Shown here one piece after another: positions 1-64,000 of a DNA stretch of 64,000 bases; within the stretch, counting starts at the first letter, position 1; each line of letters begins with the position of its first letter. The DNA is taken from the IMG/VR virus record IMGVR_UViG_3300020380_000001, positions 242,501-306,500 of that record; one strand, written 5' to 3'. A model generated the notes under the pieces. The model was not told the DNA's origin. It saw nothing but the letters and a program-made list of their open reading frames with translations, and did no database searches. A program made the position numbers and the translations under genes.

Positions 1-432
1 ATCACCGCCAGCCAAGCCGCACCCGATTTGCGGGTATGCGACTCGTATTGGTGGTAGACCGTTTGCTTCGCGTTCAGCGGCAGAGTCGCGTAAATCATTA
101 CCCAACTCTCTAAAGAAATCAACCAAAGCAGTGTAGTCGACAGGGCAGTCTTCAGGCGAAGTTCGCGGGGCGTACTGGGTGTAAGCATTAAGGACAACAA
201 ACTCGTGATCGTTTATCGTTAACACCGCAGACGAAAAGCTGCCTAGCTTAGAACGATCACCTTTTTTAGTCTGTTCTTTATCAGCTTGCGGCACTGCTTG
301 CCAGCCAGGTCGTCGTGCTATTTGCCCTGCTATACCGGAGCCCATCGCATGCAGACAATTACAGCCGTGAACCATAATGTCGAACTGCGCGTTCTCCATC
401 ATCTCGAGTAAATCACCTTTAACTTTTTTCAT
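1..432 (-). CDS. Macro domain (Appr-1''-p / ADP-ribose processing) protein, T4 Tk.4-like; runs off the window edge
   Basis: Not in the ORF track. Manual translation from ATG at 432: MKKVKGDLLEMMENAQFDIMVHGCNCLHAMGSGIAGQIARR...VVLNAYTQY...VAYPQIGCGLAGGD. Shows the GD, HGCN..MG.GIA and P.IG.GLAGG macro-domain motifs. Confidence 0.9.
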   Translation of the reverse strand, partial: MKKVKGDLLEMMENAQFDIMVHGCNCLHAMGSGIAGQIARRPGWQAVPQADKEQTKKGDRSKLGSFSSAVLTINDHEFVVLNAYTQYAPRTSPEDCPVDYTALVDFFRELGNDLRDSAAEREANGLPPIRVAYPQIGCGLAGGD

Positions 433-691
433 ACTTCACCTTTTCTAAGTACGCTTCGTACTCAATTTCATCTATATAGACAAATACACTGCCGTCTTGT
501 ACAGCAAGACCAAAGTCAGCCAAGTTGTCGGCTACACTATGTTGTAATTCGTCTCCGCCCCATATCAACGCAACTAAGTAGGCTTTAAACCACAAGAAGC
601 GTTCTTCGGAGTCGTTAATCCACAGCCATACAAAGGCTTCAGTAATACTGAGCTCGTCGTATTTCTTGACTGTCTGCGTCTTCTTACTCAT
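419..691 (-). CDS. hypothetical protein (90 aa)
   Basis: ORF overlapping both neighbours in an operon-like run. Confidence 0.7.
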   Translation of the reverse strand: MSKKTQTVKKYDELSITEAFVWLWINDSEERFLWFKAYLVALIWGGDELQHSVADNLADFGLAVQDGSVFVYIDEIEYEAYLEKVKYEKS

Positions 692-1038
692 GGCACGTAC
701 ATTGTATCAACTGTAAACCCGCACTCGTTACTCAACGTGGCAAGAAACTCAACAAGCATAGGATCCAACAATTCATCAGCTGTGGCTGGCACAACCATTG
801 TTTCACCGCTAATTGTTTCTTCTTTGCCAAGGTAAACACCAACGATAAACGGCGGCTCACCGAAATGTCTCCCTTCAACTTTTAAGTCAGTAACGAACAA
901 ACGTTCGCCAGCGCACAAGTTGTGAGACAGGTATAAACTGATGGTGTTGCGGAGCTCAGACATGTTTGGTTTTATCTCAGTCACTTCACGCAAATACTCA
1001 GTTGAGTACTTATTCTTTTTAACAATTTTAGCTGACAT
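688..1038 (-). CDS. hypothetical protein (likely start MSAKIVKK)
   Basis: ORF track 688..1083; AAGGGG SD-like sequence precedes ATG at 1038, which reduces the overlap with the upstream gene. Confidence 0.65.
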   Translation of the reverse strand: MSAKIVKKNKYSTEYLREVTEIKPNMSELRNTISLYLSHNLCAGERLFVTDLKVEGRHFGEPPFIVGVYLGKEETISGETMVVPATADELLDPMLVEFLATLSNECGFTVDTMYVP

Positions 1039-1342
1039 TGCTTTCCCCTTTGTAACGCCATACAACACGCGTATCGCGGTCATACACTGCGTCTTTTGTT
1101 TTTAAAACTACGTTATTACCATCACGCACAGCAACACCATCGGCAACTTCTCCAGAGCTAGAGATCACTTCAATCTCACTATCGTCTAAGGGAATTGCAA
1201 ATGGGAAGGTATCGTAGGCTGCGGTAAAAGAACTGATTGCTTGCATGGATCGCGCTCCGGTATAAAAATCACTGAATACGCGCCGACTTACGACGGCGTC
1301 GTAAACAAGTCGGTTAATTTGAGTTGATAAGTTGGTCTGCAT
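1028..1342 (-). CDS. hypothetical protein (104 aa)
   Basis: ORF in a tightly packed operon. Confidence 0.65.
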   Translation of the reverse strand: MQTNLSTQINRLVYDAVVSRRVFSDFYTGARSMQAISSFTAAYDTFPFAIPLDDSEIEVISSSGEVADGVAVRDGNNVVLKTKDAVYDRDTRVVWRYKGESNVS

Positions 1343-1691
1343 AGTTGCGGTAGTGCTCGTATGAAGCCTGCATGTTTTCAGCGCCGATGGGGTTCCTGGT
1401 ATGGATCATGATCGGCGGCAGTGTAAGATCAGCGGCAATATACTCTTCACACATGAATTTAAGACAGTCATGCCCAGTGCGCTCCACTGTACGGCCGTGC
1501 CCCTCTTTAAAATCCTGTATATCGTGGTCAAAGCTATAAACGCACTCTTCCTCTGACTGCACTACATCAAGAACAGCGTCTACGAATTCATCATACGTGC
1601 GCACTACTGTCCAATCAACGTCTTGCCATAATGAAACCCACACTACGTCAGCAACATTGCGTTCGTCGTCTAAGAATATGCCTTTACGCAT
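1314..1691 (-). CDS. cyclic-phosphate-processing receiver-like (cREC) domain protein
   Basis: Motifs IFLDDER, VVRTYDEF, SFDHDI, TG.DC, IHTRNP.GA.NM, typical of this stand-alone phage receiver family. Confidence 0.75.
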   Translation of the reverse strand: MRKGIFLDDERNVADVVWVSLWQDVDWTVVRTYDEFVDAVLDVVQSEEECVYSFDHDIQDFKEGHGRTVERTGHDCLKFMCEEYIAADLTLPPIMIHTRNPIGAENMQASYEHYRNYADQLINSN

Positions 1692-1720
1692 ATAATTTCA
1701 TCCTTTTTATACTTTTGTAT

Positions 1721-1748
1721 ATTGTAGCATCTAGGAAAAGTTTTACAA
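1721..1748 (-). promoter_or_regulatory. sigma70-like promoter for the cREC to macro-domain operon
   Basis: TTGTAA-16 nt-TACAAT with extended -10 TGn. Confidence 0.5.
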
Positions 1749-1798
1749 GTAGAAAACACAAATGAAAAACTTTTATTTTTACCTGAAGACGAAAGATG

Positions 1799-1823
1799 AA
1801 AAAAGGGGCAGTGTGCCCCTTTC
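1799..1823 (-). terminator. intrinsic terminator after clpA
   Basis: Minus strand AAAGGGGCA-CAC-TGCCCCTTT followed by more T, right after the clpA stop. Confidence 0.85.
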
Positions 1824-1825
1824 AA

Positions 1826-4081
1826 TTATTCTGCGCTGGCTTCTTCTTGCTTGGCGCGCTGTGCTTTGCGATCTAGCGTTACGTTAACCACTAGTTCGTT
1901 ATTAGCAACTTCTAAACGTACAATGCCACCTTCAGTCAACTTACCATACAAGACTTCCTTAGCAATTGGCTTGCGGACCGCAGTCTTAAACAAGCGCTTA
2001 AGAGGACGGGCTCCGTACTTGTCGTCAATCCCGTTGTCACGCAACCAACGCGTAGCGTCAGGTGTTACGGATACTTGGATATTCTTAGTACTCAAGTCTT
2101 GATTTAACTCAGTAATGTACGTCTTGAGGATTCGGTTAATACTAACCTCGTCAAGCGGTGCAAACACATGAACATCATCAACACGGTTAATCAGTTCCGG
2201 CTTAAAGAAGCGTTTCACTTCCGCGTCAATTTCCGATGCCATGTTTGCGCTGCCAGCTGCAAAGCCTATACGACTGCCGCTCGCTTTTGCTGCGCCAGGG
2301 TTACCAGTATAAAAGATAACGGTATTGGAGAAGTCTGCGGCTACGCCTGACGACGACGTAAGTTTGCCGTGATCGTGTATCTGTAAGAATAAATCATATA
2401 CGCTTCGGTGCGCTTTTTCAGATTCATCCATCAGTATTACACAAACTGGGTTTTCAGATACTTCCGTAACCAACTTACCATTCTTATAACGACCTTCACC
2501 GTGACCCTTGTAGCCAGGAGGTGCGCCAATCAGTAACGCGTCTGAGTGCTCAGCTGAATACTCACTCATATCATAGCGCAGTAACGGCACGCCCCATTCT
2601 TCCGCAAGTACTTTCACCAAGTGTGTTTTACCAGTACCTGTGATACCAGCAATAATACCACCGTAAATAGGACCTTCGGAATTGTCAAGCCCAGCTTTGC
2701 GCGTTTCAATAGCTTCAACTACCGTGTCAATAACATCGTCGTGTCCAAACACACGATCCTTAATACGGGCAGCAAGCGTCGACATACTGTCGCTGTCGTT
2801 CGCTGTTAAGTCTTTTTCAGGAATGCCGGTAGTCAAACTTAGTGCGCGTGTGATGTTTTCATCGTTTACTTCGTCTTGTCCTTTAATCTTAGCGTTAATC
2901 ATCGCTAAATCAAGTAGGTCAAAACTTCTGTCCGGGTTGTGCTTTTGCTGCACATATTTGGTAGCCAAATCAACCAGTTTCGGTAAGTCTGCCATATTAA
3001 ACGACACGTTATGGAAGTCTTCGTACGAGAACAGGCTCTGTGCAAGTATACGCACAGTTTCATCACGCGATGGTTCAGGCACATCAACTAACGCAAAGCG
3101 GCGCACAAGTGCTCTATCACTTTCAATTTGTTCGTAATACTCAGCGTTAGTAGTAGCGCCGATTACTTTAATTTCACCGTTTGCTAGTTTAGGCTTAAGC
3201 ATGTTGCCCAAGTCAAGCGCTGAATCTTTAGTTTGTCCAGCTGACATTGCGGAGTGCATCTCGTCAATAAACAAGATAACTTTGTCCTTAGAACACAGCT
3301 CGTCAATAATTGACTTAATACGTTCTTCAGCATCACCGCGGAACTTAGTACCTGCCATCAGGGCAGCAACATCAAGTGAATAAATTTCGTAGTCTTTTAG
3401 TGAATCCGGGATTTCGCCGTCTACAATTCGTTTAGCTAGGCCTTCAACAATTGCTGTTTTACCAACACCGGCTTCACCTGTCAAAATTGCGTTTGACTTT
3501 TTGCGGCGTCCCAGTACATGTACTAGTTGATCAATAACATCGTCGCGCCCAACAAGCGGATCAATTTTCTCAGCTTGTTCGGTTAAGTTTACACAGTATG
3601 TGCCTAAAGGATCAGTTACGTTTGAACCAGTACCAGCGCCAGATTGAAGAGCAGGCTCTAGGATTTCTAAAATCTTTTCACGTGTAATGCCGTGCTTTTT
3701 AAGATATGCTGCCGAGTGCGAGCGCTCTTCGGTAACCATCATTAATACTAGCGACACAAGTGTCAAATCAGAATTGCCTGAAATTGCGTCTTGTGCTGAT
3801 GCACGACGGATAAGTTCAATTAAGCGCTTGGATTCTTTGGGTTCAATGTCAGTGCCAGTCCATGGTGAACGTAGCGACTCACTTGACAAATAAGTTTCAA
3901 CATCAGTGATAAGGCCGTTAAGCGTGCCTTTACAGCGCGTAACTAAATCAGTGAATGTTTTTTCTTGTGTAAGGGATAAGAGCAAATGCTCGGTAAGTAG
4001 GTATTCGTGATAGCGGCTAACCGCCTCGTTTGTAGCGCGTTCCATAACACGCTTGATGAACTGTAAGTCTTTATCAGCCAT
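1826..4081 (-). CDS. clpA: ATP-dependent Clp protease ATP-binding subunit ClpA
   Basis: Clp_N repeat ([13 protein letters not shown]); D1 Walker A GEAGVGKT and Walker B LFIDEMH; D2 GITGTGKT and LMDESEKAH; ClpP-docking IGF loop (SRIGF); GARPLKR sensor; 751 aa with no ClpB M-domain. Confidence 0.93.
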
Positions 4082-4106
4082 ATTTTGCTCCTTGTGTTTA
4101 AACTAT

Positions 4107-4496
4107 TTATTCACCCGATTGCGAATTATTCTGTATTTGTTGCTCATATGCTTTTATCACAGCTTGCTGGTCCTTAATATAACGTAATAAGTCAGCGGTG
4201 TTATACGACAGATTTTCATAGTCCTTTGCGCTTAACACAAAGTACGCTTGATCGTCAGTCATATTGTCAGTTAAGTCAACCATAATAGCCCGGTTGGCAA
4301 CTCTGAATTCGACTGCGGCCATATTAACTGGCTCAGGTCTGCCGAACGTGCCATATATAGGGCATATAGCGTCACTGACGTCCACAGTCTGCGTCTGTTC
4401 CTCATCCGTTAAAGTACAAGCCGGCGTCGTAAGAATAATTCCTACGGTTATACCGAGCACGATAATAGACTTCACACCGTTATTCAGTTTCTTCAT
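4107..4496 (-). CDS. o-spanin (outer-membrane lipoprotein, Rz1/PseT.2-like)
   Basis: Signal peptide with lipobox-like ILTTPA|C; C-terminal YENLSYN..DLLRYIKDQ..VI..YE; overlaps the i-spanin end. Confidence 0.75.
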   Translation of the reverse strand: MKKLNNGVKSIIVLGITVGIILTTPACTLTDEEQTQTVDVSDAICPIYGTFGRPEPVNMAAVEFRVANRAIMVDLTDNMTDDQAYFVLSAKDYENLSYNTADLLRYIKDQQAVIKAYEQQIQNNSQSGE

Positions 4497-4929
4497 CGAT
4501 TTTAGTCACTTCTTCAATGTCAGTACCCAGCTTAGCTATGGCTCGATTTACTCGAGTTTCTATTAAGCCCGGCTTTTTGCTGGCTAGATATTCAAGGTCA
4601 TGTTTGCGCAACACGTCTTTGATCTTATTCTGTTCAGCTACGTTTTCGTTATACATCTCACGTAGCTCAGAATGTTGTTTCAACAGTTGCTCAACTTTGG
4701 ATGCCTGAATCTCAAGCCGTTTGACTAAGTTTTCGTTCTTATTTGTAACATTAGTGACTTCGGTTGTCAAGGTATTAACTTCTTTTTGTAACTCAGTGTT
4801 ATCTTCAATTACAGAAGTTAAGTACGAATAGCCAAGGTACACGGCAAACAGAACACCCGCAAAGGCGGCAAGTACGGCTATTGTACCCCAAGTCTTTTTA
4901 GATCCTAATGCGGCGAGTCCTGCTAACAT
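4480..4929 (-). CDS. i-spanin (inner-membrane, Rz/PseT.3-like)
   Basis: N-terminal TM helix, long coiled coil, KKPGLIETRVN motif as in T4-type i-spanins; directly upstream of a lipoprotein gene. Confidence 0.78.
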   Translation of the reverse strand: MLAGLAALGSKKTWGTIAVLAAFAGVLFAVYLGYSYLTSVIEDNTELQKEVNTLTTEVTNVTNKNENLVKRLEIQASKVEQLLKQHSELREMYNENVAEQNKIKDVLRKHDLEYLASKKPGLIETRVNRAIAKLGTDIEEVTKIDEETE

Positions 4930-4930
4930 G

Positions 4931-5665
4931 TTATCCGTTCCTTGTTACTTTAAGACAGTGGTTGTCATCATTAACCACTAATATATGTGAATCACTAGTA
5001 CCGAATACAGAGTAACTGGCACCTAGCGAGCGCTCTAAGAATACTATATCAGTGCCGCTTGAAAACGGCGATACTTGACTATGAAAGCCTTTAAAGTCGC
5101 CTTCGTCAACAACACGATAAGAACTACCTTCCAACGAGAATGTAGACTTCTGCGTATCTGTGCGACTTGCGGCTTTAGCAAGAAACTTGGCTATTGCATC
5201 TTGTCCTTTATTGGCCAAGTACTTTTTGTGAGTCATGTACTTCTTAGGATCAAGAGGCAAGTCAGCATGCGGGCAGCCTGCGCGGTAACGCTTAACTTCA
5301 CCTGTCATATAAAACCTAAGACTCCATTTCATCTTATCAGTCATATTTTCAATGTCAGCGATCATCTCGTCAAAGTTTTTCCAAAAGTCACGATCACGTC
5401 TATATTCAACGTGCACTTTCCACATGTTGTTGGTATCGCTAAGCTCAGTGAACTCTGTATCAATCGTATCATACGGTGACATTTCAATAAACATAGCAAA
5501 GTCACGAGCGGCAGCTTCGTCTATTACATTAAACGTCACTACTACCACTTCTTCAGGTGTCCCCGACTTAGGCTTAAAGAAATCAACTAGAATGATCGGA
5601 TCAACCATGTGCTCTAGTTGATGGCGTCTAAACCTTTCGTTTAACTGTCTTTTATTACGCTTCAT
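4931..5665 (-). CDS. jumbo-phage hypothetical protein (likely start MKRNKRQLNE)
   Basis: ORF track 4931..5761; in-frame ATG at 5665 overlaps the upstream stop. Confidence 0.75.
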   Translation of the reverse strand: MKRNKRQLNERFRRHQLEHMVDPIILVDFFKPKSGTPEEVVVVTFNVIDEAAARDFAMFIEMSPYDTIDTEFTELSDTNNMWKVHVEYRRDRDFWKNFDEMIADIENMTDKMKWSLRFYMTGEVKRYRAGCPHADLPLDPKKYMTHKKYLANKGQDAIAKFLAKAASRTDTQKSTFSLEGSSYRVVDEGDFKGFHSQVSPFSSGTDIVFLERSLGASYSVFGTSDSHILVVNDDNHCLKVTRNG

Positions 5666-6200
5666 CGTCGCCTTCATCCTGGTTTGTTTCTGGGGCATCA
5701 TCTGTGTCGTCTCCACCAAATATGTCGTCACTATCGTCGATTTTCTCATCTCGATAATCAACCCCGCTTAGCGCGGTAGACAGATTCAAGTAATCAGTAA
5801 TGTTGCTTGCAATTAGACGTTTGGGGAATTTCAAATCAACTACTGAAACACGGTAAAGCTCGCTTTTAATTGGCGCGGTTGGATTATCGTCGAACTCTTC
5901 AGCAGTCGGTACGCCTGTCATATTGAAAGCTTCGTTACGCAGGGTATACTTAATACCGAACTTCTCTAAGCGCGGCAAGCCTTTTACATCAGGTGGTCTG
6001 GACTTGGGGTACATGATAGACACGTCAACCCAGTACTCTGTGATATCAGGCCCTGCTATAATTTCGCCTTCTTCCCAGTTCTCATATGCATAGACGCCGG
6101 TCTCGCCAAGGATACTCTCGCACTCTAGCAAGTAATCCATAGCAGTAATGTCGCCCATAATATACTGGTAGTTTTGTTGTAATGAATCAAATTCTATCAT
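5655..6200 (-). CDS. jumbo-phage hypothetical protein, acidic C-terminus
   Basis: 181-aa ORF, first gene after a CTAAATA late motif, divergent from phoH. Confidence 0.8.
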   Translation of the reverse strand: MIEFDSLQQNYQYIMGDITAMDYLLECESILGETGVYAYENWEEGEIIAGPDITEYWVDVSIMYPKSRPPDVKGLPRLEKFGIKYTLRNEAFNMTGVPTAEEFDDNPTAPIKSELYRVSVVDLKFPKRLIASNITDYLNLSTALSGVDYRDEKIDDSDDIFGGDDTDDAPETNQDEGDDEA

Positions 6201-6225
6201 TATATCGCCTGTTTAGTCTTTACCA

Positions 6226-6232
6226 TATTTAG
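6226..6232 (-). promoter_or_regulatory. late promoter motif CTAAATA (hyp-hyp-spanins-clpA unit)
   Basis: TATTTAG on + strand, 26 nt upstream of ATG 6200; same motif recurs before structural genes. Confidence 0.7.
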
Positions 6233-6281
6233 TACTTGGGCAATTGTAATGAAAGATTAATCTACAAATTGAATTCTGGCC

Positions 6282-6309
6282 GTAAATACTTTTGAACACT
6301 ACGGTGTTC
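6282..6309 (+). promoter_or_regulatory. late-type motif GTAAATA followed by a cUACGg hairpin, upstream of phoH
   Basis: GTAAATA at 6282-6288; GAACAC-TACG-GTGTTC at 6294-6309. Confidence 0.5.
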
Positions 6310-6425
6310 ACGGAACCCCGGATGATAGTAAATTCATATACTTACAATCCATGCAACACGCCAAAGACTCTTGTTACTAGAACGAAGGGTCACCACTTCT
6401 TTAACCCTAATAAAGGAACTATTTT

Positions 6426-7181
6426 ATGGCAAAACAGGCTAAGTACGACCAGAATTCAACCAAGCACGGTAAACATAACCAAAAAGCAACTGTTTACGAT
6501 ATAAACTCACTTACTAAGAAGAGCCCGCCGTCTACTAAAGACGTGCGCCCGATTCCTAGAAACGTTGCTCAGGAAGAATACGTACAATACCTCAATAACG
6601 AAAGCGTTCGTTTAGTTTTCGGCACAGGGCCTGCAGGTACCGGTAAAACACTACTGGCTACACTGAAGGCAATTCAACTATTTTTAGAAGGCCATGTTAG
6701 TAAAATTATCATTACTCGTCCCGCAGTAGCAGTAGACGGAGAATCGCACGGATTTCTACCCGGTGACATATTCGCTAAGCTAGAGCCATGGACAAAACCT
6801 ATCCTGGATGTATTTTTAAAGTTCTTTTCACATTCCCAGATAGCAGATATGATCGACACCGATATGTTAGAAATTTGCCCGCTTGGTTTCATGCGCGGCA
6901 GAACATTCGATAATGCGGTGCTTTTACTTGACGAAGCACAAAACTCAACTGACGTACAGATGAAAATGTTCTTAACCCGTATAGGCACCGGCACGCGTGC
7001 ATTTATTACTGGTGACTTAGAACAAAGTGACCGAGAAAAAGGCATCAACGGCTTAGAGGACTTTGCCCGTCGAGCTAATGACCGTGCGCCGGACAGTATC
7101 AAGTTCGTTAATTTCCAACGCAAAGATGTGGAGCGTGATGCGATTGTAGAGACTGTATTGGCACTTTACGAAGACGAATAA
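6426..7181 (+). CDS. phoH: PhoH-family ATPase
   Basis: GPAGTGKT, RPAV, GFLPG, FMRGRTF, LLDEAQN, TRIG, GDLEQSD motifs; SD AAGGA. Confidence 0.95.
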   Translation: MAKQAKYDQNSTKHGKHNQKATVYDINSLTKKSPPSTKDVRPIPRNVAQEEYVQYLNNESVRLVFGTGPAGTGKTLLATLKAIQLFLEGHVSKIIITRPAVAVDGESHGFLPGDIFAKLEPWTKPILDVFLKFFSHSQIADMIDTDMLEICPLGFMRGRTFDNAVLLLDEAQNSTDVQMKMFLTRIGTGTRAFITGDLEQSDREKGINGLEDFARRANDRAPDSIKFVNFQRKDVERDAIVETVLALYEDE

Positions 7182-7190
7182 GGTGATATG

Positions 7191-7217
7191 AAAAAGCCGC
7201 TTAAACGCGGCTTTTTT
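7191..7217. terminator. bidirectional intrinsic terminator
   Basis: AAAAAGCCGC-TTAAAC-GCGGCTTTTTT between convergent genes. Confidence 0.9.
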
Positions 7218-7231
7218 GTCTTTGGATTTTA

Positions 7232-7828
7232 TTATGCTGCGTCTACTGTCTCAATCACATCAGACCAGCTATTAACAACCGGAAACTTGTCTACTTCTAC
7301 GCCGCTGTTATACTCTTGGTAAAAGTTTAAAACTTTTAAACCATACTCGTGCGCTGCTAGTGCATGTTTTAGGTGATCTTCTACGTAAAACAACCCGGTG
7401 TCTTTATAATGATCAAACGCTTCTTCTTTGTGGTGGTGAATGTCCACAGCCCAAAGCTTGTCAAAATCAAAAGCGGCTGCACCAAATACCGCAGTAAGGT
7501 TATCGATACGATGTTGACGTGTTTCAGGCGATGTACCCATTAACGTAATAGGCACAAGCGTATAGCCGCGTTTTACTAACTCGCGGACACCTTCTACAGC
7601 GTCCAAATGCGGTTTTAGTTGTGCGAACTTATCACTGCCGTTAAACTCTTTAATGAGCGCTATGGCGTCCTGAATAGTATCTACACCTTCGAAACGTTCG
7701 TTCACGTTATAAAGGTGATCAGTATTTGGGATGGGCGTGTAGCCTTTTTCAACCATCCATTCTGTAAAGCCGCCAAACCAGTCAAGTAGGCATCCATCAA
7801 CATCTGTTAAAAATAGTTTTTTACTCAT
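7232..7828 (-). CDS. HAD-superfamily 5'(3')-deoxyribonucleotidase-like phosphatase (T4 30.2-like)
   Basis: N-terminal DxD motif FLTDVDGCLLDW; YVEDH motif IV; ends V.SW. Confidence 0.85.
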   Translation of the reverse strand: MSKKLFLTDVDGCLLDWFGGFTEWMVEKGYTPIPNTDHLYNVNERFEGVDTIQDAIALIKEFNGSDKFAQLKPHLDAVEGVRELVKRGYTLVPITLMGTSPETRQHRIDNLTAVFGAAAFDFDKLWAVDIHHHKEEAFDHYKDTGLFYVEDHLKHALAAHEYGLKVLNFYQEYNSGVEVDKFPVVNSWSDVIETVDAA

Positions 7829-8726
7829 CTGAGATTCTCTCTCTTATTATTGTTGTCATTAAGTAATCAACAGCTTCGTCGCTAAAGGCCGATTTAAGAC
7901 GCGAATGTTGGCGAACCTTAATTGGGTCTGAAGTTTTAAGTCTGTTGTTGAGGTGGCCTTCGTATAACACGCCGTCCATATCCAGGCCTAAGATATGCAA
8001 ACGTGATCCGGGGTTGTGTTCCAGTATTACTGACGCGAACGCTCGTTCAGCTGGGATTTCAGTAGTGCGCTTGATGCCGTGAGTCAAGTATTTCACAACA
8101 CGCTCAATACGCGATGTATCTGTCACATACATGTTACCTTTGTTGAGTATCTGACCAGGCATCATATTAGTGTTGATCCACGATACGGCGTCGACAGCCA
8201 AGCTTAAGGCAGCAATCGCAGGGTCATAACTCATTGACATCATGTCTTTTACCTTAAGCGACATTCTAGCCGTATAAGGCACGTTGCCGCAGTTATTGTA
8301 AAAGTTTGTCTCAAAGTCACCAACCACGCCCGGGTTCAACTCTCGGTATACTTCGTCGTTAAAAGCACGAACCTCATCCAAGTACCCAACAAGGTTATAC
8401 ATTTTGTGCGTATTATCCATTTTACTGGAAGCCACATTACTGGCTGGACCAAGTCGTCTTCCTGTCGACACAAATAGCGAATTTATAGGCATCATCGGGG
8501 TAGTTCGTAGCGCGAATATTTCGGGCTCGAGGCTGTTCCATTTGCCGACAGCGATTCTACTAGACACCATACCGTACAGATCCTTGTACGATGTATAAAA
8601 GGGACGTCTGGGCATTGCATAAATGACAGATCCATCTTTGCGCTCCAAGCCATACATTACCCGCGGGCAATTCTTAGTTGACATGAAATGCATGTGATCC
8701 GGTACACTCATAAAGATGCCCAACAT
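7821..8726 (-). CDS. hypothetical protein (301 aa)
   Basis: Long ORF abutting the clamp loader and overlapping the HAD gene. Confidence 0.8.
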   Translation of the reverse strand: MLGIFMSVPDHMHFMSTKNCPRVMYGLERKDGSVIYAMPRRPFYTSYKDLYGMVSSRIAVGKWNSLEPEIFALRTTPMMPINSLFVSTGRRLGPASNVASSKMDNTHKMYNLVGYLDEVRAFNDEVYRELNPGVVGDFETNFYNNCGNVPYTARMSLKVKDMMSMSYDPAIAALSLAVDAVSWINTNMMPGQILNKGNMYVTDTSRIERVVKYLTHGIKRTTEIPAERAFASVILEHNPGSRLHILGLDMDGVLYEGHLNNRLKTSDPIKVRQHSRLKSAFSDEAVDYLMTTIIRERISDE

Positions 8727-8727
8727 A

Positions 8728-9666
8728 TTACGCGCCTTCTACTGCGAGTTCTAACTCAACCAAAGTTGCTGCTAGATTAAGTTCAGGGTCAGCACATAGC
8801 GGCGCCTTAGCCATACCGTTGCGTAGTGCAACAACACAGTTTCTTTCAATATTAGGATCACCGTTAGACCAGAAGTTGATGTTGTTATACAAAAACGTCC
8901 AGATCTCATCGTACTCGTTAGGTTGTGCCTTAGCGCACATAAGTTTACGGCCTTCCACATATTGCTTTTCACGGAAGTACGCCACAGCGTGCACGCGCCA
9001 GTCTTCTGTATCGCCACCTTTAGATGACGGTGATTCAAGTTTGCCGTTAATTGTGTTCTGCTGCAATAAGTTCAAACACTTACGCAAGTCAGGATAGGTT
9101 GCGTCAATAACTTCCCCTAGTGCTTCAGGGTCAATATCAACTTGCTCTTCAAGCAGTACGCGCACCGCACGTTCTTCAAACTGCGGCTTATCTGGTTTTG
9201 AGATTTCGTACTCTTGCAAACGTGACTTAAGCGCGGGAATAATACGATTCGGGTAGTTACACGTCATTACAAAACGACACTGATGCGCATAAGTTTCCAT
9301 TAAGTTACGAAGCGTAGCTTGTGCCTCAGGACTTAAGTGATCAGCCTCGTCAAGAAGAATATAACTGAACGCACTCATAAAAGGCATGTTAGACGCAAAG
9401 CCTTCAACAGTTGTTCTGATATACTCAACACCATTTTTCAATGACGCGTTGATAATCTTGATGTTGGACTTGTCGACCTCAAGCATGTTAAACAACACCT
9501 TAGCCAGTGTCGTTTTACCAGTGCCCGGGCCGCCGTGGAATAACAAGTGCGGAATAGTTTTTTCTTGCACCCATTGATTGATTTTGTTTTTAAGACTTTC
9601 GTCTTTAAGAACATATCCGTCAAGAGTGGCAGGACGGTACTTTTCAACCCAAAGATCAGTTGCCAT
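8728..9666 (-). CDS. sliding-clamp loader large subunit (T4 gp44 / RFC small subunit-like)
   Basis: LWVEKYRP, HLLFHGGPGTGKTT, INAS, LLDEAD, TCNYP.RII..L.SR. Confidence 0.93.
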   Translation of the reverse strand: MATDLWVEKYRPATLDGYVLKDESLKNKINQWVQEKTIPHLLFHGGPGTGKTTLAKVLFNMLEVDKSNIKIINASLKNGVEYIRTTVEGFASNMPFMSAFSYILLDEADHLSPEAQATLRNLMETYAHQCRFVMTCNYPNRIIPALKSRLQEYEISKPDKPQFEERAVRVLLEEQVDIDPEALGEVIDATYPDLRKCLNLLQQNTINGKLESPSSKGGDTEDWRVHAVAYFREKQYVEGRKLMCAKAQPNEYDEIWTFLYNNINFWSNGDPNIERNCVVALRNGMAKAPLCADPELNLAATLVELELAVEGA

Positions 9667-9695
9667 GTGTTTGTGTTCCTCTAAGGAAAGGGGAG

Positions 9696-9956
9696 TTACT
9701 CCCCTACGTTTCTGTTATTGTACTCGTGAAGTTGTGATATTGCCCTTACCACAACGCGTGAAATTTCAATATCAACTCCGTATGACGCAATGCGCGGTAC
9801 GAGTTCGCCGGCTTCGCCGCTGTCGCTAGGAACTATGTCCACTAACTGAATAAACATCTCTGTTTCTTCTTCAGATAGTGACTCCCAGCTAGGCTCTGCG
9901 AACGCTATGCCGTATACGATACGGGCTATTTCGTTATTACTCAGGGGTGCTTTCAA
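9696..9956 (-). CDS. hypothetical protein (86 aa, probable TTG start)
   Basis: 3' part of ORF 9696..10061; GGGGAG SD about 6 nt upstream of an in-frame TTG at 9956 inside the groES 3' end. Confidence 0.55.
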   Translation of the reverse strand: MKAPLSNNEIARIVYGIAFAEPSWESLSEEETEMFIQLVDIVPSDSGEAGELVPRIASYGVDIEISRVVVRAISQLHEYNNRNVGE

Positions 9957-10308
9957 AGAACTCTCCCCATGATTCGTCGCCTGGATAAGTGTCTGAGACG
10001 GCGATGACTGACTTCGGATACTCGAGCATATAGACTCGTAAAGGTTCTTTAGTTTCTTCATCTATGATTTCCGGGATTTTACGTGAGCGCGTCCAGCGCC
10101 CGTGCTCTACTAGAACCCAATTGCCTGGTTCTATATCAACAACGTCGTCACCAACAGCGAAGACGTGCGCCCAACGATTACGTACACCGTGCGCTTTACC
10201 ATCATCGTTAGCGATAATGATACTACCCACCTTACGTTCGCCGTGGACTATTTTGTCTACTAGCACTCTACCGGGTAGAGGTTTTACTATGGGATTCAAA
10301 GTTTTCAT
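9937..10308 (-). CDS. groES: co-chaperonin GroES-like protein
   Basis: KPL.GRVLV, mobile loop KVGSIIIA, V.AVG, I.PG.WVL. Confidence 0.8.
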   Translation of the reverse strand: MKTLNPIVKPLPGRVLVDKIVHGERKVGSIIIANDDGKAHGVRNRWAHVFAVGDDVVDIEPGNWVLVEHGRWTRSRKIPEIIDEETKEPLRVYMLEYPKSVIAVSDTYPGDESWGEFFESTPE

Positions 10309-10339
10309 ATTTTTATTCTTATTATTACTTTGTCTGTCT

Positions 10340-10367
10340 ATTTTACACTAAATTCATTTTTTATCAA
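10340..10367 (-). promoter_or_regulatory. sigma70-like promoter for the groES-clamp loader operon
   Basis: TTGATA-16 nt-TAAAAT followed by an AAT-rich leader. Confidence 0.45.
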
Positions 10368-10381
10368 GATGAATTTGCGTT

Positions 10382-11203
10382 TTACCAAACTTCAGTGTAT
10401 GCGTGCCCTTTGATATTGTGGGTTTTGATATGCGATCGACGCGTAGAAACAAGCGTACTCAACGGAACTTTGTCCCTTGCTACTATTTCATAGGTTAAGT
10501 GCCCAGCTAATAACAAGGAACCCAATTCCTCACGCGTCATGTAATCGTCAGTTTCTTTGGCTTTTGCAGCACACAACACAAAGTCAGACTCACAATCATA
10601 CACCAACTCATGGTAATCAAGGCTATGTTCAAATACAGATATTTTAAGAATATCGTCTGTGTTCTCCTTGAACTCAACAACGATATTTTTATCACTGGCG
10701 CCTATGTTCCCGACTGTGTCGAAATACATTGTGTGACTATGCAACACACACAAGATACACTGGTTGTCCGAGTAAAGTGCCGCGGTGGGTATATCAAAGG
10801 TCATAGGATTCTCGTAAACCAAAGTCTTGCCATGGCTTTTTAAGATAAAATGACCCTGGGAATATATATCACGCGGCCTTCCGCTTGCCGCTTCCTCAGT
10901 ATAAAGTATTTGACTTAATGTCTGCATCGAAGCTCGATCAGTTGCCTTGGCCATAGCCTTTGTCAGGTCCCAAATCTGTCCGAGTACTTTATCTACCATG
11001 TCGTTTTCGAAGACATGATTATCGTAACGCACATGCCCGTAAAATTCAGAAAGTCGAAATTCACATGATCTAAATCCAGGCAAGTCTTGATAGCCATTAT
11101 CATCTTGTTCAACTCTAATACGAACCGTCAAGTCAACAGGATTTTTTATAGCCCTAAGCCGTAATGTTCCTATTTCTAGTGTATTTGTGTTAGCGGTTGC
11201 CAT
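10382..11203 (-). CDS. hypothetical protein (273 aa)
   Basis: Long ORF with AAGGA SD. Confidence 0.8.
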   Translation of the reverse strand: MATANTNTLEIGTLRLRAIKNPVDLTVRIRVEQDDNGYQDLPGFRSCEFRLSEFYGHVRYDNHVFENDMVDKVLGQIWDLTKAMAKATDRASMQTLSQILYTEEAASGRPRDIYSQGHFILKSHGKTLVYENPMTFDIPTAALYSDNQCILCVLHSHTMYFDTVGNIGASDKNIVVEFKENTDDILKISVFEHSLDYHELVYDCESDFVLCAAKAKETDDYMTREELGSLLLAGHLTYEIVARDKVPLSTLVSTRRSHIKTHNIKGHAYTEVW

Positions 11204-11212
11204 TTGTGTTCC

Positions 11213-11671
11213 TTATACTTCTCTGTATATTACACCGGTCTCGTAAAACATTTCAAGTGAAGCGTCATACCCGTCAGTGTGCCTCGCAGCGTACCAGTCA
11301 GATCCTACGCCACCGCTCTTGTCTACAATCACCTCGGCTATCTGTACTTGAATGATAGCACGGGCACAATCAGCGCACGGTGTGTGGGTGACGTAAATTC
11401 GACAACCAACCAGCGACTGGCCTTGGTTTTGGTAAATAGCGTTCCGCTCCGCGTGCTCAAAGTAAGATCGTTTAGCCGGGCGCTCGTGTCGAGATGGCAC
11501 ATCATCATTTACGCCCCTAGGAAAGCCATTGTAACCAGCAGAAACCATCGTATTCCTGCTGTCTACAATTACACTACCAACTTGGGTACTCTCGTCTTTG
11601 GACCATGTGGCTATTAGACGAGCAACGTCGAGGAAACGTTGGTCCCATTTCTCTTGTCTAGTAATGGTCAT
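11213..11671 (-). CDS. dCMP deaminase
   Basis: SKD.STQVG, GYNGFPRG, HAERNA, PCADC zinc motifs. Confidence 0.93.
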   Translation of the reverse strand: MTITRQEKWDQRFLDVARLIATWSKDESTQVGSVIVDSRNTMVSAGYNGFPRGVNDDVPSRHERPAKRSYFEHAERNAIYQNQGQSLVGCRIYVTHTPCADCARAIIQVQIAEVIVDKSGGVGSDWYAARHTDGYDASLEMFYETGVIYREV

Positions 11672-12030
11672 TCCCCTGCGATCTCGTCAGGTGCTTCGTC
11701 GCCAGAATCAGCTTTTGGTTTTGATTTAGACCGTGCTCTCGGCGCTGGTTTCTCTTTCTCTTTCTCTTCGACTTTGGTCTCTTCAACCTCTGTCTTAATT
11801 TCAGCTTCGTCCGCATCTGGCTTAATGCTTACGTTTTTAACTGAGTTAGGCGATCGCGAGTAATACTCTTCCGACACTTGCTTGGCTGTTTTAATAATCT
11901 TGCCTTGGCTGTCGATAATATCGCCACGTGCGTTCATAGATGCATTGCCTACGGCAGGTACAGTGTCATTACTGCGCATTAGTTGACCGAAATCAATATC
12001 ACGGCCGCGTTTGGTTTTAACTTTCTTCAT
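11668..12030 (-). CDS. jumbo-phage hypothetical protein
   Basis: GRDIDF..L...PAVGNASMNARGD motif; charged tail; coupled to neighbours. Confidence 0.75.
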   Translation of the reverse strand: MKKVKTKRGRDIDFGQLMRSNDTVPAVGNASMNARGDIIDSQGKIIKTAKQVSEEYYSRSPNSVKNVSIKPDADEAEIKTEVEETKVEEKEKEKPAPRARSKSKPKADSGDEAPDEIAGE

Positions 12031-12577
12031 CGTTGTTCCCTAAGTCTTTTGCAAATTCTGCGAAATCTAGTTCGTAAAGCATCGAATCCACATCATGTAG
12101 GCCTAACTTATACAGCAAGTAAGAACTAACACTTGATCCACGCCCTACTCCCCACGTTACGTTTGAAACTTCACATACATAAAGTACGTAAAGCAAATAT
12201 TTAAGAAGCGGTATTGAGTCGCACTCAAGGAAATAGTCATATTCCATTTTTATGCGTGCTTTTTCTTCGTCAGTTGTGCACAACCCGTATAAGTAATCAA
12301 GTAAATCAAGGTCAGCAAATTCAGGCGGAGTAAGCCATTCGGACTTACATCTTTCAAGGAAGGGTAGTGTTTTTTCGTAGTCGTAATCAGGCGTGGTTAT
12401 TGCCATCTTGTCAAACAAGTCGGCAGCTTCATGATAGCGTTTGACTTCGTCTTCGTCGCTTACTACTACAACGTCAGTCGGTTTGACGCCTTCTAGAATC
12501 GCGTTCACTACGTCTGCTCGGTCGAATATTGGCCGAGCGAGAGCGTCTAGCTTTCTTACTTTTGCGTTCATCTGCAC
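12017..12577 (-). CDS. DNA polymerase III alpha (DnaE)-like fragment
   Basis: RI..E...F...YLL....WGVGRGSSVSSYLLY.LGLHDVD...YEL.F..F matches the DnaE GRGS region; only 186 aa. Confidence 0.8.
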   Translation of the reverse strand: MQMNAKVRKLDALARPIFDRADVVNAILEGVKPTDVVVVSDEDEVKRYHEAADLFDKMAITTPDYDYEKTLPFLERCKSEWLTPPEFADLDLLDYLYGLCTTDEEKARIKMEYDYFLECDSIPLLKYLLYVLYVCEVSNVTWGVGRGSSVSSYLLYKLGLHDVDSMLYELDFAEFAKDLGNNDEES

Positions 12578-12767
12578 CGTTCATCTTATCTTCGATTTCT
12601 TTCTGTTGTTTTTCTTCCAGATCAGAAATCAGTACGTCAAGCTGGGCTAACATTTGATGATAGCCCTTACCTATCGCGTTGGCACGGCGCTGTCTCAAAT
12701 GCATGAGTTTTTGCTGAGTATTCAGCTTATCCACATCTAGTTGATTTTCATCGCCGTTACCGTTCAT
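12474..12767 (-). CDS. hypothetical protein with basic C-terminus
   Basis: Starts 3 nt after the MazG stop; 3' end overlaps the next gene by about 100 nt. Confidence 0.55.
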   Translation of the reverse strand: MNGNGDENQLDVDKLNTQQKLMHLRQRRANAIGKGYHQMLAQLDVLISDLEEKQQKEIEDKMNGADERKSKKARRSRSANIRPSRRSERDSRRRQTD

Positions 12768-12770
12768 TGA

Positions 12771-13220
12771 TTAGATATCCGTCTTAGTACGCTTTTCAGA
12801 ACGTTCCACGTCAAACCCTGTCGGGAATCGTGCTTCTAGTTTTGCGCGGTTAAGTTCCATGAGTTCACTAGGTTTCATACCCAGTGCCATCACAGCTTGC
12901 ACCCAGTAGAAGATAACATCACCGAGTTCTTTCTTAAGGTGATCAGTGGTTTTCTCGTCAAGTTCTTTGCCTTGGAATAGCACTTTCTTCATGATGTCAA
13001 GTGTTTCACCTGATTCTGATGCAAGTCCGATGACACCTGTCATTAGACGAGAAAACGATTCGTGCTCTTGTAAAGAGATTAAACGATGGATAACTTTGAG
13101 AAGTTCATCGCTGTCTTTTGTAGGCAGTGATGACACCGAGTCTACAAATCTTGAGTACTCGTGTATATCAAAGTTATCCGGCGTGCTTAGGTCAGTTTGT
13201 TTAATAGGAGTTGATGACAT
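12771..13220 (-). CDS. MazG-like NTP pyrophosphohydrolase
   Basis: GLASESGE..D..KK, KELGDV.FY, N..KL..RFP motifs. Confidence 0.9.
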   Translation of the reverse strand: MSSTPIKQTDLSTPDNFDIHEYSRFVDSVSSLPTKDSDELLKVIHRLISLQEHESFSRLMTGVIGLASESGETLDIMKKVLFQGKELDEKTTDHLKKELGDVIFYWVQAVMALGMKPSELMELNRAKLEARFPTGFDVERSEKRTKTDI

Positions 13221-13278
13221 CTTTATTATTATCCTTAGTGTGTCTTTGTTGCGTATATTTAATATTATACTGACTTAT

Positions 13279-13307
13279 ATGATACAAAATTGTATCACTT
13301 TTGTCAA
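13279..13307 (-). promoter_or_regulatory. sigma70-like promoter with an operator-like palindrome in the spacer
   Basis: TTGACA (13302-13307)-17 nt-TATCAT; perfect inverted repeat TGATACAA-AA-TTGTATCA at 13280-13297. Confidence 0.55.
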
Positions 13308-13738
13308 TATTCGTTGTGTCTTTCGCTTCTTATAAACTGGAAAAGCATATCTAATGTCTTTTCTACTTTTTGCTCTACTCGAGCAATTTTCACATCGTTC
13401 GCATCATGTGAACGTTGAATTTCTTGACGCAATTGTGCCTGATAGTCATTGTTGTTTTCTCTAGTTTGATCAACACGGCCGTTAAGCGCGTCAAGTCTAG
13501 ATACTAACTCATTATAATTGTTAACAGATCCCGTTTCTAATTTAGATAGGCGCTCTTTTAACTCTGTTAATGTACTATCGACATCTTTCTTATACTGCTC
13601 ATTGAAATCGGATTTGCTCTGCAAGCTCTTTTCTTTGGACTGGTGTTTAACCAGCGTAATTATTCCAATTACTACAGCTATAACCGAGCCAACTATTGCG
13701 ATGCCTGCGCCGAGCGTTATAGTTGTTGGTTCTGCCAT
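13304..13738 (-). CDS. single-pass membrane protein with coiled-coil C-terminus
   Basis: Hydrophobic LGAGIAIVGSVIAVVIGIITLV, then heptad-rich region; SD GAGGT. Confidence 0.8.
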   Translation of the reverse strand: MAEPTTITLGAGIAIVGSVIAVVIGIITLVKHQSKEKSLQSKSDFNEQYKKDVDSTLTELKERLSKLETGSVNNYNELVSRLDALNGRVDQTRENNNDYQAQLRQEIQRSHDANDVKIARVEQKVEKTLDMLFQFIRSERHNEY

Positions 13739-13745
13739 GACTACC

Positions 13746-14180
13746 TCACATAGACTTAATTTTTGTTAACTCGTCCAACATTAGGTCGAGTTGATTTTTG
13801 CGTGATGTTCTTGCTTTTTGGAGGTATGTATGTGTTTTGTCATATGCCCACTGTACCAATTCCTTGGCGTATTTGGTGCATAACAAGTCAACGGGTAATA
13901 AACAATTTTTACTACGAGTCACTTTCAGTTCATCATTACTGATATATGCCGCCGGCACTCCCTTACTGTTAATCAGTGTCGCGTAATTACTAGTTACCAT
14001 ATCTTGATCGATTAAGATAACCGCAGTAATAACGCCATCCGCATAACGGAGAGCACGGTCAATATCATTAAAAGATACCACCGCTATTTCAGTGACAAAC
14101 GATTCTAAATTTTGAACGACTTCTTCGTACTGAGTAACAATGATAACTTCTAATATAGGATGTTTTTCTGTAGATACCAT
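13746..14180 (-). CDS. hypothetical protein, possible degenerate receiver (CheY-like) fold
   Basis: EVIIV...VVSFNDIDRAL...AVILIDQDM pattern resembles REC beta1-beta3; acidic pocket not conserved. Confidence 0.55.
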   Translation of the reverse strand: MVSTEKHPILEVIIVTQYEEVVQNLESFVTEIAVVSFNDIDRALRYADGVITAVILIDQDMVTSNYATLINSKGVPAAYISNDELKVTRSKNCLLPVDLLCTKYAKELVQWAYDKTHTYLQKARTSRKNQLDLMLDELTKIKSM

Positions 14181-14208
14181 ACTTAGTTTACCACGTTTTG
14201 TTTAACTT

Positions 14209-14215
14209 TATTTAG
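14209..14215 (-). promoter_or_regulatory. late promoter motif CTAAATA
   Basis: 29 nt upstream of ATG 14180, just downstream of the clpP terminator. Confidence 0.65.
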
Positions 14216-14224
14216 CTAAAGACG

Positions 14225-14255
14225 AAGAAGCCGCATACGGTGCGGCTTCTTTTTT
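14225..14255. terminator. intrinsic terminator after clpP
   Basis: AAGAAGCCGCA-TACGG-TGCGGCTTCTT hairpin with T-rich flanks. Confidence 0.8.
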
Positions 14256-14270
14256 AATGTTTGTGTTCAG

Positions 14271-14837
14271 CTATTTTAAGTCGTTAATAGACTTGACTAC
14301 TTCGTCTATTAAGCCATACTCTTTGGCTTCAGCTGCTGACATAAAGTTGTCACGATCAGTGTCAGCTTCAATCTTATCGAGCGGCTGTTTTGTAAAGTCC
14401 GCAAGCATTCTGTTTAGTTTATCTTTAATAGACAGAATCTCTTTAGCGTGTATCTCAAAGTCAGATGCCTGGCCTTGGAATCCGCCCAGTGGCTGGTGAA
14501 TCATTACACGGCAATTAGGCAGCGCGTAACGAACGTCGCCTGCCGCTAATAAGAACGAACCCATTGAACAGCACTGCCCGGTACCAACAGTAATAATACG
14601 AGAGTTCACAAACTTCATCGTATCATACATTGATAATCCCGCAGTTACAGCACCGCCGGGTGAATTAACGTATACGTAAATGTCGGCTTCCATCTTGGAT
14701 TCAAGATAAAGGATCTGCGCATTTACAGACTCAGCCATGTGATCATTTACAGGACCGTTAATCAGTATAATGCGGTCTTCCAAAAGTCGTGAAGCCAAAT
14801 CAACTACACGGTTATTCTCTATGATCATCGGAATCAT
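14271..14837 (-). CDS. clpP: ATP-dependent Clp protease proteolytic subunit ClpP
   Basis: SRLL.DRII, YVNSPGG, catalytic Ser in CCSMGSFLL, His in MIHQP, Asp in [17 protein letters not shown]. Confidence 0.97.
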
Positions 14838-14846
14838 ATATTTTCC

Positions 14847-15623
14847 TTATTGTGGTAAAACTTTGTCAATAGTAGCTAGTAAATCCGGATCAAATGCTAG
14901 CTTGTTTTCTGGATTGAGTGAATCCATATTCTCAATACACCATAACCAGTAATCAGCCGGAACTTCTGAGAACGGTTTGCCTTTGTGTTTTCCAAAAGGC
15001 ACTGTTTGGTATATTGTCGGTTCTTGTGCGTACTGAACAACGTCAGCGAGCATATCAGGACCGGGCTCTATAATACCGCGTACGAGCATCGTTTCTACCA
15101 TGACCTCTAGTAATCTGGCAGTGAAATATGCATCGTGCGGGGCTCTGTGAAGCTGCAAATTATCTAATTCAGGGCGGTCTTCCGACAGGTCGAAGTGATA
15201 TCGCATGTCAGGCAAATTGTATGATTCCAACTCAGGGAACAACTTGCGGCCTAGACGCAGAGTACAAATAAATTGTTCTTCAGGGATATTTGCGCCATAT
15301 GCGTCTGATACAAGGAATTCATACTTTGCATTGTGCGCAACAATAAAACGATCTCTGATAGAGTCAAAAAACTCATTACGCTTGTAAATGAACTCTTCGC
15401 GCCCTGCGAGCATGCGCGGGGTAATCAAGCACACTGATTGGGTTTTAACAGGAAGGGCACCTGCTACGTTGAATAGCTCGCCTTCCATCGACCACGTATT
15501 GCCATCAAAACTAGAAGTACCAGTTTCAATAACTTCAACATCATACGGGTCTAGCCCGGTGGTCTCATAGTCTATCACGACTAATGATTTGTAGAAATTC
15601 TTAACAAATAAATTCATTGACAT
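14847..15623 (-). CDS. DEDDh 3'-5' exonuclease, exodeoxyribonuclease X-like
   Basis: IDYETTG, VAHNAKYE, ICT, HRAPHDA; C-terminal VPFGKHKG.PFSEVP.DY..W domain. Confidence 0.88.
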   Translation of the reverse strand: MSMNLFVKNFYKSLVVIDYETTGLDPYDVEVIETGTSSFDGNTWSMEGELFNVAGALPVKTQSVCLITPRMLAGREEFIYKRNEFFDSIRDRFIVAHNAKYEFLVSDAYGANIPEEQFICTLRLGRKLFPELESYNLPDMRYHFDLSEDRPELDNLQLHRAPHDAYFTARLLEVMVETMLVRGIIEPGPDMLADVVQYAQEPTIYQTVPFGKHKGKPFSEVPADYWLWCIENMDSLNPENKLAFDPDLLATIDKVLPQ

Positions 15624-15850
15624 ATTCTCGTGTGTAGTCTGGATATATAGGACTCCGACTTGGCAGACAATGTCTCATAACTATAGCGCGGATTAAAAGG
15701 ATCTTCAACTGCGTAGTAATCAACAATTTCTTGCACTTGTTGATCAAAGCTGTCTAGTTGGGTTAAGACATGGTGGTTTACTGACCCGCGGCCGAGGTCG
15801 TCAAATACGGTTAAGTCTAAGCGATCGTCAAACTCGATATCGTCGTCCAT
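15614..15850 (-). CDS. hypothetical acidic protein (78 aa)
   Basis: First gene of the exoX-clpP unit, overlapping the exoX start. Confidence 0.65.
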   Translation of the reverse strand: MDDDIEFDDRLDLTVFDDLGRGSVNHHVLTQLDSFDQQVQEIVDYYAVEDPFNPRYSYETLSAKSESYISRLHTRICQ

Positions 15851-15885
15851 AATATATACTCTTTGTGTTTGTTATTATATCTAGC

Positions 15886-15927
15886 GCACATAATGATTAT
15901 GTGTGAATTTTTTTAATCATTATGTGC
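15886..15927. promoter_or_regulatory. nested inverted repeats (operator-like) upstream of the clpP operon
   Basis: GCACATAATGATTA-14 nt-TAATCATTATGTGC plus internal CACATAAT-G-ATTATGTG. Confidence 0.6.
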
Positions 15928-15974
15928 AACATACACAAAAAGTGGTCAACGGTCAAACTGTTTTTAAAAACTTT

Positions 15975-16322
15975 TTAAAGTTTTTTGCCTAGTGCTTCAT
16001 TCTCCAAGCGCACTGCGCCAATCTCTTTCAAGACACTAAACGGATTAATACTGGATTCGATCATATCCATAATGCATTCTACTTCGCTTGCCAAATCATT
16101 TACTGGAAAATCTCGATGACTTTCGTCCCAGTAAGCGTATATGTGTTCGGGTTTCATATCCCTGAGTATTTCACTAAACTGGTCGTCTTGCATGGCAATG
16201 TTAAAGTTATTATACACGCCCGCGTCTGCTATAAGGCGGTTAGGTTCGTTTTCTTCGTGGCGTAACGAAATCAAAAGTACAGGTATATCTAGCGCTGATT
16301 TCAAGGTTGTTATTGTTGTCAT
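15975..16322 (-). CDS. hypothetical protein (115 aa)
   Basis: ORF with AGGA SD. Confidence 0.7.
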   Translation of the reverse strand: MTTITTLKSALDIPVLLISLRHEENEPNRLIADAGVYNNFNIAMQDDQFSEILRDMKPEHIYAYWDESHRDFPVNDLASEVECIMDMIESSINPFSVLKEIGAVRLENEALGKKL

Positions 16323-16330
16323 TCTGTATC

Positions 16331-16669
16331 CTAGCTAATATTACTGACGTCAACACCAATGGTAACTACAGTGTTGGTCTTCTCCGCAATTGCGGTATTC
16401 ATCGCGTCTATGACTTTTTCCATGTCTGTCTCAGCCGTGCCATAATATGCGTTATAAACTGAAAAATTCCAACCGTTGAGGTCTTGACCTGCAAGGGCTA
16501 TTGCTTCATTGAAAAGCTTCGGTGTGATATCCTTATAAGACTTAATTCGGTCAACTTTAAGATATTTAATGAGCCTTTCCATAGGTAGTATTAGAAACGT
16601 GCCAATTTCTCTGCCGGCGTCATCGCGTCCGTGGACTAGGCGACCAATGCTTTGTATGCTTGAGCTCAT
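16331..16669 (-). CDS. hypothetical protein (likely start MSSSIQ)
   Basis: ORF 16331..16684; GAGGAG SD precedes ATG at 16669; late-type GTAAATA at 16696-16702. Confidence 0.7.
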   Translation of the reverse strand: MSSSIQSIGRLVHGRDDAGREIGTFLILPMERLIKYLKVDRIKSYKDITPKLFNEAIALAGQDLNGWNFSVYNAYYGTAETDMEKVIDAMNTAIAEKTNTVVTIGVDVSNIS

Positions 16670-16712
16670 ATAACTTCTCCTCATTATACAATAAGTATTT
16701 ACGCCACAGATG

Positions 16713-16741
16713 AAAAAGCCAGCTAGTAAACTAACCGGCTT
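16713..16741 (-). terminator. intrinsic terminator of the clpS unit
   Basis: Minus strand AAGCCGGTTAG-TTTA-CTAGCTGGCTT followed by TTT (G-U pairs in stem). Confidence 0.7.
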
Positions 16742-16787
16742 CGCCTTAGTATTTTACACATGTTGACCCCAGTTTAGGGAGCCTGTA

Positions 16788-16910
16788 TCAAACAGCCAGA
16801 ACGGCAAGTACAATAACAGTCGTCACGACTAGTAAAGTACCGTTCAATACAGCTTCTTCCCAACGTGTTACCTGTGAAAAATTAAACTTATTCACAAGAT
16901 TTTTAAGCAT
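16788..16910 (-). CDS. 40-aa small membrane protein translationally coupled to clpS
   Basis: Not in the ORF track. TAATG overlap with the clpS stop; MLKNLVNKFNFSQVTRWEEAVLNGTLLVVTTVIVLAVLAV*. Confidence 0.6.
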   Translation of the reverse strand: MLKNLVNKFNFSQVTRWEEAVLNGTLLVVTTVIVLAVLAV

Positions 16911-17221
16911 TATTCTTCCTCAATAGATACCTTTAATTTTGCCCCATTGAGTTTGTTAGCACTGTCAACTTCATTTACTTTAGTCTCAGCGATCTCGTAG
17001 GGGTAAGAGCCCACAACGCCGCGTTCACCGTTGTGCACAGTAAACATAAAGTTTATAGCTTTTTCTTGGGAATAGCCGAAAACGTTAACTAAGATGAATA
17101 TGACATAGTCCATATGCGTTACTTCGTCATTATGCATGACAACTACCACATCTTTAGGAATCTCAAAATCTTCGTTAGTGTCGATATCGGTTTTTTGAAT
17201 AGTATCCGTTTGTTGAGCCAT
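16910..17221 (-). CDS. clpS: ATP-dependent Clp protease adaptor ClpS
   Basis: VVMHNDEVTHMDYVI.IL..VF, A..FM..VH..G..VVG.YPYEIAETKV, L...IE; SD GAGGT. Confidence 0.93.
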   Translation of the reverse strand: MAQQTDTIQKTDIDTNEDFEIPKDVVVVMHNDEVTHMDYVIFILVNVFGYSQEKAINFMFTVHNGERGVVGSYPYEIAETKVNEVDSANKLNGAKLKVSIEEE

Positions 17222-17269
17222 TGTTACCTCTTTAATAAGATTTTTAACAAACTCTACTACAAAACTGAG

Positions 17270-17328
17270 TAGAGCGTGATATTTTCATATCACGCTCTAA
17301 CTATACTAAATTCACCAAGCATTGTCTA
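17270..17328 (-). promoter_or_regulatory. sigma70 promoter of clpS with a 30-bp palindrome over the predicted start site
   Basis: TAGACA-17 nt-TATAGT, then TAGAGCGTGATAT-GAAA-ATATCACGCTCTA (17270-17299). Confidence 0.6.
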
Positions 17329-17442
17329 GACTTTACTTTCACGTCGTTGCTATCTTTATTTACGTAATTCAGTTACAGAATTGAGTATTTTTGTACAAAT
17401 TTAAAACTATATTTTCTAATATTATGTATTAGAATAACTTAT

Positions 17443-18246
17443 TCAACCGTAATTTAATCGTAACATGGCAAGCTCGGATTCACTAAGCTCAGTGTGTTGC
17501 GCAAATTCAAGGACATCTTTGCACCAGAGACCATTATAATGAAATTCAGCGATGTTATCGCCGCTAGCGGATTCAACTACTACTGCGGGGGCGTGCGTAT
17601 GATGCATTCTCCCAAAACGATGGTACACCAGGCTTTCTTTACAGTCTACTGTACCCAGTGAATTGACGTATATTGTGCCGCCGTATTGTACTAAAGAGGG
17701 GATGCCGTTGAAAGAATGCGGGCGCCAGCGAACAGACGAAGAACGATTCTTGTTATAAGGGTGCCTACTGTCCATCCCGTTTGTGTCGGCTATGAAAGTA
17801 GATAACCTTTCATAATAAACTTCAGGTTCACCCGGGGCAACATTAAAGACGCTATGTTCGATTTTTTTGAACTCGCTGCCCAGTTCGTCGGTGTATAATT
17901 CCACAGTAGCATTTTTGACAGGTCCTGCATATTCTTCAATTACGGCAGCTTTGCCGCCACCTCTTACAAATTTAGATCCGTCAAACCACGAGTGGGTGAC
18001 AATGCTGTATTCTTTTGACTGATTCGTGTACTTGGTAATAAACGCAGGTTCGTCGTTCTCTGACTTCACTTCGCCTGACTTGTCACGTATCCAGGTTTCT
18101 AGCACTATCTTTTCATTTATTTTCTGGGGCCTTTTTGCATCGTCGTCCATAAAAATGCTTGGTGCTATACCTAAAGTTTGAACAATGTGTTTGTTATCTG
18201 ATTTAGTATACTCACGTATACTGTAAGAGTAGTTATCCATACTCAT
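17443..18246 (-). CDS. hypothetical protein with a C-terminal G.lH....PAV motif
   Basis: 267 aa; YHRFGRMHHTHAPAVV...EFHYNG resembles a repeat unit common in large-virus proteins. Confidence 0.75.
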   Translation of the reverse strand: MSMDNYSYSIREYTKSDNKHIVQTLGIAPSIFMDDDAKRPQKINEKIVLETWIRDKSGEVKSENDEPAFITKYTNQSKEYSIVTHSWFDGSKFVRGGGKAAVIEEYAGPVKNATVELYTDELGSEFKKIEHSVFNVAPGEPEVYYERLSTFIADTNGMDSRHPYNKNRSSSVRWRPHSFNGIPSLVQYGGTIYVNSLGTVDCKESLVYHRFGRMHHTHAPAVVVESASGDNIAEFHYNGLWCKDVLEFAQHTELSESELAMLRLNYG

Positions 18247-18271
18247 ACCTGATGTGTAGCTTTTTGAGTCT

Positions 18272-18309
18272 ATTATACTGACGAACTACGTTTTCAGCAA
18301 GACTAAATA
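18272..18309. promoter_or_regulatory. back-to-back promoters: sigma70 (minus) and late CTAAATA (plus)
   Basis: Minus TTGCTG-17 nt-TATAAT (18272-18300); plus CTAAATA 18303-18309, 30 nt before ATG 18339. Confidence 0.65.
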
Positions 18310-18338
18310 TTATAAAATCCACAAACACGAGTCCGTCC

Positions 18339-19967
18339 ATGAAAGATATTGTATATTACTCAAAGTCGTTGTCTGCCTTAGAATCATTTAAAAAACAATG
18401 GCCCCATGCCATAATAGTAAACACGTCTGATATGGCGGAGGCAGTGCGAGTTTTAAAAAATACTTTTACTTCTGTAAGATACCTTATCGCGGAGGGTGAC
18501 GAAGACTTCCTACAGTACGTGCCTGCGGGCAGTGATGCTGACTTAATCCACACCTTTAATAACTCTCTTATCGTGCCTTGGCACACTGAAGTCACAAGCG
18601 ACTTTCATGGTTTCGGCATAGCTGTTTCAGCTAACATGAATCCAGAGTATGTCGAATTTGAAGGATTACAAAACATAACAGAGCCTGTTGATTACGTGCC
18701 GACCGATGCTATTACTGTGGTATACGGTACCGAGGAACGTTTTTATAGTGAGGATGTAATACACATACCATCGTTGGGCGAGGATGCATTGTGGCCATCA
18801 CTTGCCACTCAACCAAAGTCATGGATCCATTTTCAACATGTGTCGGTTGCTCAATCTGATACTACCTTGCGCAGTAAACTTGACCCCAACTCTATACACA
18901 GACGCGGGTCTAATTACTGCTTCACACTGCACAAGGACTTGATCGACACCAATCGTAAGTTTAAATTGGCACACTTAAAAGTTAAGGACCATCATGCGCC
19001 TAATACAGTAGTGAACCGAGCTTCGTGGCCTGTTTATCAAGATATCAATAAACTAGAAGCCAGCAATCACACCGAAGCACTCTTGGTGCCGCTCGGCTCT
19101 ACTGTCAACGACACTGCGTTAGAGTATGTACCGGAGATATACGAGCACGAAGCATCCGTCTTAATGAGGGAAACTGATTCACGTGGTTTTAGCATCGGCG
19201 GAGGCGGCGTCAAACTAGTCAACAAAGGCACTAATAAGTCAGTATACAGCAAAGCAATCGGCTCTTCCATTGCTGAGTTTGATATCATATTTTTATCAAA
19301 CAACGAGTCGTTCGCTGACGATCACTACGCTCAATTGAAAGAACGGTTCCCGCGTGCTAAACGAGTAAACGGCGTGAAGGGAATAGGCAAAGCACACCAG
19401 GTATGTGCTGAAGTCGCCAACACTGATATGTTCTGGGTAGTAGACGCCGACAGCGTGATTGTCCCTGATTTCAAGTTTGATTTCATTCCGCCCCGTAGCG
19501 CATGGCACAAGGTGTACGTTTTCAGGAGTAAGAACCCCGTTAACAATTTAATATACGGACACGGCGGTGTCAAGCTTTTTCCAAGGAACAGAGTACTGAG
19601 CGCGGATACTGATGTTGTAGACTTCACTACCAGTTTAGGCGACTTTAGCGCTGTCAGTGTACTAAGCAACATTAACGCATACGATAAAAGCGGCTGGCAT
19701 GTATGGCGTACCGCTGTACGAGAGGCGGCAAAGTTACAGGACCAAGTAAAGCACAATCCGGAAGACCTCGTATCGGCGCGTCGTCTAGAACAATGGTTAA
19801 CAGTAGGTGAAGGCAAGTACGGTAACATTTCATTAAAAGGCGCTCGTTTTGGCGCTGACCTATCACTAAATACGATTAGCATATCACCGATAAACAATGA
19901 CGAGTGGCTACGAGGATATTATGATGAGGTTCATGAATATGGAGATGACGTTTCCGAATTGGAGTGA
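18339..19967 (+). CDS. glycosyltransferase-like protein (GT-A fold, C-terminal domain)
   Basis: FDIIFLS..E..AD, RV.GVKGI..AH..CA, MFWVVDAD (DxD), N.L.YGHGGVKL, WRTA.RE..KL; N-terminal half looks like a degenerate repeat. Confidence 0.7.
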   Translation: MKDIVYYSKSLSALESFKKQWPHAIIVNTSDMAEAVRVLKNTFTSVRYLIAEGDEDFLQYVPAGSDADLIHTFNNSLIVPWHTEVTSDFHGFGIAVSANMNPEYVEFEGLQNITEPVDYVPTDAITVVYGTEERFYSEDVIHIPSLGEDALWPSLATQPKSWIHFQHVSVAQSDTTLRSKLDPNSIHRRGSNYCFTLHKDLIDTNRKFKLAHLKVKDHHAPNTVVNRASWPVYQDINKLEASNHTEALLVPLGSTVNDTALEYVPEIYEHEASVLMRETDSRGFSIGGGGVKLVNKGTNKSVYSKAIGSSIAEFDIIFLSNNESFADDHYAQLKERFPRAKRVNGVKGIGKAHQVCAEVANTDMFWVVDADSVIVPDFKFDFIPPRSAWHKVYVFRSKNPVNNLIYGHGGVKLFPRNRVLSADTDVVDFTTSLGDFSAVSVLSNINAYDKSGWHVWRTAVREAAKLQDQVKHNPEDLVSARRLEQWLTVGEGKYGNISLKGARFGADLSLNTISISPINNDEWLRGYYDEVHEYGDDVSELE

Positions 19968-20538
19968 CGTCGACATATACAACGCACAACACACAATGTC
20001 CACTAAACTAACAAATTTCTTGTCAAGCAATTTTACAGACTACGACAATATTTTAAACAACAAAGCAGGGCTTGCCACCATGTTTTGGATTTCCACTACC
20101 ATACGTGATATGGATATACTAAACGGCAAAAACATGATTATATGCGGCGATAAAGGCGTATTGGGTTCCCACTTGGCGAGTACTACCGAGCTTCGTAGAA
20201 TAGACACCGTCGGTCACGGGTTGTGTAGTGACTTACAACACTTAAACCGAGCTAACGTAATTGAAACACCGATTAACCACATCCACGATTACGGGGCTAG
20301 TGATTTTATTTTACACTGTTCATTTGACTCAATTGAAAACGCAGGCGACTGGTTTTCTGACACTACAAGGAAGCCGTTATTCGGTCTTGTCGCAACGCAC
20401 GCAAGTGAAGGATCAACGCAACCTATAAAATGTGCTGCTGACCTTATACGCTTGTCTGGTTTAAATACCGTATATTACAATGGCACTATACACTTTCCCG
20501 GTCAATCTAAGACAATGATAATAGGTAAATTCGAATGA
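19897..20538 (+). CDS. putative class I SAM-dependent methyltransferase-like protein (degenerate)
   Basis: NMIICGDKGVLGSHL...IDTV Rossmann-like pattern; DFILHCS; true start may be a downstream ATG. Confidence 0.4.
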   Translation: MTSGYEDIMMRFMNMEMTFPNWSDVDIYNAQHTMSTKLTNFLSSNFTDYDNILNNKAGLATMFWISTTIRDMDILNGKNMIICGDKGVLGSHLASTTELRRIDTVGHGLCSDLQHLNRANVIETPINHIHDYGASDFILHCSFDSIENAGDWFSDTTRKPLFGLVATHASEGSTQPIKCAADLIRLSGLNTVYYNGTIHFPGQSKTMIIGKFE

Positions 20539-20996
20539 CAGTAAATGTGGTAAAGATCAGTTTTGATGAAATCAAAGAGATCTGGTCAAATGAACTATGG
20601 CCGGGACGAACAGATGTAAATCCTTTCAGTACTATGTTGCCCTACGGAGGCAACGATATTGACATGGATAAGATTGCTAGTCCTATTTTTATTGCAATCA
20701 TGCATGATGACTTCTTGGCCGGGGTGAATAGCGTACATTATACAGGACACGGGATGGCTCGCAGTCGCGGGCTATACGTGCGCCCTGATTATAGAGGAAA
20801 AGGTTACGGAGTGGCCTTACTCAACGAAAGTAAAAAGACAGCAAGGGATGAATATAATGCAGAATACTTGTGGTCGTTACCGAAGAAGTCGGGTTGGAAA
20901 ACATATTCAGCCGCTGACTTTGTGAAGTACAGCGACTGGCTTTCGGGTTTTGAGTACGGCCCTAACGCATACGCCATGGCCAAACTATCTGATTGA
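20535..20996 (+). CDS. GNAT-family acetyltransferase
   Basis: Acetyl-CoA motif A: RGLYVRPDYRGKGYGVALL. Confidence 0.9.
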   Translation: MTVNVVKISFDEIKEIWSNELWPGRTDVNPFSTMLPYGGNDIDMDKIASPIFIAIMHDDFLAGVNSVHYTGHGMARSRGLYVRPDYRGKGYGVALLNESKKTARDEYNAEYLWSLPKKSGWKTYSAADFVKYSDWLSGFEYGPNAYAMAKLSD

Positions 20997-21290
20997 GGCC
21001 CATACCTTTTCTTCTATTTCGCTCGCCAAACGGAGAACGTGGTCAACGTCTATGACCACTTTCACCATCATTATATCATTCTTGCTTAACTTTTCGTTAA
21101 TCATTTCTAATAACGAAACACGCGCATCAGGTTCATAATCGACTTCAGTTACTTCCCCATTAACGTGTATTAAATCAATCCTGACAATGAACTTGAACGA
21201 TAGCTGTTTAATAGACAGACTAGATATGAGCTCACTCGCCTCGTATGGATCCGCTGTACAAAAGTCAGCCGCGGCGAGTACTATGTTCAT
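20985..21290 (-). CDS. hypothetical protein (101 aa)
   Basis: ATGA-coupled to the upstream gene. Confidence 0.7.
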   Translation of the reverse strand: MNIVLAAADFCTADPYEASELISSLSIKQLSFKFIVRIDLIHVNGEVTEVDYEPDARVSLLEMINEKLSKNDIMMVKVVIDVDHVLRLASEIEEKVWASIR

Positions 21291-21952
21291 CGAGTAGACG
21301 CTCGCTTGCCGCCTTTGCGCAAGTCAGGTTCAAGTTCATACGCACGCTTGCGAAGTTCTTTGCCTGCTTTTTCCAAGTCACGTGCCATTTCGATAATAAC
21401 ACGGGCATCGCTTTTGGCAGTGTATTGCTCAACCACAGTCGTTAGCTCAAACTCAGTACCGGTTGGTCCGGTTGTCGGCGCAGGAGTGTTTTCAGCTTGC
21501 GTCACGGATTCTTGAATGTTTTCTACTTTACCGGCTTGGGCTAGTTCGGCGACGGCTTCAGCTGCGCCAATATCGTCGCCGTGCATCTTTGCGTTGAGTT
21601 CACGCAAACCAATTGACTTGGTGTCGTTTAAGATCATCACAACGGTGTCTACAGGAACTTTTTTAATGTAGCCGTAGTCTTGTAGGGTTTTAAGCACATT
21701 ACCTTTGTTTGTACTGAAAACACAGTCACGAGAACCTAAATAAGTCGCAACGTCATTCGATTGTTGTCCGGCAGTACTGCGCACAAATGTCATCATTTCA
21801 GTGTCATACGGGGCAGTAAGAGACTCAAACGGACATACTAGCGCATGCTCGTTATCGTAGGTATTTGGTGTAAGCGGAACACGGTGCCACAGCACGACAT
21901 ACTTGGTGCCAGTATTCACGCATTTGGCTAAATGTTTTGTAATTGTTTGCAT
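21287..21952 (-). CDS. jumbo-phage hypothetical protein (start MQTITKHLAK)
   Basis: ORF 21287..22021; GGAG SD before ATG 21952. Confidence 0.8.
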   Translation of the reverse strand: MQTITKHLAKCVNTGTKYVVLWHRVPLTPNTYDNEHALVCPFESLTAPYDTEMMTFVRSTAGQQSNDVATYLGSRDCVFSTNKGNVLKTLQDYGYIKKVPVDTVVMILNDTKSIGLRELNAKMHGDDIGAAEAVAELAQAGKVENIQESVTQAENTPAPTTGPTGTEFELTTVVEQYTAKSDARVIIEMARDLEKAGKELRKRAYELEPDLRKGGKRASTR

Positions 21953-21953
21953 G

Positions 21954-22388
21954 TTATTCTCCGGTTTCTTCTTGTTCTTCTGGTTCTTGTTCCTTCGACT
22001 TTTCAGCGTTGGAACGATCAACTGACATTAACAAGCCTTTAAGCTTAGAAGCAACGACACCTATTTGTGCAAATTCTTCTAGCTGGAACGCACCCCTGTT
22101 CGCAGCCAAAGACAGCGCTTCAAGTAATATTCTTAAGTCAGCTACTGTTAACGAAGCTTGATGTTGACTAGCGGCTGCGGCTTGTGCAGGCGCGTCGTCG
22201 GATGTTTGCGTTTCTAGCGCGGCGGTTAAGTCGGCAATCATCGCTTTTATATCTTTAAGGCGGAGTTTCTCTGATCCGTTTACTGTGTACTGTCCACCTT
22301 TAAAAATTTCAATGCTAGGTTCTTCCCCGTGGGCTTGTTTGTAAAGCTCACTGAAATCAGCAATAATTTTATCAGATTGTTTTGACAT
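21954..22388 (-). CDS. phage hypothetical protein (LTVADL...RGAF..EE...IG motif)
   Basis: 144-aa ORF downstream of a TATAAATA late promoter. Confidence 0.8.
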   Translation of the reverse strand: MSKQSDKIIADFSELYKQAHGEEPSIEIFKGGQYTVNGSEKLRLKDIKAMIADLTAALETQTSDDAPAQAAAASQHQASLTVADLRILLEALSLAANRGAFQLEEFAQIGVVASKLKGLLMSVDRSNAEKSKEQEPEEQEETGE

Positions 22389-22427
22389 TTTGTATTTCTC
22401 ACTGTGAATATGTTTTGTTATATGTGT

Positions 22428-22435
22428 TATTTATA
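22428..22435 (-). promoter_or_regulatory. late promoter TATAAATA (exact T4 late consensus)
   Basis: TATTTATA on + strand, 40 nt upstream of ATG 22388. Confidence 0.7.
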
Positions 22436-22456
22436 CGGGGCGGTATTCAGGGCATG

Positions 22457-22480
22457 AAAAAGCCGCTCAAAAAGCGGCTT
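22457..22480 (-). terminator. intrinsic terminator after the vWA gene
   Basis: Minus strand AAGCCGCT-TTTTG-AGCGGCTT followed by TTT. Confidence 0.8.
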
Positions 22481-22490
22481 GCAAAAATGT

Positions 22491-22526
22491 GTAACATTTT
22501 AAAATGTTACTAGATCTTGTAACATT
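22491..22526. repeat. three alternating GTAACATT units, including a perfect 20-bp palindrome
   Basis: GTAACATTTTAAAATGTTAC (22491-22510) and AATGTTAC-8 nt-GTAACATT (22503-22526). Confidence 0.75.
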
Positions 22527-23970
22527 ACTTCTTAGTACTGTCGTACCACACTGTTTTACCAAACGGTGCTTCAATGCGATGCTCTGGATCATCACAGATC
22601 AACCATATAGTCTCACAGTACTTGGGATCGCCCCAGCTGCCGTACGGATAACCGTCAGTAGCAACAAGTAGGATTTTAGGAACTTCACGCTCACGCTTCA
22701 AATAATCGAAGATTGATGTAAAGCTAGTACCACCACAGCCCACAAACTCAACCTTTTCTACATCAGCGATGTTGTTACGAGTAAAGTGGAAAATATTACG
22801 CGAGTCAACTTCATCATCAAACGCAAACACTTTCAAGCTAATTTGACTAAACTGGGAAAGCATGCCTTTAACTTCTGATAGGAACTCGTTCAGGTTGCGT
22901 TGACTAATTGAGCCTGAGTTGTCAATCGCAATTACTACTTCAACCTCATCGTCATACTCTTGTCCGGGTAGTACAAATGTACCGCGCCCAAATTGACGTC
23001 TATTAGGGCGTGCGTATGTGTGCAAGTTGCGGATATAACCTTTTGTACGCGCCATAAAGTATTGTTTCCAATTCACTTGAGGCTTTCTCAAGTCACGCAC
23101 AAAACGACGCACGTTGCCAGGAATATTGCCTGCACCCTTGCCCTGTGTCATATCAGCGTTGTCGTGCGCCTGCTGTACAGCGCCCACGATCTCGCGTTGC
23201 AATTCTTGAATCTCAGCGCGAGTCAGCTTGTTGCCCTTGCCGTCACCTTCTTGATCACCGTCTTTGGAGTCGCCTGACTGGCTCTCTGCGTGATCGTCAA
23301 GTGTTGAACCGTATACTTCTCTGAGCAACTGTTCTAATTCTTCGCGTGAAATTTGCTGTGACCCTTCACCGCTGCCGTCACCGTCACCGTCTTCGTCACC
23401 GGTGTCGCCTTGCCCACCACCAGCGCCGGGTACTTTCAGTCCGCCACCTTGGCCTGATCCGGATTCATCAACATCAATGCCGTGCTCGTTCTTCAGTTCA
23501 TCTTTTAACAAGTCATAAACTTGCTCTGAAGTCATACCGCTATACTTAGGGTCATACAAGCCGGTTGTTACGCCGTTAATAGTAGGCAGCGCTGTACCAA
23601 AAATTGTTGAGTTGAGCTCAATCATCTCACCATTAATAACATAGTCAGTTGCCCAACCCCATAACGTAACATTACGATTACCCACACGAGCAATACCACC
23701 GTGCTCGTATACGTTATGCATGATTTCATGGCCAATAACAAACGTTACGCCTTTTTGGTCGTCAATTGACTCGGTCCACTTTTCGTTAAACTTAACCCAG
23801 CGGCCGTTTGTTGCCATTGTATGAATGCGCGGATGATCAGCAGGCACTTGAGAAAATGCTAAGCGGCTAACTAAAACACCGAAGAACGGCTCGCTCAACA
23901 TGATGTTTACTACGGCCTGCTTGACTCGAAACTTCGCGTCATGCTTGTCTTTACTAAACGGGTTTCTCAT
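22525..23970 (-). CDS. DUF2201-type metallopeptidase plus vWA domain protein
   Basis: TMATNG, HEIMH (HExxH), ATDYVIN, acidic G/D linker, MIDAS DNSGS, GGT.F, TDG. Confidence 0.9.
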   Translation of the reverse strand: MRNPFSKDKHDAKFRVKQAVVNIMLSEPFFGVLVSRLAFSQVPADHPRIHTMATNGRWVKFNEKWTESIDDQKGVTFVIGHEIMHNVYEHGGIARVGNRNVTLWGWATDYVINGEMIELNSTIFGTALPTINGVTTGLYDPKYSGMTSEQVYDLLKDELKNEHGIDVDESGSGQGGGLKVPGAGGGQGDTGDEDGDGDGSGEGSQQISREELEQLLREVYGSTLDDHAESQSGDSKDGDQEGDGKGNKLTRAEIQELQREIVGAVQQAHDNADMTQGKGAGNIPGNVRRFVRDLRKPQVNWKQYFMARTKGYIRNLHTYARPNRRQFGRGTFVLPGQEYDDEVEVVIAIDNSGSISQRNLNEFLSEVKGMLSQFSQISLKVFAFDDEVDSRNIFHFTRNNIADVEKVEFVGCGGTSFTSIFDYLKREREVPKILLVATDGYPYGSWGDPKYCETIWLICDDPEHRIEAPFGKTVWYDSTKK

Positions 23971-24064
23971 AATCTTAAACCTTATTTGTTATTAAGTACG
24001 TCGAATATAGCAAAGGTAACCAAAGTAGTAAACACCTTTGGTCACTTTTCTATACTTTTTTATT

Positions 24065-24358
24065 TTACTCGTCGTTTCCGCAATGGACGCAAACATATGA
24101 ACGGTGTGTTGGTTTTTTACAAGCTTTGCAGCGCGTAGTGGGAACGAAAGCGTCAACTAGGGTGCGCAGAAGCTCGTTTTCTTCGCGTAGCGACTTTAAT
24201 TCGTTATCCAAGTCGCTATTAGCTTTGTCGGGTTCAACTGCCGCTTGCGGCTCTTGCGGCGCTTGAAGATTTTCTAGCTCAGCGAGCTTGGTTTTCATCT
24301 TTTCAAGACACACGGCGGTTTCTGCGTTGAGCTCACGTAACTTTTTTAAGTATTCCAT
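24065..24358 (-). CDS. coiled-coil protein with C-terminal zinc ribbon
   Basis: Start MEYLKK; CKAC...CVHC. Confidence 0.7.
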   Translation of the reverse strand: MEYLKKLRELNAETAVCLEKMKTKLAELENLQAPQEPQAAVEPDKANSDLDNELKSLREENELLRTLVDAFVPTTRCKACKKPTHRSYVCVHCGNDE

Positions 24359-24359
24359 T

Positions 24360-24611
24360 TTATTTCTCGTCGGCAAATGTAATATAAAGCAACTTGTCAC
24401 CGCACCAAGAGTGGGCTGCGGCTTCTTCTAGCGCTGTGTTAGTTGTGCGGGTTACTAAGTCCGCAGGAATATCAAACGTAGCAAGCAGGGTTTCTGCGGC
24501 GCTGCGCCAGTTGCTTGTCGCTGCCATATCGAAAGTACACTTGAGTTTCGAAAAGCTATGCTCTAGAACTTCAACAGTAACAACGGGACGAGTAAATTTT
24601 TCAGTAACCAT
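24360..24611 (-). CDS. hypothetical protein (start MVTEKF)
   Basis: AAGGAG SD before ATG 24611. Confidence 0.65.
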   Translation of the reverse strand: MVTEKFTRPVVTVEVLEHSFSKLKCTFDMAATSNWRSAAETLLATFDIPADLVTRTTNTALEEAAAHSWCGDKLLYITFADEK

Positions 24612-24642
24612 AATACTATGCTCCTTAGTCAGCAGGGAGGCC

Positions 24643-25854
24643 TTATGCCTCCGCTCCTTTGTTTGCTTTTTTCTCTTCGAGTAGGAATCTGAACTTAGCT
24701 TCACGACGCATCAAGCTGTACACTGCGCTCTTTTTCCAAGCGTTAGGGTTACGACGTGCTAGTCCGCCGATTTTAAGCGCTGTACGGATGCTAACTTCAT
24801 CCAAGTCATGCATATAAACATTCAGGAAGTCAACGATTTCTTGCTTCATGTCGTCACTCAGTTCCAAACGGTTTTTCTCAAACAGTCCAGTACTCACTAA
24901 GCTTTTGATTCTGCGAATTTTATCTTCGACTGTACCGATTTCCAAATCATAGTACAAGCTTCTTGACTTAAGTGCATCCAAGTGAGGTTTAATACGCACA
25001 CTACGAACACGATCAAAGTCAAGGTTAGAGATAAATATCACACTACCGCAGAAGTCAAACTGTCGTGGAACCCCTTCTTCTTCAAGGATACGCGACTCAG
25101 CCATCCAGCTAATTGTGCGTTTATGGTCAGTATCAAGTGCCGCTTTTAAAATGTTTAAGCTAACGTCGTCATAAAACAAAGTATCACAGTCATCAAACAC
25201 CAATACTTGACCTTTGTCTCTGTACTGAAATAGCTCTTGATAAAGCGCTATCGGGGTTATTGTACCTTTAATAACGCGATATGTACGTTCTTCAGAACCA
25301 AACGGGTTAGTAGCTGTGTGGTCGCCTGACAGGAACATGCCGTTCGTGCATAAAAAGCGGTAGTAGTCTTTGGCTACTGCGTTCACTAAGTGACTTTTAC
25401 CGATACCAGCAGGGCCACTAATAATCATGCTTGACACGTCACCTTCACACACCGACCAAGCGATATCACGTAGTATATCAAAGCTTTGCTCAATGCGCTC
25501 AAGTGCTTCTTCTTCAGTCTCAGAATTACGGTACGCTAGTTCGTAGCTTGTGTCGTCACAAGCTTCACCAACCGCCTCAGCGATTGCTGTTTTCTGCGCT
25601 TGGGCTTTTTTAGCGTCTTTCATTGCTTTGCTTTGCAAAGTAATTGTTTCACCGTCGTATTCTTCTAAAAACTCAAAGTTTTCAACGTCGTCGGAAAAAA
25701 CACGCTTGCCTTTCTTCTGCATTGGAACAGGAACAGTAACGTAATATGAATTTTTAACAGGAAGGAAAGTTGCAGAATTAGAGGTAGTTTCTAAAACACC
25801 GTTTAGTTCAGAATCGCCAGTAGTAGTCCAGCCATCAACAATACGTACAAACAT
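24643..25854 (-). CDS. phage AAA+ ATPase
   Basis: Walker A ISGPAGIGKS, Walker B VLVFDDCD, LNILKAALD, IFISN, ALKSRS arginine finger. Confidence 0.88.
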   Translation of the reverse strand: MFVRIVDGWTTTGDSELNGVLETTSNSATFLPVKNSYYVTVPVPMQKKGKRVFSDDVENFEFLEEYDGETITLQSKAMKDAKKAQAQKTAIAEAVGEACDDTSYELAYRNSETEEEALERIEQSFDILRDIAWSVCEGDVSSMIISGPAGIGKSHLVNAVAKDYYRFLCTNGMFLSGDHTATNPFGSEERTYRVIKGTITPIALYQELFQYRDKGQVLVFDDCDTLFYDDVSLNILKAALDTDHKRTISWMAESRILEEEGVPRQFDFCGSVIFISNLDFDRVRSVRIKPHLDALKSRSLYYDLEIGTVEDKIRRIKSLVSTGLFEKNRLELSDDMKQEIVDFLNVYMHDLDEVSIRTALKIGGLARRNPNAWKKSAVYSLMRREAKFRFLLEEKKANKGAEA

Positions 25855-25911
25855 AATTTCACCTTTAAATTCTGCGCTACTGCCTAATTGCTGTAACGCG
25901 TCAATGTCATA

Positions 25912-25940
25912 ATAATAGATTATTAGGTGGATGGTTGCAA
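25912..25940 (-). promoter_or_regulatory. sigma70-like promoter
   Basis: TTGCAA-17 nt-TATTAT with AT-rich UP region. Confidence 0.6.
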
Positions 25941-25977
25941 GAAAAGATTAAAAGAAAATTGATTTTTTTCCAAACAT

Positions 25978-26005
25978 AAAAAAAGGCTGCAATTGATGCA
26001 GCCTT
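25978..26005 (-). terminator. intrinsic terminator after the MoxR-like ATPase
   Basis: Minus strand AAGGCTGCA-TCAAT-TGCAGCCTT followed by TTTTT. Confidence 0.8.
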
Positions 26006-26040
26006 CAAAGGGTAGGGCGTTGCCGCCCTTGTCAGAAATC

Positions 26041-27177
26041 TTAAGCCAAACCAAGCATCGGTCCGTACTCAACAATGAATTTCGCAAAGTTCTTGTTTTG
26101 AGGCGGTACAATTTGTTCGCGGTTTGCGGCAGTCATGTACTTCGCTCTCCAGCGTCTGATCAGCGAGCTAACAGTAAAGAACGTCATCTCTGAAGTACAG
26201 AACTTTTCACAGAATTCGTACAAGTTGTCGAACATTACGCTCGTGTTAGCGTTGCCGATGCCCGTTTCCTTTTTGTCCTTGTCGTACTGCTCAATCATTT
26301 CAAGCACAGCACCGTAAGTCAAGCTGTAAAACGCTGATTGCTTTTCAATTTTCAAGTTTTTGTCGTAGTTGCCTTCAAGGATTTGTCGCGGAGTTGGTAG
26401 CGAGCTAATGTACTCCATGTGAACAACAAACTCGTTCGCAATACCGTCACCAACAGCACCGGCAACCATTAAGTCAAGTGTTTCGTTGTCAGCTTCACCT
26501 TTTTGTAGGATGTCGCTAACCACTTCCCATGAACGCGGTGTTGCAAAGCTGTACGACTCGTTTTTAAGCGCTTCGTCAAATGTGTTTAAGTGGCTCTTGC
26601 GGTGCATTAAGTAAGCAATAACCTCACGCGCCAAGCCGTTTTCAATTGCCCATTCCTGCCATTCTTCGAAGTTAACTTCAAGATTTACAAAGATAAAGCG
26701 GTTACGTAGCGGCATAGCCATGTCGAAAGTCGCGCCGCGATCTTCTGTTCTGTTACCCGCAGCAACAATATCAACGCCCGGTGGAAGTTCGTAGTCACCT
26801 AGCTTGCGATCAAGTACTAGCTGATAAGCTGCCGACTGTACAAGAGGCGGTGCAGTGTTAAGCTCGTCAAGGAAAATAATAGCGTTAGCTAGTTTTTCGT
26901 TAGTAGGAAGCGTTGACGGCTCTGCCCATTCCATCTTTTTAGTCTCTGGGTCAAAGTAAGGTACACCACGAATATCGGTGCTGTCAAACTGTGCTAGACG
27001 CATGTCAATTACTGGACGGCCTGAGCGGCTTGCAATTTGTGCAATAATTTGGGATTTACCTACACCAGGCTGTCCCATAATCATAATAGAACGCTTGATA
27101 CGGAATGCTGTTTCAACGCACTTAACAAGTGATTTCGGCGTTGCTTTGCGTGTGGTGTCTATACTATTCTCTGACAT
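26041..27177 (-). CDS. MoxR-like (AAA_5) ATPase
   Basis: GQPGVGKS, IDMRL.QFD.TDIRGVP, IIFLDELN.A...VQ.AAYQL.LDR, AAGNR..D, PL.NRF, ATPRSWE. Confidence 0.92.
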   Translation of the reverse strand: MSENSIDTTRKATPKSLVKCVETAFRIKRSIMIMGQPGVGKSQIIAQIASRSGRPVIDMRLAQFDSTDIRGVPYFDPETKKMEWAEPSTLPTNEKLANAIIFLDELNTAPPLVQSAAYQLVLDRKLGDYELPPGVDIVAAGNRTEDRGATFDMAMPLRNRFIFVNLEVNFEEWQEWAIENGLAREVIAYLMHRKSHLNTFDEALKNESYSFATPRSWEVVSDILQKGEADNETLDLMVAGAVGDGIANEFVVHMEYISSLPTPRQILEGNYDKNLKIEKQSAFYSLTYGAVLEMIEQYDKDKKETGIGNANTSVMFDNLYEFCEKFCTSEMTFFTVSSLIRRWRAKYMTAANREQIVPPQNKNFAKFIVEYGPMLGLA

Positions 27178-27219
27178 TTTCTAACCCTTTTTAATGTTGG
27201 TTTGTTTAAGACAGTACCT

Positions 27220-27247
27220 AGTATAGACATCCATATTTTTTTGTCAA
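27220..27247 (-). promoter_or_regulatory. sigma70-like promoter of the MoxR-like ATPase
   Basis: TTGACA-16 nt-TATACT with A-tract UP element. Confidence 0.65.
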
Positions 27248-27271
27248 CTAGTTTTTCTATTTTTTTAAAAA

Positions 27272-30200
27272 TTATTTTTTATCGACACTTCCGTCTATAT
27301 TGATTATGAACTGATCACCGTTAAACGGGTTGTCTATTTGTTTAAGTACGCCCAAGTCGCCAGGTATTGTTCTATCTGTTCTCAAGTCCCATGCTTCTGT
27401 ATCGAAGTTATAAACGTAAACCTGATCAGTTTGTACTACATATACAGTACCTTGATCAAAAGCACCTTCTAAATATATGTTAGACCAAGTACTGCTTCGC
27501 TGGCTGCGGTTCGCATATCCATAACTATGCGGCTCATTTCCTACCCATGCTAATTCTGGATATTGTTCAGTATCCACTTCTATTAGTGAGTTAGGATTAT
27601 CCTTAGGGTCACCGTTAGGATTGCCGCGCGTTGTTACCCACATACGTATAATAGGACCATCGCGTTCTATACGACAACGCCTTGCACTTGTGCGCCATTC
27701 GTTCACACCGTTATGTGTGGCAGTATAAGGCGCAGTAATAGTGAGTACCGCTTCTACCAAGTCATTTGGTCTAGCCGCATTCGAGCGAACATACACAAAA
27801 GCCCATCCTATATCATTAGTCATGCCATCATAGGTGTAGCCGTTTTGTGTATTATACGCAAGTAAAGAATGGTTAATTGAGCCTTCACGCTTAAAGGCAG
27901 CAATCATATCAATCTCATCGTCGTCGTTATCGTCAGAAGAAAGAGTAGCCTCAAAAGTCAAACTACTTGTTTTATCCGGGCTAACAAAGCCAGTCAAGTT
28001 AGGATGGTTCTCTGTGCCGATTATTTGCTCAAGTGCTGCGTCATAATAGTATGAATCAGCACCGTTATCCGCAGCGGTCCCGCCCGGATAGTAATAGCCG
28101 TTAGAGATACGGTCCCAATTGTTGAACACCTCAGCCGGCGTAGGCGCGTTATAGTCACGCATATATGTCTGAGCCTCAGACAGTGTTTCGAACATAAGCG
28201 CTTGTTGGATAGGTAGTACCGCTGCTGAAATTGTAACTATGCCTTCATGGTTAGTAGCCAACAACCTTTCTTCTAAGTTCGTTATAGCCACACGGAACTG
28301 TTCTTCTGTTTCAGTAACATTATCACGCAACACACGAACGGATATATTCTTAACGCTGTCACCTTCATTAAACGTTACTGACGCATTAGTCACATTGAAG
28401 TCCGGCTCAAGCACGGTGTTGTAGTTCTCAATCTCTGCTGTATTTGACAACCCAGCATGGCTGCCGGTTAACTGCTCTAGTCCGTCTATAATAGGATTGC
28501 CACCGTATGTTGCTCGATAGTTGTCAAAGTTAGTAGCAACAAGAGAGCGATGTACGCTACCCTTAAAGTTAGCATAAAACCTACGAGCAAGGTTATTGGC
28601 GTTGGCAACGTATCCGGACGATCCTGTGTCATTACCGTTAGACGTCACTATATACAGGCCTACTTTATCACGGCGCACTGCGCTTTCGATAGCATCACCT
28701 AGTAAACTAGATATATTTCCGGGGTAATCCTGCGATAAGCTACTAACGAAAATAATTGCGCCATAGTTAGATAGCGTTGTTGGATCCACTTCACTGATAT
28801 ATTTGGTGCTTATTATATACCCGGCTTCGTTTAACAAATTGCGCATGGCTTTGCCGTACGAGGTGCTCGTAGTGGTATCTTTCACACTCAGGGAGCTTTC
28901 GTTATCACCAAGTATAAGAACGTTAGATTTGCCAGTGCCGTATGTTAGGAAGTCCATTATATTCCTAAACATTTTATATTCAACCGTATTGTTTGACGGA
29001 CGGTCATCCCATGTACTGTTTCTGTACTTTTGAACAGACGGGTCAAACACAACTTTAATATCACTGAAGTCGCAGTACATTAAGCCCGTTCTTCCTGACG
29101 TATCGCTGAACGCTTCCTGTGGGCGCGACACTGTACTGTTAGCTCTAGCCGTTTCATCCACAGTAGAGTAATTAACAGTTATATTACGACCCTCGACAGG
29201 CTCGCTCGCAATTATCTGCAAGTCAACATCAATATACGCACTGTCTTCCGGCTCCGATACCGTAGCTGACGTGATACGGAACTTAGGATAGTTAACAAGG
29301 TTTCGTATTGTAAAGGTTGCATTGCCGTCAACCACTTCACCGGTGTCATTGTCTGTTACTTCTAAATTAATAGTTACTTCAGTATCATCCGGCACATCAA
29401 AAGTAGTAAGAAGCGCATTTAATAAATGCGGGGCTGAGATGCTGTAAAAACTATTGCCAGACACTTGGCTCCACTGGTAGCTAAAATTGCCGCTGCCGCC
29501 CGTAATAACTGGCACTAAGCCAAGTCCCGCGTCTTGTTGATTCTCGTCCACAGACATTGAGTTCATACGCAGAGCTAGGCGCTCACGTGTGTCAATTACG
29601 TTAATAGTTGATTCTGCCAGGTACTCTTCCCATGAATATAAATCAATGACGCGCACTTGCAACACAAGGGATTCGTTCTCGTAAAATACAGGGTTGGTAC
29701 CTGCGTTCAATACGGCTACAAGCTGGTCAGGATCTGTTATGGTAAGGTCCATGCCGGGTTCACTTGTGCTCAGTATGCGCCAAGCATAGTTAAACGCATT
29801 AGAGCCGCCTGTTACTGTAACCAAGTCTGCCAAGTTTAGCGACGAGCGGTGATCCATAGTAGCGCCATCCAACGTAACAGTGGCTTCTGAAACTTCGTAA
29901 CCGTCTTGCTCGTCTAAGTGAGTAACAACTGTATACTCTGGCTTAGAGTCAGTCATGTCAATATTGGCCACACTATACGAGTGGTCAACGTTTATTCTAA
30001 ACTCGCCGCCTATTGGCTGTGTTTCAGGGTCACTATGACATAATACCCTAAACGAAACAAAGTTAGCCTGAACTGCCGTCTGTAGCGCGTTCAGTTGTAT
30101 GCCTGGATCGCCCGGACCAAATTTGGCTTGGACTTCAATACGATTGGAAGTGCCCGCGTCATAATATCCGCTCGGCAGGCTATACTCATAAACAGTTTGG

Positions 30201-31057
30201 TACTCGTTAGTCAAGTCATAAAAGCCCAGAATATTTCCCGTACCCACACTGTTTTCAGAAGTCATGCCATACACTGTGAACTTAAGCGCACCGACATTGT
30301 CAACTAGTGTCTGCCACTTTGCATTTTCTGCGGGGTCGCCTGGCGGTGGTCCCTCAAGCGGATCAGTGTCATAATAACTAGGCGCGTCGTATGAATCAGG
30401 TTCAGTATAAGTAGGCGTTACAATAATACTTGAGCCGGCATTAAAGAAGTACCTAGCCAAGTTGTATTCATCCCAAACAGCTTCGAACTCAAATTCCAAG
30501 CTTTCTGACCATAGCTTTGTACGAGTACTTGAAGCGCCGAAGCCGTCAACCGTGGTTAGCAAATTACCGGGTTCCACAGTAAAGCGCTTCGCAGCAATGT
30601 TTTCCATAAGCGTAGTGAGCGGGGCGGCAGTGCGTTGATCATGGGCGTAAATCAGCTCGCCTTGTTGAATATCAGCAGGGAACGAATCTGTGATTGTTTG
30701 CCTTTCAGTTTCACCTAGATTAATGTGGTTAACTAGCTTGCGAATTATGCCCGCAAGGGTGCCCCACTCTTGCTGAAACTTGTACTTGTAATCAGCAGTA
30801 GAGCCTGTCGTTGTACCCGACACAAGGTCTGAAATATCACTTACTTTGCCCGAGCCGTCACTTGCATTTTCAGGGGCAATGACATCCGAACGACCGTAAC
30901 CAAAGCCGCCATCGTTTATGCCAGTTTCACCTAAGTGACGATCATTATATAGTTCATTAACAATAAACGCAAAGCCGTTATAGTCTTCAGCATCTATCGA
31001 TCCGCCTTCTACATAAGACGCCATTAATTCTAAAATGTTATTTTTTGTTGCTGCCAT
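27272..31057 (-). CDS. virion fibre/appendage protein (1261 aa): shared N-domain, 2 Ig/PKD-like repeats, split Calx-beta, lectin-like tip
   Basis: N-domain paralogous to neighbours (DYN..GFGYG..RYFFNAG); GGS..F.Y.W repeats; Calx-beta motifs VNYSTVDETA and TF.EGDSVK.I.V....D...E.EE.F. Confidence 0.8.
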   Translation of the reverse strand: MAATKNNILELMASYVEGGSIDAEDYNGFAFIVNELYNDRHLGETGINDGGFGYGRSDVIAPENASDGSGKVSDISDLVSGTTTGSTADYKYKFQQEWGTLAGIIRKLVNHINLGETERQTITDSFPADIQQGELIYAHDQRTAAPLTTLMENIAAKRFTVEPGNLLTTVDGFGASSTRTKLWSESLEFEFEAVWDEYNLARYFFNAGSSIIVTPTYTEPDSYDAPSYYDTDPLEGPPPGDPAENAKWQTLVDNVGALKFTVYGMTSENSVGTGNILGFYDLTNEYQTVYEYSLPSGYYDAGTSNRIEVQAKFGPGDPGIQLNALQTAVQANFVSFRVLCHSDPETQPIGGEFRINVDHSYSVANIDMTDSKPEYTVVTHLDEQDGYEVSEATVTLDGATMDHRSSLNLADLVTVTGGSNAFNYAWRILSTSEPGMDLTITDPDQLVAVLNAGTNPVFYENESLVLQVRVIDLYSWEEYLAESTINVIDTRERLALRMNSMSVDENQQDAGLGLVPVITGGSGNFSYQWSQVSGNSFYSISAPHLLNALLTTFDVPDDTEVTINLEVTDNDTGEVVDGNATFTIRNLVNYPKFRITSATVSEPEDSAYIDVDLQIIASEPVEGRNITVNYSTVDETARANSTVSRPQEAFSDTSGRTGLMYCDFSDIKVVFDPSVQKYRNSTWDDRPSNNTVEYKMFRNIMDFLTYGTGKSNVLILGDNESSLSVKDTTTSTSYGKAMRNLLNEAGYIISTKYISEVDPTTLSNYGAIIFVSSLSQDYPGNISSLLGDAIESAVRRDKVGLYIVTSNGNDTGSSGYVANANNLARRFYANFKGSVHRSLVATNFDNYRATYGGNPIIDGLEQLTGSHAGLSNTAEIENYNTVLEPDFNVTNASVTFNEGDSVKNISVRVLRDNVTETEEQFRVAITNLEERLLATNHEGIVTISAAVLPIQQALMFETLSEAQTYMRDYNAPTPAEVFNNWDRISNGYYYPGGTAADNGADSYYYDAALEQIIGTENHPNLTGFVSPDKTSSLTFEATLSSDDNDDDEIDMIAAFKREGSINHSLLAYNTQNGYTYDGMTNDIGWAFVYVRSNAARPNDLVEAVLTITAPYTATHNGVNEWRTSARRCRIERDGPIIRMWVTTRGNPNGDPKDNPNSLIEVDTEQYPELAWVGNEPHSYGYANRSQRSSTWSNIYLEGAFDQGTVYVVQTDQVYVYNFDTEAWDLRTDRTIPGDLGVLKQIDNPFNGDQFIINIDGSVDKK

Positions 31058-34000
31058 TATGACCTTTCACTTATTGTTCTTGTAGACACTGCTCGTATTT
31101 CATAATACTCAGTACCGCTTACTACCACAGCCAGGGTGTCTGCAACTGAATCCCATTCAATAAATATACCTGCGCTCGGCGCAGTGTGCGGGTTACCCTT
31201 AGACGACATTGTGTAGCCGTCGGGTGCTACCATGTAATATTTATTACCAGTGGCGTTCGCATTAGTGAGTACGTTAGTAAACAAGTCGCGGTAATTACTT
31301 GGCAAATAAAAGTAGCCGAATGTTAAAAACTCTGCATTCTCTAGTGTTGTGCCACCGTGCGAGTTTGTTCCTCTACATTGTGCCCATACACATATTTCTA
31401 TGTCATTTGTTGCGCTTGCTACTGATGCAGGCAAGTCGTACTCAACATTTACCTTATTCCAAGTATCAACCGATGTTGCTTGTAACAGTAAGGAAGAGTA
31501 GTCAACCGGCGCATAAGACCTTTCCATAACGCTAACAATATTAGGCAGTGGGGTGCCAGTATTATCCAACAGCTCACATAACCTAACCGTGCCATCAAAC
31601 GTAAGTACCAAACGATACGTAGGTGAGCACTCAATAACAGCGACATAATTGTCAGTGCTACGCACGTCATAAGTAGACATGCCGCTTGAACTGAATATAC
31701 TGTCGTCTAAAACAAAGTGATACTGAGTAGATAAAATATCAGTATTGCCCAGCGCACTTGTGTCAACTGTTACCATATATTCTTTGCCTGAGTCCCAATT
31801 AAATGAACTCACATTAGGCGCGACAACCTCTGTCCAAATTTGGTTGGTTGCTGTACCTGCAGGGGCTGTATTACCTGCATTATTGTAATAAACAGGCCTT
31901 TCGTTTAGTTCAAGTATTTGTGAGCCAGTACTAATGTCAGGAATAGTTTTAAATTTAGACCTGTTTGTCTTCCAATCAGTGTCAGTATCTCTATCAGTCG
32001 GACCCCTAAATATAGCCGATATACCAACTGACTGGCTACGTGACGATCCGCCTATTACTATCTCACTAGCAGGTGTTGCCGACGAATTAAACGGCTGTAA
32101 TACTTCATAAGCAGGGACTATTCTGTTCGAAACTAAACTTACCAAATCAGTATTTGATGCGCCTCTATCAGTTACACTTAATAAGGCATACTCGTGGATG
32201 CCGCCTCTAAACGTATTGTGGTTCACTGCGAAACCATCTTGCTCTTGATAAGGCTGTGCACGTTCAGTTTTTGGCTCAATCCAAATAGTAGCAGGATAGT
32301 CGCCATTGTCGATTGTGCTTAGGCCAGATCCACTGTAATAATTTACCCAACTAAAGTTAGCGTTTTCAATCGTTACCGTAGCACTGAAATTAGCTGTACG
32401 ATTGGCAGTGGTGTCAGAAACAGTCACATCAACAGTAATTGTCTGTGATACGCCAAGATCAGGAATCGTTAACGTTGGGTTAGCTGCGGCTGGATCATCA
32501 ATTGTAATGCCCTGGTTACTCGGATTAAACGACCAAGCGTAGGTGTAATCACCGGAGCCACCAGCTAAGTTATCAATTGACATCACGGTAGTGTCATCAT
32601 CATTGACAGTTTTGTCGTTTAGTGTACCGGTAATCTGTGGCCAATTGTAATTGACATCGAATATAATCTCATTACTTGCCTGCACAGTGCCTTCGTCGTC
32701 AGTTACTACTAATGTTAGTGTTTTAGTTTGCGGTGTGCTGTCACCATCGATAGCGCCAGTAAACGTTAAATCAGTCCCGGTAACATTTACGTCAGCCGGG
32801 GTAGTCCATGCGTACGAGTAAGGTGCGTAACCGCCGCTAATTGATATTAACGAACTCAAATTATACGTTGAATCATGTAACATTGTGAACGACGGTGATG
32901 CGTTACTGCCGTTACCTAACGTAACAGATAAAGGTGTTGTTTGATCACTAACGGTAATCTCGGATACAACTTGCTCTACTTCGCCGGTATTATCATCTGT
33001 TACGGTTACGCGTACAGGAAGCACAAAAGTATAGTCAACATAGTCAACATCAATTACCGGTGTGCTGCCAGAATCAGTCACGTTGTACACGTCAATAAAA
33101 CGGGCAGTGTTGCCTGCTGAATCAAGTACTGGCGTATTTTTATCATATGCCCAGCTTACACTGTAAGATCCGGAACCGCCAGTCACACCTAAATAATCAC
33201 CAAGTGTTATTGCTGATTTTTCAGTCATGCTGTTAGCAGTAAACACAACTTCAAGAGGCGGTACATTGTTGTTTATTGTTATTGTGCTTGACGCAGTAAC
33301 CACTTCACCAGATTCGCCTAAGTCAGTAACAGTGATTTGATAATCAACTGCCTGAGGCTCAGTGCCGCCGATATAATCACTGGTATAAACTGACCCAACA
33401 AGGTTACCGTATCCCGGCGTTAGAATTTCATACACCACGTCAAGCGGTCCGTTACCGCCTGAATATGATATAACAGTACTCAAGTCAACGCTCTGTGTCT
33501 CGTCAACTGAAACAGTACCCGCGCTCGCAGTAACAGGTGGCGTCAAATCATATACGTTCACAGTAGCAGTGTCAGTCACAGTTGTACCGTCACCCGTGTC
33601 AGTTACTTCAACAATAAGAGTAAACGCCTTATCGCCCACGGCTTCTGTAACTTGGATTTGCGGCGCTTCTATATCAGTGGCAGTTATGAAAGAGTACAGG
33701 GAGTCATTAACCGGGAAAACAGACCACTCATATGTGAAGGGTCCTATACCGCCGGTGCGGTTTAGTTTGCCGGCCAAGTCAAGTACCGCATTTTCATCAA
33801 CATCGTATGAGTCTTGATTTAAGCTCGCACTGAATGGCGCAGTCGTGTCTTTTACAAGTATGACGCCGTATGCTGTTACTTGTTCATTTAACACTGTATC
33901 AGTAACAGTAAGGGTCATTTGAACTGCGCGGTCACTGTTTACGTTGGCTGCTGTAATTTGCGCGTTAAGACTAGCACTGTCATCTATTGTCAGGAAACTA

Positions 34001-35370
34001 GCAGAGTAAGACCAGCTATACGCATATGAACCAGATCCGCCAGTTAAGGTAACAAGACTCCCCAAGTTATAACTTGTTTCTTCATCCAACGTTACATCAT
34101 CAACGGATAGTTCCATTTCCGGCGTAGTATCAGTCACCGATAGCGTAACAGTAAAATCATAAGTTTGGCGCGTTACAATATCATACACGTTGAGATTAAA
34201 GTCAACATCATATGCAAAATAATAACTGCCATTGTAAGTGGGCGTAAACAGAGCGCGTAACTTGTCGTCGTCTGTTAACGTATGACCGGCAGGGAGTTCA
34301 CTAGGCGGTGCTGGGATTGACCAAAGGAACTCAAAGTCGCCTGATCCACCAAGCACAGAAACCACAGTTGACATATCAACGTCAACATCATCTTCAGTTA
34401 TTGATAGTACTTGTTGTGACACTTGCACTGGTTGATATACTACCGCGTCTACTGAGTCTAGTCCAGTAACAATAACAGACGATGGCAGTAATGGCCTAAA
34501 TTCATCACTAGCATATACCAAGTCAATATTCACATACAACTCAGTGCCAACCGGGTTACCCGAAATGTCCAGGTACCTTACACGGATATAGATGTCTTTG
34601 TCAACTCTACGTAACTGAACACTAACAGAGTTACCATCCACATCTTCTAAACGATAGATTGTACTGAATGTACTGCTAAGTGAATAAAACCCAATGTTAT
34701 CGGCAGGCTGTTCACTATTAGACAATGTTGTGTTATTAAAGTCAACTACTATTTCAGGGAAATTAGGCAATAATGATTCCCAAGCTGCGTTGCTTGATGG
34801 GTTACCAGTACTGCCAGGCGCAAAGTCTGCGTTAATCTTTATCTTGCCACCAGTGTTAAAGAAGTAACGCATATCCTTATAACTATTAAACACTAATCGT
34901 GACTCGTGCTGGATCGCACTTTCCCAAAGTTCTGTTCTCGAAGATGCGCCATAAACGCCTCCAGAGCTGCTAGAAACTCTATTAACGGCAACGTTAAATC
35001 TATTGTCGCTAATTTGATCTAGGGCGTCTGTGATCTTCTTCGGGTCACTTACGAATGCACTAATAATGTCGTTAACTGCTGGATTACTGTCATCAGTCAA
35101 TACGTCATCAACTGAAATATCATCTTCCAACACTGTGCCTTGGTGTGCTGCGATACGGTTAATATTGTTGATTAACTCAACCCATTCACTAGCGGTTATA
35201 AGTTGCTCATCAAACTTAGTTGTAAAAGACTCAACTTTACCGTAACCGAAACCCGCAACGTTTACGCCGCTAGCAGTTCTACTCGCGACATCACCTATTA
35301 GCTTTTCTACAGTTTCCTGAAAGCCATTGAAGTGTTCGTTTTCAATTAAATTGTTTATATTATAACTCAT
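31057..35370 (-). CDS. virion fibre/appendage protein (1437 aa) with about 7 tandem Ig/PKD(SprB)-like repeats
   Basis: Shared N-domain (HFN..GFGYG..I.ASEW..HQGT..SRT..W..MRYFFNTGG); seven GG.G/AP.Y.Y.W repeats about 100 aa apart. Confidence 0.82.
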   Translation of the reverse strand: MSYNINNLIENEHFNGFQETVEKLIGDVASRTASGVNVAGFGYGKVESFTTKFDEQLITASEWVELINNINRIAAHQGTVLEDDISVDDVLTDDSNPAVNDIISAFVSDPKKITDALDQISDNRFNVAVNRVSSSSGGVYGASSRTELWESAIQHESRLVFNSYKDMRYFFNTGGKIKINADFAPGSTGNPSSNAAWESLLPNFPEIVVDFNNTTLSNSEQPADNIGFYSLSSTFSTIYRLEDVDGNSVSVQLRRVDKDIYIRVRYLDISGNPVGTELYVNIDLVYASDEFRPLLPSSVIVTGLDSVDAVVYQPVQVSQQVLSITEDDVDVDMSTVVSVLGGSGDFEFLWSIPAPPSELPAGHTLTDDDKLRALFTPTYNGSYYFAYDVDFNLNVYDIVTRQTYDFTVTLSVTDTTPEMELSVDDVTLDEETSYNLGSLVTLTGGSGSYAYSWSYSASFLTIDDSASLNAQITAANVNSDRAVQMTLTVTDTVLNEQVTAYGVILVKDTTAPFSASLNQDSYDVDENAVLDLAGKLNRTGGIGPFTYEWSVFPVNDSLYSFITATDIEAPQIQVTEAVGDKAFTLIVEVTDTGDGTTVTDTATVNVYDLTPPVTASAGTVSVDETQSVDLSTVISYSGGNGPLDVVYEILTPGYGNLVGSVYTSDYIGGTEPQAVDYQITVTDLGESGEVVTASSTITINNNVPPLEVVFTANSMTEKSAITLGDYLGVTGGSGSYSVSWAYDKNTPVLDSAGNTARFIDVYNVTDSGSTPVIDVDYVDYTFVLPVRVTVTDDNTGEVEQVVSEITVSDQTTPLSVTLGNGSNASPSFTMLHDSTYNLSSLISISGGYAPYSYAWTTPADVNVTGTDLTFTGAIDGDSTPQTKTLTLVVTDDEGTVQASNEIIFDVNYNWPQITGTLNDKTVNDDDTTVMSIDNLAGGSGDYTYAWSFNPSNQGITIDDPAAANPTLTIPDLGVSQTITVDVTVSDTTANRTANFSATVTIENANFSWVNYYSGSGLSTIDNGDYPATIWIEPKTERAQPYQEQDGFAVNHNTFRGGIHEYALLSVTDRGASNTDLVSLVSNRIVPAYEVLQPFNSSATPASEIVIGGSSRSQSVGISAIFRGPTDRDTDTDWKTNRSKFKTIPDISTGSQILELNERPVYYNNAGNTAPAGTATNQIWTEVVAPNVSSFNWDSGKEYMVTVDTSALGNTDILSTQYHFVLDDSIFSSSGMSTYDVRSTDNYVAVIECSPTYRLVLTFDGTVRLCELLDNTGTPLPNIVSVMERSYAPVDYSSLLLQATSVDTWNKVNVEYDLPASVASATNDIEICVWAQCRGTNSHGGTTLENAEFLTFGYFYLPSNYRDLFTNVLTNANATGNKYYMVAPDGYTMSSKGNPHTAPSAGIFIEWDSVADTLAVVVSGTEYYEIRAVSTRTISERS

Positions 35371-35380
35371 ATTCTACCTT

Positions 35381-36472
35381 TTAAGGTGGCGTAATAACGT
35401 CGGGTTCTGCCTCATCCAAAGCAGTCATAAGGTTTACAGTAGGGGTCGGCGACGGCGCGTTAGTGTCAACACTGGTTGTATGATCAACATACACTGTAAG
35501 CAAGCCGTCCGAGTACGTTTCTCCAGGCTCACTAATAAACTCAACCTTAAACTGAATCGTATACGCCGATGCAGGAATAGTGTTTAGGCGCGCATACACA
35601 CGCACAACATCCTGACCATTATCGTAGTCGCCTACTACCCTGTATATTTCACGCCAAGCTGTCACACCGCCTGCCATTATTCCGTAAAAGCCGGAACCCA
35701 GCGTTATTGTTCCAAAACTGTCGCCTAGTTCACGATAAACGCGGTCTGCACTTATTACAATACGCCCGATATCTTCTAAGCGTTCTTGCCAAATAGCATT
35801 GTACTCGTGGGTGTAAAAATAGTTCTGTTCGTACGGAGTGTCGTAATACACAGTGCCGTCTGGTGTTCCGCCAGACTTTTCAAACTCAAGTAGTATTTTA
35901 CTACCCGTGTTGAAGTAGTGACGCATTTCGTCAAAGTCGTTGAATGCGAACTCAAATTCCAGATTTATTTGATCAGTCCAAGGACGGGTTCTAGACTCAG
36001 TAAGCATGGTGCCACCAACCGTAGTAAACGACTTTGCAGGCGAAAGCTCAAAACGATTAGCCCTTACGTATTCCATCACAGCAATCATGCCTTGCTGGGC
36101 ATCATCATACGAGATGACATAATCACCTACGTTTACTACGTCAGGCATCTCGCTCACTGTGCCTTGGTGTTGCACGACTCTATCAATAGCAACTAGTAAT
36201 GAAGTCCACTCAGCTGCGCGAATAATTTCGTCAGTTTGCTTAATAGGAATAGTCACAGGAGATCCGTAGCCGAATCCGCCTTGTAGTATGCTAGAGTTGC
36301 CTTGGTTACTGTCGCCTATGACCTCGTTAATCTCAGACGCCAATAAGTTGAAGTCTTCTGCGCGAATGACCCCCTCTGGGTGATACGTTGTATCATAAGC
36401 AAAATTTTGATTAGGCGGTACATTTCTTTCGTCGCCTGGCACGTACGGTGTGCGCAATGAATCATCGGCCAT
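35381..36472 (-). CDS. virion structural protein (363 aa), shared N-domain only
   Basis: DFN..GFGYG..IIRAAEW..HQGT..SRT.PW..MRHYFNTG. Confidence 0.82.
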   Translation of the reverse strand: MADDSLRTPYVPGDERNVPPNQNFAYDTTYHPEGVIRAEDFNLLASEINEVIGDSNQGNSSILQGGFGYGSPVTIPIKQTDEIIRAAEWTSLLVAIDRVVQHQGTVSEMPDVVNVGDYVISYDDAQQGMIAVMEYVRANRFELSPAKSFTTVGGTMLTESRTRPWTDQINLEFEFAFNDFDEMRHYFNTGSKILLEFEKSGGTPDGTVYYDTPYEQNYFYTHEYNAIWQERLEDIGRIVISADRVYRELGDSFGTITLGSGFYGIMAGGVTAWREIYRVVGDYDNGQDVVRVYARLNTIPASAYTIQFKVEFISEPGETYSDGLLTVYVDHTTSVDTNAPSPTPTVNLMTALDEAEPDVITPP

Positions 36473-36502
36473 ATAGTCACTAAACCCTTTAATCTTTTCG
36501 TG

Positions 36503-36509
36503 TATTTAG
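36503..36509 (-). promoter_or_regulatory. late promoter motif CTAAATA
   Basis: 31 nt upstream of ATG 36472. Confidence 0.7.
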
Positions 36510-36526
36510 TGACTATCAGACCGATA

Positions 36527-37330
36527 TTATTTACATGAAGGTTTCTTTACGGGGAACAGAGCAGGGCAATAAGCAACATCATATCCAGTTGTCACAGTGC
36601 CTTGGACCGTTTTGTTGTTGAGAATCTCAATATCAGTGTAGACAAATACATTGTCCCACTCGACTCTAGCATCAATTTTGATACGCACGTATTTGCCATC
36701 ATAACGATAGACGGTTGTGCGCTTAGTGCCAATATCCATTATACCGATATTATGGCCAGTACCCGCATACGATGTGGCAGTGTCACCGAAACGTAAACGA
36801 ACAGTACCCACTTCCCTATCAAACTTAGCTAGTTCAGTAGAGTAAAGCGACGATGCTAGACGACTACCATCAATAGTCACAGCAAGGAACCCGCCCAATT
36901 TAAAAAAGTTCTTCATATGTTTGAAATCATCAAACACGTAAGTCGCTTGTGATCCAAATGTGGATTTGGGATTCTTGTGCTTTATAAGCTTTAGTTCACC
37001 AGGTCCAGTAGCTGCGATATAAGACGCGCTAACTTTTAGGCCTTTACCGGCTTCTTGTTGCTGTTTAAAGTGTTGTGAGATTGTTTCTATGTTTCCGAGC
37101 ATGGTGCTTTTTTCAGGCAAGCCAAGTAGAGTTAACAGCTTTGCAACTTCTCGCTCAAAATGAGCGCATGCATCCGCGTCAGCCTCTTTTAAAGGCGACA
37201 CTAGAGGTATGGGCTGTGCGCCGATACCCCTAAACTTGTCTGCTTTAGTGATTGGTTTTTCAGAATCAACCACTAATTTGTTGAACAAGATGGCACATGT
37301 ATTATATTCAGTACCATGCACGTTATACAT
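36527..37330 (-). CDS. divergent basic paralog of the fibre N-domain family (267 aa)
   Basis: MYNVHG.EYN, RGIG, FDDFKHMKNFFKLGG, VG.VR, G.G.NIG..DI. Confidence 0.7.
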   Translation of the reverse strand: MYNVHGTEYNTCAILFNKLVVDSEKPITKADKFRGIGAQPIPLVSPLKEADADACAHFEREVAKLLTLLGLPEKSTMLGNIETISQHFKQQQEAGKGLKVSASYIAATGPGELKLIKHKNPKSTFGSQATYVFDDFKHMKNFFKLGGFLAVTIDGSRLASSLYSTELAKFDREVGTVRLRFGDTATSYAGTGHNIGIMDIGTKRTTVYRYDGKYVRIKIDARVEWDNVFVYTDIEILNNKTVQGTVTTGYDVAYCPALFPVKKPSCK

Positions 37331-38124
37331 TATAGCACGAACCTCGTAACAGCTTCAACAAGTTTTTCACCTTGTTCACTTGAACGACCAAGTGCGCGGC
37401 CAATTACTTCAGGAGAACTACGGTGGCCAACTTCTGCACAACCAGGGAATTTACGTGAAGCAACCAAGTAGTCACCTACAAGAACTTCGCCAACTACACG
37501 AACAGGAACTCGTCCAGCAAGTGCTACCGGCAACCATTCATCTGCGCCTGTCTCTTCAGTTGCATTCATTAAGAAAGCAGGTGCTGTTGACACTACACCA
37601 AACGGAATGTCGCCACTTTGTGTAAACTCAGTGATTTCTTTTTCGCCACCAAGCATAACAATTGTGCCAGGCTCATACACCTTATCTGCATGGTATTTTT
37701 CTGCAATATCCGCGTAACGTGCACGGGCTGCTGTACCAGAGAACTCTTGGGCGTATACAGTACAGAATTCTAATGTACTTGACCCGATATTGTGCTCACC
37801 ACCTGAACAGTTCTGTGAAGGTAAAATGTTACCGTCAAAGATATAGTTCTGACCTTCTTTAAACGGGAAACTGATCCAGTCACTGCCTTTACGTAGCTTG
37901 AATTCAGATTCAGCAATATCCCACCAAGTTTGCCCTTCTGTTGGGTTAAGAGGTTCGGATCCGCTTGCTGAGTTTTCTAGGATCTGTAGCATGGCTTTCA
38001 TAACATGCTCGCCATATCCGGTTGTGTTACGGCCCACTAACGGGATTGAAAATTGTTCTGTATCAACTGTGCTGTCGTTGATAGTGACAGCGCGTCCATC
38101 ACTTAAATTAATTAGATATGCCAT
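37330..38124 (-). CDS. short tail-fibre/baseplate protein with C-terminal intramolecular chaperone (peptidase G2-like) domain
   Basis: N-terminal MAY.IN..DG, L.GRN..GYGE, LEN.A...P.NP..GQ.W.D; C-terminal ADIAEKY..D..YEPGT, GVVST.PA..MN, PVALAGRVPV.V.G. Confidence 0.8.
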   Translation of the reverse strand: MAYLINLSDGRAVTINDSTVDTEQFSIPLVGRNTTGYGEHVMKAMLQILENSASGSEPLNPTEGQTWWDIAESEFKLRKGSDWISFPFKEGQNYIFDGNILPSQNCSGGEHNIGSSTLEFCTVYAQEFSGTAARARYADIAEKYHADKVYEPGTIVMLGGEKEITEFTQSGDIPFGVVSTAPAFLMNATEETGADEWLPVALAGRVPVRVVGEVLVGDYLVASRKFPGCAEVGHRSSPEVIGRALGRSSEQGEKLVEAVTRFVL

Positions 38125-38132
38125 GATTATCC

Positions 38133-38723
38133 TTAGCTCATTTGCACTCGTATGGTGTATTCAATTTCTAGTATCCTGTTAGCTGATTTCAACACTGGGT
38201 GAAATCTAACGTGACTTAGCATTATGCCGCTTGAGTCTTTAAGTGCTAGTTCATTGAAAACATATTCGTTATTAAAATCTGTTAAGTCGTCCAAATCCAG
38301 TTGGTTTCCGTATGCGTTGCCGTCTTCGTCTACTTGTTCAGAATTAGGTTCACCAGATGCCAAGGTTACCACTACACGTAAGTCGGCATTGGCGCCGTTT
38401 ACTGTTTCGACGTAGCTGTCCGGACCACTGTTCTGCACGTCTTTTTGGTATGTTTCATTATAAAGCGCGGCTTGCTCGTCATACACTTCACTGACATTGG
38501 GTTCTGCGTATAAAACAGTACCGTCAGTTTGTATGCTTGCGCCACCGTTACCGAAAGCCATATACCTAATATGACCACTGTCATCACCGGATAAGGCACG
38601 AACGATAGCTGCGCTCATATTACCGTAGTGAATAGCGTTTGATTTACTAACTAATACCTCGCCAGTAATTTTATCACGCACTGTCAAATGCCCGTTTATT
38701 GGCAGTTCAGCTATATTAAACAT
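38133..38723 (-). CDS. virion/baseplate protein (196 aa)
   Basis: GHL.VRD..TGEVLV.K.NAIHY.N, MAFGNGG, L..GEP, FNEL.L, HV.FHPV.KS.NR..EI.YT.R; lies in the baseplate module. Confidence 0.8.
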   Translation of the reverse strand: MFNIAELPINGHLTVRDKITGEVLVSKSNAIHYGNMSAAIVRALSGDDSGHIRYMAFGNGGASIQTDGTVLYAEPNVSEVYDEQAALYNETYQKDVQNSGPDSYVETVNGANADLRVVVTLASGEPNSEQVDEDGNAYGNQLDLDDLTDFNNEYVFNELALKDSSGIMLSHVRFHPVLKSANRILEIEYTIRVQMS

Positions 38724-38725
38724 TG

Positions 38726-38875
38726 TTATCCTCTACTCTTAACGATTGCGGTTCCAGACTCTTTGTCTCTAATTAAAATAAAATCTTTGACGTCGCCCTG
38801 GAATTTATCGTTCGGCTTTGTTTCTTTATTGCTATTTAGCCCGGAAAAACCCGGGCTATTGTTGTCTTTATGCAC
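38726..38875 (-). CDS. 49-aa small structural-module protein (GTG start)
   Basis: Not in the ORF track. SD AAGGGA; MHKDNNSPGFSGLNSNKETKPNDKFQGDVKDFILIRDKESGTAIVKSRG*; fills the gap between two structural genes. Confidence 0.65.
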   Translation of the reverse strand: MHKDNNSPGFSGLNSNKETKPNDKFQGDVKDFILIRDKESGTAIVKSRG

Positions 38876-38887
38876 TATAAATCCCTT

Positions 38888-41800
38888 TTAAAGATATTTA
38901 TAAGTGATAGGATTAGCTGCGCCTGAACTCTTAACAAACGACTCTACACCGCTGTCAAATTCAAAGCTATCGCCTGTATAGAACACGTCAGGATCAACAT
39001 ATTGTGTATCAGACACAAACTGTATTCTGGACCCGGGTGCATGGTTTGCTATACTTGTGCTTAGCTGGCCTCGCTTCAATCCGTAGAATGTTGTGTGAGT
39101 GCCATCGTAAGCAATATTTGAGTAAACAACCATCTCGCCGTTTATCCAAAAACGCCCTGTATTACCTTGATTCGTGTAATCTCCTTCAACTTTTACGCTG
39201 TATTTATTACTTGGTAATTCACTGGAAGACACAGTCGCAGACGCGTTGCCCATTACAAATACTTGGTGATCACTTGTCTCATCAAGCAAATAACGGTACG
39301 CGTAGTTTGCGTCACTAAACGATGATTCACTCACAATTACTAACCAGCTATTGATAGGAATTGTAGTGTTATCAAACGTTATACTCGCATCTGTGTCCCA
39401 CGGCGTGCTATCCCATCCATGCACGTACTCGCCGTCAACAAACTCGTCCCAAGGCTCCGAGCGCACGTTGTTGAAGAAGTCAGTTAACTCTTCTACTATC
39501 CACTCAGTTGTAACGCCAGGCGACACGTTGTAACGAGGTACTTTTCTAGCAACATAAACCCGTGATGTAGAGCTATCAACATCAGCAAGAGTTAGGTTGT
39601 CACTTGTCACTTTTACATACTCAATTGTATGAGAAGGGTTAGTTTCAACCGTAACAACTAGCGCGTCGTGTACCTCAATTGGCGCTATGCCAGACATAAG
39701 ATCTTCACGCGTCATAGGGTTAGCAAATGAACGAGATTCACTTGGACGAACGTCATAAATTTCAACAATGTCGCCTTCATGTAAAGGCACAATTACCCGC
39801 AGAACTTTTTCAGTCGCATCATAATTGAACATATTAATTTCACGTCCATTTACGAACACAAACGGCCCCATTACGTCTACAACTTGGGTGGTTACGTCAA
39901 ATTCAACCACAAACGTTTGGTTCATCTCCGGCTTATATTCAATGTACATATATCCGGCATCGCTTGCGCTCATTAAGCCTGGATCGTTCTCGTCAAAAGT
40001 ACCAAACTCGCCAGAATCAATTGCGTAAACGCGACCTGAGTTAACATCATTAACACGATCAAAAGACGCCTCGTCATACGTCAAGCTAGTCACACTACCG
40101 TCGTTAGGCGGTATATCACTTACGCTTTCTGACCAAACTCGGTTAATGTTTATCGTAGTCGTAGTAACAATGTCTTCAAGCCCAGTTATTTCAACCAAGC
40201 TATCATCATCACGGTTAACCGTATAAGCAGACGAGAAGTTTCTTATCTTAGTTCTATACGGTTTCACATCTTCAATATACGAGCCCAGTAACTCAATGTT
40301 ATTTGGTGTTGTAATAGCCGGTGTGTCGAACGTGTTGCCTGTTTGGCGCACGCTTACATACGAAGTCTTAAACAACCAATCAACATGATCCTGTTCGCTC
40401 ATTACATAAACGAATGCAGTGAATACGGCACTGTTCATGTATTTTTCAGTGTCGCCAACAAATATGTACTCACGCAATAGATCCATAAGGAGTCTAAGTT
40501 CAAGTCGTAGTTGGTGGCTATATTTGCCAGTCCATGCTCTTGGCAAAATTTCCACTGTTTCGTTTTGTACAGCAACAATCTCAAAACTACCAGTTGAGTT
40601 AACTTCGTAGATAGTGTAATTTGCATTGACTACTGGTTGAACTCTTACCTGGTCCCCAGTTACGAGCCTAGATTTCAGGGCACTTAGTTCACTCGGCGAC
40701 TTTACTAAACGAGTAGGGTTAACATTCTCAGCGCTATACCCGTCAGCATACCATACACCCCATTGCCATAAAGTACCCTCTTGCTCTGCTAAGAATAAGT
40801 TCCATTCAGGATAATCAGACCTAATACGTAGGTTCTTAATGTTTTCATTAATATCCTGGAATATAACCTTACGGGCAGCAAATACGTCTTTAAACCAGCT
40901 TTGGCGAGGCGTATTAGAGTTACCGTATTTTTCGTAATCGCCAAGGGAAGGATCAGGAACCATCAAGTATGAATCCGTGCTCTTGGCACCAGTTACTGCT
41001 TCTATTTGAGTTGGTAAATCAGGCAACGCACTGGACGTATATGATCCAACAAACTGCGACGGTACGTCTGGACTTGTTTCATAAACAAGGCGCACATACG
41101 AGTCAACCGGATGCTCTACTACGTCAGTGTCTTGATAACCCCTGTCTAACCCAATTAGTTTTATTTTCCCGTATTTAGATTCGTTGCCATCGGCGTCAAC
41201 AATTACGCGGGTATTGTAGTAAATGCGCTCTCCGTTTAGCTCTATAACACCACGAGATTCAGGGAATCGGGTGTCGTATCTGTCAAGTAAAAGACTAGTG
41301 ACGTTTCCGGTTGTTAGCTTGGATTCAGTGTAAGCGAAACCGTCTTCACGTAAATTGTAAAGACCTTGTTTAACCTCGTCCCATCCAGTCGGCTTAGTTA
41401 TACCAGTAAACGAGTCAATGAACTTCTCCCAGTGCGCTTCTGGCAACTTAGTATCCGACCCGTCTTCGTTTATAATCACCCACTCGGTGTGATCTTGGTT
41501 ATGTGTTTCTTTATACTTGTAGTTTATTTGGAACGCGGTGTTTCTATTGCGTGCTACACTAGACACGTTAGCGAAAACAAAACTATTCCCGTCAACTGCG
41601 TAACTAGATGTTTGGTATGAAATCGCAAATGTTTCGTTTGGCTCAAGCACACTATCAAACTCAAGACCTCCCTTAACTACACGCCAGTTATGTCCATCAC
41701 CATAGAACTTACCGTCGCGCAATCTAAACACGCGCACGTCACTGATCCAGTCTGCACCCAAATCAATAAAGTTGCCAGTCTCATAATCAGTTGTAACCTC

Positions 41801-44800
41801 TACATAACGGTGACGTCTATCAACGTCATTTTTATGATCGTTAATAGGCGAGAACCAAATATAGTTCTGCTTCGTAGGCGTTAATATCATACTCGCAACT
41901 TGGAACACGCTCGCTGTTCTGTTAGGTAACGAACCCGCAATTGTTGTTTTGCCTGCTACCCAGAAATAATACTTGATTACAGACGCTTTAGTTGCAGAAT
42001 TGTACACTTCACGCTGAGTGTATTCGTTTACGTTGCGCGGTGTTCCTGATCCGCTGTACTGACTAGGCGGAACGTCACTTTCAATCCACTCATAAACAGC
42101 CGCTTCAGAACCAGGGAATACTGCGCCCCAGTAATCACGGCGTTCATAAATACTGCCTTGCTCGTAATACAAGTAAGCCATTTTAGACGTGTCCCACCAA
42201 ACTTGACCAATGTTGTCTTGGTCAAATAAGTTGTTTAAGTCAACATTCTCAAATACATCTGAGTTAGTGTATTTGGCTGGGTCAGACGTCATACGCCACG
42301 TTACATTCTGTTCGACTACCGTTGGTAGCAAACCTTTAAAAGGATCGTATACAGGTAACAAGAAGAGCGTTTCTGCGGTCTTTTCGTCATATAAAAACGC
42401 TTGATCAAATAAATGTGTGTTTACTAACGTTTCTCGTTGTCTTACTGTGGTTTGTACCTCGTCATTTACCACGGCTTGTACTTCGTACGGCACAAACACG
42501 TTGCCTTGGAACTGATAAACAGCCCAATCGTTCTCGCCTGCTGCGTGATCCACCCATGCTAATTCGCCCTCTAAGAAAGGACTGTTAGCTGAATACACTT
42601 CCATGTCATTGCGTGTGTCAAATCTACAAGATTCGAAACAAATAACACGCATAGTAAGGACTGGCGCGAACTCGTCTAGCGCATCAATATCAGCGTTTTC
42701 CAACAACACAGTGTCAGCAGTTGTTAAGTCAGTGCCTTCTAAGTCACGATACAGTGCATATCTACGAGCATAGCTGGTCTCTTTCTCGCTCGTTTCATCT
42801 AGTACCGGCTTAATAAGTACTTGTTTTTCTGCAATATTGCGACGTGGTGACTCTGTGTCTAAGCTAGGGTCAACTGTCACTAAACGGCTATAAAGCACGA
42901 ACGCTTCGCTCGTTACTTCACGCGCAAAAACGTCATACAAGTCAACATCAGTTTCAAGATACCATGTGTTGCCGGACTTGAATACTGCTGAGTTTTGTTG
43001 AGATAATAACTCAGTGGCGCGCAGAACGTCCCAGTCGTCTTTTGCATTACGTGCTAGCCATAGGGTATCACGAGATTCAACACTCTCGTTACCTTCACTA
43101 TCGTACGTGTAATTTACGCTAGGAATAGCAGGTTCACTATTATAATCAAAGACTTGTTCAACATTAAATGCAGTGTAGTTTACATCGCGGATATGCACAT
43201 AACCAGCAGTCGGCATGTCGTAATCAATTACGTCAGTTTTAGGGAACAAATCTACCGGGCTAGTGTTCACCGGGCGTCGGTGCCAGCTATCAACACTATC
43301 TTGGTCAACTACAATAATATTATCCTTGTCGCTGTCATTATCAGACAAACCTTCAAGGGTAGCAATCATGTCATCTTCCCAAGCAATGTCAGTATCATCC
43401 CAAGCATCAGTGTCAAACCCACCGATGTCGAATGAATCTGAACGAGCAACAATAACAGTAGGTGTCTTGGTATACCCTTCACCCGAGCTAACCAAGGTAA
43501 CATCGCTTATTCTACCATCTTCGCTTAGTTCGCACTTAGCAGTTGCCCACACTATATGTCCCGTATCATCAGGCGCAGGGATTATTCTAATATGCGGCGG
43601 CGTTGCGTAGAACTCTTCTAAGTCAACGATCTCAATAGAATGTACCTTTTTATGGTCAGTTACCGGCGTATCTATCAATACAGCTTGCGGGTCGCTTACT
43701 ACCTTTTCAGACGATAGTAAAATATCAAAACGCTGGGTATTATTGGTTGCGCCAAAGTCGCCTACCTTAACAGCCCATTCTTCGTTTATAGTGATATTTT
43801 CTGACGCGTCTGTATCCAGGGCACGCAGGATCTTGTCACTACTTGTAACTGTTCCTTTTTCTTGGATCATGCCACGATAAAACTCGTACTGTGCGTTGTC
43901 TCCTAGACCAAGCGTAGTCAAGTAATCCTTGCTATCGTAACCTATCATGTGTCGTGCTGCGTTAGTGATGCCAGATCTATCTAACACGCTTTCACTGTTA
44001 TGGTAATCACGGATACTTGACGTATTGTTTTCCAAGTTAGTTATAAGAGACCCTGATTCAGTTATAATATAACCAGGCGCTTCTTTCTTACCGCTCCAGC
44101 CGAATGATCTAAATCCGTCAAATATGATGCGTTTCTTTCTTTGCTGCAATAAGCCATCAAACATAACGTCATCAAATACGGTTTTGTTATCAAACACAAC
44201 CACATGCTCGGAATCTTTAACACCAAATCGAGCAAAGAAAATACCCGCGTCCTCGCTTGCTGTTTCAAGTGAAATATGCTTTTCAGTACGGCCGAACACA
44301 ATAGCGCTGCGACTAAGTGGCAGGCCAGCTTTGTTTAGTACAACAAATTCACTTGACTTGTCGCTTACTACCGGAACCGGGTAGCCTTGGTCAAATGTTA
44401 CTGACACTTTTGAGCTTATCGGACTCAGTGCCAATAGCGAGTTATTTTCCCAGTTAGATGCTATCCAGTTTAGTAACTGTTTAGAGCTCTGAACAAAGTC
44501 TCTACGCGCTGAAGTTACCGGGTCACGTTCTTCAAAGTCAAAGCCAATATCATTTAAGTAAGCACCATAGCCTATCATGAAGTCTACCAAATCCTGTACA
44601 GACGTAAACTCGTGACCATAGTTTATGCTTAGTTCGCTTGTTGAATCACGATCCGGATATACTTGCGCAGACACAGCGTTAATCTTAGGCAACTCACTCA
44701 ATGCAGTCCAAAGAGTAGGATCAAATACTTGGCTATAGTGTGTGGATTTAGCACGGTAATAAGTGCCGTTCCTTTCTATAATTGAACCAATGTTGTATTG

Positions 44801-47800
44801 CTTGTCTTCAGTATAAGTGCTGAAAGGCGCGTCTTCACCTCCGCCCTGTATTGTGTAAGATCTAGCGTCAGACAACTTACCGTAATATTTGAACCACGGA
44901 GACTGAACGTCATAACCATAAACACGGAATGTATTAGCCCTAACTTTACGAACAATAATGCCCGAGTATGCTTTGACGTCGTATACTTCACTATCTAAGA
45001 TTACCGTGTCAATGTTTTCCGACGGTACATTCAAGTTTGCACCATCGCCTGATACGTTTATTGAGCTTGTCTTATACGTTGTGTTTTCAGGCACAGTAAA
45101 CCCGCCCATTTTATGAACAAGTTGAACACGCGCATTACGCACTTTCTGGCCTAGTAATTCTGACACGTCTTTGTTATTGCGGTCTAAGTAATCAGATAGC
45201 CATTGCTGGTATCCGTAACGAGATACTACTTCACCGTCACGTACTTCACCATGCACTACTAAATCAGCACGCTGTACACGTTTGCCAGTTTCGTTAAACA
45301 CGATTTGTTCAGGGCTACGGCTTGACGCAGTAATGTTCACAGTGTCCCACATCAAGTCGCTGAACTTAGCAGGCTTAGTCAACAACATAAGACGCATAAC
45401 TTCAAACGGATATATAGAACTCATTCTCCAGCTTTCTTCAGCAGGAGATCCGTCTCCGAAATTCCAGTCACGGGTAAATGTTGATGCCTTTACTAGCGCA
45501 GGGTCATTCACTAATCCCAACTCGTACGGCGTTTTTAAGTTGCCGTCATCGTCAACTGGAATTTCAGTAAAGCCCATCTTCTCGGACTTAGGTAGTCTTA
45601 CGTTCGTAACACCTGTAATTTCGTCCCACATGGCTGTGTTTCGTGCGCTGTAATCTGTACCGTAAAGTGAAGTCCAATCACTTGGCCTGTCAGCGAATCC
45701 TAAACATTCCCAAGGAGTAAGGTGCGGAGTAGTTGTCCCGTATCTATAACGATACATGCCACGCCACGAATTAGGCATATTAGTCTTCACTTTAGCCGCA
45801 TCGTAATTATACGTCCACTCATTACCTTCTTGATACTGGGCATTCTCACGCCACTGTATACCGTTATCAGTAGTCCATGTGTTAAAAGGTCTAACTAATA
45901 TTTCATTAATCTCTTTGCGTGAGAACTCAGTTTTTCTTAACTGATTTGGCACAATATCGTTAACCAGTAGCGGCGGCGTATACCTGCCGTCAACTAAAGA
46001 GTTTTCTTTGTACTCATCCCTAATATTGTTGTAGATTCGTTTCTCTAATTCCAACAATAACTGATCACGCACATCGCCATATACAGGGGTTTTACTTCCG
46101 TCATGGCCTAAGATGTAGCCGTTTTCTGGCTTGTTAAACTCGCTAGGCGGAGTAACCGGCGCTTGGCCAGGGTAAGGAATACTTTCGTCATACACATAAC
46201 GTGGTTTGAATACAGGGTAAAGTCCAAGTGTACTCGGCGTTGCCGGTATACGAGATGATTCCAAGTTACGATAAACACGGATTGTTAACTCACGGTACAG
46301 CGTACTCACGTCACGGTAGTATGGGTCAGACGGGTACGTGTCTGGATCATAGCGCTCGCGCATATAAACGTCAGTACCAAACAACACATAGTCGTCACCC
46401 TCAGTTAACACACGCTCAGCGAAACCGTAATCGCGCTGGGCATTTGAATCCAACAATTTCTCAATAATTATAAGAGTAGAGCGCGTATCATCATAACCAG
46501 ATATGTCAGTCAGCGTTGGATTAATTGCGTCATATTTGACAAAGCCTTCGCTCATCTGCGCTGAACGTCTAAACACAGTTGGGTCACTAAGCTTGAACTC
46601 TTCGTATACTGACCCAAACGGAAACATATACGTATTATTGTAAGTATTGTATGACACTGATCCGTCAAGAACAGTAGTGACAGCCTCGTTAAATACGCGG
46701 TCAATCACGCTGGTATTTTCTAGGTCCAAACTCTGCGAGATTCTAGTTAAATCGCCAGAGTCACTTAAATCCTTAACAGCTTTTGTGAACTTGTTTTTAA
46801 ACCTAACGTAGTCGCCGCCTGCTTGTTTCATAGCAGGAATAATCGGCATGTCTTTGCTGTTGGCAGTAAGCATAACAGACAGTAAGTTACTTGAACTCTG
46901 TCTAATATATTTGCCGCCCGATACGTCTTTTGACGAGTTAAAATACTGGTTCTTCTGGCCGTAGCGGATCGCCCCAGTTTCGGTATGGGTAGCCAGTATG
47001 CTTAAGAAGTGCGGCATCAAGTCATTAACAGACGCTTCAACTACATCTTCATTGTTGTAGTTGGTCTCCAGCGTTGATGGCACCTCATAAAATGCACTTG
47101 TATTATCCTTTAATACTTCATCACTTTCGTACTGGATGAAAATAGTATCGTTGTCTTGCGCAGTATCAGGGAAGTTGCCGAAACGCAATGTGCGCTTATT
47201 CACAATACGGTATCGGCTGGAATTAAGCTTAGTACCGTTATGGAATACACTAACCTCATCGCTGTAATTTACAGGATGAATAAGCTGGTAATCTGTCTGC
47301 GACAACAAGATTTTCTTAAGTTCAAGTTTGGTTTTAACCGATCTTGATTTAATAGTTATATTGTCGTTTGCAGATGTAGGCGCGTCAATGAACACTTGAT
47401 CGTTTACAACTGAGTAAACGTCCGGAGAAAGCCTCTCGCCGTTTATTTCTATATCGACAGTAGTTGGTTCAGGCACTAAAGACAAAGTTAATACACGAGT
47501 GTCTAGGTCGTCAGTCGCTACAAATTGATCTACGATAGGCTGTTTTTGTTTATCACCAAGCGACCAGAAGTTTTCATACGTACCTGCTGAGGTAAATCCA
47601 TTACGAGCAGTTGGGTATCGTTTGAAATAGTAGTAGCCAGGAATCTCAACACTTTCTGTATCGGACTGAACGTAAATTCTATCCTTATCTAAATTAGCAG
47701 AGAATACAATGTCAGTAATCTGACCGATACCAGTATAAGTAAGGTACTTGCCTACTTCAGTATTAAGTACTGAGCTGAACTCATTTACTTTGTAGCTGAA

Positions 47801-49402
47801 TAGTTTACTACCCGAGAATATTACATTCGGGATATCTTCTATACGACGGTTTTCTAAGCTGTCTGAATTATAAAGACTGAATAGCGGATCTTGGTTAACG
47901 TCATATTTTTGTTGGCCAGAGTGAAGCAAGCCAGCACGGAGCTCGCTTTCAGTTTCAAACAAACTGATGCGGTCTTCAGTCGCCTCATATACATACCAAA
48001 ATAGATCTTTGCCGCGGTCAGCTACCAGCTCGCCGTCACGTACTGTTACAATGTCATTGTTAAGGAATCTATAACGGTTATTACCTGACAATTCAGGGTG
48101 TATAACAACCGGCTCAAAGTCAAGTTGAACCATGCCTTGGCTGTCAACCGAACGGCTAATAACACGGAATACGTTGTCGCGTCCACGGTATCTACTGTTA
48201 GCTGCTGCCTTAAGTCTATCAAGGTTGTCGTCATGCCATATACGTGAGCCTTCGTTTGACTCAGATAAAGTGGTGTAGTCAGTACCGGCAATGGCGTCAA
48301 TAGGTGAACGCAATACAAACACGTTGTCAACTTTAGGATTGAACGTGCCGATGCTGTCAACAGACAAAACGTTGTCGACATAACGTAGCCAATTCGAACC
48401 AGTATGGTAAAGTTCAATATCCTTAGTGAACTCTATAATAGGCATACTAGCGCGTTCTGCAAATGTAAACAGCGATAGCTCAGTTGCTTCTTGTTCGTTT
48501 AGCGCTTTTTGCTGTGCTGTGATTGTATCAATATGCAGCCAGCCATTAGTGCGAGACCAAGGGTTTTTATCCTTTGCGCCACGCTCAATAGTAATATAGT
48601 CCTTGCCTATTACGGACTCTATGGCATCCCATGCATTAGTGTCCCAGCCATCCGGGCCATCATAAATGTTGATGTCATAAGTGTTCGGCGGAGTGCCTCG
48701 AGTTTCAACGCCGATTTTAGTAGCGTTTTCATCCCACGGCAAGTACTCCCATGGATCAACAGGCAATACTTGTTTCTCTACTTCTATAAACTCAACATAG
48801 CTACCGATGCCTTCCACGATAAATTTCTTACCAGCGTAATCACCAGCGGCAATGTTAGTAAACTCAACTACCATGCCGTTTAACATCTCAAAACCAGCAA
48901 GGGTTAAAGACGTGCTACCAATTAGACCTGCAATATCAACATCAGTTAAGTCTGATACTTTAATTGCAGGCATGTTGTTATACAAGTCAGAGAACCAGTA
49001 ATACCAAGTGTGGTTTACAAATTTGTCAACATCAATTGGCGGAGACCATACGTACTCGTCTGACTCGAACAAGCGTTCATGATTCTCGATATTGCCACCG
49101 TTACGCTGCAAATACGCAAGGAAGTCCATGTACGACTTAATATCAGTCGGCGTAGTACTTGTATCAGTGCCCGAAATTACGCCGGGCTCTAGCTGATATG
49201 CGTGTCTAAATTTGCTTAGCTCTGGTTTATAATAATCCGAAGTATTGTCATAAACACTGCCTGGACGCTGGCCAATATATGCCTGGAAATACTGTCTTTC
49301 TTGTTCACTAGATAATTGGTCTATAGTTGAACTAAACAGTTTTTCCATTACCGGGGTTCTGTTAACCGCCGGTAATTTATTGATGTTGTTATTTTTAGCC
49401 AT
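38888..49402 (-). CDS. giant baseplate wedge protein (3504 aa, gp7-like position)
   Basis: Single uninterrupted ORF directly after the gp25 and gp6-like genes; N-terminal LP...RT....K.....DQL, YQLEP, W.PPID.DKFVN...Y.W. Confidence 0.8.
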   Translation of the reverse strand: MAKNNNINKLPAVNRTPVMEKLFSSTIDQLSSEQERQYFQAYIGQRPGSVYDNTSDYYKPELSKFRHAYQLEPGVISGTDTSTTPTDIKSYMDFLAYLQRNGGNIENHERLFESDEYVWSPPIDVDKFVNHTWYYWFSDLYNNMPAIKVSDLTDVDIAGLIGSTSLTLAGFEMLNGMVVEFTNIAAGDYAGKKFIVEGIGSYVEFIEVEKQVLPVDPWEYLPWDENATKIGVETRGTPPNTYDINIYDGPDGWDTNAWDAIESVIGKDYITIERGAKDKNPWSRTNGWLHIDTITAQQKALNEQEATELSLFTFAERASMPIIEFTKDIELYHTGSNWLRYVDNVLSVDSIGTFNPKVDNVFVLRSPIDAIAGTDYTTLSESNEGSRIWHDDNLDRLKAAANSRYRGRDNVFRVISRSVDSQGMVQLDFEPVVIHPELSGNNRYRFLNNDIVTVRDGELVADRGKDLFWYVYEATEDRISLFETESELRAGLLHSGQQKYDVNQDPLFSLYNSDSLENRRIEDIPNVIFSGSKLFSYKVNEFSSVLNTEVGKYLTYTGIGQITDIVFSANLDKDRIYVQSDTESVEIPGYYYFKRYPTARNGFTSAGTYENFWSLGDKQKQPIVDQFVATDDLDTRVLTLSLVPEPTTVDIEINGERLSPDVYSVVNDQVFIDAPTSANDNITIKSRSVKTKLELKKILLSQTDYQLIHPVNYSDEVSVFHNGTKLNSSRYRIVNKRTLRFGNFPDTAQDNDTIFIQYESDEVLKDNTSAFYEVPSTLETNYNNEDVVEASVNDLMPHFLSILATHTETGAIRYGQKNQYFNSSKDVSGGKYIRQSSSNLLSVMLTANSKDMPIIPAMKQAGGDYVRFKNKFTKAVKDLSDSGDLTRISQSLDLENTSVIDRVFNEAVTTVLDGSVSYNTYNNTYMFPFGSVYEEFKLSDPTVFRRSAQMSEGFVKYDAINPTLTDISGYDDTRSTLIIIEKLLDSNAQRDYGFAERVLTEGDDYVLFGTDVYMRERYDPDTYPSDPYYRDVSTLYRELTIRVYRNLESSRIPATPSTLGLYPVFKPRYVYDESIPYPGQAPVTPPSEFNKPENGYILGHDGSKTPVYGDVRDQLLLELEKRIYNNIRDEYKENSLVDGRYTPPLLVNDIVPNQLRKTEFSRKEINEILVRPFNTWTTDNGIQWRENAQYQEGNEWTYNYDAAKVKTNMPNSWRGMYRYRYGTTTPHLTPWECLGFADRPSDWTSLYGTDYSARNTAMWDEITGVTNVRLPKSEKMGFTEIPVDDDGNLKTPYELGLVNDPALVKASTFTRDWNFGDGSPAEESWRMSSIYPFEVMRLMLLTKPAKFSDLMWDTVNITASSRSPEQIVFNETGKRVQRADLVVHGEVRDGEVVSRYGYQQWLSDYLDRNNKDVSELLGQKVRNARVQLVHKMGGFTVPENTTYKTSSINVSGDGANLNVPSENIDTVILDSEVYDVKAYSGIIVRKVRANTFRVYGYDVQSPWFKYYGKLSDARSYTIQGGGEDAPFSTYTEDKQYNIGSIIERNGTYYRAKSTHYSQVFDPTLWTALSELPKINAVSAQVYPDRDSTSELSINYGHEFTSVQDLVDFMIGYGAYLNDIGFDFEERDPVTSARRDFVQSSKQLLNWIASNWENNSLLALSPISSKVSVTFDQGYPVPVVSDKSSEFVVLNKAGLPLSRSAIVFGRTEKHISLETASEDAGIFFARFGVKDSEHVVVFDNKTVFDDVMFDGLLQQRKKRIIFDGFRSFGWSGKKEAPGYIITESGSLITNLENNTSSIRDYHNSESVLDRSGITNAARHMIGYDSKDYLTTLGLGDNAQYEFYRGMIQEKGTVTSSDKILRALDTDASENITINEEWAVKVGDFGATNNTQRFDILLSSEKVVSDPQAVLIDTPVTDHKKVHSIEIVDLEEFYATPPHIRIIPAPDDTGHIVWATAKCELSEDGRISDVTLVSSGEGYTKTPTVIVARSDSFDIGGFDTDAWDDTDIAWEDDMIATLEGLSDNDSDKDNIIVVDQDSVDSWHRRPVNTSPVDLFPKTDVIDYDMPTAGYVHIRDVNYTAFNVEQVFDYNSEPAIPSVNYTYDSEGNESVESRDTLWLARNAKDDWDVLRATELLSQQNSAVFKSGNTWYLETDVDLYDVFAREVTSEAFVLYSRLVTVDPSLDTESPRRNIAEKQVLIKPVLDETSEKETSYARRYALYRDLEGTDLTTADTVLLENADIDALDEFAPVLTMRVICFESCRFDTRNDMEVYSANSPFLEGELAWVDHAAGENDWAVYQFQGNVFVPYEVQAVVNDEVQTTVRQRETLVNTHLFDQAFLYDEKTAETLFLLPVYDPFKGLLPTVVEQNVTWRMTSDPAKYTNSDVFENVDLNNLFDQDNIGQVWWDTSKMAYLYYEQGSIYERRDYWGAVFPGSEAAVYEWIESDVPPSQYSGSGTPRNVNEYTQREVYNSATKASVIKYYFWVAGKTTIAGSLPNRTASVFQVASMILTPTKQNYIWFSPINDHKNDVDRRHRYVEVTTDYETGNFIDLGADWISDVRVFRLRDGKFYGDGHNWRVVKGGLEFDSVLEPNETFAISYQTSSYAVDGNSFVFANVSSVARNRNTAFQINYKYKETHNQDHTEWVIINEDGSDTKLPEAHWEKFIDSFTGITKPTGWDEVKQGLYNLREDGFAYTESKLTTGNVTSLLLDRYDTRFPESRGVIELNGERIYYNTRVIVDADGNESKYGKIKLIGLDRGYQDTDVVEHPVDSYVRLVYETSPDVPSQFVGSYTSSALPDLPTQIEAVTGAKSTDSYLMVPDPSLGDYEKYGNSNTPRQSWFKDVFAARKVIFQDINENIKNLRIRSDYPEWNLFLAEQEGTLWQWGVWYADGYSAENVNPTRLVKSPSELSALKSRLVTGDQVRVQPVVNANYTIYEVNSTGSFEIVAVQNETVEILPRAWTGKYSHQLRLELRLLMDLLREYIFVGDTEKYMNSAVFTAFVYVMSEQDHVDWLFKTSYVSVRQTGNTFDTPAITTPNNIELLGSYIEDVKPYRTKIRNFSSAYTVNRDDDSLVEITGLEDIVTTTTININRVWSESVSDIPPNDGSVTSLTYDEASFDRVNDVNSGRVYAIDSGEFGTFDENDPGLMSASDAGYMYIEYKPEMNQTFVVEFDVTTQVVDVMGPFVFVNGREINMFNYDATEKVLRVIVPLHEGDIVEIYDVRPSESRSFANPMTREDLMSGIAPIEVHDALVVTVETNPSHTIEYVKVTSDNLTLADVDSSTSRVYVARKVPRYNVSPGVTTEWIVEELTDFFNNVRSEPWDEFVDGEYVHGWDSTPWDTDASITFDNTTIPINSWLVIVSESSFSDANYAYRYLLDETSDHQVFVMGNASATVSSSELPSNKYSVKVEGDYTNQGNTGRFWINGEMVVYSNIAYDGTHTTFYGLKRGQLSTSIANHAPGSRIQFVSDTQYVDPDVFYTGDSFEFDSGVESFVKSSGAANPITYKYL

Positions 49403-49405
49403 AAA

Positions 49406-52400
49406 TTATGATCTTTTTCTCATATTACCTGGTGTGAGATCGTTTACAATCTCAACGTTATCAACTGTGGCAGTTGATATAAATAATTCGTTTGTTTCAG
49501 CCTGTACTTTAAACAAGTCACCAAATGTGCCAGTTGCTTTTTCAGGGACAATAACAACAGAACTAATCTTTGTAGACAAACGTTGATGTATGAATGCCGA
49601 CAATTCTGTGTAATAAAAGCTATCACCGAAATTCCAGTTAGAAATTTCAAAGTATTCATCTATAGCCTTTATAACTTCTGTTTTAATTTCGTTATCGCTT
49701 ACCACCACGCCCGGTATTTTAACTACTAGGAATTTCGCTTGGTGTTCTTTATTAGCTTGTGTTCCGAATAGAGTTTTAAACTTAGCAGGACGGAATACAA
49801 TCTCGTCACTCATCATTTTGTACTCTTTTAAATCACCAAACTGTATACCCAATTCACGCATTGTCGGGTAATCAGGAAACTCACTAGCGCTACCGTTTGA
49901 TCGCTTCCAGCTCTGCACTTGTGCGTAATATCCACTCGTCAAAACATACATATCAACTATGTTGCTTGGACTAGGATCTATACGGTGATCAGTTGGCGCA
50001 TAATGGATCCATCTAAAGTAAACAGGAAGCGTTTCATCGCTAAAGGTATTTACCGCAAATGATCTGCCCCTTTTTGCCGAATACGAAGTAGATTCAACAA
50101 TATTTGACGTAACTGTTTCACCGTCTGGAATATCATCAACATGTTTAATTAACGGCAAAATATAAAACGTATCTTCTGACTCAACATAAACAACCTTGTT
50201 CTCGAAATTACGAGCAACCGTAAATTGGGTACGTCTATCAACTGCGCCACTAGACACTATAGACGCAAACAAAGTCATATAAGAATAATCAGGCATTGTG
50301 ATCATTTTAATATTACGAATACGCTGGCCGTTAAATTCAATATTAGTCCAGTCAATTAAGTTAAGTTGGCTAGTTGCGGTAATATTAACAATGCCGCCTA
50401 CTAATACATTTTCGGACTCGTTTCCTTGATAATCAATTACAGATTCAAACGCAACTTTAGAAGCAAGTGGCACAAAGTTATCAAACGCAAGTGGGTTTTC
50501 ACTTACACCGTCGGCGTTTAAATCCGCAGGTGTTATTTCCACTCGTCGGTTATTAACTGAACCATCGTCGTTTAAGTACTGTTTTACTACGTTAAAAATA
50601 ATATCATTACCTAAACGAGCACCGTCACTATAAGTAATTGTAACGGTTGATTGCCCATCAGTTACAGGCGGTAGCGAATCCAAATCACTGTCCGATACTT
50701 TTACAAAACCGTTACTTACTTCCATAGAAATATTAGTAAACGCGCCGGTTTTAGTAAGCGTCACATTACTACTATTTCCAGGGCGAGTCATCACGATAAT
50801 ATTATCCGTAGTAACTGTGCCATTGCGCCATACTACTTTTGTTTCAGTACTCTGCAATACACCAAAAGAATCATATCTCGGTATTTTCTCTACTGTACCA
50901 GTCCAAGTTTCACTAGGGTAAGGACTCGTGTTATCGGCAGTCAGTACAATTTGGTCACGGCGTGCGCGGCCAGTATATAAATCAATTGCCGGGTTGTCAC
51001 CATCATAAAAGAATGCTGCTTGTTGGTAGCTTTCAAATACGTAACGATCACCGCGCGTAATTACTCTATATTTTGTTAGGTTATTTTCCCTAAGTGACTC
51101 AAAGTAAATTAACCAAGAGTTTTCACCTGTAATTTCAAAATCAGCATTAGGGTCAGCTATATTTTCAATAATGTACCACTGTTCTTCAGTAATATCATAG
51201 CCTAAACCAAATGACTTGGTATTAATGATATTCTCTATAATGTTAATTCCGACACTATCGGTGATATTCGAGTTGTCACCAACTGTGCTTGAAATTGTTT
51301 CATAAAGACTTGCAGTTGTTCCGTCCACTCGTTGTTTAATTCCGGTGAAATATGACGAGAAATCAATATTCATTCTAGGAATAATACGAGTTAAAATATA
51401 ACCAGCGGGTACTTCTTTACTCAGCGTAATTGGTCCACGAGTTTCATTGTCCGACGGAATACCAAAACGAGTTAGGCCGGTTACGTTCACATGTATTTTA
51501 TCAAACGAATCGTTCGGGTTTACAAATGTTAATGCCGCGCCTTGTTTGATATTAGGCAAAATACCACCATAGCTACTTGTGTCCTGCGAGGACAGGGTCA
51601 CATCACTATTACCTCGTCTAAAATATAAGTAGCCGTAGTTATATTTGCTCAAGCCAGGTTTCGTTTTCCAAAGTACCGGAACTTCGGTATCAACCACAAA
51701 TGCGTCTAAGCCTGCTTCGGGCAAATAACTCGCAAAGAAAAAGTTTCGTAAACGATAATTATCCACAAACGGTGACACACGGTTAATTAATAAATCCCGA
51801 ACTGGTATTTTATTACACTGGGATGCGGCGACAGGGATATCAAATATCTCTTGTTCTGGCTGATCACGTTCAATAAACAATACCCCGTCGTCGCCTGCTA
51901 CACTTAAATTTTTGACATGGCCTGTCGGATCCGCTGTGTTAACGTATCTACTATGGCCGGCATATGTACGGTTTACAGCGTGAAGCTTTTCAATCTCGTT
52001 GCCCTTTTGTAGAGGTAGTGAGTTGTAATCTTCACCGTTTACCATACGGTTTTGAGTGTAATACACAGCCGGTGCGCGTTGCTTAATATTCTCAGTTGTT
52101 TCGGACGGTGCGCCATTATCAACTGTATATTCCAAACTAGCAGTTACCGTAAGTGTGTAAGTTTGTTGATCCTTACCTATATAACGAAGCGCTATTTGTA
52201 TATTACTCGCGTCACTAGGGCGGATAATAACATTTTCGTTCTGTGACTGGCGGTACCATACTCGGTAGTTACCCTTCGGCATCTCGCCGTTTACACCGTC
52301 GCTGAATTTCAAACTTACCGTATCATTTAAGTTAGTAATTTCAGAATATATCTTGCGCTCGGATGCGCTTATGCCATTGTAACTAATATTCGTGCCAATA

Positions 52401-53338
52401 TCAGTCGGCACTTTAGTCCATTTCTCAATAACTTCTTGAGTTGAACGATCTATTCGCTGGAAATAAACGTCTTGGTTATTGATGTTCTGCTCATTAATAT
52501 CCAGGATGCGGTTAGGCACAGGTGATGTAAATTCAAAGCTAGACGATGTTAGGCTGCCTTGTTTGAAATATAAGAAAAACCCGTTGTTAATTGAGCTAGT
52601 ACCTTGCCCGTCATTCACATACAACATGTGGAACGGGTCAGCTGGGTCCGGGTGTCTCTCGTAAACATAACCACCATCGTCGAAGTTGGCGTTGGTGATG
52701 TTAAGTGGCAATGATCTACCGTTTACGTTAATGTCAACTGAGTAGTTATCTAGCGCGGTTTCGCTTGTGTTTACTGCGTATAATTCGGTAGTTTCTCCAC
52801 CTACTTGGCCTGACTTTAGTGGTCTACCAAATTGGTTAGTAGTTAGAAAAGCTGCGTTTAAAATACTAGTAAACTGCTCAATTGAATCACTGTTATTCGC
52901 ATCGTCCCAGTATACGTTTGTGCCTTTAAGGTTTCGTCCAGCTGAGTCATATACGTCTTGGCTGGTTGATACTGATCTAACGCGCAACAGGCCGCGAGCA
53001 GGTATGTTACGGCTAGCTTCATAACTAAGCATACGAGCAAGGCGCACAACAGAGTCACGACGCTCAGCAGTATCGAGAAAGTTTTCACGAGTGTTCATGT
53101 CAGTACGAAGCGCCATCGACGTTGTAACGAAAGCTAACAAGTCAACAATAGCAATTAGTTCTGAGCTTTCTACGAAATCGTTAAAGTCTTCCGGATAGTG
53201 CTCGTTTATATACGACAGCAAATCACGTTTGATGCCGTCGAAATCATAGTTTGTGAAGTTAACGTCTTTAAAACTGCGAAAGACTTTTAGGTAGTCCTCT
53301 GCCGCAAAAAGTGTTGATTGACGTAAGGGTTGTGACAT
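49406..53338 (-). CDS. baseplate wedge protein, T4 gp6-like
   Basis: YDFD.IK..L..Y, FNDF.ESSE, ENFLDTAERRDSV.RLA..L.Y, F.DG..G.MP, ET..NIK.RAP..Y.TQNRMV..EDY. Confidence 0.88.
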   Translation of the reverse strand: MSQPLRQSTLFAAEDYLKVFRSFKDVNFTNYDFDGIKRDLLSYINEHYPEDFNDFVESSELIAIVDLLAFVTTSMALRTDMNTRENFLDTAERRDSVVRLARMLSYEASRNIPARGLLRVRSVSTSQDVYDSAGRNLKGTNVYWDDANNSDSIEQFTSILNAAFLTTNQFGRPLKSGQVGGETTELYAVNTSETALDNYSVDINVNGRSLPLNITNANFDDGGYVYERHPDPADPFHMLYVNDGQGTSSINNGFFLYFKQGSLTSSSFEFTSPVPNRILDINEQNINNQDVYFQRIDRSTQEVIEKWTKVPTDIGTNISYNGISASERKIYSEITNLNDTVSLKFSDGVNGEMPKGNYRVWYRQSQNENVIIRPSDASNIQIALRYIGKDQQTYTLTVTASLEYTVDNGAPSETTENIKQRAPAVYYTQNRMVNGEDYNSLPLQKGNEIEKLHAVNRTYAGHSRYVNTADPTGHVKNLSVAGDDGVLFIERDQPEQEIFDIPVAASQCNKIPVRDLLINRVSPFVDNYRLRNFFFASYLPEAGLDAFVVDTEVPVLWKTKPGLSKYNYGYLYFRRGNSDVTLSSQDTSSYGGILPNIKQGAALTFVNPNDSFDKIHVNVTGLTRFGIPSDNETRGPITLSKEVPAGYILTRIIPRMNIDFSSYFTGIKQRVDGTTASLYETISSTVGDNSNITDSVGINIIENIINTKSFGLGYDITEEQWYIIENIADPNADFEITGENSWLIYFESLRENNLTKYRVITRGDRYVFESYQQAAFFYDGDNPAIDLYTGRARRDQIVLTADNTSPYPSETWTGTVEKIPRYDSFGVLQSTETKVVWRNGTVTTDNIIVMTRPGNSSNVTLTKTGAFTNISMEVSNGFVKVSDSDLDSLPPVTDGQSTVTITYSDGARLGNDIIFNVVKQYLNDDGSVNNRRVEITPADLNADGVSENPLAFDNFVPLASKVAFESVIDYQGNESENVLVGGIVNITATSQLNLIDWTNIEFNGQRIRNIKMITMPDYSYMTLFASIVSSGAVDRRTQFTVARNFENKVVYVESEDTFYILPLIKHVDDIPDGETVTSNIVESTSYSAKRGRSFAVNTFSDETLPVYFRWIHYAPTDHRIDPSPSNIVDMYVLTSGYYAQVQSWKRSNGSASEFPDYPTMRELGIQFGDLKEYKMMSDEIVFRPAKFKTLFGTQANKEHQAKFLVVKIPGVVVSDNEIKTEVIKAIDEYFEISNWNFGDSFYYTELSAFIHQRLSTKISSVVIVPEKATGTFGDLFKVQAETNELFISTATVDNVEIVNDLTPGNMRKRS

Positions 53339-53342
53339 GCTG

Positions 53343-53708
53343 TTAAATTCCTGTATTTTCCGTATATTCTAGGTATAATTGGTCGGTTGTTCCCAACGGA
53401 TCGTAATTGATTGTTGCCGATATCAAGATAGAATGATCGCCTACTTGTATTGACACTGACACCACAGTTACACGCGGGTCTCTGCGCAGTATTAATCTGA
53501 CTTCATCTTCTATGGCGTCTACTACTGCCTGTTCGTTTGGTTCCCCCAAATACAGGTGCAGGTTAGACCCGTAACTAACGTTACCGATCCTTGATCCACG
53601 TCGGGTTGTCAATTCATTTAGAATATCGCGCTTCACTAATTCGGCATCCGTTAAAGTATACGGTCCCGAAGTTTTGTTAATTGTACTGAGTCCTTTGAAT
53701 CTAGCCAT
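53343..53708 (-). CDS. baseplate wedge subunit, T4 gp25-like
   Basis: LTD..LVKRDILN.L.TR.G.R....YGS.L...L.EP...DPRV. Confidence 0.9.
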   Translation of the reverse strand: MARFKGLSTINKTSGPYTLTDAELVKRDILNELTTRRGSRIGNVSYGSNLHLYLGEPNEQAVVDAIEDEVRLILRRDPRVTVVSVSIQVGDHSILISATINYDPLGTTDQLYLEYTENTGI

Positions 53709-53734
53709 AGTCCTGATATCTTGCTCTTTAAGGA

Positions 53735-53793
53735 TATTTAGTTGAAAAAAAATTCAAAAATATCTTGACAGGATATTACTTTGGCACTATTAT
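53735..53793. promoter_or_regulatory. back-to-back promoters: late CTAAATA (minus, gp25 operon) and strong sigma70 (plus)
   Basis: TATTTAG 53735-53741; TTGACA (53765)-17 nt-TATTAT (53788) with A-tract UP element. Confidence 0.75.
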
Positions 53794-53840
53794 AGTTTTT
53801 ACTTTTTTACTTTTCCACAATAATAAGAGGTTTAAAACCC

Positions 53841-54104
53841 ATGTCAGTTAAAAAGTTAGCACAAGAGATCACTGATCTTCACTCTCGCTTTGCAGACTAC
53901 AACAAGAAACACCCTGGCCGTCGGTTCCATATCATCAGAACCGGTAACAGCAACCGCCCACAGTTGCACTGGATTATTAATGAATTCGGTGTTTACGATT
54001 CAAAGTCAAAGAAGTACATTCTGGCGTACATTAATCACTTTGATGCTCCTAGCGCAGTTGAAGAAATGCGCGAATTGATCACTTCGGCTGAAAAGGAAAA
54101 GTAA
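53841..54104 (+). CDS. hypothetical protein (87 aa), stand-alone cassette opposite to the baseplate genes
   Basis: GAGG SD, own sigma70 promoter and terminator. Confidence 0.8.
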   Translation: MSVKKLAQEITDLHSRFADYNKKHPGRRFHIIRTGNSNRPQLHWIINEFGVYDSKSKKYILAYINHFDAPSAVEEMRELITSAEKEK

Positions 54105-54118
54105 GTCGAAGTTTACGT

Positions 54119-54147
54119 AAAAAAGGCGCTTTTAAGCGCCTTTTTTT
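54119..54147. terminator. bidirectional intrinsic terminator
   Basis: AAAAAAGGCGCTT-TT-AAGCGCCTTTTTT between convergent genes. Confidence 0.88.
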
Positions 54148-56107
54148 ATCCCCGTTTGTCCGTCTTATAGTCAGGATACCATTTTTCTACATCACCTGTA
54201 TTTTCATGCTCCCTGCACGGTTCACGTGTCATAAATCGTTTAACGATTGTTTTGATTTCTTCCGACATGTAACTCAACGAAAATACCTTATTACCGTCGG
54301 GTTTTAGTTCGCCCAATACGTTGTATTTTTCATTTAATTCAGCAAGTTGTATTTCATCGGGTTCGACAGGATCAACAACCATTTCTTCGTTTACGTCTGA
54401 TCCAGTGCCGGCAGCGCCTACGCCAGATGCGCCCGGCGACACAACGGCAGCAAGGAAGTTAGGTGCACCGTTACCATCTAAAGTGTCTTTAACGTTCTGT
54501 GCCAGTACCGAGCCAGCCAAGTGCGTTGTGCCTTGCAAGCCTATTTTGCCAGCGTTAAGACCTACTTCTGAAGCATCTATGGTAGATTTTCCGCTTGATG
54601 TAACCCCAACGGTACCGTCAGTGGTAATACCTATTGACCCTGCCATGTTTATAGTTGAACCAGAGCTCTTAATAGTTGTAGTATCACCAGTCACGCGCAA
54701 TGACGGTGTCTTAGTTGTTATGTGCTGGTCTACTTCTGTAACTGAGTTGCCTTCTATTTTTACGGTTACGTTTGCTTCTGAGTATGTATATGAATCCATT
54801 CTGTAAATTGTATGGGTGTTTTTACGGTACTCGGTTTTTACTTCATCTTGGTAAACAAAGTTCGATTTCTTCTTGATGTCACTACGCAGATCGTTTTCAA
54901 CATAAATGTCATAATCATTATTAGCCTGTATCTTAATGTTGCCGCCAGCGCCTTCTAGTTCCTCAGCAACTTCGCCTTTATCAGACCCTTTGTAGTCTTT
55001 AGCGGCTTTCAATTGCATATCGCGTCCAGCTTCAATATTAATATCCCTGTCAGCACGCAGGTTAAGGTCTTCATGGCTTCGAACACTTACTGATTTTGCA
55101 CTGAAGATATCCACATTACCTGTTTCACTTAATTGTATCCAGGCATTACCATCACGGTTATTAATGTAAACAATGCCGTCAGTTTCACCTATATAAATTT
55201 GTGCGCCTGAACGGGTGCGTAACCTCACAAACTCCGAGCCTTCTTCATCACTCAAAACAAATTGTGATCCACCCTTTCTACGGATAGGTATTTCTTGGGT
55301 GTCTTCTAGCTCAGGATCTAGTTGATGCTTGGTGGTTGACTTATATATTGCCTCGCTCTTAGACTGTGAGAAACTAGGCTTATTACCCTTTACAGCATAA
55401 TATTCTGCATCAGCTGCGGGGTCAGTTATGCGTGGGCCAGGCGTATTCATGCCATATATTTCGGCAGCGTTTGAAGTCATAGAACCAACACTCGTAGGCC
55501 CTCTAACTTGGTCATGTATCAAACCACTTTTACGCAACCCTGCAGACAAATACGGTTGAATAGGACGATTCTCATCTCTAAAACTCTCTGTAACAGCCGA
55601 ATAAAGTTTATTGTACTCCGCAACGGGCAACGGTGTACTTTCTGAATTGGTGCTGTCATAGAACCCGTCACGTCTTTTATTGGGTTCTTTGGCTGTAACA
55701 GCGGGTACCATATTATGTGAGTGGGCTTCCGGTATACAAGCGAACCAATATGCTCTGGTAGTTTTACCCACAGCCAACGCAATTAATACTTGGTTATTAA
55801 TATCAGGCGGCACAGCCCAAAAGCCGTAGCTGGACTGAGTATCAACATACGACTGGTGATCGTTACCAATCCAGTCTAGCGGGGTGGATCCGGCGAAAGG
55901 ACTTGCGTAATGGCACTTTATCCAACCGTTTCTGTCGCTGGGTGCTGATCCCGAAAGCTCAGGCACGTACACCATTAAGCTGCCGTTTCTACGAATATCA
56001 CGGTTGTCCTTAACTTGCCCTACATAAATGCTTTGGTTGTTTTTACCGGGATAATGATCACTAGCATCAGTAATCATATCCGGCTTGTTATTCTTTACAC
56101 TTCTCAT
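54146..56107 (-). CDS. baseplate central spike, gp5/VgrG-like (OB fold plus beta-helix, no lysozyme domain evident)
   Basis: G.VKDN.D..R.G.L.VYVP, YASPF.G, SYGFW.VPPD....VL, RLRTRSG.QI, beta-helix-like repeats. Confidence 0.82.
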   Translation of the reverse strand: MRSVKNNKPDMITDASDHYPGKNNQSIYVGQVKDNRDIRRNGSLMVYVPELSGSAPSDRNGWIKCHYASPFAGSTPLDWIGNDHQSYVDTQSSYGFWAVPPDINNQVLIALAVGKTTRAYWFACIPEAHSHNMVPAVTAKEPNKRRDGFYDSTNSESTPLPVAEYNKLYSAVTESFRDENRPIQPYLSAGLRKSGLIHDQVRGPTSVGSMTSNAAEIYGMNTPGPRITDPAADAEYYAVKGNKPSFSQSKSEAIYKSTTKHQLDPELEDTQEIPIRRKGGSQFVLSDEEGSEFVRLRTRSGAQIYIGETDGIVYINNRDGNAWIQLSETGNVDIFSAKSVSVRSHEDLNLRADRDINIEAGRDMQLKAAKDYKGSDKGEVAEELEGAGGNIKIQANNDYDIYVENDLRSDIKKKSNFVYQDEVKTEYRKNTHTIYRMDSYTYSEANVTVKIEGNSVTEVDQHITTKTPSLRVTGDTTTIKSSGSTINMAGSIGITTDGTVGVTSSGKSTIDASEVGLNAGKIGLQGTTHLAGSVLAQNVKDTLDGNGAPNFLAAVVSPGASGVGAAGTGSDVNEEMVVDPVEPDEIQLAELNEKYNVLGELKPDGNKVFSLSYMSEEIKTIVKRFMTREPCREHENTGDVEKWYPDYKTDKRG

Positions 56108-56108
56108 A

Positions 56109-58142
56109 TTATTCGTCTACACTCACGTACCAACTAGCAGGCCTTACAAGATTTAATGTTTGTGTGAAATTACCTTCATCAAATACATGTGTTACTTCTA
56201 AAACTCGATATACATTTGTCATAGCCGGGTCGGGTTTTGTTCCTGGCTTATTCTCGTATGCCAAGTCCTTTTTCATATTGTTAACTTGTAGATAAATGTA
56301 CTGATCGTACGGCAAATTAAAACTAAGCCAATCAGGATCGCCTTGTATTTTAATCTCACCTGTTGCTGCAACATCAAAGTCTTCAAACAACTCACGAACA
56401 ATACTTTCGCTTTCAATTATTACACCGTCACGAGTGTCGCCTATTACTCCGTGCGACTTTTCTTTCTGGTCAGCTATGTCATATACATACGACGGCACTG
56501 TGTTGAAAAACTCAGCGTCACTGCTATGCGACGGCGTAGATTTGGTTGTTACCAGATTAGCAGAAGGCGCGGTGTCTGATTCAGCTGTGGTCCTTACGTC
56601 ATTTGTCTGTGCCTTTTTGCCCGGTGCGTTAACCGAGTTCATAAATTTACTAAGGTTATCCGGGCGCAGAGCTCTATGCCAGGTGAAGTCAATCTCAACG
56701 TCAAAGTCAATTACAGATTGGTTTTTACCAGTAAAAATATAGTTGTATTGTTTATAAAGATATACACCGTATTGGGTGTATTCATTACTAAGCAGAGACT
56801 CTTTCCTAAAACGCGCAGGCCCAGTAACATCAACTCGTGCTTTTCTACGCTTGCGCACAATATAATAATAGTCGTAAATGTTCCTGTTAGCGTCTTCTGA
56901 ATATGACACTGGACGTACATCAGTCTCAATAGTGTAGTAATCAACACTAGATAAATTCCCTGACTTCTCCTTTTTGGGGCGATCCACTACCGCATAATGC
57001 AAGCGAGTATGTTTCATTAAGCTGCGAATAACAGTAACAATGTCAGTCTTGGAATTAACTTTAAGGTCTTCTATATTGAATGCTTTATTTTCAGTAGACT
57101 TGGAGTTAATTGCGAATTCCAATTCTTGGTCGTTAAACCCTTCAAATATTACGACTGATTTCTCGCGCAATGAACTCATGATAATATTGTATTTTAGCTC
57201 GCCGTCTGATTCATTAAGCACGCGTTGAGCTCGGTGCTTGGCAGTTTGACCTATCTTTTTAAACAGTTCGCCTTCTTCGTAGTTTCCGTTACTGCCGGTG
57301 GCACCTAAAACATCCTTGATAGATTTCATCTTCTTTAGTTCTTGGGACGTTATAGTGACTTCATAATCTAGATCTACTGCGGTTTTTTGCAGTGCAAGCG
57401 AGTTAAGGCCAACGAGTTCTATTTCGTATTGTGAACCGTTGGAATCCATCTTAGTGCGTATTCTAACTACTTTAAATCGTATTGTTTGTTTGGATATTTG
57501 CTCAGTACCAAACTTCACAACTTCAGGCGCGTTGGTTGTAGATCGTCCTGTAAACCAAATATTAAGATACGTAGGTACCGAGATAGGACTGGATCCCAGA
57601 TCCAATGTCTTAATACCTTCTATGATTTTTTCAGGAAGCGTGCACCCGTTAGGCTCAGTAATAGTCATGCGTGCCTTTATAGAGGGCATACTACTTTCAG
57701 AACCAGTGGATGTATGGATTGTTACTAACTCAAACTTAGAGATGATCAGTTCACTGGCGCCTGTTTTGGCTAGCACATATTTGGATCCACCGTCGTCGGG
57801 TAAGTTACCCACAGATGTAAGGTCGTCAATAACTGAGTACCTATCCATACGTAAATCACCCGCAGCGTCCAAGTCCAATTTAGCCATGAACCATTCAAGG
57901 TTATACATGTTTGTGTGATACTTGTAAAGCGGGTTACCATCGTCTAGTACTTCGCTACTTTGTTCCCTGTCTGTTTGAGTAATATCATCATCAAGAGGCA
58001 CGTTTTGTCGGCCGCCCGAGTTCTCGAAAGCAGTAACTTCTTGACGTCTATTACTTTCATCAACAAGTGGTGAAAAGTCATTCCCCGTTTCTGTCACAGT
58101 GAACGGGTTAAACGGATTCGGTTCTACTTTATTATTACTCAT
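56109..58142 (-). CDS. baseplate hub-like protein (gp27-like position)
   Basis: NPL..Y...YN, I.EP.G..L, K.YNYIFTG.N..VIDF, I.GDP.WL, Y.V..V.H.F..G.FTQ.L. Confidence 0.65.
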   Translation of the reverse strand: MSNNKVEPNPFNPFTVTETGNDFSPLVDESNRRQEVTAFENSGGRQNVPLDDDITQTDREQSSEVLDDGNPLYKYHTNMYNLEWFMAKLDLDAAGDLRMDRYSVIDDLTSVGNLPDDGGSKYVLAKTGASELIISKFELVTIHTSTGSESSMPSIKARMTITEPNGCTLPEKIIEGIKTLDLGSSPISVPTYLNIWFTGRSTTNAPEVVKFGTEQISKQTIRFKVVRIRTKMDSNGSQYEIELVGLNSLALQKTAVDLDYEVTITSQELKKMKSIKDVLGATGSNGNYEEGELFKKIGQTAKHRAQRVLNESDGELKYNIIMSSLREKSVVIFEGFNDQELEFAINSKSTENKAFNIEDLKVNSKTDIVTVIRSLMKHTRLHYAVVDRPKKEKSGNLSSVDYYTIETDVRPVSYSEDANRNIYDYYYIVRKRRKARVDVTGPARFRKESLLSNEYTQYGVYLYKQYNYIFTGKNQSVIDFDVEIDFTWHRALRPDNLSKFMNSVNAPGKKAQTNDVRTTAESDTAPSANLVTTKSTPSHSSDAEFFNTVPSYVYDIADQKEKSHGVIGDTRDGVIIESESIVRELFEDFDVAATGEIKIQGDPDWLSFNLPYDQYIYLQVNNMKKDLAYENKPGTKPDPAMTNVYRVLEVTHVFDEGNFTQTLNLVRPASWYVSVDE

Positions 58143-58411
58143 ATTTGAATGTTGTCTCTGTTTGGTACTTTTATGCTTAGGCCAGCCACAAAGTCATGTA
58201 TAGGATCTTCGATTAAGTCCTTGTTGTGTTGCCAAAAAACCCAGAATAATCGCTCGTCACCGTATAGTTCACTAGCCAATAAATCAGGGCGTTGATGATG
58301 TGCATTAGAAATGACTATTGTCCTATCATCACGGGATTTAGCTATACTAACCGGCTGCCACAGATCGCGATAAAAATCGCGCAGGGGCGTGTTTTTATAA
58401 GGGTTACTCAT
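58139..58411 (-). CDS. baseplate wedge protein, gp53-like (LysM-like)
   Basis: RPDLLA.ELYGD.RL.WVF...N.D.I.DPI.DF..G..I.VP. Confidence 0.85.
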   Translation of the reverse strand: MSNPYKNTPLRDFYRDLWQPVSIAKSRDDRTIVISNAHHQRPDLLASELYGDERLFWVFWQHNKDLIEDPIHDFVAGLSIKVPNRDNIQI

Positions 58412-59022
58412 TAGTAGAATCCTTTAATTGCGTTTTGTCCAGTCGCGTATTGTTCTATATCAAAATCAGTGAGTGACTCGTTCGCAGGGTATACCGGCGA
58501 TAGGGTAATGTTTATGGTGGCTTTTACTTGTACTCGCCCGTACTCAGTATCCACATAATCAGAATCCTGGTTGTTAATCGGCACGACAAAGTTCTTCATA
58601 ACTACTGGTACTTTGTTGTAGATGAAGTCGCCGTTAGAGCTAAACTCTAATATTGGCGGCGGGGCGCCTGCGCCTTGGCTCTTACCTATAAAACCTTTAG
58701 TCACGGTTCTACAAAACTGAATCGCGCCTATAAAATAATGCGCTTTGTGCTTAGTGTTGTTTACGAACGGTAGCACCACTGAAATGTCGTTTACTGCACT
58801 ACGTTTCCAAGAATAAATGTTATGATTGGTATGAACCAAATCGTTGCTGGTGTAGTCAGCCTGAGCACTGATGTTTATCTCGGGCGGTAGCAAAAACGCG
58901 ATGCCGTTCCTTGATTGATCAGGGTTGGCTTCGTTTCTAGACGACAGGAAGCTCATAGGTTCTTTCCCAAACCACTCCCCATATGCGTCATTTTTTATAA
59001 ATAGTCCACCTTTGCCGATCAC
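58411..59022 (-). CDS. tail-tube initiator / gp48-gp54-like baseplate protein
   Basis: P.I...A.Y....L.H.N, F.RTVTK.F.G, GAPPP.L.F...G...Y..VPVV..F. Confidence 0.65.
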   Translation of the reverse strand: MIGKGGLFIKNDAYGEWFGKEPMSFLSSRNEANPDQSRNGIAFLLPPEINISAQADYTSNDLVHTNHNIYSWKRSAVNDISVVLPFVNNTKHKAHYFIGAIQFCRTVTKGFIGKSQGAGAPPPILEFSSNGDFIYNKVPVVMKNFVVPINNQDSDYVDTEYGRVQVKATINITLSPVYPANESLTDFDIEQYATGQNAIKGFY

Positions 59023-59042
59023 GTTAATACTCCATTTTCTAA

Positions 59043-59090
59043 TATTTAGCTATCAAAAAGTTGCATTCTGTTTGGGATCTATGCTATAAT
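59043..59090. promoter_or_regulatory. back-to-back promoters: late CTAAATA (minus) and sigma70 extended -10 (plus, drives the late sigma gene)
   Basis: TATTTAG 59043-59049; TTGCAT (59061)-18 nt-TATAAT (59085) with TGn. Confidence 0.72.
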
Positions 59091-59155
59091 GTAGAAGATA
59101 TCTTCCCGCGCACAGATGCGGAATAAAAACAATAATAATAAAAATCGAGGATATA

Positions 59156-59956
59156 ATGTCAAACACCGATAATTCGCACTACCTGAAAAACCGCGAAATG
59201 ACAGCGGAAATCAACAAGTGCAAATACACTTATTGTCATTTCATTTCACCAGAATACCAGAGATACGAAGGAATTCTCGAGGGTTCGTATAAGGACATTT
59301 TCTCTAAAGCCGTAGACGAGGATGGGGTCGAGTTTCAACCGCATATCGTAAAAGCTGTTAAACGGTACGCTAAAAACAAGCGCAACGAAACAGGCCAAGT
59401 AGTGGCTGTTGAAGATGTTGACTTGAGCGATGTTGTTTTCAGAGTAATGACTGACGAACACATACCTACCGACGAGACAGGCGAGCCCATAAAACTTAAC
59501 TTCCCTGCTTTCAAGCATTACATTGTAACCGACTTAGAAAAGGAAGAGGTTAAAGAAGTGGGTAAGAGCCACCACTCAGACGAAAATACGTTTTCGATGA
59601 CACACGGCAAAACTTCCAATAAACTGGGAGAGATTTACCTACTTATGGTTAATCGCTATGGCGGCCGCTATAATTGGCGCGGGTACTCTTATCTTGATGA
59701 TATGAAAGGCCAAGCACTTACACAATTAGCAAAAGTTGGCTTGATGTTCAACGAAGCTAAGGGCACAGATCATCCAAACCCGTTTGCTTATTACACTACT
59801 ATTATTAAACGTTGTTTTAGTAAAGTAATAAAAGACGAGAAACGAGTGAGCGAGATTCGCGACAGCTTGTTAATGGACGCAGATCGTGACCCAAGTAACG
59901 CTAAGCAACTTGAACTAGAATCAGCTTACCGTAACCGCTATAGTGAGGACGACTAA
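59156..59956 (+). CDS. late-transcription sigma factor, T4 gp55-like
   Basis: HYL.N.E, NWRGYSY.DDMKG.AL, FNE.K..NPFAYYT.II..CF...I..EK; upstream of gp47/gp46 as in T4-like phages. Confidence 0.85.
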   Translation: MSNTDNSHYLKNREMTAEINKCKYTYCHFISPEYQRYEGILEGSYKDIFSKAVDEDGVEFQPHIVKAVKRYAKNKRNETGQVVAVEDVDLSDVVFRVMTDEHIPTDETGEPIKLNFPAFKHYIVTDLEKEEVKEVGKSHHSDENTFSMTHGKTSNKLGEIYLLMVNRYGGRYNWRGYSYLDDMKGQALTQLAKVGLMFNEAKGTDHPNPFAYYTTIIKRCFSKVIKDEKRVSEIRDSLLMDADRDPSNAKQLELESAYRNRYSEDD

Positions 59957-60978
59957 TGGATTTTCAGCAGTTCGAAAGATCTATTATTTTTACCGATATT
60001 CACTTCGGGTTACGCAACAACTCGGCTACACACAACCAAGATTGCCTTGATTTCTTAGACGCGATGATCGCACACGCGCACGCCAACAATTGCGAAACTG
60101 CCATTTTTATGGGTGACTGGCATCACAGCCGTAACCAAATAAATGTGAGCACGCTCAATTACACACACCGTGCACTGGGCAAATTAAGTCAGAATTTCAA
60201 GCAAGTATTTTTCATAGTTGGTAACCACGATCTATTTTACCGTGACAAACGTGATATTCACTCAATTCCTATGAGCGAGCTGTACCCTAATATCATGCCA
60301 ATTACTGAAATTACTACAGTAGGTAACGCTACATTTGTTCCTTGGTTGGTCGGCGACGAATGGAAGAAAGTGAAGAAGATCAAGTCAAAATACATCTTCG
60401 GCCACTTCGAAATCCCAGGTTTTAGAATGAACAATATTGTTGAAGTTCCAGACCATGGTGAAATTAGCTCGTCCCACTTTAAGTACTCTGACTGGGTGTT
60501 TTCAGGACACTTGCACAAGCGCCAAATTAACGGTAACATTATCTATACCGGTAATTGTTTCCCGCATGATTACGGTGATTCAGGCGACACTGATAGAGGA
60601 TGGTGTACGCTCACTGATGGCGAAAAGCCAGAGTTACACAACTGGGAGGGTTGCCCAAGATTCATCCGCTGTAACCTTAGTGAAATCGCAGCGGATCCTG
60701 ACAAGTTCCTTATTCCGAAAGCGTATATTAAGGCAGTAACTGATGTTGATTTAAGTTACGAAGAAGTCGCGCATATGAAAGAAACGTTCCAGAACAGCTT
60801 TAATATACGCGAGTTCAGGCTAGTGGCTCCCAGTGAATCAGTTGACGGTGATTCTGAACTTACGCAAGAAGAAGAATCCCAAAGTGTTGACGAGATTGTA
60901 ACAAAACAAATCGAAGACCTTGAGTCTGATTCTTTTGATAAGAAACTACTTTTAGACATTTACAACGAGCTGGGTTAA
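59956..60978 (+). CDS. recombination endonuclease subunit, gp47 / Mre11-SbcD-like
   Basis: TDIHFG, GDW.H, GNHD, GHFE, SGH.H metallophosphoesterase motifs. Confidence 0.93.
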   Translation: MDFQQFERSIIFTDIHFGLRNNSATHNQDCLDFLDAMIAHAHANNCETAIFMGDWHHSRNQINVSTLNYTHRALGKLSQNFKQVFFIVGNHDLFYRDKRDIHSIPMSELYPNIMPITEITTVGNATFVPWLVGDEWKKVKKIKSKYIFGHFEIPGFRMNNIVEVPDHGEISSSHFKYSDWVFSGHLHKRQINGNIIYTGNCFPHDYGDSGDTDRGWCTLTDGEKPELHNWEGCPRFIRCNLSEIAADPDKFLIPKAYIKAVTDVDLSYEEVAHMKETFQNSFNIREFRLVAPSESVDGDSELTQEEESQSVDEIVTKQIEDLESDSFDKKLLLDIYNELG

Positions 60979-60996
60979 CCAGCTCTAGGAGTTACT

Positions 60997-61203
60997 ATGA
61001 GTTGCACACATGAAAGACAAGTTGATCCTGAGTGGGTGACGGAAACATGTAGCTGGACAGGCGAAGAAATTAGTCGCTGGGAGTACCACGAACCAGTTTC
61101 AACCTTTGTTGACGTATCTACTCATTCATATAAATGCACCCAGTGTGGCGAAGTGTTTTATTACTCACAACGCGGGAAACAAATAGAAGAAGGCAAGCTT
61201 TAA
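60997..61203 (+). CDS. small putative zinc-binding protein (68 aa)
   Basis: AGGAG SD; MSCTHE...YKCTQCGE; TAATG-coupled to gp46. Confidence 0.7.
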   Translation: MSCTHERQVDPEWVTETCSWTGEEISRWEYHEPVSTFVDVSTHSYKCTQCGEVFYYSQRGKQIEEGKL

Positions 61204-62993
61204 TGTCATTGAACATTGAATATTTAACTATCAAAAACTTTATGTCAATCGGTAATGTAACCCAGTCTGTACAATTTAAAAATGGTGAATTGTATCTTGT
61301 ACTAGGTGAAAACCTTGACTTAGGCGGTAATGATAACCGAAACGGCGTGGGTAAGACAACTATTGTTAACGCCCTTTGTTATGTGCTTTACGGCAAGCCA
61401 CTAAGCGGGAATATCAAGCTCAATAACTTGATAAACAAAACAAACGGCAAGGGCATGATGTGCGGTGTGTCGTTTACTAAAGATGGCAAGCGCTATAAAA
61501 TAGAGCGCGGTCGTGGTCCTGCTGTGTTTAAGCTTTATATTGACGACAAAGAAGTAGAAGACACTGACGAAGACGACAACCAAGCGCGTGGCGAGAGTAA
61601 AAATACCCAGGTCCAAATTACCAAAATCCTTGGTATGCAATACGAGATGTTTCGTAATATTGTTACAATGACAACCCACACAGATCCTTTTTTAAAGATG
61701 CGTCCAATTGAACAGCGTGAAATTATTGAAGAGCTGTTGGGTGTGACAGTGTTGTCTGAAAAAGCCTCGTTACTTGCTGACATGAAGCGTAAGACTAAAG
61801 AACTAATTCGCGATGAAGAGGTTCAAATTAATGCTGTCAAGAAGTCAAACGAAACTTTCCAAAGCAACATTAAGTCGCTACAAACTCGCAGCGTGGCATG
61901 GGAGCGATCCAAACAAAACAATATCAACAACTACGCAAGTGAACTAGAAAAGCTTGACAACCTTGATATTGATATTGAGCTTGAGGGTCACAAAACGCAT
62001 GCAGAAGCTCGCGAACACGCGTCAAAAGTATCTACTGTTACAAACGAGTTAAGACACACCGAAAGTCAAATTAAGCGCCACGATACTGCTATTAAGAAAG
62101 CGGAAAAGCAGTTAGCGGGGCTAGATCATTCCGAAGAGTGTCCTACGTGTAATCAAACAATAGGCGCTGACATCAGGGATCGTTTGCGTGATGAAGCTAA
62201 TCAAACAATTGAAAAGCATGCAGCTGAAATCACTACTTTAAGTGAAACTTACGAAAAACAAGCTGCTGAGCTCAGTAAGTTGAATGAAAAGCAATTCATC
62301 AAGTACGAACTAGAGTACAGATCGTACGAGGAGGCACTAGAGCACAAGAGTAAAATAACAGCGCTTGCTGACAAGCTCGAAGATGTAATTAGCTCAGAAA
62401 ACCCGTACACTGATCAAATACAGCAACTACAGGACGAGGGTATCCAAGAAATAAACTACGATACGCTCAACGAGTTAACTAAGCGTTTAGATCACGAAGA
62501 GTACTTGTTTAAGTTAATGAATAACAAAGACTCGTTTATTCGTAAGAAAGTCATTAATCAGAACCTAGCGTTCCTTAACTCGCGTCTTAAATCATATTTG
62601 GATCAACTATCTTTACCACACCAAGTTGTATTCCAAGCAGATCTAAGCGTCGATATACAAGAACACGGGCGTGACTTAGACTTCGATAACCTTAGTAGGG
62701 GTGAGCGAACACGTTTAAGTCTAGGGCTTTCTTGGGCGTTCCGTGATGTTTTTGAACATATGAACACGTCTGTAAACGTGATGATGATCGACGAACTATT
62801 GGACAACGGGCTAGACGTCAACGGTGTTGAGTGTGCGCTCCGTACTCTTAAAAACCATGTTCGTAACTCTAATAAGTGTGTACACCTTGTATCGCATAGA
62901 GATGAGCTTGTAGGCCGCGTTAATAATACTATTAAAGTAATTAAAGAAAACGGTTTCACCACAATAGAAGACGAAAGCACCACTGACGCTTAA
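61203..62993 (+). CDS. recombination endonuclease ATPase subunit, gp46 / Rad50-SbcC-like
   Basis: KNFMS.GN, NGVGKTT, zinc hook CPTC, signature LSRGE, Walker B MIDELLD, SH; start ATG 61203. Confidence 0.94.
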   Translation: MSLNIEYLTIKNFMSIGNVTQSVQFKNGELYLVLGENLDLGGNDNRNGVGKTTIVNALCYVLYGKPLSGNIKLNNLINKTNGKGMMCGVSFTKDGKRYKIERGRGPAVFKLYIDDKEVEDTDEDDNQARGESKNTQVQITKILGMQYEMFRNIVTMTTHTDPFLKMRPIEQREIIEELLGVTVLSEKASLLADMKRKTKELIRDEEVQINAVKKSNETFQSNIKSLQTRSVAWERSKQNNINNYASELEKLDNLDIDIELEGHKTHAEAREHASKVSTVTNELRHTESQIKRHDTAIKKAEKQLAGLDHSEECPTCNQTIGADIRDRLRDEANQTIEKHAAEITTLSETYEKQAAELSKLNEKQFIKYELEYRSYEEALEHKSKITALADKLEDVISSENPYTDQIQQLQDEGIQEINYDTLNELTKRLDHEEYLFKLMNNKDSFIRKKVINQNLAFLNSRLKSYLDQLSLPHQVVFQADLSVDIQEHGRDLDFDNLSRGERTRLSLGLSWAFRDVFEHMNTSVNVMMIDELLDNGLDVNGVECALRTLKNHVRNSNKCVHLVSHRDELVGRVNNTIKVIKENGFTTIEDESTTDA

Positions 62994-63008
62994 ATCTTAT
63001 TTCTTGTT

Positions 63009-63034
63009 AAAAAGGCAGCTACGGCTGCCTTTTT
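63009..63034 (+). terminator. intrinsic terminator with cUACGg loop
   Basis: AAAAAGGCAGC-TACG-GCTGCCTTTTT. Confidence 0.88.
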
Positions 63035-63042
63035 CATGTATA

Positions 63043-63049
63043 CTAAATA
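63043..63049 (+). promoter_or_regulatory. late promoter motif CTAAATA
   Basis: 32 nt upstream of ATG 63081. Confidence 0.7.
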
Positions 63050-63080
63050 CCACACAAAGCATGCTTTTTAGGTGACATAA

Positions 63081-63908
63081 ATGAAAATAAACGAAATCAC
63101 TGAAGGTTATAGTTACCTTCCGAAAATTGACAGAGAGCGCTACCAAGAGCGCGATGGTCTTGAAGGGCCAATAATGACCCGCAGCGGTAAAGTTGTATAC
63201 TATGACCCAAAAGCCGGGCAGCACTATGATCCAGATACTGACATTTACTTGTCGTATGACGAGTTTAATGCACTAGATAATGCTACCGGGCCTAAAGCAG
63301 AAAGCATTGGCGCGCCGCAGCGTGAGCCGGAACCGATTGAGGACTGGGAAGAGGATCTAATTGATCCAGCCACCGGCGAATATTACGACGACTTGGACGA
63401 AAGCGACAATGCTGAAGATTTGTTAAGAGGCAAGAAGTGGGCTGACGAGCGTTATATAAAGCGTAGCAACGAATGGTTGGCGCACGCTAAAGAAAACTAC
63501 AGTCCAGTTTCAATAGCGTATATTAAATGGGTAATAGCTAACGGGCACTTAGTTCCTAACTCCGAGTCAGTGTTTTTGGGCTGGACACGCGCAATGAAGG
63601 TTCCTAAGTCTAGCGCAAGCCAAGTATGGGGTGAAGTTTTTAAAACTAAAATGAGTCCTGTATTACTGTCCAAGTTAAGCGAGTCTATTAACGAAACTAT
63701 CGACAACGAGGGCGAAATTGTAGATCTTTACGCTAAGTTAAAAGACTGGCGTGCATCTGCGCTTTCTGGGTATGCCCGAAAAGTTGGGGTACCGGATGAT
63801 GTAGTCAACCCAATTAAACGCGATGAAGAAGAACTGCTAGACGAAATTATGGGGCACTTATTCGGTGATGACTGGATGATAGTCCTTATGAATAAAGAGT
63901 TAGTGTAG
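63081..63908 (+). CDS. late multi-module hypothetical protein, candidate internal head protein
   Basis: N-terminal MKINEITE; module GLEGP....GKVVYYDPK.G..YDPDTD.YL; acidic linkers; late promoter. Confidence 0.7.
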   Translation: MKINEITEGYSYLPKIDRERYQERDGLEGPIMTRSGKVVYYDPKAGQHYDPDTDIYLSYDEFNALDNATGPKAESIGAPQREPEPIEDWEEDLIDPATGEYYDDLDESDNAEDLLRGKKWADERYIKRSNEWLAHAKENYSPVSIAYIKWVIANGHLVPNSESVFLGWTRAMKVPKSSASQVWGEVFKTKMSPVLLSKLSESINETIDNEGEIVDLYAKLKDWRASALSGYARKVGVPDDVVNPIKRDEEELLDEIMGHLFGDDWMIVLMNKELV

Positions 63909-63946
63909 TTTTTTAAACTTTTTTTGAAATTATTTTCAAATAAGTC

Positions 63947-63974
63947 TTGTGTTTGAATGTCATTTTGCTATTAT
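63947..63974 (+). promoter_or_regulatory. sigma70-like promoter for the next gene (outside the window)
   Basis: TTGTGT-16 nt-TATTAT with TGn and AT-rich upstream region. Confidence 0.4.
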
Positions 63975-64000
63975 AACGATGTAGGCAATAATGCAGACAA

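What the first reader, a model, noticed from the sequence alone, without database searches (positions are those of the whole stretch)
28228..29283. Calx-beta domain split by a ~244-aa inserted alpha/beta domain
Seen: the first half (...ITVNYSTVDETARA, ending about 29141) and second half (EPDFNVTNASVTFNEGDSVKNISVRVLRDNVTETEEQFRVAIT, starting about 28408) are the two halves of the Calx-beta consensus, normally contiguous at TA.ag.DY. The insert (NVLILGD...LLNEAGY...LSNYGAIIFVSS...GLYIVT) resembles a class I glutamine-amidotransferase-like fold. Inference: a loop-inserted binding or enzymatic module displayed on a Ca2+-binding stalk, possibly acting on host surface polymers.
Basis: partly seen in the sequence, partly recalled or inferred. 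Interest (0 to 1): 0.6.

Follow-up and report, generated by a model that had tools for sequence, protein, structure and literature searches.

The report
Calx-beta domain with nested alpha/beta domain
A tail-fibre-like protein of an uncultivated 306-kb jumbo phage carries a Calx-beta sandwich with a complete 244-residue alpha/beta domain inserted in one loop; several jumbo-phage lineages share this nested module, which is probably an adhesion unit, but its ligand is unknown.

Summary

The insert has no Pfam family. A full HMMER scan of 1.84 billion representatives found 21 hits, one of them a spurious Calx-beta-repeat protein. Eleven carry the same split Calx-beta, in about four architectures. 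Eight carry the domain free, as in phiKZ gp201, 201phi2-1 gp298 and PhiPA3 gp235, which are virion proteins.

The gene lies in a baseplate and tail-fibre block. I read the module as a laterally displayed adhesion unit. Catalysis is unlikely here: no nucleophile is conserved, and this copy has lost the family's Asp-His motif (D806S, H807N).

It is a new variant of known kinds and moderately interesting.

The parts
27272..31057 (-). Gene for the 1261-aa tail-fibre-like virion protein (P0001) that holds the module
   Evidence: ORF list and translation. It lies downstream of baseplate hub and wedge and tail-fibre-like genes. Its C-terminal part matches PHROG 'tail fiber protein' and 'virion structural protein' families.
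29141..29284 (-). Calx-beta N-terminal half (residues 592-639; strands up to the conserved T-A of the motif)
   Evidence: Pfam PF03160 profile 12-53, E 0.013 when scanned alone. Part of the single sandwich that superposes on CBD1.
28409..29140 (-). Inserted alpha/beta domain (residues 640-883, 244 aa): an N-terminal beta-meander plus a flavodoxin-like, class I GATase-like core
28229..28408 (-). Calx-beta C-terminal half (residues 884-943), starting at the D-F that corresponds to the motif's D-Y
   Evidence: Pfam PF03160 profile 55-115, E 1.1e-9. Aligns to NCX1 CBD1 and CBD2 sequence.
28637..28642 (-). Codons for S806-N807, where the rest of the family has Asp-His (T-D-H motif after the fifth parallel strand)
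   Evidence: Column counts: D in 20 of 20 other members, H in 18 of 20. This protein and its 95%-identical relative have S-N.
29288..29860 (-). Two Ig-like (PKD/SprB-like) repeats, residues about 400-590, preceding the module
   Evidence: Weak Pfam matches to K319L-like_PKD and SprB, below threshold. The G-G-S-x-x-F/Y-x-Y-x-W motif occurs at residues 417-426 and 520-529 and recurs many times in the neighbouring P0002.
29858..31057 (-). N-terminal domain (residues 1 to about 400) shared with the upstream paralogue; presumed virion attachment part
   Evidence: BLASTP of P0001:1-420 against P0002:1-420: 24% identity, E 4e-22. Its function is inferred.
27275..28195 (-). C-terminal domain (residues 955-1261), presumed distal receptor-binding domain
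   Evidence: PHROG 21285, 33406 and 36886 (tail fibre / virion structural), E 1e-18 to 1e-10. tblastn to PaBG 'putative tail fiber protein' and PhiPA3 gp235. Language-model leads to concanavalin-like families, as leads only.
31057..35370 (-). Upstream paralogue P0002 (1437 aa). Its stop overlaps the start of P0001 by one base. Context, not part of the module.
   Evidence: PHROG 2973 Hoc-like and SprB repeats.

Best explanation
Structure (shown). Residues 592-943 of a tail-fibre-like protein of a 306.5-kb jumbo myovirus form a nested two-domain module. A complete Calx-beta sandwich has an autonomous 244-residue alpha/beta domain inserted in the loop that normally reads T-A-x-x-x-D-Y. From memory of the NCX1 CBD1 structure, this is the C-D loop at the Ca2+-binding tip.

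Origin (shown). The insert belongs to a small, unnamed, jumbo-phage-restricted family. Its free-standing form is the N-terminal domain of the phiKZ gp201 / 201phi2-1 gp298 / PhiPA3 gp235 virion proteins. Its fold is flavodoxin-like and class I GATase-like, closest to the N-terminal region of IMPa.

Mechanism (inferred). The Ig-like repeats and the Calx-beta sandwich act as shaft and pedestal. The inserted domain projects sideways from the fibre. It serves as an auxiliary, non-catalytic adhesion or recognition domain for a host-envelope ligand, most likely a glycan or glycoconjugate, next to the concanavalin-like C-terminal tip domain.

The nested module travels as one cassette between different phage fibre proteins. 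In this particular copy the ancestral Asp-His site is lost, so its ligand site is altered or vestigial.
For: Nested structure: (see observation check).

Autonomy of the insert:
- It folds alone (pLDDT 91.4, pTM 0.91).
- It occurs free near the N-terminus of eight representative proteins and in 78 jumbo-phage records.
- 201phi2-1 gp298 is annotated 'identified using mass spectrometry; virion structural protein', and PhiPA3 gp235 likewise as virion structural.

Fold:
- ESM Atlas shape matches to ImpA, ABC_transp_aux, DUF4350 and IFT52_GIFT, TM 0.5-0.59.
- Family profile against 2gk3, E 0.004.
- BFVD best hits are jumbo-phage virion proteins, TM up to 0.86.

Cassette behaviour:
- Eleven further representatives and Dickeya phage JA11 gp092 have the insert at the same loop in different architectures.
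- Split and free forms are separated by a branch with 100/100 support.

Tail-fibre context: baseplate wedge and hub upstream; a syntenic locus for P0007; collagen-like fibre genes around P0012 and tail-fibre genes around JA11 gp092.

Binding rather than catalysis:
- The IMPa N-terminal domain is reported to hold an exosite that binds an O-glycopeptide (PMC10550946; bioRxiv 10.1101/2021.09.09.459412).
- Relatives combine the domain with ILEI, PA14, CHB_HEX_C-like and Kelch-like parts.
- No conserved nucleophile; D806S and H807N in this copy.
Against: - No binding experiment and no ligand.
- I could not read model coordinates, so I could not check whether the conserved polar residues (D672, N680, N699, D718, S/T773, D/H806-807, N821) form one pocket.
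- I did not verify that IMPa's glycopeptide exosite lies within the residues (109-369) that superpose on the insert.
- GIFT-like and OST48-like neighbours act in protein-protein assembly, which fits a purely structural role equally well.
- The family-wide Asp-His motif could be catalytic in relatives.
- Virion location of this protein is inferred from neighbours and PHROG names, not shown.
Confidence: 0.6

Rival explanations
1. The insert is an assembly or architecture domain. It makes protein-protein contacts within the baseplate or fibre network, as GIFT domains do in IFT52 and OST48, and has no host ligand.
Against: The best neighbour is IMPa's substrate-recognition region, not GIFT. Many invariant polar residues (Asp, Asn, His) are more typical of a small-ligand site. 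The domain is shuffled among proteins with lectin-like partners.
Confidence: 0.25
2. The insert is an enzyme (an S51-like peptidase, amidase or esterase) that processes a host surface polymer during adsorption.
Against: No conserved Cys. Ser772 is replaced by Ala, Cys or Gly in 5 of 22 members, and position 773 is Ser/Thr. In this protein Asp806 and His807 are Ser and Asn. There is no Pfam, NCBIfam or PDB sequence match to any enzyme family above threshold.
Confidence: 0.12
3. There is no real insertion: two separate domains, or a chance resemblance of the flanks to Calx-beta, or an assembly or frameshift artefact.
For: The N-half alone is only marginally significant against Pfam (E 0.013).
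Confidence: 0.02

Closest known systems
Calx-beta domain (Pfam PF03160; NCX1 CBD1/CBD2, CALX CBD1, integrin beta4)
   Different: The domain is interrupted by a 244-residue folded domain between T-A and D-F. The C-terminal acidic triplet seen in NCX1 and in relatives such as P0012 and P0015 is absent here. The only large elaborations of Calx-beta loops that I recall lie in the F-G loop of the NCX CBDs, not at this site (memory, not tested).
N-terminal region of IMPa (P. aeruginosa M88/M60-like O-glycopeptidase; PDB 5kdv, 7jtv; Pfam PF18650 region)
   Different: 10% identity and no Pfam PF18650 hit for any of the 22 family members. There is no peptidase domain in this protein. Whether the exosite residues correspond was not checked.
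phiKZ gp201 / 201phi2-1 gp298 / PhiPA3 gp235 virion structural proteins (PHROG 11065)
   Same: True sequence relatives of the insert: PHROG E 7e-6, phmmer E down to 1e-17 for free forms. PhiPA3 gp235 also shares the C-terminal domain of P0001.
   Different: There the alpha/beta domain is free, following a small N-terminal beta domain, and is not nested in a Calx-beta. They keep the T-D-H motif that this copy has lost. Their function is also unknown.
Dickeya phage JA11/JA13/JA29/JA33 'putative ILEI domain-containing protein' (gp092, 1177 aa)
   Same: The same nested Calx-beta/insert module at residues 613-963: 26% identity, E 9e-18 by tblastn. It sits among tail-fibre genes.
   Different: The rest of the protein differs: an extra N-terminal paralogous alpha/beta domain and an ILEI domain at 399-493 that lies outside the module. 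It keeps the T-D-H motif and the acidic D-D-D end of the Calx-beta.
ThuA / GIFT (IFT52, GldG ABC_transp_aux, DUF4350) / STM3548 branch of the class I GATase-like superfamily, and S51 peptidases
   Different: All Pfam matches are below family thresholds. There is no Cys-His-Glu or Ser-His-Glu triad. The extra N-terminal beta-meander is shared only with IMPa and partly with S51 peptidases.

Membership tests
Calx-beta (PF03160) | HMM score above Pfam's gathering threshold | tested here: met
   36.9 bits for the whole protein and 46.1 bits for residues 585-950, against a 27-bit cut-off.
Calx-beta (PF03160) | Seven-stranded beta-sandwich superposable on CBD1 | tested here: met
Calx-beta (PF03160) | Contiguous domain of about 100-120 residues | tested here: not met
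   244 residues lie between profile positions 53 and 55. This is a nested variant.
Calx-beta (PF03160) | Acidic Ca2+-ligand set as in NCX1 CBD1 | tested here: inconclusive
   The alignment to NCX1 keeps D886, D912, E916 and E919. One position is Arg (R911), and the C-terminal D-D-D is replaced by S-A-A. Ligand roles in CBD1 are from memory. No binding test was possible.
Class I glutamine amidotransferase-like fold | Flavodoxin-like parallel sheet that superposes on GATase1, ThuA or S51 members | tested here: met
Class I glutamine amidotransferases / S51 peptidases (as enzymes) | Conserved Cys-His-Glu or Ser-His-Glu catalytic triad | tested here: not met
   No conserved Cys. Ser772 varies (A, C or G in 5 of 22). 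The His807 position is Asn in this protein. No residue-level structural alignment was available.
IMPa N-terminal domain (PF18650) | Pfam HMM match | tested here: not met
phiKZ gp201-like virion protein domain (PHROG 11065) | Profile or sequence match to the family | tested here: met
   phrog_11065 E 7e-6 on the insert alone. phmmer links to free-form members, which match PhiPA3 gp235, 201phi2-1 gp298 and others at E down to 1e-78.
phiKZ gp201-like virion protein domain (PHROG 11065) | Family-invariant polar residues (Asp and His of the T-D-H motif) | tested here: not met
   S806 and N807 in this protein, against D in 20 of 20 and H in 18 of 20 others. It is a divergent member.
ThuA (PF06283) | Pfam HMM match above threshold | tested here: not met
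   Only 3 of 22 members match, best E 0.0054. The window protein does not match.
Phage tail fibre / receptor-binding protein | Presence in the virion at the baseplate periphery, and host binding | not testable with these tools
   Supported only by gene neighbourhood, PHROG names and mass-spectrometry annotation of a distant relative.

The most novel reading that the evidence does not exclude
The nested cassette is a Ca2+-gated adhesion switch. Both linkers of the inserted domain leave the Calx-beta sandwich at its Ca2+-binding tip (D886 aligns with the loop Asp of NCX1 CBD1). Ca2+ occupancy would then set the orientation or rigidity of the displayed domain, coupling the divalent-cation dependence of adsorption to receptor engagement. 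On this reading a modular 'sensor plus binder' unit was invented once and then exchanged among jumbo-phage fibres.
Probability: 0.08. Interest if true: 0.7.

Novelty: new variant of a known kind. Interest (0 to 1): 0.42.

Why it matters
**A clean natural example of domain nesting.** A whole, autonomously folding domain sits in a loop of a small beta-sandwich that is usually a passive spacer. The nested unit has been conserved and shuffled as a cassette among the fibre proteins of several jumbo-phage lineages.

**A structural handle on an unnamed family.** The insert family (the phiKZ gp201-type N-terminal domain) has no Pfam entry and few representatives (21 hits, one spurious, in 1.84 billion). 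Placing it as IMPa-N-terminal-like and class I GATase-like gives testable hypotheses for virion proteins of phiKZ-like phages whose function is unknown.

**A practical warning.** Domain callers see only the C-terminal half of such Calx-beta domains, so split domains of this kind are under-annotated.

It does not change any major concept.

Tried and rejected
**Sequence searches that found little**
- Word-index searches with the module and with the whole protein found only P0004, P0011 and ordinary Calx-beta proteins.
- No orthologue without the insert was found. The sensitivity of those searches is limited, so this is not evidence of absence.
- IMG/VR scans with the family alignment, a subset alignment and P0007 gave an error or no confirmed locus.
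- A single-sequence PDB search of the insert found nothing meaningful.
- NCBIfam found nothing except a sub-threshold NCX hit on the Calx-beta half.

**Leads considered and rejected**
- The 'ILEI domain' name of the Dickeya relative was checked. The ILEI domain lies at residues 399-493 of that protein, outside the module, and is not the insert.
- The language-model Atlas leads DUF4092 and TCAF_N scored below 0.9 and were used only as leads. The ImpA, GIFT and ThuA leads agreed with the fold searches; DUF4092 was not followed.

**Literature**
- The IMPa PNAS paper is not held.
- One paper matched only because 'impa' also matches 'impact'.
- Nothing useful was found on phiKZ gp201, and no paper on an insertion in a Calx-beta domain of a phage fibre.

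**Limits of the tools**
- Model coordinates are not readable in the Python box. I therefore did not map conserved residues onto a pocket or measure the interface between the domains.

- No reads tools, no alternative genetic code and no complex prediction; none was needed.

Full report
**Where it lies**

The window is the last 64 kb of a 306,500-bp IMG/VR virus record with direct terminal repeats, rated complete. PHROG scans identify a myovirus structural block on the minus strand:
- a virion protein (56109-58142),
- a baseplate hub with lysozyme (54146-56107),
- a baseplate wedge (49406-53338),
- a 3504-aa ORF (38888-49402),
- tail-fibre-like proteins (for example 37330-38124).

After these come two large paralogous genes and then an ATPase:
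- P0002 (31057-35370, 1437 aa),
- P0001 (27272-31057, 1261 aa),
- the ATPase (26041-27177).

The wedge gene is about 66-68% identical in DNA to PA5oct-like Pseudomonas jumbo phages. The finding lies inside P0001. Residue n corresponds to window base 31057-3(n-1).

**Checking the observation**

- the first half ends at residue 639 (base 29141),
- the second half starts at residue 884 (base 28408),
- the insert is 244 residues.

Pfam behaves as follows:
- On the whole protein it finds Calx-beta only at 886-942, matching profile positions 55-114.
- The N-terminal piece scanned alone matches profile 12-53 (E 0.013).
- The C-terminal piece scanned alone matches profile 55-115 (E 1.1e-9).
- Residues 585-950 together score 46.1 bits against a 27-bit cut-off, as two stretches.

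The two matches therefore abut in the profile. In a canonical multi-repeat Calx-beta protein (P0005), phmmer places matches to module positions about 5-55 and about 297-359 directly adjacent, repeat after repeat. The alignment to NCX1 shows that the break falls between the T-A-R of one strand and the D-F/Y that opens the next.

**Is it an insertion or two domains?**

I folded residues 585-950 with a 22-sequence alignment of the module (A1). The model has pLDDT 88.2 and pTM 0.79.

The intervening residues (model 58..298) match a different set of structures.

**The inserted domain**

Folded alone, with alignment A2, it is very confident: pLDDT 91.4, pTM 0.91. It has a three-stranded beta-meander followed by alternating strands and helices.

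Its structural neighbours are:

|---|---|---|
| IMPa, residues 109-369 | 11.5 | 174 residues aligned, rmsd 3.5 A; covers the whole insert |
| S51 peptidases (7ffp, 6nqc, 6a4t) | 8.3-8.9 | |
| ThuA-like 1t0b | 7.5 | |
| IFT52 GIFT domain | 7.4 | |
| OST subunit 6s7o_G | 7.3 | |
| STM3548 2gk3 | 7.2 | |
| several glutamine amidotransferases | about 6-7 | |

Other evidence agrees:
- Foldseek ranks IMPa first (E 1.9e-4).
- The ESM Atlas shape search gives the ImpA, ABC_transp_aux (GldG-type), DUF4350, IFT52_GIFT and GATase clusters at TM 0.43-0.59.
- At sequence level, the family profile hits STM3548 at E 0.004.
- Three of 22 members touch ThuA at E about 0.005.
- No Pfam, NCBIfam or single-sequence PDB match exists.

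The domain belongs to the non-amidotransferase (ThuA/GIFT/IMPa-N) side of that fold class.

**Relatives**

Family scans and word searches left the insert open, so I ran the full HMMER scan of 1.84 billion representatives. It gave only 21 proteins at E <= 1e-3. One of them (P0020) is a spurious Calx-beta-repeat hit.

Eleven hits (P0007-P0016 apart from the free forms, plus P0019 and P0022), together with the 95%-identical P0004 from the word search and Dickeya phage JA11 gp092, have the same split Calx-beta with the insert at the same loop. Pfam again sees only the C-terminal half in them. Their remaining architecture falls into about four types:
- orthologues of P0001 (P0007, P0011; the P0007 locus is syntenic),
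- a shorter type (P0008, P0009, P0013, P0016),
- the Dickeya type, with an extra paralogous alpha/beta domain and an ILEI domain (P0012, P0014, P0015, JA11 gp092; collagen-like fibre genes nearby),
- the P0019/P0022 type.

Eight hits carry the domain free near the N-terminus. tblastn with one of them (P0017) finds 78 phage records, nearly all phiKZ-like jumbo phages. The genes include PhiPA3 gp235, 201phi2-1 gp298 ('identified using mass spectrometry', virion structural protein) and, according to those annotations, phiKZ gp201. BFVD agrees: the best structural matches are jumbo-phage virion proteins (TM up to 0.86), a PaBG PA14-domain protein and the Dickeya protein.

In a maximum-likelihood tree of the insert, split and free forms are separated by a single branch with 100/100 support. 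This is compatible with one nesting event. The tree is unrooted, so direction is not shown. The genome has one copy of the domain.

**What distinguishes this copy**

Across the other 20 members the most conserved positions are D672, N680, N699, L714, G717, D718, G746, Y765, G800, T805, D806, H807 and N821.

This protein and its 95% relative differ at several of them:
- S806 where Asp is found in 20 of 20 others,
- N807 where His is found in 18 of 20,
- V675 for Phe, R679 for Tyr, L723 for Tyr, N872 for Ser.

The Calx-beta also lacks the acidic D-D-D end that the Dickeya-type relatives keep. D886, D912, E916 and E919 align with acidic residues of NCX1 CBD1. The ligand roles of those CBD1 residues are from memory.

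**How it most likely works**

Shown: a nested Calx-beta/alpha-beta module inside a large protein encoded in a baseplate and tail-fibre block.

Inferred: the N-terminal 400 residues, shared with P0002 (24% identity, E 4e-22), attach the protein to the virion. The Ig-like repeats and the Calx-beta act as shaft and pedestal. The C-terminal domain (PHROG tail-fibre families; concanavalin-like leads) is the distal binding tip. The inserted domain projects from the side as an auxiliary adhesion or recognition domain.

The binding reading rests on three points:
- The nearest neighbour is IMPa. Its N-terminal domain is reported to hold an exosite that binds an O-glycopeptide, and to act like a carbohydrate-binding module (PMC10550946; bioRxiv 10.1101/2021.09.09.459412; PMC9513282).
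- Relatives pair the domain with lectin-like partners: ILEI, PA14, a chitobiase-C-like beta domain and Kelch-like repeats.
- The family's conserved residues are Asp, Asn and His rather than a nucleophile.

I did not verify that IMPa's exosite lies in the superposed residues, and I could not inspect coordinates.

A purely architectural role is the main rival. An enzymatic role is possible for relatives that keep Asp-His but unlikely for this copy.

**Comparison with what is known, and novelty**

Both folds are known. The insert's family is known only as unnamed 'virion structural protein' entries. My paper searches returned no description of a domain nested in this loop of a Calx-beta, nor of this cassette. 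That is weak evidence, because the library is partial.

I rate it a new variant of known kinds. It is a real and tidy architectural finding that also gives a first fold assignment to the phiKZ gp201-type domain, but it has no demonstrated function.

Only genetic code 11 was used.

Noticed in passing
window 31057-35370 (-), P0002: A 1437-aa paralogue immediately upstream, with its stop overlapping P0001's start by one base. It shares the N-terminal ~330 residues with P0001 (24% identity, E 4e-22). It then carries at least seven Ig-like repeats with a G-G-S-G-x-Y/F-x-Y-x-W motif (SprB / Hoc-like hits). The same gene pair plus an AAA ATPase is syntenic in locus L008.
   Followed up: partly
window 38888-49402 (-): A 3504-aa ORF directly downstream of the baseplate wedge gene has no Pfam family at E <= 1e-3. 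It is a giant uncharacterised structural protein.
   Followed up: partly
window 28637-28642 (-), residues 806-807: This phage lineage replaced the insert family's invariant Asp and near-invariant His with Ser-Asn, and changed four other conserved positions. The 95%-identical relative from another sample has the same changes. The ancestral site appears to be lost or remodelled here.
   Followed up: yes
L001 4168-7701 (Dickeya phage JA11 gp092) and P0014, P0015, P0019, P0022: These relatives hold additional paralogous copies of the alpha/beta domain outside any Calx-beta, plus an ILEI domain. P0015 has two tandem copies, one preceded by what looks like a truncated Calx-beta first strand.
   Followed up: partly
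P0008, P0009, P0013, P0016 (C-terminal parts): The short-type relatives continue after the module with a region containing a D-T-S-G-S-T motif. It looks like a von Willebrand A metal-site motif. This is read by eye and was not tested.
   Followed up: no
L006 4965-7445 (PhiPA3 gp235) and Salicola phage SCTP-2 gene 99: These proteins combine the free alpha/beta domain with a C-terminal domain homologous to P0001 residues ~950-1200. P0001 therefore shares two separate modules with the phiKZ gp201-type proteins.
   Followed up: partly
window 22525-23970 (-) and 24643-27177 (-): A 481-aa HNH endonuclease (PHROG 1314) and two AAA-type ATPase-like genes (PHROG 1297 and 1250) lie immediately downstream of the fibre genes.
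   Followed up: no

What the first reader, a model, noticed from the sequence alone, without database searches (positions are those of the whole stretch)
27272..37330. Four tandem paralogs share one anchor domain with graded Ig-like stalks and different tips
Seen: proteins of 267, 363, 1437 and 1261 aa share a ~270-380-aa N-domain (xN..GxG..W..HQGT..SRT..W..F..MRyFFNtG). They carry 0, 0, about 7 and 2 GGxG-x-Y-x-W repeats respectively, and the two long ones end in unrelated C-terminal domains. Inference: a modular appendage system (branched fibres, whiskers or hairs) where paralogous anchors co-assemble and display different adhesins at different distances. The basic 267-aa member may be the adaptor for the acidic ones.
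Basis: partly seen in the sequence, partly recalled or inferred. Interest (0 to 1): 0.6.

Follow-up and report, generated by a model that had tools for sequence, protein, structure and literature searches.

The report
Four paralogous baseplate fibre proteins
An uncultured 306-kb marine jumbo phage has four neighbouring genes that share a previously unnamed, virus-only attachment domain. Two of them extend it with 7 or 2 Ig-like repeats and different tips, so they are most likely host-binding fibres hung from the tail baseplate.

Summary
Proteins of 363, 1437 and 1261 aa share a ~300-380-aa N-domain (BLASTP 4e-24 to 7e-37). The basic 267-aa protein is a degenerate fourth member, seen only by profiles (hhalign 99%, E 2.7e-18). 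The long proteins carry exactly 7 and 2 SprB/PKD-like repeats and have unrelated C-termini.

The array ends a T4-like baseplate gene module: hub, gp25, gp6-like, a 3504-aa giant protein, a 196-aa protein, then a 264-aa short fibre with an autoproteolytic chaperone domain. The N-domain defines a large virus-only family (1595 representative clusters) with no Pfam, PHROG or PDB match. Its predicted fold is a helical subdomain plus a jelly-roll.

In 65 of 73 related loci the family gene directly follows a homologue of the short fibre, and in two proteins the two domains are fused. The Pseudomonas phage PA5oct homologue (gp123) was detected in virions. The 1261-aa protein ends in a domain shared with annotated tail fibres of 32 jumbo phages, and this is the fastest-evolving segment.

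Best reading: baseplate-anchored adhesin fibrils of two conserved lengths. Co-assembly of the paralogues and an adaptor role for the basic member remain untested. This is a new variant of a known kind.

The parts
38133..38723 (-). P0008, a 196-aa conserved small protein of the module. It sits between the giant baseplate protein and the short fibre. Function unknown.
   Evidence: phrog_11259. Homologues lie upstream of the family genes in 65 related loci. It is the PA5oct gp126 homologue, which is flagged ESI-MS/MS. A profile search of the PDB found nothing.
37330..38124 (-). P0007, a 264-aa minimal short fibre. It has an N-terminal fibre-type domain (aa 1-~88, motif GYGE...P.NP..GQ.WWD) and a C-terminal Peptidase_G2 intramolecular-chaperone autoproteolysis domain. 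It is the likely docking partner of the array. Its stop codon overlaps the P0001 start by one base.
   Evidence: Pfam PF11962 at 5.5e-8 and 32.9 bits, above the cut-off of 25. Tail-fibre PHROGs. A homologue ends a median of 12 nt upstream of the first family gene in 65 of 73 loci. It is homologous to PA5oct gp124 and gp125; gp125 is annotated 'T4-like gp10'. Its N-domain is fused to the family domain in RsoM2USA_355 and P0132.
36527..37330 (-). P0001, 267 aa, pI 9.07. A degenerate, basic member of the N-domain family with the domain only.
   Evidence: hhalign A2 against A5 gives 99.0%, E 2.7e-18, covering residues 6-264. The family HMM hits only its jelly-roll half at 3.6e-8. The L086 orthologue hits at 1.4e-29 and has pI 9.03. 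dN/dS is 0.032.
35381..36472 (-). P0002, 363 aa, pI 4.27. The N-domain alone, with a ~28-aa disordered N-terminus.
   Evidence: Family HMM 1e-75. AF2 model with pLDDT 85 and pTM 0.84: helical subdomain 38-138 and beta-sandwich 148-350. The L086 orthologue carries an extra ~260-aa C-terminal domain (621 aa).
34456..35370 (-). P0003 N-domain (aa 1-305).
   Evidence: BLASTP 4e-24 to P0002 and 7e-37 to P0004. Family HMM 1.5e-70. dN/dS 0.031.
32359..34440 (-). P0003 stalk: seven ~100-aa SprB/PKD-like (Ig-like) repeats, aa 311-1004.
   Evidence: Motif GG.G.Y.Y.W at 341, 444, 540, (638), 731, 846, 937. Repeat HMM finds 7 domains with i-E 1e-19 to 1e-33. Pfam SprB at 27.6 bits against a cut-off of 28. 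phrog_2973 'Hoc-like' 1e-8. The L086 orthologue also has seven repeats.
31060..32358 (-). P0003 tip: a 433-aa C-terminal region (aa 1005-1437) of unknown fold.
   Evidence: No Pfam, PHROG, PDB or cultured-phage match. Found only in close relatives. It is 35-48% identical per 100-aa block (about 38% overall) to the L086 orthologue. The AF2 model failed with pLDDT 41.
29903..31057 (-). P0004 N-domain (aa 1-385, with two insertions relative to P0002). Its start overlaps the P0003 stop by one base.
   Evidence: BLASTP 2e-24 to P0002 over 383 columns. Family HMM 2.2e-69. dN/dS 0.017.
29297..29899 (-). P0004 stalk: two SprB/PKD-like repeats (aa 387-587).
   Evidence: Repeat HMM i-E 4e-31 and 4e-34. 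Weak Pfam K319L-like PKD and SprB hits. The L086 orthologue also has two.
28178..29296 (-). P0004 middle region (aa 588-960). It looks like a Calx-beta domain split by an uncharacterised insert of ~245 aa (aa ~642-885).
   Evidence: Pfam Calx-beta profile positions 55-114 match aa 886-942 at 4.2e-9 and 36.9 bits, above the cut-off of 27. Profile positions 13-54 match aa 596-641 at E 0.031, which is weak. The insert has no match.
27275..28177 (-). P0004 tip (aa 961-1261): a tail-fibre domain shared with many jumbo phages and the fastest-evolving segment of the array.
   Evidence: phrog_21285 at 1.6e-18 and phrog_33406 'tail fiber protein' at 4.1e-12. tblastn finds 32 jumbo-phage records, including PaBG_00248, AR9 g012, PBS1, Lu11 and PhiPA3. 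dN/dS is 0.143 against 0.017 for its own N-domain, and the tip is 84-91% identical to L006 where neighbouring genes are ~98%.

Best explanation
The four genes encode the distal, host-facing set of baseplate proteins of a T4-like-baseplate jumbo myovirus.

Each protein starts with the same ~300-aa module, a helical subdomain followed by a jelly-roll beta-sandwich. This module belongs to a large, virus-only, so far unnamed family. It docks the protein at the baseplate periphery, most likely on or beside the trimeric stub left when the neighbouring short fibre P0007 cleaves off its C-terminal chaperone.

Tandem duplication in this lineage produced four non-redundant copies.
- Two are the bare module: P0002 is acidic, and P0001 is basic and degenerate.
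- P0003 continues into a chain of seven Ig-like repeats (roughly 25-30 nm, inferred) and a unique 433-aa tip.
- P0004 continues into two repeats, a Calx-beta domain with an inserted domain, and a tail-fibre tip shared with other jumbo phages.

The long proteins act as flexible adhesin fibrils that make the first, probably carbohydrate-directed, contacts with the host at two fixed reach distances.

Shown: the homology, the architecture, the gene context, and virion presence of a homologue in one cultured phage.
Inferred: the docking site, the oligomeric state, the binding targets and the physical lengths.
For: Gene context. The window reads hub/VgrG-like, gp25, gp6-like (1310 aa), giant 3504-aa virion protein, P0008, P0007, then the four paralogues. 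All are co-directional, with 1-base stop/start overlaps or short gaps.

Conserved gene couple. A P0007-like gene ends a median of 12 nt upstream of the first family gene in 65 of 73 related viral loci. The giant protein and P0008 are also syntenic.

Domain fusions. The P0007-type N-domain is fused directly in front of the family domain in RsoM2USA_355 (8e-19 and 7e-44) and in P0132.

Virion presence. PA5oct gp123 (family), gp124 and gp125 (P0007-like), gp126 (P0008-like) and gp128 (giant) all carry ESI-MS/MS notes. The paper reports 93 gene products linked to virion particles (PMC7318152).

Family-wide architecture. The domain starts at residue 2 in nearly all of the 150 best hits. Of these, 93 are 370 aa or shorter and 57 carry C-terminal extensions up to 3136 aa, including PKD and SprB repeats that begin right after the domain.

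Tip and selection. The P0004 tip matches tail-fibre PHROGs and annotated tail fibres. It has the highest dN/dS (0.143), while the anchors have the lowest (0.017-0.031).

Age of the array. All four paralogues have one-to-one orthologues in L086 (SH-aLRT 94-100), with the same repeat numbers at 37-39% identity.
Against: - There is no direct evidence that these particular proteins are in virions or where they sit.
- The N-domain matches no solved baseplate or fibre structure. Foldseek found none at E<=1e-3, and the best VIA Z is 7.0, to a CspB protease jelly-roll.
- Most family members are the bare domain. Its jelly-roll is weakly galectin/CBM-like (Z 4-5), so the module may bind receptors itself rather than only anchor.
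- The oligomeric state is unknown, and chains of Ig-like domains are usually monomeric, unlike classical trimeric fibres.
- The genome has other fibre-like genes (for example G000 220434-222848), so these may be accessory.
- The Ig-like assignment rests on sub-threshold or weak Pfam hits plus a Hoc-like PHROG hit, not on a model.
Confidence: 0.6

Rival explanations
1. The four N-domains co-assemble into one hetero-oligomeric branched fibre, and the basic 267-aa paralogue is the adaptor that glues the acidic ones together and to the baseplate.
For: - The basic charge of P0001 is conserved in its orthologue (pI 9.03) although only 21% of residues are. The other three are strongly acidic (pI 4.0-4.4).
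- All four copies have been retained since before the split from L086.
- The 1-base stop/start overlaps between P0007 and P0001, and between P0003 and P0004, suggest coupled expression.
- Ancient retained tandem pairs occur in other clades.
Against: - In most other phages the tandem pairs are both acidic, so charge complementarity is not a family rule.
- 43 of 81 loci have a single copy, so the domain does not need a paralogous partner.
- P0001 has lost most hallmark motifs of the helical half.
- No complex prediction could be run.
Confidence: 0.2
2. The shared domain is itself the receptor-binding unit: a lectin-like jelly-roll on a helical shoulder, analogous in layout to small siphophage baseplate receptor-binding proteins. 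On this reading the C-terminal extensions are accessory adhesins added later, and the array is four alternative receptor binders rather than one anchor with different cargoes.
For: - 93 of the 150 best family representatives are the bare ~300-aa domain.
- The second half of the AF2 model is a beta-sandwich with weak galectin, CBM and tail-fibre-tip matches, Z 4-7.
- In RsoM2USA_355 and P0132 the domain sits distal to a fibre-type N-domain.
Against: - The N-domains are the most conserved parts of the array (dN/dS 0.017-0.031), whereas receptor-binding surfaces usually evolve fastest.
- The structural matches are at noise level for this aligner (notes).
- The polypeptide continues out of the sandwich into long stalks in many lineages.
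Confidence: 0.15
3. The proteins are Hoc-like decoration proteins of the capsid or tail sheath (hairs or whiskers), not baseplate fibres.
For: - phrog_2973 'Hoc-like head decoration' hits P0003 aa 835-1001 at 1e-8.
- Ig-like chains are typical of decoration proteins (general knowledge).
- Related jumbo phages such as CBB are described as hairy (from memory, not checked here).
Against: - The PHROG hit covers only Ig-like repeats.
- The genes sit at the distal end of the baseplate module and are coupled to a fibre gene in 65 of 73 loci.
- The P0004 tip is a tail-fibre domain.
- The anchor is N-terminal and unrelated to the Hoc capsid-binding domain.
Confidence: 0.05

Closest known systems
Pseudomonas jumbo phage PA5oct gp123 (QCG76005.1, 'hypothetical protein', ESI-MS/MS) and its module gp128-gp123
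   Same: It is a direct homologue of the N-domain (family HMM 4e-58). The gene order is the same: giant protein, P0008-like gp126, P0007-like gp125 and gp124, then the family member. It is virion-associated.
   Different: PA5oct has a single 406-aa copy, with no tandem array, no Ig-like stalk and no long members. It has two P0007-like fibres where this phage has one minimal fibre.
T4 peripheral baseplate network gp10-gp11-gp12 (and gp9)
   Same: The position in the gene order is the same, after the gp6- and gp7-like wedge genes. Small proteins connect fibres to the wedge. The P0007 homologue PA5oct gp125 is annotated 'T4-like gp10'.
   Different: No sequence or fold match to any T4 baseplate protein was found. 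The fibres here are chains of Ig-like domains, not trimeric beta-helical short fibres.
Branched multi-receptor-binding-protein systems with conserved N-terminal docking modules (CBA120 TSP1-4 with gp10-like domains; RaK2, K64-1 and phiKp24 hyperbranched fibres, PMC9700779)
   Same: The logic is the same: neighbouring paralogous genes share a conserved N-terminal attachment module and carry divergent distal parts. PA5oct is reported as related to RaK2-like phages.
   Different: The anchor family is different and unannotated. The distal parts are Ig-like chains with non-enzymatic-looking tips rather than beta-helix depolymerases. Branching or co-assembly is not shown here. This comparison is from general knowledge plus the abstract seen.
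T4 Hoc and other phage Ig-like-domain proteins
   Same: Both have strings of Ig-like (PKD/SprB-type) domains exposed on a virion, presumably for weak carbohydrate adherence. There is a PHROG Hoc-like hit.
   Different: The anchor is N-terminal, 300 aa long and encoded in the baseplate module. There are large terminal tip domains.
Annotated jumbo-phage tail-fibre proteins (PaBG_00248, AR9 g012/PBS1, Lu11, PhiPA3 gp235)
   Same: They share the P0004 tip domain, at 26-31% identity over ~220-280 aa.
   Different: In PaBG_00248 (1217 aa, match at about aa 613-830) and AR9 g012 (651 aa, match at about aa 328-542) the domain lies internally in a differently built protein, and nothing else of P0004 was matched. 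Their 'tail fiber' labels are annotations, not tests.

Membership tests
Unnamed virus-only N-domain family (PA5oct gp123-like; alignment A2) | Significant sequence match to the family profile over the whole ~300-aa domain | tested here: met
   P0002 1e-75, P0003 1.5e-70 and P0004 2.2e-69. P0001 is met only by profile-profile comparison: 99.0%, E 2.7e-18, residues 6-264.
Unnamed virus-only N-domain family (PA5oct gp123-like; alignment A2) | Hallmark motifs G(F/Y)GYG, HQG, RT..W and R(Y/F)FFN(S/T)GG | tested here: met
   Present in P0002 and P0003. P0004 has GFGYG, RT..W and RYFFNAG, but its HQG is split by an 8-residue insertion (H and Q stay invariant columns in A1). Not met by P0001, which keeps only FDDFKHMKNFFKLGG; its L086 orthologue keeps YGYGQ and HQGV.
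Unnamed virus-only N-domain family (PA5oct gp123-like; alignment A2) | Domain at the extreme N-terminus, with extensions only C-terminal | tested here: met
   The best matched stretch begins at residue 2-3 in most of the 150 listed hits. All four window proteins start with it. The exceptions are a few proteins with N-terminal extensions, including the two P0007-N fusions.
Unnamed virus-only N-domain family (PA5oct gp123-like; alignment A2) | Gene immediately downstream of a P0007-like fibre gene | tested here: met
   65 of 73 loci, median gap 12 nt. In the window, P0007 overlaps P0001 by one base.
T4 gp10 / gp11 / gp12 baseplate proteins | Sequence or fold similarity to the T4 proteins | tested here: not met
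   No Pfam hit. No PDB hit by profile for A2, A4 or A6. No T4 baseplate chain among the Foldseek hits or the top 50 VIA hits for the N-domain model. Only the positional analogy and the PA5oct gp125 annotation remain.
Ig-like repeats of the SprB / PKD type | Match to Pfam SprB (PF13573) or PKD models above the gathering score | tested here: inconclusive
   SprB scores 27.6 bits against a cut-off of 28 in P0003. K319L-like PKD scores 16.8 against 27 in P0004. phrog_2973 Hoc-like hits at 1e-8. The family relative P0038 has six bona fide PKD domains. No structure model of the repeats was made.
Calx-beta domain (PF03160) | Pfam match above the gathering score | tested here: met
   P0004 aa 886-942 scores 36.9 bits against a cut-off of 27, but covers only profile positions 55-114. 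Positions 13-54 match aa 596-641 weakly at E 0.031. Together these suggest a split domain.
Hoc-like head decoration protein | Capsid-binding domain and a capsid-module gene context | tested here: not met
   The PHROG match covers Ig-like repeats only. The gene context is the baseplate.
Jumbo-phage tail-fibre tip domain (phrog_33406 / phrog_21285) | Significant match of the C-terminal ~280 aa | tested here: met
   P0004 aa 975-1250 hits at 1.6e-18 and 4.1e-12. tblastn finds 32 phage records. P0003 has no such match.
Fibre with a C-terminal intramolecular chaperone (Peptidase_G2 IMC), for neighbour P0007 | Pfam PF11962 above the cut-off | tested here: met
   32.9 bits against a cut-off of 25, covering aa 105-189. 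Cleavage itself is not testable with these tools.

The most novel reading that the evidence does not exclude
The ~300-aa helical-plus-jelly-roll module is a new, widespread baseplate 'socket' of a large clade of mostly uncultured jumbo myoviruses, and it oligomerises with its own paralogues. In this lineage a basic, degenerate copy (P0001) nucleates a hetero-oligomer of three acidic copies. One baseplate site would then display a bare lectin-like head, a short fibril (2 Ig-like repeats) and a long fibril (7 Ig-like repeats) with different tips: a fixed-geometry, multi-range adsorption device.
Probability: 0.2. Interest if true: 0.6.

Novelty: new variant of a known kind. Interest (0 to 1): 0.45.

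Why it matters
Host recognition by jumbo phages is poorly understood, and most of their baseplate-distal proteins are labelled 'hypothetical'.

This locus gives an anatomy to a domain family found in at least 1595 protein clusters. The family is seen only in viruses and is absent from Pfam, PHROGs and the PDB. It is tied to a specific partner gene (the P0007-like short fibre) and to a virion-confirmed homologue in PA5oct, a cultivable Pseudomonas phage proposed in its paper as a model jumbo phage and phage-therapy candidate.

If the module is the general docking point for variable adhesins, it offers two things. It is a handle for predicting receptor-binding genes in metagenomic jumbo phages. 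It is also a defined junction at which natural fibres have repeatedly exchanged or gained distal parts.

The conserved stalk lengths of 7 and 2 repeats at 37-39% identity suggest that reach distance itself is under selection.

Tried and rejected
- Megablast of the 10-kb region against cultured phages found no match.
- Pfam and PHROG scans of all 64 members of alignment A2 found no family for the N-domain.
- Foldseek against the PDB found nothing at E<=1e-3. BFVD gave only three uncharacterised phage proteins. VIA-align across 48,161 chains gave a best Z of 7.0, which is noise level. The ESM Atlas fold search returned only viral hypothetical clusters.
- Profile searches of PDB sequences with A2 (N-domain), A4 (P0008) and A6 (P0007) found nothing.
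- P0003 tip: the word search found only near-identical proteins. There was no cultured-phage match and no usable Atlas feature hit. The AF2 model on a 3-sequence alignment failed (pLDDT 41) and was not searched.
- The Atlas feature search on the P0004 C-terminal region returned nothing.
Co-assembly is therefore untested, and this is not evidence against binding.
- The sigma-70 promoter and terminator scan, and a search for a T4-type late promoter (TATAAATA), gave nothing above chance. The only clear feature is a hairpin between the giant gene and P0008.
- RsoM2USA ORF356, an abundant 21-kDa virion band (PMC8504454), was checked as a possible P0008 homologue. It is not detectable as one, so that proteomic result does not transfer.
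- The 'moraphage' paper (PMC12619734) showed no link to this phage.
- No supplementary MS tables for PA5oct are held.

Full report
**What is there.** The window is bases 242501-306500 of a 306.5-kb IMG/VR virus record with direct terminal repeats, estimated complete. P0007/P0001 and P0003/P0004 overlap by one base. The other gaps are 54 and 10 nt.

**Checking the observation.**
- P0002, P0003 and P0004 share an N-terminal domain: BLASTP 4e-24, 2e-24 and 7e-37. GFGYG, W, H.Q, R-T..W and R.FFN.G are invariant in alignment A1.
- P0001 is not recognisable by BLASTP (E 0.87) and only partly by a 4-sequence profile (73%).
- A 64-member family profile against a profile of P0001 and its orthologues gives 99.0% probability, E 2.7e-18, over residues 6-264.
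- The positional orthologue of P0001 in relative L086 hits the family HMM at 1.4e-29 and keeps YGYGQ and HQGV. P0001 itself has GIGAQ and has lost HQGT and SRT..W. So there are four paralogues, one of them degenerate.
- A repeat HMM finds seven ~100-aa repeats in P0003 (aa 311-1004) and two in P0004 (aa 387-587), and none in any other ORF of the window. In the rest of the genome a single copy occurs in one 1039-aa protein.
- The two C-terminal regions are unrelated (best E 2.2).
- P0001 is basic (pI 9.07) and the others are acidic (4.05-4.31).
- Against a 94-98% identical relative (L006), every segment has dN/dS of 0.14 or lower, so all four are functional genes.
- The genome contains exactly these four copies.

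**Context.** Upstream on the same strand lie:
- a VgrG/gp27-gp5-like hub;
- gp25;
- a 1310-aa gp6-like wedge protein;
- a 3504-aa virion protein (phrog_10938);
- P0008 (196 aa);
- P0007 (264 aa), which has a fibre-type N-terminal domain and a Peptidase_G2 intramolecular-chaperone domain, with little in between.

Downstream come a MoxR-type ATPase and a protein matching phrog_1250 (unknown function); I read the pair as a MoxR/vWA-type couple, which is a guess. The array therefore closes a T4-like baseplate module, in the position that genes 10-12 occupy in T4 (gene order from general knowledge).

**The N-domain family.**
- A profile search of 1.84 billion representatives finds 1595 clusters at E<=1e-3 and 637 at E<=1e-10. 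The best matched stretch begins at residue 2-3 in most of the 150 best hits. Of these, 93 are 370 aa or shorter and 57 are longer, up to 3136 aa.
- No member hits Pfam or PHROGs.
- An AF2 model of P0002 (pLDDT 85, pTM 0.84) shows a helical subdomain (38-138) and a beta-sandwich (148-350).
- The model has no significant PDB match. It matches only uncharacterised viral proteins in BFVD and the ESM Atlas.
- Among cultured phages, only PA5oct-like Pseudomonas jumbo phages and Ralstonia phage RsoM2USA carry the domain.

**Synteny and fusion.**
- Among 80 related viral contigs, many of them jumbo-sized or fragments carrying the giant gene, a P0007-like gene ends a median of 12 nt upstream of the first family gene in 65 of 73 loci that have upstream sequence. 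P0008 and the giant protein are also conserved.
- In RsoM2USA_355 and in P0132 the P0007-type N-domain is fused directly in front of the family domain.
- In PA5oct, gp128 (giant), gp126 (P0008-like), gp125 and gp124 (P0007-like) and gp123 (family) all carry ESI-MS/MS notes. gp125 is annotated T4 gp10-like (PMC7318152).
- These three lines tie the family functionally, and probably physically, to the P0007 fibre and place it in the virion.

**Evolution.**
- Copy number per locus is 1 in 43 loci, 2 in 35, 3 in 1 and 4 in 2. The two four-copy loci are this phage and L086.
- In a tree of 113 N-domains, each window paralogue pairs with an L086 orthologue (SH-aLRT 94-100). Tandem duplications and C-terminal extensions arose independently in many lineages.
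- The window and L086 orthologues are collinear at 21, 53, 39 and 37% identity and have the same repeat numbers (7 and 2). The L086 P0002 orthologue has gained a ~260-aa C-terminal domain.
- Other family members carry 1-3 of the same repeat type, or PKD domains, immediately after the N-domain.
- Between the near-identical genomes, the anchors are the most constrained (dN/dS 0.017-0.031), the repeats are intermediate (0.057-0.063), and the P0004 tip is the least constrained (0.143, 84-91% identity).

**Tips.**
- The last ~280 aa of P0004 match tail-fibre PHROGs (1.6e-18 and 4.1e-12) and proteins annotated as tail fibre or virion structural in 32 jumbo phages, including PaBG, AR9/PBS1, Lu11 and PhiPA3.
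- Between the P0004 stalk and tip lies what looks like a Calx-beta domain split at profile position 54/55 by a ~245-aa insert.
- The 433-aa tip of P0003 has no relatives beyond its own lineage, and its model failed.

**Interpretation.**
- The best-supported reading is a set of baseplate-anchored proteins built on one docking module. Two of them are flexible Ig-like adhesin fibrils of different, conserved length.
- Hetero-assembly of the four anchors and an adaptor role for the basic member remain open. The conserved basic charge of P0001 (pI 9.03 in an orthologue of 21% identity) is suggestive.
- A serious alternative is that the jelly-roll half of the module is itself a receptor binder.
- A Hoc-like decoration role is unlikely given the gene context.

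**Novelty.** The principle, paralogous receptor-binding proteins sharing an N-terminal docking module, is well known from T4 gp10-type systems and from branched fibres of CBA120- and RaK2-like phages. What is new is the docking family itself: large, virus-only and unannotated. Also new are its tight coupling to a chaperone-bearing short fibre and a four-copy array with fixed-length Ig-like stalks. I rate it a new variant of a known kind, of moderate interest.

Noticed in passing
window 38888-49402 (-): A 3504-aa ORF (phrog_10938 'virion structural protein') sits between the gp6-like wedge gene and P0008. It is homologous to PA5oct gp128, which was MS-detected, and is conserved upstream of the family genes in 45 related loci. 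By position it is presumably a giant gp7-like wedge protein.
   Followed up: partly
window 37330-38124 (-): P0007 is a minimal version of its family. It has the N-terminal fibre domain and the Peptidase_G2 autoproteolytic chaperone domain with almost no shaft between them, whereas homologues are 430-650 aa. After self-cleavage only a ~100-aa stub would remain.
   Followed up: partly
L089 8674-9876 (Ralstonia phage RsoM2USA_355) and protein P0132: These are natural fusions of the P0007-type N-terminal domain with the N-domain family (8e-19 plus 7e-44, and 9e-20 plus 8e-52). This is a Rosetta-stone hint that the two proteins interact where they are separate.
   Followed up: yes
window 26041-27177 and 24643-25854 (-): A MoxR-type AAA ATPase (phrog_1297) and a neighbouring protein matching phrog_1250 (unknown function), which may be a vWA-type partner, lie directly downstream of the fibre array. 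The ATPase also follows the array in L006 and L086. They could be an assembly chaperone pair for the fibres, but this is only a guess.
   Followed up: partly
window 28178-29296 (-), P0004 aa 596-942: A Calx-beta domain appears split by a ~245-aa insert. Profile positions 13-54 match aa 596-641 (E 0.031) and positions 55-114 match aa 886-942 (E 4e-9). The insert has no family match.
   Followed up: partly
L086 10001-11866: The orthologue of the 363-aa P0002 in the ~50%-identical relative is 621 aa, because it has gained a ~260-aa C-terminal domain. The 'bare' anchor can therefore acquire cargo within this lineage.
   Followed up: partly
loci L035, L051, L057, L059 and window/L086: Several loci that contain a long family member also contain one basic N-domain (pI 8.0-9.3), against a family median of pI 4.8. 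This could be chance or a recurring acidic/basic pairing.
   Followed up: no
G000:C1 213134-224946 and 14480-20518 (outside the window): The genome holds further large structural-looking genes. They include an 804-aa protein with many tail and tail-fibre PHROG hits, a 949-aa protein with a head-decoration hit, and a 2012-aa protein with a weak tail-fibre hit. The array studied here is therefore not the only candidate adhesin set.
   Followed up: partly
window 1826-4081 (-), 22525-23970 (-), 59156-59956 (+), 59956-62993 (+): Other genes in the window: a Lon-like ATP-dependent protease (phrog_4871, 2e-203), a 481-aa HNH endonuclease, a T4 gp55-like late sigma factor, and an SbcCD-like nuclease pair.
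   Followed up: no
window 38837-38858: A perfect GC-rich hairpin (TAGCCCGG-AAAAAC-CCGGGCTA) lies in the 164-nt gap between the giant gene and P0008. It is the only clear terminator-like or regulatory structure near the array.
   Followed up: no
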